IMG/VR virus record: IMGVR_UViG_3300043438_001628
Source of the DNA: an uncultured virus (IMG/VR IMGVR_UViG_3300043438_001628)
Taxonomy: Duplodnaviria; Heunggongvirae; Uroviricota; Caudoviricetes
Strand: one strand, 5' to 3'
DNA length: 20,000 bases
Part shown: positions 1 to 20,000 of the stretch, in pieces
Layout of the letters: every line of letters begins with the position of its first letter
How positions within the stretch are numbered: the first letter of the stretch is position 1
The notes under the pieces: model-generated
The model's input: only the letters and a program-made list of their open reading frames with translations
The model's database searches: none
What the model was told of the DNA's origin: nothing
Translations under genes and position numbers: made by a program

Positions 1-632
1 GGACCAAAGATAAATTTCTAAATAGAGCGAAAGATTGGGAATTTTGGGGAGATGAAAATGGATTTGTGGCTACTCGAAAACAGCAAAGCGGATTTATTAA
101 ATTGGTTGGCGCTGCTGGTAGTAATAAATCGAAATATCAAGGATTTAAAGAATTGATAAATTCAAATCTTCCGGTTTGGGGTCTTGTTGACATAACAATT
201 TCCAATTTATTGAAAAAGTTGAATTACAGAGGTCCAAATATGATTGAGCGTGTGGTGTTGAATCAATTGTTAAAATCTGGAAAAATGCAATCCGTGTTAG
301 GGGATGCTAAAATAGAAAAACTGGAAGGTGATAAACTGACATTGACATATCCTGATATTGGAACTGTTGAAAAATATTTCATGGGTTCTCCAGAATATTG
401 GAAACATATAAAAACATCTTTAGTAAATAAAGGTATGATGTCGGAGTCTTTTCAATTTGACGATACCTATTCGAAAATTCTAGAAAAATTTTCAAAGAAA
501 AAGAAGAAAAAGGTATCTCCTTTAAGAGCTAAGTGTCAATCCAAGGCAAAAGCTAAATACGATGTCTGGCCTAGCGCTTATGCTAGTGGATATGTTCAGA
601 AGTGCGTTAAAAGAAAAGGTAAAATGAACTAA
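1..632 (+). CDS. Hypothetical phage protein, 5'-truncated; basic C-terminal domain with AKAKYDVWPSAYASGY motif
   Basis: The frame is open from position 3 (TKDKFLNRAKDWEFWGDENGFVATRK...), so the GTG at 66 in the ORF track is probably not the true start. Stop TAA at 630-632. The Lys-rich tail resembles a small basic viral protein family, recognised from memory. Confidence 0.75.
   Translation, partial: TKDKFLNRAKDWEFWGDENGFVATRKQQSGFIKLVGAAGSNKSKYQGFKELINSNLPVWGLVDITISNLLKKLNYRGPNMIERVVLNQLLKSGKMQSVLGDAKIEKLEGDKLTLTYPDIGTVEKYFMGSPEYWKHIKTSLVNKGMMSESFQFDDTYSKILEKFSKKKKKKVSPLRAKCQSKAKAKYDVWPSAYASGYVQKCVKRKGKMN
424..429 (+). promoter_or_regulatory. Putative internal late-promoter core TAAATA, 5 nt before in-frame ATG 435
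   Basis: TAAATA-AAGGT-ATGATG, the same spacing as at intergenic gene starts elsewhere in the window. Confidence 0.45.
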
Positions 633-910
633 TGAATATAATCGACGATACTACATATTATACTCAACGAGAACTTCTCGAAAATCTCCGTGATTGGTTC
701 GCTCCTCAAACGGACAAAAAAGGTCGCAAATTCAGAGGCTGGATCAATTGTAAAACAGGCGGACCTTGTGGACGAAATGATACCTCAAAGGGTAGTTATC
801 CAGCTTGCAGAGCTACTAAAGCTGAATGCAATAAAATTAAAGGTAAAATGTATAAAAAGAAAAGCGCTAAACGAGTTTCTTGGAAAAAACCTAAAAAGAA
901 ATCCGAGTAG
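632..910 (+). CDS. Small basic Cys-containing phage protein (92 aa; LRDWF...GWINCKTGGPCGR...YPACR)
   Basis: TAATG stop/start overlap with the upstream gene. K/R-rich with four Cys. The W-F...W..C.TG.PCGR...YPACR pattern is one I recognise from phage and giant-virus hypothetical proteins. Confidence 0.8.
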   Translation: MNIIDDTTYYTQRELLENLRDWFAPQTDKKGRKFRGWINCKTGGPCGRNDTSKGSYPACRATKAECNKIKGKMYKKKSAKRVSWKKPKKKSE

Positions 911-921
911 TTCCCATGTAT

Positions 922-927
922 TAAATA
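922..927 (+). promoter_or_regulatory. Putative T4-type late-promoter core TAAATA
   Basis: Intergenic, 6 nt before ATG 934. Confidence 0.6.
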
Positions 928-933
928 TTATAC

Positions 934-1419
934 ATGGCTATCAAGATAAAATCACTGGAAGCTCCTCCAGTATCCAAAAACGCGCTTGAAAATGGATTCT
1001 TATACAAAGATCTATCATTGGATCTATCTCCTTCATACAGCTACAACAGTCAATTAAACAGAAATGAAGTATTAAAAGATGTCCAAGCGATTTTCGATGT
1101 GGAATCAGTTAAAAACAGCGTTGTAAATGCTTTATTGACATCCCCCGGTGAAAAAATATTAAATCCGACATATGGAGTGGATTTAAGGCAATATTTATTT
1201 GAGCCAATCGACGACTTTACAACAGATTTAATCAAAGACGACATTGAAATAAAGCTTCCCCTTATGGAACCACGCATTGTGCTGAAAAGTGTGAATGTTG
1301 TGGCGGATGAAGATAACAATCAGTACAACATTGAACTTCAAATTGATGTTCCTTCGCTTGATGTGTATGGATTGAGTATAAAATCAGAGCTTGCATCCAC
1401 TGGTTACGTCATTGCTTGA
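934..1419 (+). CDS. gp25: Baseplate wedge subunit, T4 gp25-like (GPW_gp25 family)
   Basis: Typical gp25 motifs: YKDLSLDL, SVKNSVVNALLTSPGEKILNPTYGVDLRQYLFEP, MEPRIVLKSVNV. Lies directly upstream of the gp6-like gene. Confidence 0.92.
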   Translation: MAIKIKSLEAPPVSKNALENGFLYKDLSLDLSPSYSYNSQLNRNEVLKDVQAIFDVESVKNSVVNALLTSPGEKILNPTYGVDLRQYLFEPIDDFTTDLIKDDIEIKLPLMEPRIVLKSVNVVADEDNNQYNIELQIDVPSLDVYGLSIKSELASTGYVIA

Positions 1420-1420
1420 T

Positions 1421-1426
1421 TAAATA
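1421..1426 (+). promoter_or_regulatory. Putative late-promoter core TAAATA
   Basis: 7 nt before ATG 1434, which supports 1434 over the TTG at 1416 as the start. Confidence 0.55.
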
Positions 1427-1433
1427 TTTGACA

Positions 1434-3248
1434 ATGAGCAATAAAGATACATTGGAGTATAATCTTCCACAAACAGCGTATGTTAATTTCGATGCTGTTT
1501 CTTTAAAAAATTTCATAATACAAAGATTAAACGAAAATTCAACATTCACTGATCAAAATTACGAAGGAAGTAATATATCATTCCTTATTGAAATTTTAGC
1601 GTATTACACGCATGTTTTAATGTTTTATTTGAATCAAAACAGTTCAGAATCTTTATTTGATCAATCTTCGATTTATGAAAACATGAATCGCATAGTTAAG
1701 CTTATTGGATATAAACCAACAGGTCAGCAAACATCAATAGTTCCAGTAAATTGTGTAGCGGCGGCTGATTTAGCTATCGGAAGCTATATGATTAGAAAAT
1801 ATAGTTATATTTTGGTTGATAGTATCCAATACACTGTATTAAATGATACAATTTTCGAAAAAACCACAAATTCTGAAGAAATAATACAATCCATCAATGA
1901 TAATTTGATATTGTATCAAGGAACTGTTGAAGAATACCCATCTTACATCGCTGAAGGTATCGGATTTGAAACTTTACCAGTGGTGGTGGATAATTTAGTG
2001 GATGCATCTACTTCTAAATTCATATCTGATGGTACATTGAGTGTCTATGTAAAGGAAACCAACAATAATACTTGGTATGAGTATAAGGAGATCGACACAT
2101 TATACCTATCCAAGCCAACTGATAGATTTTACGAAGTTCGCTTGAATGAAAGCGGAAATTATGAAATTAAATTTGGAAATGATACATTCGGAAAACAATT
2201 AGCCATCGGTGATGAGGTTAAAGTAATGTATATCCTGAGCGATGGAAATAAAGGAATCATAAGCAAAAATGCTATAAATGGGAATAAGCTGTTTACTTAT
2301 TTTACAAACACATTCAATCAAATATATGAAGATACAACAGCTTCAAATTCTCAAATCATAACAACCACACTGAGTTCTCTGTTGACATTTTCAAATCCTT
2401 TAAACTCTACCACTATAAGTGAAGCTGAAAGTGTGGAATCTATAAAAAACAATGCTCCTTATCTGATAGCAGCTCAATATAGATTAGTCACTGAAGAAGA
2501 TTACGAAAAATTCATTCTAAAAAGCCTCCCCAACATTCTAAACTCAGTTAAGGTGGTTGATAATGATAGATTTTTAGGAGAATATATCGACTATTACTAT
2601 AGAATATGTGTAGATCCCAATAAAGTCAACCGAGTTTTAATTAACCAAGTAAATTTTGCAGATTCTTGCGATTTTAACAATGTTAATATTTTCTGCGTTC
2701 CTAAATTTGATGTTCTTAGAGATGCAAGTTATCCCAATTATCTAAGTGAGTCATTTAAAAATCTTATAATAGATCTGACCAGAGGTAAAAAGATGATATC
2801 AAGTGAGATAGTCGCCAGAGATCCAATATATACAGCATTCGATGTCGGATTTAGTACATCATCAACAGCATTTTCGATTGTTTCAAACTCTAGAATAGTC
2901 GTTGTTCGAGATAAAAACAATAAAATTAATAAATCAACACTTAAAACTAAAGTGAATGATTTTATATTAGATTTTTTCAAGCCATCTAATAACACACTTG
3001 GACAAACTCTCAATTTATCAGATTTAACTGCTAATATCTTAGGAATTGATGGAATTTCATCAATTAGAACCGAAAACACATTAGAAAATACATTCTTCAA
3101 TGGATTATCATTCTTATCGTGGAATCCTGTATATGCAGACAGTGATAATGATCTTGTCAATCAGACAACTACATTACCATTTTATAAATTTCCATATTTT
3201 TATTCTCCTCAGTCTCTTATAAATAAAATAGAAATAATCGATGCCTGA
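1434..3248 (+). CDS. gp6: Baseplate wedge subunit, T4 gp6-like
   Basis: gp6 hallmarks: FTDQNYEGSNISFLIEILAYYTH, KLIGYKP, YEIKFGNDTFGK, YILSDGNKG, ESVESIKNNAP...QYRLVTEEDY. About 604 aa from ATG 1434. Confidence 0.9.
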   Translation: MSNKDTLEYNLPQTAYVNFDAVSLKNFIIQRLNENSTFTDQNYEGSNISFLIEILAYYTHVLMFYLNQNSSESLFDQSSIYENMNRIVKLIGYKPTGQQTSIVPVNCVAAADLAIGSYMIRKYSYILVDSIQYTVLNDTIFEKTTNSEEIIQSINDNLILYQGTVEEYPSYIAEGIGFETLPVVVDNLVDASTSKFISDGTLSVYVKETNNNTWYEYKEIDTLYLSKPTDRFYEVRLNESGNYEIKFGNDTFGKQLAIGDEVKVMYILSDGNKGIISKNAINGNKLFTYFTNTFNQIYEDTTASNSQIITTTLSSLLTFSNPLNSTTISEAESVESIKNNAPYLIAAQYRLVTEEDYEKFILKSLPNILNSVKVVDNDRFLGEYIDYYYRICVDPNKVNRVLINQVNFADSCDFNNVNIFCVPKFDVLRDASYPNYLSESFKNLIIDLTRGKKMISSEIVARDPIYTAFDVGFSTSSTAFSIVSNSRIVVVRDKNNKINKSTLKTKVNDFILDFFKPSNNTLGQTLNLSDLTANILGIDGISSIRTENTLENTFFNGLSFLSWNPVYADSDNDLVNQTTTLPFYKFPYFYSPQSLINKIEIIDA

Positions 3249-5367
3249 TTTAAAAACAACATACACAACATTCAATGTTTTAGATTATAAGAACGAACAA
3301 GTATTAAGTTCTTATAGTTTAGAACAAACACCATTTAAATTTGTTCCAGATTTGGATCTGTTTGCAAATAAGGATGTTGTGTGGTCATTTGGCGATGGAA
3401 CCATATCAAAATCGATAACTGCTACGAAATATTACACATTTCCGGGTGTGTATACTGTTAATTTATTAGTATATGATTGTCAAAACAATGCTTTGATATC
3501 TTCATACTCACAAAATGTTGAAATTAAAGATTATATCCCATACACTTTAAAGTTTACAAACCTATCTTCGAATAAAGGTTATGTAGAATTAAAAGAATCC
3601 GTTATACATGGACCTTGGGTTTTAAACGCCACTTATCCATGGCATCAGCCAATTACAGATATAGTATATGATGTATCTGGATCATCGAGTCTTAATTATT
3701 TCAGTGTGAATTCTAATAAGTTCACACATCTACAAAAGACATATTCCATATTTGATAGTACATATAATTACGCTATTGCGAATACTCAGTATTATGAAGT
3801 TCCTAAAATCACAATAAGTAATCCTGTTAAACTATATGCTAAAATATCTGGCAATTCTATAGTTTTATGCTCTGAAAACGATAACGGTTCCTTTTTTGTT
3901 GGAACATCAGCTGAGAAAGCGGTATATTATAAAGATGATTCAGTTGGAAATACAGCTATTTCTTTTAAATTCAACAGCGATTTCACCAACATAGATGGGA
4001 AAACTGTGAATTATGTGAATAATTTAGGAGTTATGTTGAGCGCTAACATAATCCAAAACAATGATGCATCAAGACTTACAATAACATCAAACGGGTTAGA
4101 TGGTGAGAAAACAGCAATCACTTCATTTGATATATATCACACTAAATTCACATCAAGCGAAATTCCATTCGTAGTTAAAATTAAAGATAGTCAATTTCAC
4201 TCTCTGAAAAATTTTAATCCAATTGAATTAAACAATCTCACAATATCAGTATTATCAGCAGAATATCTAACCACCGAATCTGGTGACATTCTATTAACAG
4301 AATCTAATATTCCAATCATAGCAGGTGCAACACCTATAAATTCAAGCTACTTCACAGTATCATCATTGAATTATACTATAGATGACATTGATCATAATGG
4401 ATCTTTTAGAGGTTATGTCAAATTTAATTCATTAAGTACAACACTAACTGATGTATTTTTATCATGTGGCGCTGTGTTGCAGAACAATTATCTATCATCA
4501 TTCAACTTAGCAACAGAATCCACTCTGTTTAATGTGTTGCCTAGAAATTTATATGACATATATAAAGTAAACGAAAACTTCAATGCGGCTGAGACACTTA
4601 ATAATCTAGCGTTTCAAGAGAGAATTAAAGATAATCCAGTATTGTTTAATGATTTCTTAGCTGCTATTTTTGGATCTGATGAATATGATCATGACTCTAT
4701 AGGGGTTAAAACATACGAAAAAATAGCAAACTTTATTCAAAACAATACAGACATAGACACTAAAAATATAAGAGCTTTAATTTCTGATATTAATTTAGTG
4801 GATAATGAAGAATTGGTTTTCAATAGAACACCGATAAAATATCCTGAAAATATCGAACGCATTGCTAACTTAGCATCTATAAGTTTAAACAAACTTGTAG
4901 GGACGACTAATAAATTTAAACAAAATTTCAACAGCCGTGGAGATACTCAAAAAGATAAGTACGGTAAAAATATAGGTAATCAAATTGATACATTGAATTA
5001 TGTCATAACCGCTGGAGCCCCCATAGCGGCTCTTGAAAAATTCAGCAACACATACACTCTACTGAACACATATCAGCCGCTGTGTGCCGGTTCTGGGTCT
5101 CAATTTACCCTGTCTGGATATAATAGTAATTGGGGTTGGCCATTGGTTCTTCCAACGCAATTCACTCCTCTCGATTTCGAAAAGTATTATATCTTTTTCG
5201 AATATATCGATGTGAATGATGGAACTATAATCGACAATGTTATTGATTTCACAAATCCGAACACAACAATATCGTCAGATTCTCCAACATCTGAATATTT
5301 CTTTGGAAATTCTGGAATATTTAATACTATGTTCTTGGATTCGCTCTATCAATCCTTGTCAATATGA
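3241..5367 (+). CDS. Putative baseplate protein with N-terminal PKD (Ig-like) domain, at the gp7 position (708 aa)
   Basis: WSFGDGT...ATKYYTFPGVYTVNLLV is a PKD signature. Overlaps the gp6 stop. The gp7-like role is inferred only from gene order. Confidence 0.7.
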   Translation: MPDLKTTYTTFNVLDYKNEQVLSSYSLEQTPFKFVPDLDLFANKDVVWSFGDGTISKSITATKYYTFPGVYTVNLLVYDCQNNALISSYSQNVEIKDYIPYTLKFTNLSSNKGYVELKESVIHGPWVLNATYPWHQPITDIVYDVSGSSSLNYFSVNSNKFTHLQKTYSIFDSTYNYAIANTQYYEVPKITISNPVKLYAKISGNSIVLCSENDNGSFFVGTSAEKAVYYKDDSVGNTAISFKFNSDFTNIDGKTVNYVNNLGVMLSANIIQNNDASRLTITSNGLDGEKTAITSFDIYHTKFTSSEIPFVVKIKDSQFHSLKNFNPIELNNLTISVLSAEYLTTESGDILLTESNIPIIAGATPINSSYFTVSSLNYTIDDIDHNGSFRGYVKFNSLSTTLTDVFLSCGAVLQNNYLSSFNLATESTLFNVLPRNLYDIYKVNENFNAAETLNNLAFQERIKDNPVLFNDFLAAIFGSDEYDHDSIGVKTYEKIANFIQNNTDIDTKNIRALISDINLVDNEELVFNRTPIKYPENIERIANLASISLNKLVGTTNKFKQNFNSRGDTQKDKYGKNIGNQIDTLNYVITAGAPIAALEKFSNTYTLLNTYQPLCAGSGSQFTLSGYNSNWGWPLVLPTQFTPLDFEKYYIFFEYIDVNDGTIIDNVIDFTNPNTTISSDSPTSEYFFGNSGIFNTMFLDSLYQSLSI

Positions 5368-5387
5368 AGTAAGTAACGTTCGATAAT

Positions 5388-5393
5388 TAAATA
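5388..5393 (+). promoter_or_regulatory. Putative late-promoter core TAAATA
   Basis: Intergenic, 6 nt before ATG 5400, inside a short inverted repeat GATAAT-TAAAT-ATTATC (5382-5398). Confidence 0.6.
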
Positions 5394-5399
5394 TTATCA

Positions 5400-8111
5400 A
5401 TGTCATCAATTCTGCAATACGGGTACCCTGAAATACCGAAGAGCGTAACAAATCCAAATGTATTAGAAGTAAATGCGTTGGATGTCGGTTCTCCGATGTC
5501 ATTTTTACTTTTCATTAAAACTATATCGGTAAGTTTCGAACCTGAAATATTACAAGCGTATTATAATGAATATATAAAGCGTTGGAATACTAAAAAGAAA
5601 AATAGCGACTCTGTAAATTCCAACATGATAATTGAGAAATATCGTGATTTTATACGCGATATCAATATTAAATACACAACTCTCGAAGAACGAGACTTCT
5701 TACAGAAGTTAAACTTCAATGATCGATACGATTTGGATACTGTATTGGGTTTCTATAGTAAGAAATTGCTGGAAATATCGCAATATTACAATACAAAAAG
5801 AGATGATGTAAAGTATGAGATAACTAGAAAGAAATTAAAAGGCAGCAATCTAGGTTTAGAGAAAACTGTTTTAGAAAAAACAATTGAATTTTTAGAAAAT
5901 CAAGAATATGGATTGATCGAATATGATATTGATGACATCAAATCCAAAATAAAAATCGATATTCAAGAACTATACAATTCATACGGATTATACTTCGATC
6001 AGAAACCAGATATCAAAATATATGACTACAAGGATTTAGATTTCGGGCAGGATATATTTTTAAGAAATGATGATGATCTAATCGCCAGTGTTTTCAGTGG
6101 AGTGTCTGATGAAATTAAAACTTTAAAAGAAGCAGATCAGTTATTTGAAAATAAGAGAAAATTAACTCGCAAGAGTGTGAGTAGTAATTTTTATTACATA
6201 TCAACTGGATCTACATCAACCGACTTCGTTTCCGGTAAATTATTCGATGCTACAAATTCATCTAAGAATATATTAAACAGAAACAATCCAACAACAGCGT
6301 CCACCATAAAGGGAGGTTTGTTAACAAAGGAAAATGTAGGTTTCTTCAAACCAAGTAAAACAGGGATTGTATTTATCGATGGTAAAAATGAATCATTTTC
6401 CATTAATATAGATGCATTACAGCCGAATTCATTGTATTATTTCCCAGATCCTAATATATTCGGAAGCAATGGTGAAATTTTAACATTTTTCGTCGATGGC
6501 GAGTATTTAAAACGAAATGCATCATCATCAGAAGCTGTAAATCAACCAATCTCAAATAAAAATGATACCAAGTATTATGGATATGCAACACTGAAAACGG
6601 ATGAATTTGATCAAAGCTTTGAATCAATATTCGATTCAGGATATATAGCGGATCAAAAGAGTGATGTATTTGGAAATAGATTTGGATTATTTAAACTTGA
6701 CGATTCTTTCAAATCCACAATTCAAGTCAAAACTCCAAACAATATAAAGAGTTTGCTGCTGAATGGTTATAAATTCTTTGATGATTTATATGGTGAGGGG
6801 TATAATTTTAATTATACTATAGCTGATAGTACATCATACACTGAAACATTAAGATCTGGTATATCTTCAAATACGAATTCATTTTCATCAACTGCCGGGG
6901 CTTGGAACTTGTTTTTTAGAAACTTCACGCCTTATCAAGAGTTGATAAGCCCAACTGAAAGTTCAATAACACCTTCATTTAAAATACGAGATGGTGCAAT
7001 CTTCATGAAGAATGATGTTGAGTTTTTAAGCGATCCAAGCAGTTCAGATCTCAACGCCTTTCCGGGAGCGAGTGTGTACTATTACAACACACTGTTTGAT
7101 GCTGGTATATACACCGCTTCTCCAATTCAGAGAGCGCTGAAAGACACATCATTTCCAGCAAATACTGCCAATTTCCTACAATCAGTTAGACCATTATCTG
7201 GCAACGATGTTTTGAATGTTGATGGAGGTAAATTCACCACAGAATTTGTATATAATTACACATTCGATGAAGTTGATTATGCTTATATCAACGATTCATC
7301 AAATGCGACATCATTTGTAATTGATGATATAACAGATAGCAATTATAATGATAGGTTAGATTTAAATGGTCAGATATTTGTAAAAAATATAAACTATAAT
7401 TCAACGAGGCCGCTCTTAACAGAATTTTCATACTTGAGTTCAAAGTATAATGGCAGCGTAGTTGCTCAATTATCAAGTATTTCAAAATTTGAAATAGCAT
7501 ATAACACGATATCTATCGAAACCGATAATTATTTGATATTTGAAAAAATAAGATATGAAAATTCAAAATTTATAAATCCAAAAACAGCAGCTTATGTTAT
7601 TGAGCATGACACAACTGATGTAAATAAACTATCAAACAGATTTAAAATAGGAACCGATATATATTATTGTGTATTAAACAGCACAACTCCTTTCATATCA
7701 TCAAATAATTACATAGTATATCCCGAAATATACAAATATGATACATTAACTGATGTAAATTTGAAAATTTTCCCTATAAATGAGACTGACTACACATCAA
7801 ACGAAGATTTTTTCAATGTATCTGGAAATAATGTAAGATTTGATAAAATTGAATCTCCAGTGTTGGTATATACTGACACCAACAAAATATTCAGCATTTC
7901 ATTCTTGGCAAAAGACCAAAATGAAATGATAGCACTTCACGAATATGATTTTATCATCAACCCCGATGTAACATTCTTAAAACATCATGTCTACATGGGC
8001 AGTTTCGATAGTTATTCGAACATAATGTCTTCATCATACAGTTCGTTATCAAACGTTTACTTACAATCAACACCAGCTGCGAATGTAATAAATCAAGAAT
8101 TTATCTTATGA
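5400..8111 (+). CDS. Large hypothetical virion/baseplate protein (903 aa)
   Basis: Long ORF within the baseplate module. The N-terminal ~250 aa look helical and the rest beta-rich. No family recognised. Confidence 0.7.
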   Translation: MSSILQYGYPEIPKSVTNPNVLEVNALDVGSPMSFLLFIKTISVSFEPEILQAYYNEYIKRWNTKKKNSDSVNSNMIIEKYRDFIRDINIKYTTLEERDFLQKLNFNDRYDLDTVLGFYSKKLLEISQYYNTKRDDVKYEITRKKLKGSNLGLEKTVLEKTIEFLENQEYGLIEYDIDDIKSKIKIDIQELYNSYGLYFDQKPDIKIYDYKDLDFGQDIFLRNDDDLIASVFSGVSDEIKTLKEADQLFENKRKLTRKSVSSNFYYISTGSTSTDFVSGKLFDATNSSKNILNRNNPTTASTIKGGLLTKENVGFFKPSKTGIVFIDGKNESFSINIDALQPNSLYYFPDPNIFGSNGEILTFFVDGEYLKRNASSSEAVNQPISNKNDTKYYGYATLKTDEFDQSFESIFDSGYIADQKSDVFGNRFGLFKLDDSFKSTIQVKTPNNIKSLLLNGYKFFDDLYGEGYNFNYTIADSTSYTETLRSGISSNTNSFSSTAGAWNLFFRNFTPYQELISPTESSITPSFKIRDGAIFMKNDVEFLSDPSSSDLNAFPGASVYYYNTLFDAGIYTASPIQRALKDTSFPANTANFLQSVRPLSGNDVLNVDGGKFTTEFVYNYTFDEVDYAYINDSSNATSFVIDDITDSNYNDRLDLNGQIFVKNINYNSTRPLLTEFSYLSSKYNGSVVAQLSSISKFEIAYNTISIETDNYLIFEKIRYENSKFINPKTAAYVIEHDTTDVNKLSNRFKIGTDIYYCVLNSTTPFISSNNYIVYPEIYKYDTLTDVNLKIFPINETDYTSNEDFFNVSGNNVRFDKIESPVLVYTDTNKIFSISFLAKDQNEMIALHEYDFIINPDVTFLKHHVYMGSFDSYSNIMSSSYSSLSNVYLQSTPAANVINQEFIL

Positions 8112-8617
8112 ATACTAAAACACTGTATTTTTCAACATCTGCGACAGCACTGTCTTCTACTTTACCAGAAGTTAAATTAACTGACTTAACTTCTGTGACG
8201 GTAACGCTGAGTGGTATATCTGAAACCCAAGCTCCATTATTTTTAACTATTAATTGGGGAGATGGCGAAATTGTAAGATATCAAAGCTCATTTACAAAGG
8301 ATTATAGAGTCGATAGCATAATTCCAGAAATATTATACAATAAATTCAGTTCATTATTGGCAAATGACCAAGTTCACATATATTACCCATCGATTTCGGC
8401 AAGATACAAAAAACTATCAGCTGAAATCAATATCGAGTATATAAATGGCGATATATGTTCACTTATACAACCCATAAATATAATAACATCTGATTATTTT
8501 GAAAGTATAGGCGACATGAAACACATTTATACAAATATATTGCAACTATCTGGGAATAACAAACAATTCTTGTTTTCCGTTGACAAAGGTGGCTTCTTAA
8601 TTGAGTCTGAATCTTAA
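8108..8617 (+). CDS. Hypothetical structural protein with PKD/Ig-like motif (169 aa)
   Basis: LTINWGDG...HIY motif. ATGA overlap with the upstream gene. Confidence 0.65.
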   Translation: MNTKTLYFSTSATALSSTLPEVKLTDLTSVTVTLSGISETQAPLFLTINWGDGEIVRYQSSFTKDYRVDSIIPEILYNKFSSLLANDQVHIYYPSISARYKKLSAEINIEYINGDICSLIQPINIITSDYFESIGDMKHIYTNILQLSGNNKQFLFSVDKGGFLIESES

Positions 8618-8620
8618 ATA
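8615..8620 (+). promoter_or_regulatory. Putative late-promoter core TAAATA, overlapping the upstream stop codon
   Basis: The TAA stop at 8615-8617 forms the first half of the motif, which lies 6 nt before ATG 8627. Confidence 0.55.
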
Positions 8621-8626
8621 TTTTAA

Positions 8627-10843
8627 ATGGAAACTGTTATTAAATCATTATCATCGTTGACTTCTAAAATATGGAAGTCAAACATGGATAACACATCGTA
8701 TAAACAGGTTAAGCGAACTTACCAAGACGGGTTCTCTTTTAATTTTCCATTCGCTTTATCGGGATTCAACGATTTTAAAACGAAAGAATACTCCAACTTA
8801 TATCTAACCACAAATATGCAGGCGTCTTGGTTCATGGATTTAGATGATTCAACTATATCTGCTCCAAAATTGATGACATACTTACAAAGTGGGTCGTTGT
8901 ATTTATCTAGACCAAATCCTTCAAGCACAACATTCGACAGCTTTGCCATCAAATTCGACGAAGAACTAAGTGACAACACATATTTTGATATTGAATTTCA
9001 CATACCTAATTTATGCACAGTTTCATTCGTGGATTCTGGCAAGAAATACTTTTTAGCAAATGATGCAGGCTCTTTGAAATTTATTTGGGATGTTCATTTA
9101 CCAACAGCGATAAACGCAGCCAATCCGCAGTATTTTAAGTGTGTTTATAACGACAAAAAAGAGTTATATCTGATTAAAGACATAAATGGGAATAATAACT
9201 TAGTTAAAAAGACTGATGATACATTAACTTTCGTCGAACTGAGTGCAGGTAATAAAACTCTAATACTGAACAACTACTTCAAAGTATCTAGAAATAATGA
9301 GTATATCTTAAACAGAACACCCAACAGCTCTTTTATAACATATTTAAATAATTCAAATGATATAGATTATTCTAAAAGTGTTTTTGATCTTAATAATAAC
9401 TTTTTAATACATTCTCCATATTCATCTGAATACAAAGATGTAATAGTTCTCAAAAATCAACTGAGCGTGAATGAAACATTCACAAACGCTCAGAATTTAC
9501 TATCATCCGGTTATGATATCGCAGTTGATAATTTCAGAAACTATACCAGTATAACATCCCCAATAGATTCTGAAAATTCTTCTGAAATCAATTTAAATTA
9601 TGTGTTTTATAACAAACCTTATGTTATAAGACAGGGAATTACAGAATTTGATGCTCCATCCAGCATGTATCCATTTTCAAATTTGAATATTAATGATAGT
9701 AGGTTCATCGACGCTGGAGCATACGCATTCGATACTCCTCTATATGCAGACAAAGTGTTTCAATTAAACACAAATAACTATGCAAATGACGGAAAAACAT
9801 ACTTATGCACTTGGTTATCTGGATCAAACTCCAATAAAGTATGGGTTGATAGATATTATTACCCGGATTTAATATCAAAACGAGCAGCACTTTCACAAAA
9901 ATGCGTATTCGATATAACTTACGAGCAAGCTATTGAAAAACTAATAGCCACTAACAGTTCATTGAGTTCAACAATCGCAAAAACTGCAATTTTTGATAAA
10001 AGAAGCGATTTAAGCTTTAAACCTAATCAAAAATACACATATCACAGATTTGACAACAGTGCAATATTCGAAACTATATCAGCAACTAATACAGTAGCGT
10101 GTGGTGTGAATATAGTGCCTTACAATTATCAATCACTGATCAACGATTCTGGTAAAGTAACCATATCGTTTTATTTCAAAGGAGACGATCCTGAATGGAC
10201 AATCCAAAGTCTTCGAAATAACATAGACGCAGGTGTTAAAATCACAAAAACATTCGATCAACTATATTTTGAATATAAATTATTCGACAATTCAAATAAT
10301 CAAACCTTGATTTTCTCCACAACTACATCATATAAAAAATATAAAGACAACTTTATATGCTTCAGCTATGATGCATTGACAGGAATTGGATTCTTTTTCT
10401 TAAACAATCAAAAAATTCTGGATATAAACACGGTAATCGGTCAATTTTCAAATAAAACTCTATTATATGGAAAGTTGTATTATAATGACCAAGATATTTT
10501 CACAGTGAATGCTATAACTTCTGATATTTTCATATCTGATGAAAAAATAGATGAAAATTTAGCATTCATATTGCCTTTTATTCAAAATAGACAGACTGTT
10601 GATGATATAACAATAACGCTTCCTTGTGGAATGCGTAATTCAATTGATGATATCACATACCTACAAATGATATGCAACAACAACACGAATAAGAGTAATT
10701 TTATAAATATTTCGATTGATAATATAGGAATAAGCAATCCTGATACTTTAAAAGATCTAGAATCTACTATGTTGGATAAACTTAAACGCCATATCCCAGC
10801 AACTTCCACTATAAATAAAATAAAATTCACAAACTATATATGA
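8627..10843 (+). CDS. Large hypothetical virion protein with possible LamG/concanavalin-A-like domain (738 aa)
   Basis: The segment VTISFYFK...NFICFSYDALTGIGFFFLNNQKI resembles the LamG pattern FTISxWxK...HxxxxYDxxxGxxxxYxNG. Baseplate context. Confidence 0.65.
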   Translation: METVIKSLSSLTSKIWKSNMDNTSYKQVKRTYQDGFSFNFPFALSGFNDFKTKEYSNLYLTTNMQASWFMDLDDSTISAPKLMTYLQSGSLYLSRPNPSSTTFDSFAIKFDEELSDNTYFDIEFHIPNLCTVSFVDSGKKYFLANDAGSLKFIWDVHLPTAINAANPQYFKCVYNDKKELYLIKDINGNNNLVKKTDDTLTFVELSAGNKTLILNNYFKVSRNNEYILNRTPNSSFITYLNNSNDIDYSKSVFDLNNNFLIHSPYSSEYKDVIVLKNQLSVNETFTNAQNLLSSGYDIAVDNFRNYTSITSPIDSENSSEINLNYVFYNKPYVIRQGITEFDAPSSMYPFSNLNINDSRFIDAGAYAFDTPLYADKVFQLNTNNYANDGKTYLCTWLSGSNSNKVWVDRYYYPDLISKRAALSQKCVFDITYEQAIEKLIATNSSLSSTIAKTAIFDKRSDLSFKPNQKYTYHRFDNSAIFETISATNTVACGVNIVPYNYQSLINDSGKVTISFYFKGDDPEWTIQSLRNNIDAGVKITKTFDQLYFEYKLFDNSNNQTLIFSTTTSYKKYKDNFICFSYDALTGIGFFFLNNQKILDINTVIGQFSNKTLLYGKLYYNDQDIFTVNAITSDIFISDEKIDENLAFILPFIQNRQTVDDITITLPCGMRNSIDDITYLQMICNNNTNKSNFINISIDNIGISNPDTLKDLESTMLDKLKRHIPATSTINKIKFTNYI

Positions 10844-12549
10844 TTTCTTATTTCAAATACGATAATGGAAATGCATTCACCATCGACGGAGTGCCATATT
10901 CTGGATATTTCCATGTTTTGAATGGATCTGCATTCTCTGGAAAGAAACCGCTGGGCGATTCTCGTCAATTATCAGCTAATGGTAATTTTTTAAGTGATTT
11001 ATTCATAAGTAAAGCGGTTTTTGATGGCGTTACGCCGAGTATCGATTTAGCTATACCGAATGCGCTGGATATTTTAAACGATAACACATTAACTGAATTA
11101 TTAACTAGAGTTGATGATAATAATTTAAAAATATACCAAAATAGTATATTTATAAATCCAAATAACCTACCATACGACTATAAAAATACATATTTTTACA
11201 CATTAACATCAACGGAAGCTGATATCAGAACTCCTGATGATTTAATGTATGGTAAAAATGTATATACCCACAGTGATCCATTCAGTTATTCCGAAGAATG
11301 GGCATTTTTGGATAGAGTCACCACTGGATCTTTTATAGTTGATAAAGATGATAATTTCATATATTATTGCGTAGCAGATAACATTACATATACTTTAAGC
11401 GGAACTTTCAACGATCCATCTAAAAAATTAGCAGTGATATCACAATCACCTATAACAGATAATCTAAAAATAGAACAAGATTATGACACTAATGAGTTAT
11501 TCTTTTATAAAGAAGATTCATTATCAATATACGACTTATCAAAATATGAAGATTGCAATAATCTATTCTTAAAAGATCAAATATCACTTTCAGCGACTTC
11601 AGAAACCATACCATACTATGCAATGGGATATAATAAACGAAGCGAATATGTGAATGATGTCATTTATATAAAAAATAAATATTCCAACGAGATATTTTTA
11701 ACACTGCCGCTGTATCAACTCAACTTGGATCAATTAATAGGGATAGATATAAGAAAAGAGGATGACAATATCATCATCGTCGGTAAAAAAGACGAAAAGA
11801 CTTACTTTATATTTTTTGATAGTGATAATTACACCGAAACTTTCAGATATGAGGAATTATTATATTCTGAAAATACCACTGCTATTAAATTTTCGGATGA
11901 AGATTCGGATTTCTTCTACTTGATAAAGTCTATAGATAAAATAGACGCATCCGCTGAAGAAAGACCGGATACTGAAATTCGATCATTGCTGAATATCAAC
12001 AATCGATTGTCTAAAACTAGATCATCTAACTTTTTCTATATAAGTGACTATCTTTTCAATACAACTGAAGAAAAAATTAACACTATTCAAATAAAATTCA
12101 ATTCAAATCGAATGAAATCGAATAGTTATAACAACTTGACATATACAACACTGCAAAAGAACGGTTATTTGTATTTCATTATGCATAATATAGGGCGTTT
12201 ATATGTTTCAAAAACTAAAACTTCACTATATCAAAATTTTGTACCTCTAAATTTAGATAAAAAATTCGAGAAATTCAATTGTAATTACAGCAGTTTAGGA
12301 TTATCTTTTAATTCCGCAATTCTAAACTTAATCAGAGATACTTTAAACATAGCAACCGCTGTTGAAAAGGTTAAAACATCAATGGGCGATCTAGCTAATC
12401 CTCTAGATTCGCTCATTCCAACTCCCGAATTACAATTTCAGCTAGAAAATCTATTTTTAAACGGAAACGAAACTATTAATGTTGTTTCTTTACAGCGAAT
12501 ATTCACTATCATAAATGATCTACAAAAGAAATTAGTGCATTTATCTTGA
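10840..12549 (+). CDS. Hypothetical virion protein (569 aa), beta-rich centre and helical C-terminus
   Basis: ATGA overlap with the upstream gene and structural-module context. No family recognised with confidence. Confidence 0.65.
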   Translation: MISYFKYDNGNAFTIDGVPYSGYFHVLNGSAFSGKKPLGDSRQLSANGNFLSDLFISKAVFDGVTPSIDLAIPNALDILNDNTLTELLTRVDDNNLKIYQNSIFINPNNLPYDYKNTYFYTLTSTEADIRTPDDLMYGKNVYTHSDPFSYSEEWAFLDRVTTGSFIVDKDDNFIYYCVADNITYTLSGTFNDPSKKLAVISQSPITDNLKIEQDYDTNELFFYKEDSLSIYDLSKYEDCNNLFLKDQISLSATSETIPYYAMGYNKRSEYVNDVIYIKNKYSNEIFLTLPLYQLNLDQLIGIDIRKEDDNIIIVGKKDEKTYFIFFDSDNYTETFRYEELLYSENTTAIKFSDEDSDFFYLIKSIDKIDASAEERPDTEIRSLLNINNRLSKTRSSNFFYISDYLFNTTEEKINTIQIKFNSNRMKSNSYNNLTYTTLQKNGYLYFIMHNIGRLYVSKTKTSLYQNFVPLNLDKKFEKFNCNYSSLGLSFNSAILNLIRDTLNIATAVEKVKTSMGDLANPLDSLIPTPELQFQLENLFLNGNETINVVSLQRIFTIINDLQKKLVHLS

Positions 12550-12566
12550 AAAGCGTTTTTTAAGCA

Positions 12567-12572
12567 TAAATA
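12567..12572 (+). promoter_or_regulatory. Putative late-promoter core TAAATA
   Basis: Intergenic CATAAATA, 6 nt before ATG 12579. Confidence 0.6.
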
Positions 12573-12578
12573 CAACTA

Positions 12579-13256
12579 ATGAAATCATTTACTGATCAGT
12601 TTATATCTGATTTATATGGATCTATGTTACATGTTGAAACTCCATCATTGACAGGGGTTGATGTAGTGTATGATGGACTCGGCAATGCATCGTCCTTATC
12701 AGTGGGATTATCAGGAGAAGGCGCTAGAATAACAGGAGCGCTGACAAGTGGCAATGTAGTGTATCCTACTTACCCATCTTTGATTAATTTCATTGATTAC
12801 ATTTATCCAATCGGCTCTTGTTTGCTATCTCTAGACAACGCAAACCCATCAATTAGATTATTAGGCACAGTTTGGACGCAAGTCGGTCAAGGTCGTGTAA
12901 TCACTGGCGTAGGAACTGGAACAGACAGCAACGGTGTGGCAAGAACTGTGACATCTGGAAACAATAGCGGCGGTCTTTATCAACAAACACTTTCAGCATC
13001 CAATATACCTGACCACTTTCACTATATAGCAAATACCGTTTCAGATCACAGCACCGATAAAGATTTACTGACTCCTGATAATTATATGGCTCTTGGCGGT
13101 CGGGCAGCAGCAAGCAATTATGCATATGAATTAGAGGGAAACTCTCTAATCCCCACAGTAGGCAAAACATCTGGATTAATCGGAGCAAATCAAACATCAC
13201 CAGTCACAACAACAAACCCAACATACGGAGTGTATATTTGGACTAGAATTTCATAA
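12579..13256 (+). CDS. Baseplate/tail protein with T4 gp10 C-terminal-like domain (225 aa)
   Basis: YIYPIGS...ANPSIRLLGTVWTQVGQGRVITGVG...TLSASNIPDHFH...NPTYGVYIWTRIS matches the YPIGS / W...G.GRV..G / HxH / P...VY.W.R pattern of that domain. Confidence 0.8.
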   Translation: MKSFTDQFISDLYGSMLHVETPSLTGVDVVYDGLGNASSLSVGLSGEGARITGALTSGNVVYPTYPSLINFIDYIYPIGSCLLSLDNANPSIRLLGTVWTQVGQGRVITGVGTGTDSNGVARTVTSGNNSGGLYQQTLSASNIPDHFHYIANTVSDHSTDKDLLTPDNYMALGGRAAASNYAYELEGNSLIPTVGKTSGLIGANQTSPVTTTNPTYGVYIWTRIS

Positions 13257-13258
13257 TT

Positions 13259-14317
13259 ATGGCAGACATCTCAATTATAAAACTTAAAGTTAGACGAGGA
13301 ACCGATTCCCAGCGTCAAAGAATAATATTAGATCAGGGTGAATTAGGATTCACCACTGATACACAACGACTTTTCATCGGAAATGGCAGTTTATCAGGTG
13401 GAGTGGTCGCTGGTAATATCACACATCCATTTTCAGAAACTTCAGGAAGTCGAATTAATTTAAGCAATGCCGTTCGAGGTGATATTGTAAATGAAAATGG
13501 ATTTTTATATCAGCTATCTGGTGCAAACTACAATCAATTATCAGCGTGGGTATTTATAGGATCTAAACCCGACAATTCATCCATTGAGTATAATGACAAT
13601 AGAGAACTCCAGATTAAAAACAACGGAATAGGAGCTACTAAATTTGCAGCAAACGCCGCATACAACATGGGTGGATTGGTAGCCACTCCAACAAATGGAT
13701 TGTCTGCGAATGTGGATGGAATTACATTAACTGTAACTTCAACTAATCAGTTATCAGTATTTAGAATCACCCAAAATCAAATACAATCATCAGCACTTGG
13801 AGATGGATTAACTGGTGGAAGTGGATCTCCGTTAAAATTAAATATCGGAACTGGATTAGGATTCAGCAGCGGTGTTCTTACATTAACAGGAGCATCTACG
13901 AATTCAGTAGGCGCAAGTGCTATAAGCCAAGACGCAATCGGGTCTGGTTTGTCATTGAGTGCTGGTAAATTAATTGCTGATATCAGAACAGTCAACATAT
14001 CAGCATTTTCATTGAATTCTGGTCAATTAAACTTGTTAGCTAGAACTGCTGCATCGCCTAAATTTGCAAATATCTCATACAACGATAATGGTATTATCAC
14101 TGGATATACATCAACAATAACACAAACATTCACAGGAGCTGAATCTACATCATCCCCGCTGTCGGTGTTCAATGGTCATATATCTCAAACCGTATATACC
14201 AATCAGAGCATTTTTAATGTTCTTTCGGGGACATCCGCAATATCATTATCATCAGCTGGATTTGCGGTTATAGATACAGCACTTGGCCAATTCGCTATCC
14301 CGATGTTTAAATTCTAA
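13259..14317 (+). CDS. Tail fibre protein 1 with Mtd-N/hyaluronidase-N-type anchor domain (352 aa)
   Basis: KLKVRRGT...LDQGELGFTTDTQRLFIGNG N-terminus, followed by a Gly/Ser-rich shaft with GDGL/GTGL/GSGL repeats. Confidence 0.8.
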   Translation: MADISIIKLKVRRGTDSQRQRIILDQGELGFTTDTQRLFIGNGSLSGGVVAGNITHPFSETSGSRINLSNAVRGDIVNENGFLYQLSGANYNQLSAWVFIGSKPDNSSIEYNDNRELQIKNNGIGATKFAANAAYNMGGLVATPTNGLSANVDGITLTVTSTNQLSVFRITQNQIQSSALGDGLTGGSGSPLKLNIGTGLGFSSGVLTLTGASTNSVGASAISQDAIGSGLSLSAGKLIADIRTVNISAFSLNSGQLNLLARTAASPKFANISYNDNGIITGYTSTITQTFTGAESTSSPLSVFNGHISQTVYTNQSIFNVLSGTSAISLSSAGFAVIDTALGQFAIPMFKF

Positions 14318-14320
14318 ATA
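14315..14320 (+). promoter_or_regulatory. Putative late-promoter core TAAATA, overlapping the upstream stop codon
   Basis: 10 nt before ATG 14331, a longer spacing than the others. Confidence 0.4.
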
Positions 14321-14330
14321 TTTATAATAT

Positions 14331-15851
14331 ATGTCAAATTCAATTGAAATTTTCCAAAACACTCTATTAAAGCTTATCGTGAGACAGGGGGAAGACTCTG
14401 ATCGGAAGCTAATTTTATTAGATACCGGCGAATTGGGTTATGCTACTGATACAAAGCGACTTTTTATAGGAGATGGAGAAACCACGGGCGGAAACGCTGT
14501 TGGAAATAAATATCTAGGAGATGGTGTTCCGACTTCAGTTGGTTCAGCTGCTCAAATTGGTGATTTAGTGTTTGATCCAACTGCTAAAATACTGTATAAA
14601 TTCAATGGTGGTGTATATGACAATCCAGCTAATTGGCTAGCTGTGGGAGCGATATACAGCGCGGGAGAATCATTACAATTCCAAAGCTCAAACAACACCA
14701 TATCATTGAGCAGCAGCATTTCGGTGGATAGAGTAACGCAGCGTAGCAGTGCATATCTAAATTTACCGGAAAAAACATCATTAAATTCCGTAAACTACAA
14801 TTGGCCAATCGGCGGATTGCAAAATAATCTATTCTTAGGAACTGACGCCTTCGGAAATTTAAGCTGGAAGACTCCACTACCACTGAACACCTATTATGTA
14901 GCTAATTCAGCTAGTAGAATTCCAGTGGGTATGATCACGCCATTCGTATCCGGGGGAGATATACCGTATGGATGGTTGTTGTGCAATGGTCAGCCTGTTC
15001 TCGGAGCAACATATCCAGTATTGTCAGCAGCTATAGGAACCAGATACGGTGGCAGCGGTGGATCTTTTAATTTGCCCGACTTCACAAACAGAACACTGTA
15101 TGGTGTTGTTACTGATCCAGCAACATCAACAACTTTCCGTTTAGCGAGTGGTACCACTATTGGATTAAGTGCGGTTGGAACTAATTTTATCATCAAAGCA
15201 ATTCCTGATAATATCGTTACATCAACTATTACAGTACTAAGTTCGTTATCCGCCACTGTTGGCGGAATCAACATAACAGGCACAGCAGTGACTACACTGA
15301 CTGGAAATATTGAAATTGGGTTAGCTCCTATTATATCACCTGTAGAAATCCAAACACCGTTTAATATTGATCAATATGGTCGTGTAAGTTCAGTTCCTGT
15401 GACAAATGCTGGAATAATTGCTGGGACTGTAATTAATCCTTCAAGTTACATAAAATTTCTAACAACACCAATTAAAGTAATAGATATAACAGACAATTTC
15501 ACATTTAAAGATAATATAACAGTATTCCCGATTATTCCCGGAATACCTGCAAATGCAAAAACTGTAATCTTGGATTCTTATATCTCAAATACCAACAACG
15601 ATCAATATGTTATTGTTTGTGCATCTTATGATAAATCAAATTTACATTCGATTACAGGCGATGATGTTGTAGGAACCGCAGAATACTTAGTGAGCAGAAT
15701 TAGATCAGCTGATTATGGAGCTGGCGTTGTCGCAAATCAATGCATGATACCTCTCAGTTCAAATGGTGTGACATCATCTTTCGGACTAAGAGTAGCTGCT
15801 GAAAATGTATGGGATAATGGCTTCGTTCGTGTAATTGGATACACCCTATAA
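14331..15851 (+). CDS. Tail fibre protein 2 with Mtd-N-type anchor and phage tail-collar domain (506 aa)
   Basis: N-terminus KLIVRQGE...LDTGELGYATDTKRLFIGDG. Collar motif IPVGMITPF...IPYGWLLCNGQ...YPVLSAAIGTRYGG...FNLPDF...NFIIKA. Confidence 0.88.
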   Translation: MSNSIEIFQNTLLKLIVRQGEDSDRKLILLDTGELGYATDTKRLFIGDGETTGGNAVGNKYLGDGVPTSVGSAAQIGDLVFDPTAKILYKFNGGVYDNPANWLAVGAIYSAGESLQFQSSNNTISLSSSISVDRVTQRSSAYLNLPEKTSLNSVNYNWPIGGLQNNLFLGTDAFGNLSWKTPLPLNTYYVANSASRIPVGMITPFVSGGDIPYGWLLCNGQPVLGATYPVLSAAIGTRYGGSGGSFNLPDFTNRTLYGVVTDPATSTTFRLASGTTIGLSAVGTNFIIKAIPDNIVTSTITVLSSLSATVGGINITGTAVTTLTGNIEIGLAPIISPVEIQTPFNIDQYGRVSSVPVTNAGIIAGTVINPSSYIKFLTTPIKVIDITDNFTFKDNITVFPIIPGIPANAKTVILDSYISNTNNDQYVIVCASYDKSNLHSITGDDVVGTAEYLVSRIRSADYGAGVVANQCMIPLSSNGVTSSFGLRVAAENVWDNGFVRVIGYTL

Positions 15852-15857
15852 TGAAAT

Positions 15858-16529
15858 ATGAGCTTCCCATCCGATGTCAGATTACCAAGTAATGCAAAAT
15901 ATGTAGCATTCGTCGATGATAAAAAAGAGTTTAATCCAAATTATGATATTATTTGGAGCTTTCAATATGCTATAACGGGAACAGAAGCTGGATTTTCCAC
16001 CTTTTTAACCTCGAAAACTCCAGATTTAACGGCTATTCCGGGTCATTACCTTGGATACAGTGGAAATATGCAAACTGGCGGTATATGCATAGCATTTGAT
16101 ACAACTGGATTGTTTGCGTTATCTTCCAGTACTAGAAAAGGAGTCGGATTAAATAGCATAAAGAGAAACAGCATCATTATCAGAGATAATAATGACAATA
16201 TCACACTGTATGAATCTTTATCAAATTTAAATTCGACATTTTTTATAACAGCGTCGTCTAAATCATATAAAACTATGAGATTTAGATACACAAACACTAA
16301 TAAAATTGGAATAGACTTTAAATTAGATAACAGCAGTGCGTATACTGAACTAACTTCGATAACTTTAGAGTCTAATCCTGAAAATTTAAGTGATTTAGTT
16401 CCGGGATTTGCATTTTCATCTCCCGTTTCGTCTTTGAATACTCCGGGAGGTTTATTTTTGAAAAATTTCCACACACAAGGAACTGATTCAACTGAGACTG
16501 TAGAAATTTTACCGTTTACTAGAATTTAA
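15858..16529 (+). CDS. Legume (L-type) lectin/ConA-like fold protein (223 aa)
   Basis: WSFQYAI...AGFSTFL...GHYLGYSG...ICIAFDT...PGFAFSS parallels the L-lectin pattern F.F.I...DGfaF.L...LGY...vAvEFDT...vGFsasT. Confidence 0.6.
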   Translation: MSFPSDVRLPSNAKYVAFVDDKKEFNPNYDIIWSFQYAITGTEAGFSTFLTSKTPDLTAIPGHYLGYSGNMQTGGICIAFDTTGLFALSSSTRKGVGLNSIKRNSIIIRDNNDNITLYESLSNLNSTFFITASSKSYKTMRFRYTNTNKIGIDFKLDNSSAYTELTSITLESNPENLSDLVPGFAFSSPVSSLNTPGGLFLKNFHTQGTDSTETVEILPFTRI

Positions 16530-16531
16530 TT

Positions 16532-16954
16532 ATGGCTGATGAAAGTAGCACAAGTTCAACTACGGAAACGAGTTCGAGTACTAGTAGTACATCAAGCAGC
16601 ACTAGTACATCAAGCAGTACTAGTACATCAACTAGCACAACAGCTGGACCAAATCCACCAATTCCAGTATCTACAACATGTTATCCATGTTTAAGTTGCC
16701 CTGATTTGATCATAGAAACACCTCCGACGCCTATATCATTAACAACTAAATCTCCATCAGGTAATAATACACTCCCACCAATCGTTAAAGTCGTAGTGCC
16801 AGTATCATTCCCGCTTTCGAACCCGGACAATATAGCATCCACAACGGAGACAACAGCCACGACAACACAGACAACACAGACTCCGACTACGGAAACTTCG
16901 TCTAGTTCAATACAACCATGCAAAGATAAAAAGTGTAATATATTAGGATATTAA
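16532..16954 (+). CDS. Mucin-like Ser/Thr/Pro-rich protein A (140 aa)
   Basis: N-terminal S/T tract, CYPCLSC motif, LPPIVKVVVP, second Thr tract, C-terminal CKDKKCNILGY. Third codon positions vary within the S/T tracts. No signal peptide or TM segment evident. Confidence 0.8.
   Translation: MADESSTSSTTETSSSTSSTSSSTSTSSSTSTSTSTTAGPNPPIPVSTTCYPCLSCPDLIIETPPTPISLTTKSPSGNNTLPPIVKVVVPVSFPLSNPDNIASTTETTATTTQTTQTPTTETSSSSIQPCKDKKCNILGY
16585..16631 (+). repeat. 18-bp tandem repeat (TAGTACATCAAGCAGYAC, about 2.6 copies) encoding STSSST
   Basis: Copies at 16585-16602, 16603-16620 and a partial copy at 16621-16631. Confidence 0.85.
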
Positions 16955-16972
16955 AATATCAAAATTTACAGT

Positions 16973-17608
16973 ATGATCAATATATCCCCATTATCAGGAA
17001 CTGATCCTTTGATTGTTAATATAATAGTGTCTCCAGAAACTGGAAACTATTACAATATATACATATTTGACGATTTCGGTGGGGCAATCTATACTCAACT
17101 AGTGTCTTATGTTGAATTATCACACACATTTAATGTTTCACTAATTCCCGGAAACAATTATATATATTGGGAATACAGAAGAATAAGCGATGATTCGTAT
17201 ATAGATACAGCAGATGTTTTCATAACCGTATCGGAATCAACCACAACAACTCCGACTCCAACCTCCACCAGCACATCTACTAGTACATCTACTAGTACAT
17301 CGACAACATCTCCCCCCACTACACCGAGTCCGACAACAGTCCAGCCGAAAATACCATGTTGCCCTCCAAGAGTGCGATACATTTTTCCACCCCCCGTTGA
17401 GAATACTACAAAAAAACCAATTGAATTACCTCCCATCACCAAAGTAGTAATCCCAAGCGCTCAAACCCTCACAGACCCATCCACAATCAGTTCGACTACT
17501 ATAGCACCAACTACGACTCCAACTACAACTAATCAACCCGCTACAACACAGCCGCCAGCTAATACTACATCATGTATTAATACACATTGCAAAAAATTAA
17601 ATTTTTGA
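16973..17608 (+). CDS. Mucin-like Ser/Thr/Pro-rich protein B with N-terminal beta-rich (possibly Ig-like) domain (211 aa)
   Basis: About 87 aa globular N-terminus, then TTTTPTPTSTSTSTS..., PCCPP, LPPITKVVIP, a Thr/Pro tract and C-terminal CINTHCKKLNF. Paralogous to protein A. Confidence 0.8.
   Translation: MINISPLSGTDPLIVNIIVSPETGNYYNIYIFDDFGGAIYTQLVSYVELSHTFNVSLIPGNNYIYWEYRRISDDSYIDTADVFITVSESTTTTPTPTSTSTSTSTSTSTSTTSPPTTPSPTTVQPKIPCCPPRVRYIFPPPVENTTKKPIELPPITKVVIPSAQTLTDPSTISSTTIAPTTTPTTTNQPATTQPPANTTSCINTHCKKLNF
17267..17302 (+). repeat. 12-bp tandem repeat (ACTAGTACATCT, about 3 copies) encoding TSTS
   Basis: ACCAGCACATCT-ACTAGTACATCT-ACTAGTACATCG. Confidence 0.85.
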
Positions 17609-17614
17609 TAAATT

Positions 17615-18445
17615 ATGTCAATGAGAAAACTGACAATTGGGATGGCTGTTCACGATGATATCGACGGATTGTATTTTACAATACAGGCGATAAGAATGTT
17701 TCACAAAGAAGTACTCAATGATATTGAATTTGTAGTAGTTGACAATAATCCATCTGGAAATCACTCCAAGTGTATACGAGACTTTATCGATTGGGTGCAG
17801 GAGCCAATTCAGTATCTACCATTCACCAATTTTAAATCTACTTCTATCAGAAATAAAATTTTTGAATTAGCTGATACTCCGTATGTTATGAGTATCGATA
17901 GCCATGTTCTCATCGAACCCGGTGCAATTAAAAAATTAATTAAATTTTATGACAACAACAAAGATGATGGAAATTTACTACAAGGACCGCTTGTATATGA
18001 TGATCTTAGATCGGTATCTACCCATTTTGATCTTGTGTGGCAATCAAATATGTGGGGGGTGTGGGGTAACGATAAACGCGGTGAAGATCCTGATGGACCA
18101 CCTTTTGAAATACCCGCTCAAGGCTTGGGTTTATTCTCTTGTCGCAAAGATGCGTGGTTAGGATTCAACAAAAACTTTAGAGGATTCGGAGGTGAAGAGG
18201 GCTATATCCATAAAAAATACGAAAAACATGGTAAAAAGACACTATGTTTGCCATTTTTAAGATGGAATCACCGTTTTTACAGACCCGCTGGCGTGAGTTA
18301 CCCAAATGAATTGCCGCAAAGAGTTAAAAATTATTTGATCGGATTCCATGAATTGGGGTTAGACACGACAGAACTTAAGAATCACTTCAAAGATTCTGTT
18401 GGATCTTCTAAAATAGAAGAACTTGAAAGAGAATTACTCAACTAA
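17615..18445 (+). CDS. GT-A fold glycosyltransferase (GT2-like) with polypeptide GalNAc/GlcNAc-transferase-type motifs
   Basis: LTIGMAVHDD, IEFVVVDNN, RN, YVMSIDSH (D95-x-H97), GLGLFS, FGGEE (191-195), WNHRF (H219). The start could instead be ATG 17621. Confidence 0.9.
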   Translation: MSMRKLTIGMAVHDDIDGLYFTIQAIRMFHKEVLNDIEFVVVDNNPSGNHSKCIRDFIDWVQEPIQYLPFTNFKSTSIRNKIFELADTPYVMSIDSHVLIEPGAIKKLIKFYDNNKDDGNLLQGPLVYDDLRSVSTHFDLVWQSNMWGVWGNDKRGEDPDGPPFEIPAQGLGLFSCRKDAWLGFNKNFRGFGGEEGYIHKKYEKHGKKTLCLPFLRWNHRFYRPAGVSYPNELPQRVKNYLIGFHELGLDTTELKNHFKDSVGSSKIEELERELLN

Positions 18446-18677
18446 GCAAACCATGCTCAAGCTCATATTCAACATCATGTAGAATAGAAGGAAATCTCTC
18501 TTCGATATAGTGTTCTATGGCAACTGGTTTTAGAAATTTATCCAGTTTGACATCCAATTCATGCGCTTTTTCGGAAATTAGATCAAATGCTTCGATCAAA
18601 GACGCCCAACGGGCGAATGATACAGCGTTCATTTGTTCTACAGTTCCGTCTTTTCGTTCAATGTGTACTTGCTTCAT
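18438..18677 (-). CDS. Hypothetical protein (79 aa)
   Basis: ATG start, protein-like composition, last of three tightly packed minus-strand genes. Overlaps the GT gene convergently by 8 bp. Confidence 0.7.
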   Translation of the reverse strand: MKQVHIERKDGTVEQMNAVSFARWASLIEAFDLISEKAHELDVKLDKFLKPVAIEHYIEERFPSILHDVEYELEHGLLS

Positions 18678-18687
18678 GTGGATGATC

Positions 18688-19185
18688 TTACTCTAACGTT
18701 TTATTATCGCCCATGCTCTGAACTTTATTAATACTGTCGAATATTTGAGCGCTGTTCAATTCTTCAGTGAGAAGAAGCGAATCGTAGCTGACCATGACCT
18801 TGTATGAAGAATTACAAGATTGACATTTGCATACATTTTCAGCATTTGGAATTAAAATACCCTCAAACAATACCTTTCCACAATTACAGGGCAATTCAAC
18901 CACTTGTTCACTCAACATAGATTCATATTCAGCGATTACCTCTTCTTGTTCTGCGATTTTCTCAAACATATTGAGAATCTCAGTTTCATCAGCCGTGTGT
19001 TGCTTATCTTGAACAGATTCTAAGTGCGGTTTTATCAAAATAAAATACGAACCCAATATAATTGCTATCGCAGATAGCAAACATAGTGTATTTGTAAATG
19101 GGACAAAAGGTGATAGCCCATATGCGATTAGGGGATTAGTCAATGCCGCACACCCAAGTAGTTTGTAACCAATATCAATCTTCAT
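18688..19185 (-). CDS. Membrane-anchored protein with C-terminal Cys cluster (putative zinc ribbon), 165 aa
   Basis: Hydrophobic N-terminal ~50 aa (1-2 TM segments), acidic helical linker, then LPCNCG...CKCQSC. Confidence 0.7.
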   Translation of the reverse strand: MKIDIGYKLLGCAALTNPLIAYGLSPFVPFTNTLCLLSAIAIILGSYFILIKPHLESVQDKQHTADETEILNMFEKIAEQEEVIAEYESMLSEQVVELPCNCGKVLFEGILIPNAENVCKCQSCNSSYKVMVSYDSLLLTEELNSAQIFDSINKVQSMGDNKTLE

Positions 19186-19537
19186 TGGTTTCTAGCTTAC
19201 TTCGAATCGCGTATTTGTCAAGAGTTGGATCAACATTCTTTATCAAAAACCGAATCATCTTATCGACATTTTCCTTTAATCTAGTCAAATCCTTTTTATT
19301 TTTTAAATCTTTAGTGCTTAACACTTTATCGATATTGATTGATGCGTTCATCGCATTATCCACCATATTTGCGAAATATTCAGGAAGCATGGAAAGCTCG
19401 AACGGTAATGTAGGTATCGCTTCGTGTGTTATGTCCTCCTCTTTTTTTATTTGTTTGAACATTTCAGAAGTATCATCACTGAAATTAATATTTGATGATA
19501 AAAAACCAGTGGAATATGGAGAATCTTTGCTTGCCAT
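19175..19537 (-). CDS. Hypothetical protein (120 aa, MASKDSPYSTG...)
   Basis: Start reassigned from 19717 to ATG 19537. TAAATA lies 5 nt upstream on the minus strand, and the longer version would overlap the divergent gene. Confidence 0.72.
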   Translation of the reverse strand: MASKDSPYSTGFLSSNINFSDDTSEMFKQIKKEEDITHEAIPTLPFELSMLPEYFANMVDNAMNASINIDKVLSTKDLKNKKDLTRLKENVDKMIRFLIKNVDPTLDKYAIRSKLETNED

Positions 19538-19540
19538 TAA

Positions 19541-19568
19541 TATATTTACCTTTTTTACACTAAATATA
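19541..19568. promoter_or_regulatory. Back-to-back putative late promoters (TATATTTA...TAAATATA inverted pair)
   Basis: TAAATA on - (19543-19548) and on + (19561-19566), each exactly 5 nt from its ATG (19537 and 19572). Confidence 0.65.
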
Positions 19569-19571
19569 CGT

Positions 19572-20000
19572 ATGACCAATCTATACGGAAGACGTTTTAA
19601 AAAAATTCTATTAGAAGACGATGATGCGATGAATGTCGAGAGAGATGCGATGGAAGCATCCCTAGACGACGGCACCGATCCTACCCAATTCGATGCTGAT
19701 ACCAGCGTTAATGACACTCAGAGCGAACTCGCTGATATCTTATCAAAAAGAAACCAACAAATTGTAGGTGAATTACAAACTTGGATCAACGAAATTGATG
19801 GATTCTTAAAAGTTCTAAACAGCGAAGATCCATCAAGCATTCAAAGCAGATTAGCGAATGCTGAACCAGATACCGTCTTTGACAAGATGAAACAATCACA
19901 GCAAACTAAAATATCCAGAGTTGCATCCGACTTAGCTGCTCTCCATCAAGGATTCTTAGGATTCATGGCTCAGACCAAGAATGCGAAATACAAGTATGTC
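19572..20000 (+). CDS. Acidic hypothetical protein, 3'-truncated (MTNLYGRRFKKILLEDDDAMNVERDAMEASLDDGTDPTQFD...)
   Basis: Absent from the ORF track because no stop falls within the window. 143 open codons from ATG 19572, with TAAATA 5 nt upstream. Confidence 0.8.
   Translation, partial: MTNLYGRRFKKILLEDDDAMNVERDAMEASLDDGTDPTQFDADTSVNDTQSELADILSKRNQQIVGELQTWINEIDGFLKVLNSEDPSSIQSRLANAEPDTVFDKMKQSQQTKISRVASDLAALHQGFLGFMAQTKNAKYKYV

Follow-up and report, generated by a model that had tools for sequence, protein, structure and literature searches.

Layout of the cassette

The window (the whole 20,000-nucleotide stretch of DNA that was analyzed) belongs to an uncultured T4-like myophage, and the baseplate/fiber gene block of this phage is closed by a four-gene cassette encoding an L-type-lectin-fold protein, two mucin-like proteins (A and B), and a glycosyltransferase (GT). 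The four open reading frames (ORFs) are contiguous and co-oriented after the tail fiber genes, all on the plus strand, at exactly the coordinates of the initial annotation (Table 1). The cassette begins 6 nt after the preceding fiber gene, which ends at position 15851, and its ORFs are separated by gaps of 2, 18, and 6 nt. On the 5' side, Pfam identified gp25, gp6, Gp10_C, and two Mtd_N proteins, the second of which also matched 11 PHROG tail fiber/collar families. Counts of promoters and terminators were at the level of shuffled sequence (34 versus 32.8 and 4 versus 4.1, respectively), so the case for co-transcription with the fiber genes comes down to gene spacing. The T4 late-promoter word TATAAATA was not enriched (6 versus 4.3), with no copy between positions 15000 and 19000.

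Among the matches listed, the gp6 protein was only 23 to 27% identical to those of cultured T4-like phages, and neither the GT nor the lectin-like protein had a tblastn match in 50,697 cultured-phage records. The record closest to the window (G001), a fragment of 13.6 kb, does not include the GT. Signal peptides had been called absent, in agreement with inspection by eye of three N termini, in which no charged n-region led into a hydrophobic core.

Table 1. Positions of the cassette genes, their domains and motifs, and upstream baseplate and fiber genes
Feature	Coordinates	Strand	Evidence or remark
Baseplate protein, Gp10 C-terminal domain	12579..13256	+	PF21939, E=6.5e-15; PHROG tail protein
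Fiber protein 1, Mtd_N N terminus	13259..14317	+	PF18454, E=1.3e-10
Fiber protein 2, Mtd_N and phage tail Collar	14331..15851	+	PF07484, E=1.9e-14; PF18454, E=1e-6
L-type-lectin-fold protein, 223 aa	15858..16529	+	AF2 model, Foldseek, VIA-align
Mucin-like protein A, 140 aa	16532..16954	+	Composition, paralogy with B, C-terminal motif family
Protein A, S/T tract (aa 5-37), then Cys-flanked C-terminal module (aa ~50-140), end CKDKKCNILGY			
Mucin-like protein B, 211 aa	16973..17608	+	Composition, paralogy with A
Protein B, N-terminal globular head (aa 1-88), diversifying	16973..17236	+	
Protein B, S/T/P tract (aa 89-124), proposed O-glycosylation acceptor	17237..17344	+	
Protein B, conserved C-terminal module, CC-PP...PPPV...LTDPSTI...poly-T...C-x4-C-KKLNF	17345..17608	+	
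Soluble GT-A glycosyltransferase (GT), 276 aa	17615..18445	+	PF00535; GT27-like fold
GT, D95-S-H97, DxH metal-binding-type motif	17897..17905	+	D95 and H97 invariant
GT, F191-G-G-E-E195, GGE motif	18185..18199	+	Invariant in 24 sequences
GT, H219 in W-x-H-R-F, candidate third metal ligand	18269..18271	+	Invariant

The glycosyltransferase

At the sequence level, the GT scored above the Pfam gathering cutoff for PF00535 (Glycos_transf_2; 38.9 versus 23.3 bits, E=1.1e-9). When its structure model (pLDDT 87.5) was compared to the PDB with Foldseek, every match listed was a polypeptide GalNAc-transferase (ppGalNAc-T), the best being 6nqt_E (E=3.3e-13, TMq 0.73). Of 48,161 representatives compared with VIA-align, the two leading ones were mouse GalNAc-T1 (8v9q_A), at Z 22.2 over 259 aa with an rmsd of 3.3, and Toxoplasma GalNAc-T3 (8uhv_A), at Z 21.3. 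GT-A folds are generic, and the margin of GT27 over other GT2-type enzymes was modest, with WrtF, K4CP, RmlT, TarS, and SpsA at Z 18.7 to 17.4. A fold search of BFVD gave one close match, the uncultured-phage protein A0A6J7WYC1 (TMq 0.87, 30% identity); the remaining matches were generic GT-A enzymes. Searches of all PDB chains with phmmer and a 24-sequence profile retrieved no GT27 chain, the sole match being TarS at E=0.1. The gene had been labeled a polypeptide HexNAc-transferase-like enzyme; by fold, GT27 enzymes are its nearest solved structures with two methods, but by sequence it is not a member of GT27.

The hallmarks of GT27 enzymes are a DxH motif and a distal His that serve as Mn2+ ligands, together with a (W)GGE Gal/GalNAc-T motif. 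The DxH, FGGE, and His motifs noted previously in the phage GT were borne out by conservation, as all 24 homologs compared (52 to 99% identity) retain D95-S-H97, F191-G-G-E-E195, H199, and H219. The DxH, GGEE, and C-terminal His of this protein would correspond to the GT27 motif set. The structural alignment pairs GT residues 1..276 with GT27 residues 113..397 and, by linear offset, puts the motifs roughly where the GT27 residues would lie; by the same offset, H219 is a candidate equivalent of the GT27 C-terminal His. The protein ends at residue 276 with no second Pfam domain and thus has no ricin-B-type lectin domain, nor was a membrane segment seen by eye. Clustering at 90% identity divides the family into more than 2,700 groups, and homologs occur in 435 IMG/VR stretches.

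Mucin-like proteins A and B

Serine and threonine account for 46% of protein A and 32% of protein B, with a further 12% and 13% proline, compared to 9 to 24% S+T in 12 other window proteins counted. The mucin-like (PTS) tracts of both are almost pure S/T/P, and that of B contains a 12-nt tandem repeat at 17273-17301. Outside these low-complexity tracts A and B are paralogs, as the initial annotation had it (BLASTP E=5e-5, 42% identity over 52 aa), with cysteines (5 in A, 4 in B) flanking a central module; a terminal motif, C-x(n)-C-x-x-L-x-F/Y, is common to the A/B family. Of 3,750 ORFs, 96 end in the motif C..C..L.[FY]-COOH. Every one of the 87 copies listed by position is upstream of the GT and on the plus strand, and the 9 remaining copies belong to duplicate loci. 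The C-terminal module is common to 62 distinct tails, and because one nonrepetitive module and terminal motif recurs across them, we rejected the idea that the S/T-rich ORFs are noncoding repeat artifacts.

The head is missing from A and measures about 88 aa in B, but elsewhere in the family it can be as long as about 1,900 aa, and relatives reach 600 to 2,058 aa in total. In one of them the head resembles a tailspike (phrog_2234, E=7e-6), a weak beta-helix/tailspike match beyond which Pfam and PHROGs gave nothing for the long mucin-like relatives. The B head is only 46% identical to the copy in one related phage (L011) although the GTs of the two phages are 98% identical, and the C-terminal module of B is 78% identical between them. 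No family match was obtained for the B head in Pfam, PHROG, or the ESM Atlas, where the best score for protein B (0.77) was under the level counting as a lead. Neither A nor B matched a structural-protein family in Pfam or PHROG, the sole PHROG match of B being a family of unknown function (E=0.0056).

The lectin-fold protein

The first protein of the cassette had been described as L-lectin-like, and its AF2 model (pLDDT 86.3) indeed has a beta-sandwich fold of the legume-lectin type by both Foldseek and VIA-align. The PDB matches listed by Foldseek were almost all legume lectins, VIP36, or ERGIC-53 (2pel_A, E=5.7e-7). The top 10 VIA-align matches were all of the L-lectin fold (Z 14.7 to 12.4), led by 7exo_A (Z 14.7, 169 aa, rmsd 3.0), and galectins came next at Z of about 11 to 12; phage chains 8zdo_a, 9n6a_A, and 5ly8_A were also among the structural matches. 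No Pfam, PHROG, or NCBIfam sequence model matched the protein. Its family has 251 representatives at E<=1e-3, and the alignment contains an invariant F-D-[TS]-T-G stretch that we take to resemble the sugar-binding Asp strand of lectins; no Asn column was invariant or nearly so among 23 sequences.

Many loci that carry the GT and a mucin gene have no lectin gene and encode a 155-aa Mtd_N fiber in its place, indicating that the lectin is dispensable. Elsewhere the lectin domain is fused N-terminally, in one polypeptide, to P/T/S tracts and large further domains. These fusions fit a structural role in an appendage better than a role as accessory to the enzyme. Complex predictions for the lectin-fold protein with the 100-aa C-terminal module, run without controls, scored 0.00 twice and have no bearing on binding.

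Linkage of GT homologs to S/T-rich genes

Linkage was counted in 80 IMG/VR loci plus the window, which gave 50 GT clusters at 95% identity, of which the 48 with more than 400 nt upstream were used. An ORF was scored as S/T-rich if any 30-aa segment reached at least 60% S+T, and as adjacent if it ended no more than 120 nt upstream of the GT on the same strand. An S/T-rich ORF was found directly upstream of the GT in 34 of the 48 phage loci and within 5 kb in 45, and 5 further adjacent ORFs scored 0.47 to 0.57, below the threshold. By the same criterion, S/T-rich genes made up only 9 of 784 background genes (those at least 4 positions away in related loci), so the arrangement is not due to chance. 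Because most of the 48 loci represent one lineage, this synteny is partly inherited and does not reflect 48 independent events. In a reciprocal test anchored on the lectin gene, using loci with at least 5 kb downstream (n=58, redundant loci included), the next gene was S/T-rich in 38 loci, the mucin motif occurred downstream in 48, and a GT was in view in 42.

Exceptions include L067 and L069, where the GT homolog is flanked by genes for DNA polymerase and UvsX/helicase and the surrounding 5 kb contain no S/T-rich ORF. The pairing is nevertheless seen in independent lineages. In L009, whose GT shares 52% identity, the first gene encodes 808 aa, of which a tail of about 250 aa is almost pure S/T; it is followed by a GT2::FkbM-methyltransferase, a Sulfotransfer_2 enzyme, and the GT homolog, which is fused to an F5/8-type-C carbohydrate-binding domain. 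Extra glycan enzymes lie between or beside the S/T-rich gene and the GT in L060 and L065, and complete relatives carry 2 to 7 GT2-type matches.

Bacterial relatives of the GT were examined in 79 loci, at 49 to 71% identity (49 to 55% in 78 of the 79). An S/T-rich ORF adjoined the GT in 16 and was within 3 kb in 34, versus 0 of 366 background ORFs; the other 45 loci had none within 3 kb. The bacterial homologs are often fused to PqqD peptide-recognition and HprK-related kinase domains, and their neighbors include small signal-bearing peptides with poly-Thr tails. A lack of linkage between GT homologs and S/T-rich genes, named beforehand as a refuting outcome, was thus not observed: the association is strong in phages and is found again in bacteria under another gene architecture.

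Proposed function and alternatives

The most likely role of the GT is to O-glycosylate S/T tracts in these fiber-module proteins within the host cytoplasm, a reading that we hold with moderate confidence. The gene identities, folds, conserved module, and linkage are established in silico; sugar transfer, the kind of sugar, a place in the virion, and all functional roles are inferred. Late in infection, the GT would act in the host cytoplasm and use a host nucleotide sugar to modify the Ser/Thr tracts of A, B, and their relatives; HexNAc as that sugar would be only an analogy. Proteins of the A/B family share a plan consisting of a hypervariable N-terminal head, one or two S/T/P stalk tracts, and the conserved Cys-flanked C-terminal module, which may anchor the protein to the baseplate/fiber complex or serve as a recognition element for the GT. 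The sugars would stiffen and protect the stalk displaying the head. The position of the cassette, the tailspike-like head in one relative, and the diverging head of B all point to an appendage. The lectin-fold protein, a third component that is often present but not required, would most likely contribute structure or adhesion to the same appendage.

A different acceptor, such as a host envelope glycan, the fibers, or the lectin-fold protein, would leave A and B as unglycosylated, disordered linker fibers, and S/T/P tracts can be plain flexible linkers. Adjacency would then reflect mere shared membership of a hypervariable fiber module, a view at odds with the recurrence of the pairing in bacteria and in L009-type phages of quite different architecture. 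Pfam and NCBIfam give only generic GT2, and the structural neighbors at Z 17 to 19 include polysaccharide and teichoic-acid enzymes, but the best structural matches are polypeptide transferases and the bacterial homologs carry PqqD peptide-recognition domains. The multiple GT2-type matches in complete relatives imply glycan work beyond this gene, and the GTs of L067 and L069 stand without an S/T-rich neighbor; by eye, however, the GT has no membrane segment suited to lipid-linked acceptors. We regard another acceptor as unlikely.

A and B could also be glycosylated without being virion parts, as soluble glycopeptides (decoys or matrix) released at lysis or kept inside the cell. Their genes end the baseplate/fiber block with gaps of 2 to 18 nt, relatives reach 600 to 2,058 aa, one of them with a tailspike-like head, the strictly conserved extreme C terminus fits a docking element, and neither protein has a signal peptide by eye. 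A nonvirion role therefore seems improbable, even though A has no head domain at all, no structural-protein family matches either protein, and the small signal-bearing neighbors of the bacterial GTs offer an analogy with secreted poly-Thr peptides.

We give similarly little credence to the lectin-fold protein acting as a lectin domain in trans that, like the ricin-type domain of GT27 enzymes, would recognize sugars already attached and let the GT glycosylate densely in a processive manner. The lectin, mucin, and GT genes are conserved together, and the F5/8-type-C fusion in L009 makes a lectin function beside the GT plausible; against this, an Mtd_N fiber replaces the lectin at many GT-mucin loci, the lectin domain is fused elsewhere to P/T/S tracts and large domains and not to the GT, and phage receptor-binding proteins commonly contain ConA-like domains, with three phage chains among the structural matches. 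Glycosylation of phage DNA bases to evade restriction is scarcely credible, given a gene in or next to the fiber module beside S/T-rich genes in 45 of 48 loci, bacterial relatives with peptide-recognition domains, and the GT-B fold of the T4 DNA glucosyltransferases, despite the homologs among replication genes in L067 and L069. DNA modification is a role often assigned to phage GTs in excerpts of PMC12619734 and PMC12801897.

O-glycosylation of S/T tracts in fiber-module proteins can be extended to a broader reading, which we offer tentatively and consider rather doubtful: that this phage and prokaryotic DxH GT-A family consists of polypeptide O-glycosyltransferases, a counterpart and possibly kin of GT27, and that T4-like phages of about 200 kb build anchored mucin stalks with hypervariable baseplate heads. 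If so, the result would be a phage-made mucin brush tuning adhesion or host range. Experiments have documented glycosylated proteins in the particles of very few phages, chiefly mycobacteriophages, and a full-text literature search found no description of this cassette. If the proposal is true, mucin-type-like O-glycosylation with dedicated acceptors would be common in large uncultured aquatic T4-like phages, and a new modular class of phage appendage would be defined, in which a glycosylated stalk joins a variable head to a conserved anchor. Small soluble enzymes for S/T-tract glycosylation in the bacterial cytoplasm would be of use in glyco-engineering, and the origin of mucin-type glycosylation enzymes would become testable.

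Comparison with known glycosylation systems

Mucin-type O-glycosylation by GT27 resembles the phage cassette in several respects. Across the whole 276 aa of the phage GT, no structure matches better than the GT-A catalytic domain of GT27, the conserved DxH, GGE, and C-terminal His would correspond to the GT27 motifs, the putative acceptors are dense S/T/P tracts, and the L009 relative couples its catalytic domain to a C-terminal carbohydrate-binding domain. In contrast to GT27 enzymes, the phage GT is half the size, has neither a ricin-B lectin domain nor a membrane anchor, does not belong to the family by sequence, and would act in a bacterial cytoplasm, on acceptors that are small dedicated proteins with a conserved Cys-flanked module.

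In serine-rich repeat (SRR) adhesins of Gram-positive bacteria, such as SraP, GspB, and Fap1, long S-rich stalks displaying a binding head are O-glycosylated in the cytoplasm by GtfA/B, a GT-B initiating pair, followed by accessory Sec export and cell wall anchoring. The L-lectin module of SraP (4m00_A) matched the lectin-fold protein at Z 13.4 in VIA-align. Unlike these systems, the sole GT of the cassette has a GT-A fold, and the phage head is N-terminal with a conserved anchor at the C terminus. No Sec-like gene was found with Pfam and PHROG among the 18 window ORFs scanned.

Mycobacteriophage glycans sit on the C termini of capsid and tail tube subunits, according to an excerpt of PMC12619734 (citing Freeman et al. 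2023). Phage-encoded GTs act there on structural proteins of the phage itself (same excerpt), as is proposed here, whereas the candidate acceptors of the present cassette are encoded by separate mucin-like genes that end a T4-like fiber module.

The bacterial PqqD-RRE/HprK-related-kinase/GT fusions have GT domains that are true homologs in the same S/T-tract neighborhood. These are multidomain proteins with leader-recognition and kinase domains, whereas the phage GT stands alone, and their substrates have signal-like leaders in place of the C-terminal Cys module of the phage proteins. An RRE-kinase precedent among RiPPs is reportedly given by PMC13381572.

Cassette position and phage lineage

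The window covers the baseplate and tail-fiber block of a T4-like myophage with 30 to 40% G+C. Behind the fiber genes, four ORFs encode a lectin-like protein, two paralogous Ser/Thr/Pro-rich proteins (A and B), and a glycosyltransferase (GT), and we consider it fairly likely that this GT glycosylates A, B, and their relatives. The four ORFs lie on the + strand at the positions given in the initial annotation, whose spacing of 2, 18, and 6 nt was also confirmed; the cassette starts 6 nt past the second fiber gene. The gp6 protein has only 23 to 27% identity to the best-covered cultured T4-like phages, and tblastn of the GT and of the lectin-like protein against 50,697 cultured-phage records gave no match; the phage lineage is therefore an uncultured one. 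Complete relatives are 195 to 212 kb, with direct terminal repeats in two of three.

Coordinates of features in the window and in related loci
Record	Feature	Coordinates	Strand	Basis or size
Window	gp25	934-1419		Pfam and PHROGs
Window	gp6	1416-3248		Pfam and PHROGs
Window	Baseplate-region protein, PKD domain	3241-5367		708 aa; PF18911, E = 2e-7
Window	Large ORF	5400-8111		
Window	Large ORF	8627-10843		
Window	Large ORF	10840-12549		
Window	Gp10_C protein	12579-13256		Pfam and PHROGs
Window	Mtd_N fiber protein 1	13259-14317		Pfam and PHROGs
Window	Mtd_N fiber protein 2, with tail Collar domain	14331-15851		Pfam and PHROGs
Window	Lectin-like protein	15858-16529	+	223 aa
Window	A	16532-16954	+	140 aa
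Window	B	16973-17608	+	211 aa
Window	GT	17615-18445	+	276 aa
Window	Convergent gene 3' of GT	18688-19185	-	165 aa
L009	Gene set with GT homologue	1475-7281		194.5-kb phage contig
L060	Gene set with GT homologue	350-9914		
L056	Radical-SAM/SPASM enzyme	5952-7007		
L066	Radical-SAM/SPASM enzyme	5926-7008		
L067	Exceptional GT homologue locus	1277-7368		
L069	Exceptional GT homologue locus	993-7068		
G002	Six further GT2-type genes	~84.5-89.7 kb		Complete 202-kb relative

The three large ORFs beside the PKD protein had no significant family match. The convergent gene 3' of the GT, likewise placed in most related phage loci, encodes a product that has hydrophobic segments at the N-terminal end, plus two CxxC-type pairs; it also had no significant family match, the best (GFA, E = 0.0026) being below the cut-off. 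Scans for promoters, terminators, and late promoters gave nothing informative.

The glycosyltransferase and its predicted structure

By sequence the GT belongs to Pfam GT2 (PF00535, E = 1.1e-9), in a family of 2,713 clusters at 90% identity (E <= 1e-3; proteins of 151 to 483 aa). Residues invariant in 24 sequences sharing 52 to 99% identity were D43-N44, D95-x-H97, G190-F-G-G-E-E195, H199, and W217-x-H219-R-F. An AlphaFold2 model (pLDDT 87.5, pTM 0.88) was searched against the PDB by Foldseek and VIA-align. All matches listed by Foldseek were GT27 polypeptide GalNAc-transferases (best E = 3.3e-13, TMq 0.73), and among 48,161 representatives VIA-align placed mouse GalNAc-T1 first (Z 22.2, 259 of 276 residues, rmsd 3.3) and Toxoplasma GalNAc-T3 second (Z 21.3), followed by WrtF (18.7), K4CP (18.6), RmlT (18.4), TarS (17.8), and SpsA (17.4). 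As judged from the model, the likeness to GT27 is genuine and extends over the whole protein, but the margin is about 3 Z units and GT-A folds are mutually alike; the predicted advantage of GT27 over polysaccharide GT2 enzymes is modest. The family lies outside GT27 by sequence, as its profile, run against every PDB chain, found TarS alone (E = 0.1). GT27 enzymes are marked by a DxH motif, a GGE motif, and a distal His, and the phage GT has candidate counterparts whose positions agree with the linear offset between the aligned structures. The GT has no ricin-type lectin domain, and inspection by eye found no membrane segment.

A family of Ser/Thr-rich proteins upstream of the GT

The two putative acceptors stand out in composition, with 46% Ser+Thr and 12% Pro in A and 32% and 13% in B, compared to 9 to 24% Ser+Thr in 12 other window proteins counted. 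Outside low-complexity tracts, A and B share 42% identity over 52 aa (BLASTP E = 5e-5). When used as BLAST queries they recovered upstream genes in the closest relatives only, and the gene immediately 5' of the GT ranges from about 100 to 2058 aa across related loci. Common to these upstream genes is a C-terminal module of about 90 to 100 aa, comprising an S/T tract; a CC or CxxC motif and then Pro-rich sequence; a short conserved stretch with (N/D)P(L/S) at its end; a poly-Thr run; and the extreme C-terminus C-x(n)-C-x-x-L-x-F/Y. A regular expression for this C-terminus matched 96 of 3,750 ORFs of at least 50 aa. The 87 matches that were placed are all on the + strand and 5' of the GT, and a locus has between one and three of them; the remaining nine lie in duplicate fetches with unlisted positions.

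A and B, together with their relatives, make up a single family built to one plan, whose N-terminal part is variable. This part is missing from A, is about 88 aa in B, and in one relative is a tailspike-like beta-helix (phrog_2234, E = 7e-6). Between the window and a related locus (L011) with a 98% identical GT, identity is 46% in the head of B (aa 1 to 88), 64% in its S/T tract (aa 89 to 124), and 78% in the C-terminal module. A variable head joined to a conserved end is a typical pattern in proteins exposed to the host or environment; in the B family the conserved end, presumably the one that anchors the protein, is the C-terminal one.

Linkage of GT and Ser/Thr-rich genes in phages

The GT-anchored sample was drawn from 435 IMG/VR relatives, of which the best 80 were taken together with the window; seven repeat fetches of contigs already present were removed. 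GTs collapsed at 95% identity into 50 clusters, 48 of them with more than 400 nt upstream. An ORF was called S/T-rich if at least 60% of some 30-aa window was Ser or Thr, and adjacent if it lay on the same strand and ended within 120 nt upstream of the GT. By these definitions an S/T-rich ORF was adjacent in 34 of the 48 loci and within 5 kb in 45, against a background of 9 in 784 for genes at least four positions away; five further adjacent ORFs reached fractions of 0.47 to 0.57. A lectin-anchored sample (the 80 best of 131 relatives, with duplicates kept and contigs partly overlapping those of the first sample) contained 58 loci that extend 5 kb or more past the lectin gene. The gene following the lectin was S/T-rich in 38 of these, the mucin-like C-terminus occurred downstream of the lectin in 48, and a GT was in view in 42.

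Because most GT-linked phage loci represent one lineage, more weight is given to independent cases. Locus L009, with a GT 52% identical to that of the window, starts with an 808-aa protein with a long, near-pure S/T tail, followed in order by a GT2-FkbM-methyltransferase fusion, a Sulfotransfer_2 enzyme, and a GT homologue that carries a fused F5/8-type-C carbohydrate-binding domain. The gene set looks like a candidate pathway for a methylated or sulfated mucin-like glycan. In L060, a 738-aa S/T-rich protein precedes eight co-oriented genes that include a TylF-like methyltransferase, GT8, the GT homologue, GT1, and GT9, and the GT locus of L065 contains a sulfotransferase and a GT2. L056 and L066 each encode a radical-SAM/SPASM enzyme whose gene overlaps the beginning of that for the GT homologue; S/T-rich proteins flank the pair, which hints at further peptide modification. 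Two exceptions to placement in the fiber module were found: in L067 and L069 the GT homologue lies between DNA polymerase B and UvsX-like/DnaB-like (helicase) genes, and the surrounding stretch shows no S/T-rich ORF. Separately, the genome record G002, from which locus L038 derives, carries its six further GT2-type genes in a cluster far from the fiber module.

Bacterial relatives and peptide recognition

A search of 185,579 species genomes found 436 GT relatives, of which the 79 best loci were studied further. In 78 of these the GT was 49 to 55% identical to that of the window, and most of the 79 GTs are parts of multidomain proteins of 400 to 1300 aa. Nine fusions were examined: PqqD peptide-recognition domains were present in two and an HprK-related kinase domain in one, and other parts were GT25, Stealth/LicD/cytidylyltransferase, and epimerase or sulfotransferase-like. 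Of the 79 bacterial loci, 16 had an S/T-rich ORF adjacent to the GT, 34 had one within 3 kb, and the other 45 had none within that distance; the background, taken from ORFs of 100 aa or longer that lie beyond 3 kb, was 0 of 366. Seven of 10 neighbors inspected were small and had a signal-like N-terminus, a common W-x-x-P-V-V...P-A-H-A element, and a poly-Thr tail. Small poly-Thr-tailed ORFs beside GT fusions occur in loci L097, L101, L108, L111, L138, L158, and L165. These relatives provide the strongest argument for a polypeptide acceptor, because the same catalytic family, in another architecture, is tied to peptide recognition and to Thr-rich polypeptides.

The lectin-fold protein

The lectin-like protein had no sequence-family match. 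A model built from 23 homologues (pLDDT 86.3) predicts that it is an L-type lectin fold. Nearly all matches listed by Foldseek were legume lectins, VIP36, or ERGIC-53 (best E = 5.7e-7), and all 10 top VIA-align matches had this fold, including a Methanocaldococcus jannaschii legume-lectin domain (Z 14.7), YwfG (14.3), peanut lectin (13.8), ERGIC-53 (13.6), and the SraP lectin module (13.4). Galectins ranked after L-type lectins, at Z of about 11 to 12. The family has 251 representatives (E <= 1e-3), some of them fusions, such as P0131, P0125, and P0247, in which P/T/S tracts and large additional domains come after the lectin domain. The extra domains of these three proteins are repeated, and P0247 also has one more domain at its N-terminus and a very long C-terminus rich in (T/S)P. 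The lectin is dispensable, as a 155-aa Mtd_N protein replaces it in one group of loci, and any particular role for it is proposed with much less confidence than glycosylation of A and B by the GT.

Proposed mechanism and known systems

In the cytoplasm late in infection, the soluble GT would draw on a host nucleotide sugar to O-glycosylate A, B, and related proteins on their S/T tracts. The Cys-flanked module could anchor these proteins to the baseplate or fiber complex, serve as a GT docking element, or both; once glycosylated, the tracts would make up an extended, protease-resistant stalk bearing a diversifying head. The lectin-fold protein may be a structural or adhesive partner.

A full-text literature search found no description of such a cassette, although most subscription journals lie outside its coverage and absence is not proven thereby. 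The proposed way of working would resemble mucin-type O-glycosylation; the phage GT differs from GT27 in that it is no sequence member and lacks the GT27 lectin domain. Serine-rich-repeat adhesin systems of Gram-positive bacteria, which use GT-B initiators and accessory Sec export, also differ from the cassette. The cassette is likewise unlike mycobacteriophage virion glycosylation, in which glycans are reported on the C-termini of capsid and tail-tube proteins (PMC12619734).

Follow-up and report, generated by a model that had tools for sequence, protein, structure and literature searches.

The window analysed here is a 20,000-nucleotide stretch of an uncultured T4-like myovirus (IMG/VR IMGVR_UViG_3300043438_001628). 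The genes and motifs considered below are as follows.

934..16529, + strand: T4-like baseplate and tail-fibre genes, assigned by Pfam and PHROG matches.
16532..16954, + strand: probable acceptor protein 2, 140 aa long and paralogous to protein 1, assigned by its Ser/Thr run and C-terminal motif.
16973..17608, + strand: probable acceptor protein 1 (211 aa), assigned by its Ser/Thr run, C-terminal motif, and conservation of the locus.
17615..18445, + strand: glycosyltransferase (GT) gene, an open reading frame whose translation has 276 aa.
17894-17905, + strand: IDSH, residues 94-97, placed by script.
17897..17905, + strand: D95-S96-H97, DxH replacing DxD; candidate divalent-cation ligands, assigned by position and conservation.
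18122..18139, + strand: GLGLFS, residues 170-175; putative GT-A G-loop, assigned by position and conservation.
18185..18199, + strand: FGGEE, residues 191-195, directly before helix 197-204; putative xED equivalent.
18269..18271, + strand: H219 in W-x-H-R-F; putative C-terminal His (C-His) and third metal ligand.

The baseplate and tail-fibre run encoded gp25-like and gp6-like proteins, a PKD protein, a gp10 C-terminal domain, and two Mtd_N proteins, one of them with a tail-collar domain, followed by an unassigned 223-aa ORF. The gp6-like protein was only 23-27% identical to those of cultured cyano-, pelagi-, and rhizobiophages. The GT gene was the final + strand gene of this run. Judging from the translations, the true start of GT is probably the ATG at 17621, because its relatives begin at MRKL, which corresponds to residue 3; the size of 276 aa in the initial annotation is thus the length of the ORF, whereas the protein itself probably has 274 aa. 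Near the GT gene, scans for promoter and terminator consensus sequences and for the T4 late-promoter word TATAAATA yielded no signal above chance level.

Translation and script placement reproduced all the motif coordinates noted previously, including LPFLRWNHRF (residues 212-221), SYP (residues 228-230), and the spacing of 25 residues between E194 and H219. No transmembrane segment was found in GT (maximum Kyte-Doolittle 19-residue mean of 0.9), no signal sequence was visible, and Pfam gave no lectin domain, in agreement with the earlier description of a soluble protein with neither a transmembrane anchor nor a ricin domain. The type II membrane anchor and the C-terminal ricin-type lectin domain of GT27 enzymes are both absent from the 276-aa GT. 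The predicted lack of a transmembrane segment or signal fits modification in the cytoplasm ahead of assembly.

Next, we examined the conservation of these motifs in an alignment of 135 phage and bacterial homologues with 44-84% identity. D95, H97, and H219 were invariant (135/135 each), as were F191, W217, and R220, and only single sequences or a few deviated at E194 (132/135), E195 (134/135), G170 (134/135), and G172 (133/135). Since DSH (95-97), GLG (170-172), GEE (193-195), and H219 were each at least 97% conserved, these sequence motifs are not chance resemblances. Their assignment to GT-A motifs rests on order, spacing, and secondary structure rather than on residue-level superposition. 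FGGEE would represent the xED motif that opens the alpha-F helix, and E195 would stand at the site of the catalytic-base Asp of inverting GT-A enzymes.

The initial annotation had regarded DxH, GLGLFS, FGGEE, and H219 together as a GT27/GT60 signature rather than an ordinary DxD arrangement. According to the available text of PMC7185993, DxH takes the place of DxD only in GT27 and GT60, and these two families share a clade with GT7 and GT2-CHS (K4CP). The G-loop, xED, and C-His are described there as generic GT-A core motifs, with the C-His binding the metal in GT27 and GT8. At the level of sequence, therefore, only DxH discriminates GT27/GT60; GLGLFS, FGGEE, and H219 do not, and the 25-residue spacing is weak evidence. 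The departure from DxD was borne out by the other GT-like ORFs (180 aa or longer) in fetched stretches of two complete genomes of related phages, aligned by MAFFT with approximate columns: all 13 had Asp in the H97 column, while the two orthologues of GT in these genomes carried DSH.

The use of DxH together with a C-terminal His by GT27 enzymes is documented in the available parts of two studies, in which the metal ligands of TgGalNAc-T3 are Asp276, His278, and His414, and those named for Mn in the snail enzyme include His254 and His387 (PMC6994419, PMC11074326). Snail Asp252 and W359 are equated there with human Asp224 and W331 (PMC6994419). The resulting offset of 28 implies D224, H226, and H359 in the human enzyme, the ligands given for GALNT2 in the initial annotation. 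The E334 named with them follows only if W331 is, as we assume, the W of WGGE. The residue after GGE is Asn in GT27, versus Glu (E195) in GT, so a retaining mechanism should not be assumed for GT; an inverting mechanism, with E195 occupying the place of the xED Asp, may operate instead.

We then placed GT among known sequence families. Pfam assigned residues 29-137 to PF00535 (Glycos_transf_2; 38.9 bits against a cut-off of 23.3, E = 1.1e-9), and all 27 close relatives matched the same model. The family of GT, which spans phages and bacteria and is labelled GT2 by Pfam, is large, with 2713 homologues (protein clusters) and 361 IMG/VR viral contigs carrying it. PHROGs gave no matching family, and NCBIfam gave only sub-threshold GT2-type matches. 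Profile matches in the PDB were TarP (5.2e-6), TarS, K4CP, and DPMS, all limited to the N-terminal half of GT, and in the profile alignments TarP and TarS showed DSD where GT has DSH. Neither phmmer nor the two profile searches, run on the full set of PDB sequences with E values up to 10 allowed, retrieved a GT27 chain. PF02709 (Glyco_transf_7C), which we take to be the model covering the GT27 Gal/GalNAc-T motif, did not match GT at E values up to 10 in searches where HMMER filters drop weak hits; it matched one of the 27 close relatives (E = 0.1) and was found in 20-82% of the members of some ESM-Atlas feature neighbours. PF11397 ('GlcNAc'), presumably the Pfam model for GT60, was absent from the matches of GT and the 27 relatives under the same threshold and filters. 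Because the sequence searches detected no link to either GT27 or GT60, the earlier term "relative of mucin-initiating enzymes" would mean membership in the same GT-A clade but not in either family. Among cultured phages, tblastn found no relative of GT (50,697 GenBank phage records, E = 1e-5), and megablast found no relative of the window among GenBank phages.

Structural prediction by AF2 from the 135 sequences yielded a model with a pLDDT of 97.5 and a pTM of 0.93, consisting of one GT-A domain followed by three C-terminal helices. This model superseded one built from the 27 close relatives (pLDDT of 73.8), which was poor exactly at FGGEE and H219 and whose Foldseek list mixed GT27 with TarS, TarP, and RmlT. 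The comparison with GALNT structures proposed in the initial annotation gave a uniform result with the later model: the best 47 Foldseek matches listed were all GT27 (E = 8.5e-13 to 3e-10). Likewise, the PDB entries ranked 1-29 by VIA-align were all GT27 (Z of 20.4-24.4, rmsd of 2.7-3.5 Å, 244-262 of 276 residues aligned), and the first entry from outside GT27 was the chondroitin polymerase K4CP (Z of 19.5). In an unbiased VIA-align comparison with 48,161 chains, mouse GalNAc-T1 (Z of 22.9, 259 residues aligned, rmsd of 3.2) and TgGalNAc-T3 (22.0) preceded K4CP (19.2), RmlT (18.6), TarS (17.6), and SpsA (16.7). The Z margin of GT27 over the other GT-A enzymes was moderate, at about 3-5 units. 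The structural neighbours in BFVD included phage proteins named 'Glycosyltransferase, GlcNAc' (E = 5e-10 to 4e-8, TMq of 0.53-0.64). The predicted fold of GT is thus closest to the catalytic domains of ppGalNAc-Ts (GT27), and the ranking of GT27 followed by K4CP matches the clade of GT27, GT60, GT7, and GT2-CHS described in the available text of PMC7185993. Taken with the DxH signature, the model supports the view of GT as a soluble, lectin-less GT-A enzyme that resembles GT27/GT60 more than DxD-type GT2 enzymes.

The best structural matches of GT, human GalNAc-T2 (6nqt/4d0t), mouse GalNAc-T1 (8v9q), and Toxoplasma GalNAc-T3 (8ui6), share further features with it. The D-S-H of GT is identical to Asp276-Ser277-His278 of TgGalNAc-T3, a C-terminal His is present, a GGE-containing motif lies ahead of the alpha-F helix, and the likely acceptor would be a Thr/Ser/Pro-rich, mucin-like polypeptide. 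However, GT was only 12-16% identical to GT27 enzymes in the structural alignments, with no HMMER-detectable similarity; it lacks a membrane anchor, a stem, and a ricin-type lectin domain, is predicted to be cytoplasmic rather than Golgi-resident, is encoded by a phage, and has GGE-E instead of the GGE-N of GT27. In the GT60 polypeptide/Skp1 alpha-GlcNAc-transferases of protists and prokaryotes, DxH replaces DxD as in GT, the acceptors are Ser/Thr (or Hyp) of polypeptides, and some members are soluble and cytoplasmic; no solved GT60 structure was present among the structure-search matches. GT60 is placed beside GT27 in the GT-A tree, as far as the available text goes (PMC7185993). The GalNAc-transferase domain of K4CP from E. 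coli K4 (GT2-CHS; 2z86/2z87), TarS, TarP, RmlT, and SpsA have the same GT-A core and PF00535 domain as GT, K4CP being the best structure outside GT27 (Z of 19.2-19.5) and TarP the best sequence-profile match. They differ in their polysaccharide or teichoic-acid acceptors, in the smaller number of aligned residues (214-249) and the higher rmsd than GT27, and in sequence matches that cover only the N-terminal, nucleotide-binding half of GT.

The genes directly upstream of GT, a context not used in the initial annotation, encode two Thr/Ser/Pro-rich proteins. In protein 1, the N-terminal domain is followed by a (Thr/Ser)-rich run, a CCPP...PPI core, and a second Thr/Pro-rich run; the protein ends in ...CINTHCKKLNF, with its stop codon 6 nt ahead of the GT ATG. 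Protein 2 combines a Ser/Thr-rich N-terminus with the same core, ends in ...CKDKKCNILGY, and shares 36% identity in alignment with the last 100 aa of protein 1. Ser and Thr accounted for 75% and 80% of the best 40-aa windows of proteins 1 and 2, respectively. Protein 1 matched no Pfam or PHROG family, and an ESM Atlas search with its 211-aa sequence returned nothing usable (best score of 0.77).

Such Thr/Ser/Pro-rich proteins end in C-x(2-7)-C-x-x-L-x-[F/Y], and the window contains two of them. Among 55 distinct related phage loci, 47 had an ORF with this motif directly upstream, its end lying no more than 60 nt from the start of GT, and the remaining eight had no motif-bearing neighbour. A stricter form of the C-terminal Cys motif occurred in 79 of 2038 ORFs, all on the GT strand. 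Similarly, the adjacent upstream gene was on the same strand and contained at least 60% Ser+Thr within 40 aa in 34 of 53 distinct phage loci, a level reached by only three of the 521 other genes of those loci. The gap between GT and its neighbour was 9-14 nt in most loci, with both genes on the same strand, and the pairing persisted down to about 60% GT identity. The upstream partners ranged from 60 to about 1300 aa and had unrelated N-terminal domains; the Thr-rich runs and the C-terminal motif were the constant parts. Complex prediction for GT and the final 100 aa of its upstream neighbour gave no answer (score of 0.00), which is evidence neither way. The conserved Thr/Ser-rich upstream genes point independently to a polypeptide acceptor.

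Whole-genome questions were put to related complete phage genomes rather than to the window's own assembly. The related genomes carried 2-7 further PF00535 matches, which makes glycosylation of other targets possible, and the thymidylate-synthase/dCMP-hydroxymethylase gene (PF00303) was found in none of five related phage genomes, four of which were 96-100% complete by CheckV. The record nearest to the window, a 13.6-kb fragment, had no GT2 match.

Bacterial domains about 50% identical to GT offered a further comparison. Fusion to a PqqD peptide-binding domain was observed in 16 of the 94 bacterial relatives scanned, and fusions to further GT domains such as GT25, FucT, and GT6 were also seen. 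A small same-strand ORF with a poly-Thr stretch lay directly upstream in 7 of 79 bacterial loci, and 63 of the 79 had no Ser/Thr-rich neighbour within 5 kb at a 55% threshold.

Based on these data, we propose, with a probability of roughly 0.6, that GT is a phage protein O-glycosyltransferase with a DxH plus C-His site and a GT27-like fold that acts on the Thr/Ser-rich proteins encoded upstream. In the infected cell, GT would bind a nucleotide sugar via a divalent cation coordinated by D95, H97, and H219, and E194/E195, where the alpha-F helix begins, would contact the sugar or serve as the base. The sugar would then be passed to Thr/Ser hydroxyls in the Thr/Ser/Pro-rich linkers of one to three directly upstream proteins, which in the window would be those at 16532-16954 and 16973-17608. 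Because their genes close a baseplate/fibre operon, the proteins with the C-x(2-7)-C-x-x-L-x-[F/Y] terminus are probably virion appendages, which would become sugar-coated. The motifs and their invariance, the fold ranking, and the gene pairing are observations; metal binding by these residues, a polypeptide as the acceptor, and a place for the acceptors in the virion are inferred. With two Thr-rich "mini-mucin" genes directly ahead of GT, this phage probably adds sugars to appendage proteins of its own.

A precedent exists in mycobacteriophages, whose capsid and tail-tube subunits are glycosylated at their C-termini (Freeman 2023, cited in the available text of PMC12619734). There, phage GTs glycosylate the structural proteins of their own virions at C-terminal extensions, and the acceptors are capsid and tail-tube subunits of actinobacterial siphoviruses (available text of PMC12619734 and PMC12801897), whereas the T4-like aquatic myoviruses considered here would glycosylate dedicated mucin-like proteins that end in a Cys motif. 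As in the virion-glycosylation systems, a phage GT is genetically linked to a protein with a Ser/Thr-rich segment, here at the end of the baseplate/fibre operon.

Other functions would be compatible with parts of these data. GT could be an ordinary GT2-type enzyme acting on a host envelope glycopolymer or lipid-linked sugar, for example to block superinfection, in the manner of TarS/TarP, RmlT, or Gtr enzymes, with the Thr-rich genes encoding unrelated fibre proteins. Pfam gives GT only PF00535, its sequence-level PDB matches are restricted to the wall-teichoic-acid GTs TarP (5.2e-6) and TarS together with K4CP and DPMS, TarS, RmlT, and TarP are good structural matches (Z of 16-19), and the phage genomes of this group hold several other GT2 genes. 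We nevertheless consider an envelope target improbable: the GT gene closes a structural operon, a motif-bearing Thr/Ser-rich neighbour accompanies it in 47/55 loci against 3/521 Ser/Thr-rich genes elsewhere, DxH is present where other phage GT-like ORFs have Asp, GT27 ranks first in fold with near full-length coverage, GT has no membrane segment, and the bacterial relatives are fused to peptide-binding PqqD domains.

Slightly less probable still is a protein glycosyltransferase directed at other acceptors, such as tail fibres, capsid, or host proteins, beside which the Thr/Ser-rich genes would merely be co-located as late accessory genes. The wide size range and unrelated N-terminal domains of the upstream partners, and the eight of 55 loci without a motif-bearing neighbour, would agree with this; the tight same-strand pairing with gaps of 9-14 nt in most loci, its persistence to about 60% GT identity, and the retention in the partners of exactly the Thr-rich runs and the C-terminal motif argue against it. 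As the phage is T4-like, and DNA is often taken to be the target of phage GTs (in the available text of PMC12619734 and PMC12801897), GT might also coat hypermodified bases to evade restriction, as in T4. This is very improbable given that PF00303 was found in 0/5 related phage genomes, that the gene lies in the tail operon and not in a replication or nucleotide module, and that the GT-A fold is closest to polypeptide transferases.

Glycosylation of the upstream proteins, our preferred reading, could be part of a broader history, although we hold the following extension to be doubtful. The GT family would be a prokaryotic and viral sister lineage of GT27/GT60, the eukaryotic initiators of mucin-type O-glycosylation, and its members would be minimal cytoplasmic Thr/Ser O-glycosyltransferases with a DxH metal site. 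They would act in phages on dedicated mini-mucin appendage proteins with a C-terminal Cys-x-Cys...L-x-[F/Y] tag and in bacteria on poly-Thr peptides whose leaders are recognised by the fused PqqD domains, and mucin-type glycosylation would be an ancient invention of bacteria and viruses and not of eukaryotes. The suggestions made in the initial annotation that GT could inform the origin of GT27 and serve as a glycoengineering tool are speculation. In the literature searched, we found no paper on a GT27-like phage enzyme paired with mucin-like proteins and no description of the bacterial O-glycan assembly-line fusions. The PqqD, GT25, FucT, and GT6 fusions suggest whole O-glycan assembly lines operating on peptides.

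If the neighbours are glycosylated, T4-like phages that are abundant in aquatic samples but uncultured would have a mucin-type glycoprotein system of their own, and sugars covering the virion appendages could influence host recognition, stickiness, stability, or grazing. GT would then also serve as a soluble 276-aa model of the GT27-like catalytic core, free of a lectin domain, which should express in bacteria and would be useful for studies of mechanism and possibly for glycoengineering, and its family would supply a prokaryotic and viral out-group for asking how GT27 and GT60 originated.

The glycosyltransferase ORF contains the motifs described in the initial annotation, and a script run on its translation placed every one of them at the positions originally given:

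17615-18445 (+), glycosyltransferase ORF, 276 aa by translation
residues 94-97 (+), IDSH, with D95-S-H97 at nt 17897-17905
residues 170-175 (+), GLGLFS
residues 191-195 (+), FGGEE
residues 212-221 (+), LPFLRWNHRF, containing H219
residues 228-230 (+), SYP

Relatives begin at MRKL, which makes the ATG at 17621 the probable true start. Homologues at E ≤ 0.001 numbered 2713 among 3082 candidates from a 90%-clustered collection and 1717 representatives in a 50%-clustered library. In an alignment of 135 sequences (27 phage proteins with 65-84% identity and 108 representatives with 44-57%), D95, H97, F191, and H219 were conserved in 135/135, G170 and E195 in 134/135 each, and E194 in 132/135. The internal control for DxH consisted of ORFs of at least 180 aa in glycosyltransferase-rich stretches from two related phages whose genomes are complete. 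Both orthologues in these genomes carried DSH, and the 13 other glycosyltransferase-like ORFs all had Asp at the H97 column (EDD, DAD, DTD, DDD, etc.; approximate MAFFT columns). DxH thus stands in place of the ordinary DxD, as originally proposed, and is a fixed, family-specific character rather than a drifted DxD.

Taujale et al. (2020; PMC7185993) describe a GT-A core of DxD, G-loop, xED, and C-terminal His, the last of which ligates metal in GT27 and GT8, and confine the replacement of DxD by DxH to GT27 and GT60. Given this motif set, GLGLFS, FGGEE, and H219 are generic GT-A elements and DxH alone discriminates; the 25-residue spacing from E194 to H219 was present in the script output but is weak evidence. 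Excerpts on Toxoplasma and snail GT27 enzymes list the ligands as Asp276-Ser277-His278 and His414 in TgGalNAc-T3 (PMC11074326) and as Asp252, His254, and His387 in the snail enzyme, whose Asp252 and W359 correspond to human Asp224 and W331 (PMC6994419). The human GALNT2 ligands D224/H226/H359 used for comparison follow by offset from the snail enzyme, and E334 would follow if W331 is the Trp of WGGE. In the same GT-A text (PMC7185993), the xED Asp serves inverting GT-A enzymes as catalytic base and lies where the alpha-F helix begins. Because helix 197-204 comes after FGGEE in the model built from the 135-sequence alignment, E195 would occupy the place of this Asp. GT27 enzymes have Asn there, so that the anomeric outcome is not fixed by likeness to GT27.

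Sequence comparison alone classified the protein as a GT2. Glycos_transf_2 was the only Pfam family above threshold (E 1.1e-9, residues 29-137), with Glyco_tranf_2_2 below threshold; NCBIfam gave only weak GT2-type matches, and PHROGs gave none. Searches of all PDB sequences with the single sequence and with A1, the first of two family alignments used as profiles, returned nothing at E ≤ 10. The second profile, A2, matched TarP (5.2e-6), TarS, K4CP (0.028), and DPMS, all confined to the N-terminal nucleotide-binding half, where the family DSH paired with DSD. No GT27 chain was found among the PDB sequences with any of the three queries. Among the 27 close relatives, one matched Glyco_transf_7C at E 0.1, and PF11397, which we take to be the GT60 model, was absent from the Pfam families listed. 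Membership in GT27 or GT60 is therefore not supported by sequence similarity.

The predicted fold gave a different picture. A first model from the 27 close relatives was poor precisely around FGGEE and H219 (pLDDT 73.8), and Foldseek returned a mixture of GT27, TarS, TarP, and RmlT. With the 135-sequence model (pLDDT 97.5, pTM 0.93), the structural comparison that had been suggested gave ppGalNAc-Ts in all Foldseek matches listed (ranks 1-47), with E 8.5e-13 to 3.2e-10 and query-normalised TM of 0.65-0.76. Across 48,161 representative chains, an unbiased VIA-align search put mouse GalNAc-T1 at the top (Z 22.9; 259/276 residues, rmsd 3.2 Å) and Toxoplasma GalNAc-T3 second (Z 22.0), followed by K4CP (19.2), RmlT (18.6), WrtF (18.0), B4GALNT1 (17.9), TarS (17.6), SpsA (16.7), TarP (16.4), and SunS (12.7). 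When the best 998 Foldseek chains were re-aligned, the top 29 entries were all GT27 (Z 20.4-24.4, rmsd 2.7-3.5 Å, 244-262 residues), and the first non-GT27 entry was K4CP (Z 19.5). GT27, GT60, GT7, and GT2-CHS, which includes K4CP, form one GT-A clade in the text of PMC7185993, and the match order of the predicted structure is exactly that clade. Model residues 1-276 align with GalNAc-T2 133-410, ranges that would allow D95/H97/H219 to lie on D224/H226/H359.

We also examined the genomic context. On its plus strand the stretch carries a T4-like operon for baseplate and tail fibres (gp25-like, gp6-like, PKD, gp10-C, and two Mtd_N proteins, then ORFs without assignment). The glycosyltransferase gene ends this run, and minus-strand ORFs converge on it:

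13259-14317 (+), protein beginning with an Mtd_N (major tropism determinant N-terminal) domain
14331-15851 (+), protein beginning with Mtd_N and also containing a phage tail-collar domain
15858-16529 (+), 223-aa ORF between the tail-collar protein and the mini-mucins, no Pfam or PHROG match
16532-16954 (+), mini-mucin of 140 aa, best 40-aa window 80% Ser+Thr
16973-17608 (+), mini-mucin of 211 aa, best 40-aa window 75% Ser+Thr
18438-18677 (-), ORF overlapping the final 8 nt of the glycosyltransferase gene
18688-19185 (-), ORF with a weak Cys-rich GFA-like match (E 0.0026)

The two consecutive Mtd_N proteins are probably receptor-binding fibres. The phage is an uncultured one; its gp6-like protein showed only 23-27% identity to cyano-, pelagi-, and rhizobiophage homologues, and no megablast or tblastn match was obtained among 50,697 GenBank phage records.

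The two Thr/Ser-rich mini-mucins are paralogues immediately 5' of the glycosyltransferase gene, and this pairing recurred in related phages. IMG/VR yielded 474 pattern matches, 361 of them encoding a relative, from which 80 loci were kept. Of the 53 distinct loci that extended 500 nt or more upstream, 34 had an adjacent same-strand gene in which Ser+Thr reached 60% or more over 40 aa, a count that misses a few cases owing to shadow ORFs in the greedy gene call, versus 3/521 other genes there. The partners, 60 to about 1300 aa in length, consist of a freely varying N-terminal domain, Thr/Ser/Pro runs, a Pro-rich core often opening with CC-x-P, a second poly-Thr run, and a terminal motif, C-x(2-7)-C-x-x-L-x-[F/Y]-stop (e.g., ...CNKLGF), both Cys and the Leu of which were invariant in 43 C-terminal modules. 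An ORF with this motif ended within 60 nt of the glycosyltransferase start in 47 of the 55 distinct loci that reached 200 nt or more upstream (eight exceptions). A stricter motif occurred in 79/2038 ORFs of at least 60 aa, all on the glycosyltransferase strand and sometimes two or three in tandem. The motif may serve in virion docking, as a disulfide clasp, or as a recognition tag for the glycosyltransferase.

The fold, the DxH motif, and the gene context support the prediction that this enzyme acts as GT27/GT60-type polypeptide O-glycosyltransferases do. The proposed relationship to mucin-initiating enzymes stands on these three lines but finds no sequence-level similarity to GT27 or GT60; the protein also differs from those families in missing a lectin domain (the Pfam scan contained none, in line with the predicted absence of a ricin domain) and a membrane anchor (the Kyte-Doolittle 19-residue mean peaks at 0.9 with no hydrophobic segment, again as predicted). 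An envelope-glycan GT2 enzyme would fit the sequence matches to TarP and TarS and the presence of 2-7 PF00535 matches in the genomes of related phages, but we regard it as improbable, as it leaves the conserved partner pairing, DxH, and the absence of a membrane segment unexplained. In a complete 202-kb related phage genome (G002:C1:84000-90300, locus L160), eight successive same-strand ORFs of 211-275 aa span ~5.7 kb with six PF00535 matches; this block may lengthen the glycan or belong to a different pathway.

DNA glycosylation is unlikely, given that the gene sits in a tail operon and that none of five related genomes, of which four are 96-100% complete, has a PF00303-family gene. Action on proteins other than the adjacent partners seems to us about as improbable as the envelope-glycan role. 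The known precedent in phages is the glycosylation of mycobacteriophage capsid and tail-tube C-termini (Freeman 2023, as cited in passages of PMC12619734 and PMC12801897). In the literature we searched, we found no GT27-like enzyme of phages described together with mucin-like partners. Structural neighbours of the model in BFVD included several uncultured Caudovirales proteins named 'Glycosyltransferase, GlcNAc' (E 5e-10 to 4e-8), a name that belongs to the GT60-type Pfam/InterPro family, suggesting that GT60-like enzymes may also exist in phages.

Bacterial genomes of many phyla encode relatives as well (489/551 pattern matches, ~50% identity), most of them fusions of 500-1300 aa. Of 79 bacterial loci, 16 had a gene of 55% Ser+Thr or more within 5 kb, and 7 of these 16 had a small same-strand poly-Thr ORF directly upstream, several with a conserved leader-like N-terminus. 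Six small ORFs share the N-terminus R-R-x-x-L...LPxKWxKPVVxxVxLPAHA:

L098:3656-4258, directly upstream of the fusion
L105:3420-4022, directly upstream
L106:3088-3561, directly upstream
L139:2978-3796, directly upstream
L144:3237-3911, directly upstream
L110:2096-2419, the exception, not directly upstream

Most end in a poly-Thr tail, L106 having a Ser/Thr run followed by a non-Thr tail, and they are candidate leader-bearing substrates. Among 94 multidomain representatives scanned (within P0122-P0271), 18 carried a GT25 domain and 16 a PqqD domain; other fused domains were FucT_N/GT10, GT6, sulfotransferase, methyltransferase, HPr_kinase_C, and TPR. We take the PqqD domain to be a peptide-binding RiPP recognition element, and its fusion to the glycosyltransferase domain gives independent support for a polypeptide acceptor. 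From their domain composition, the bacterial fusions look like a peptide-directed O-glycan assembly line.
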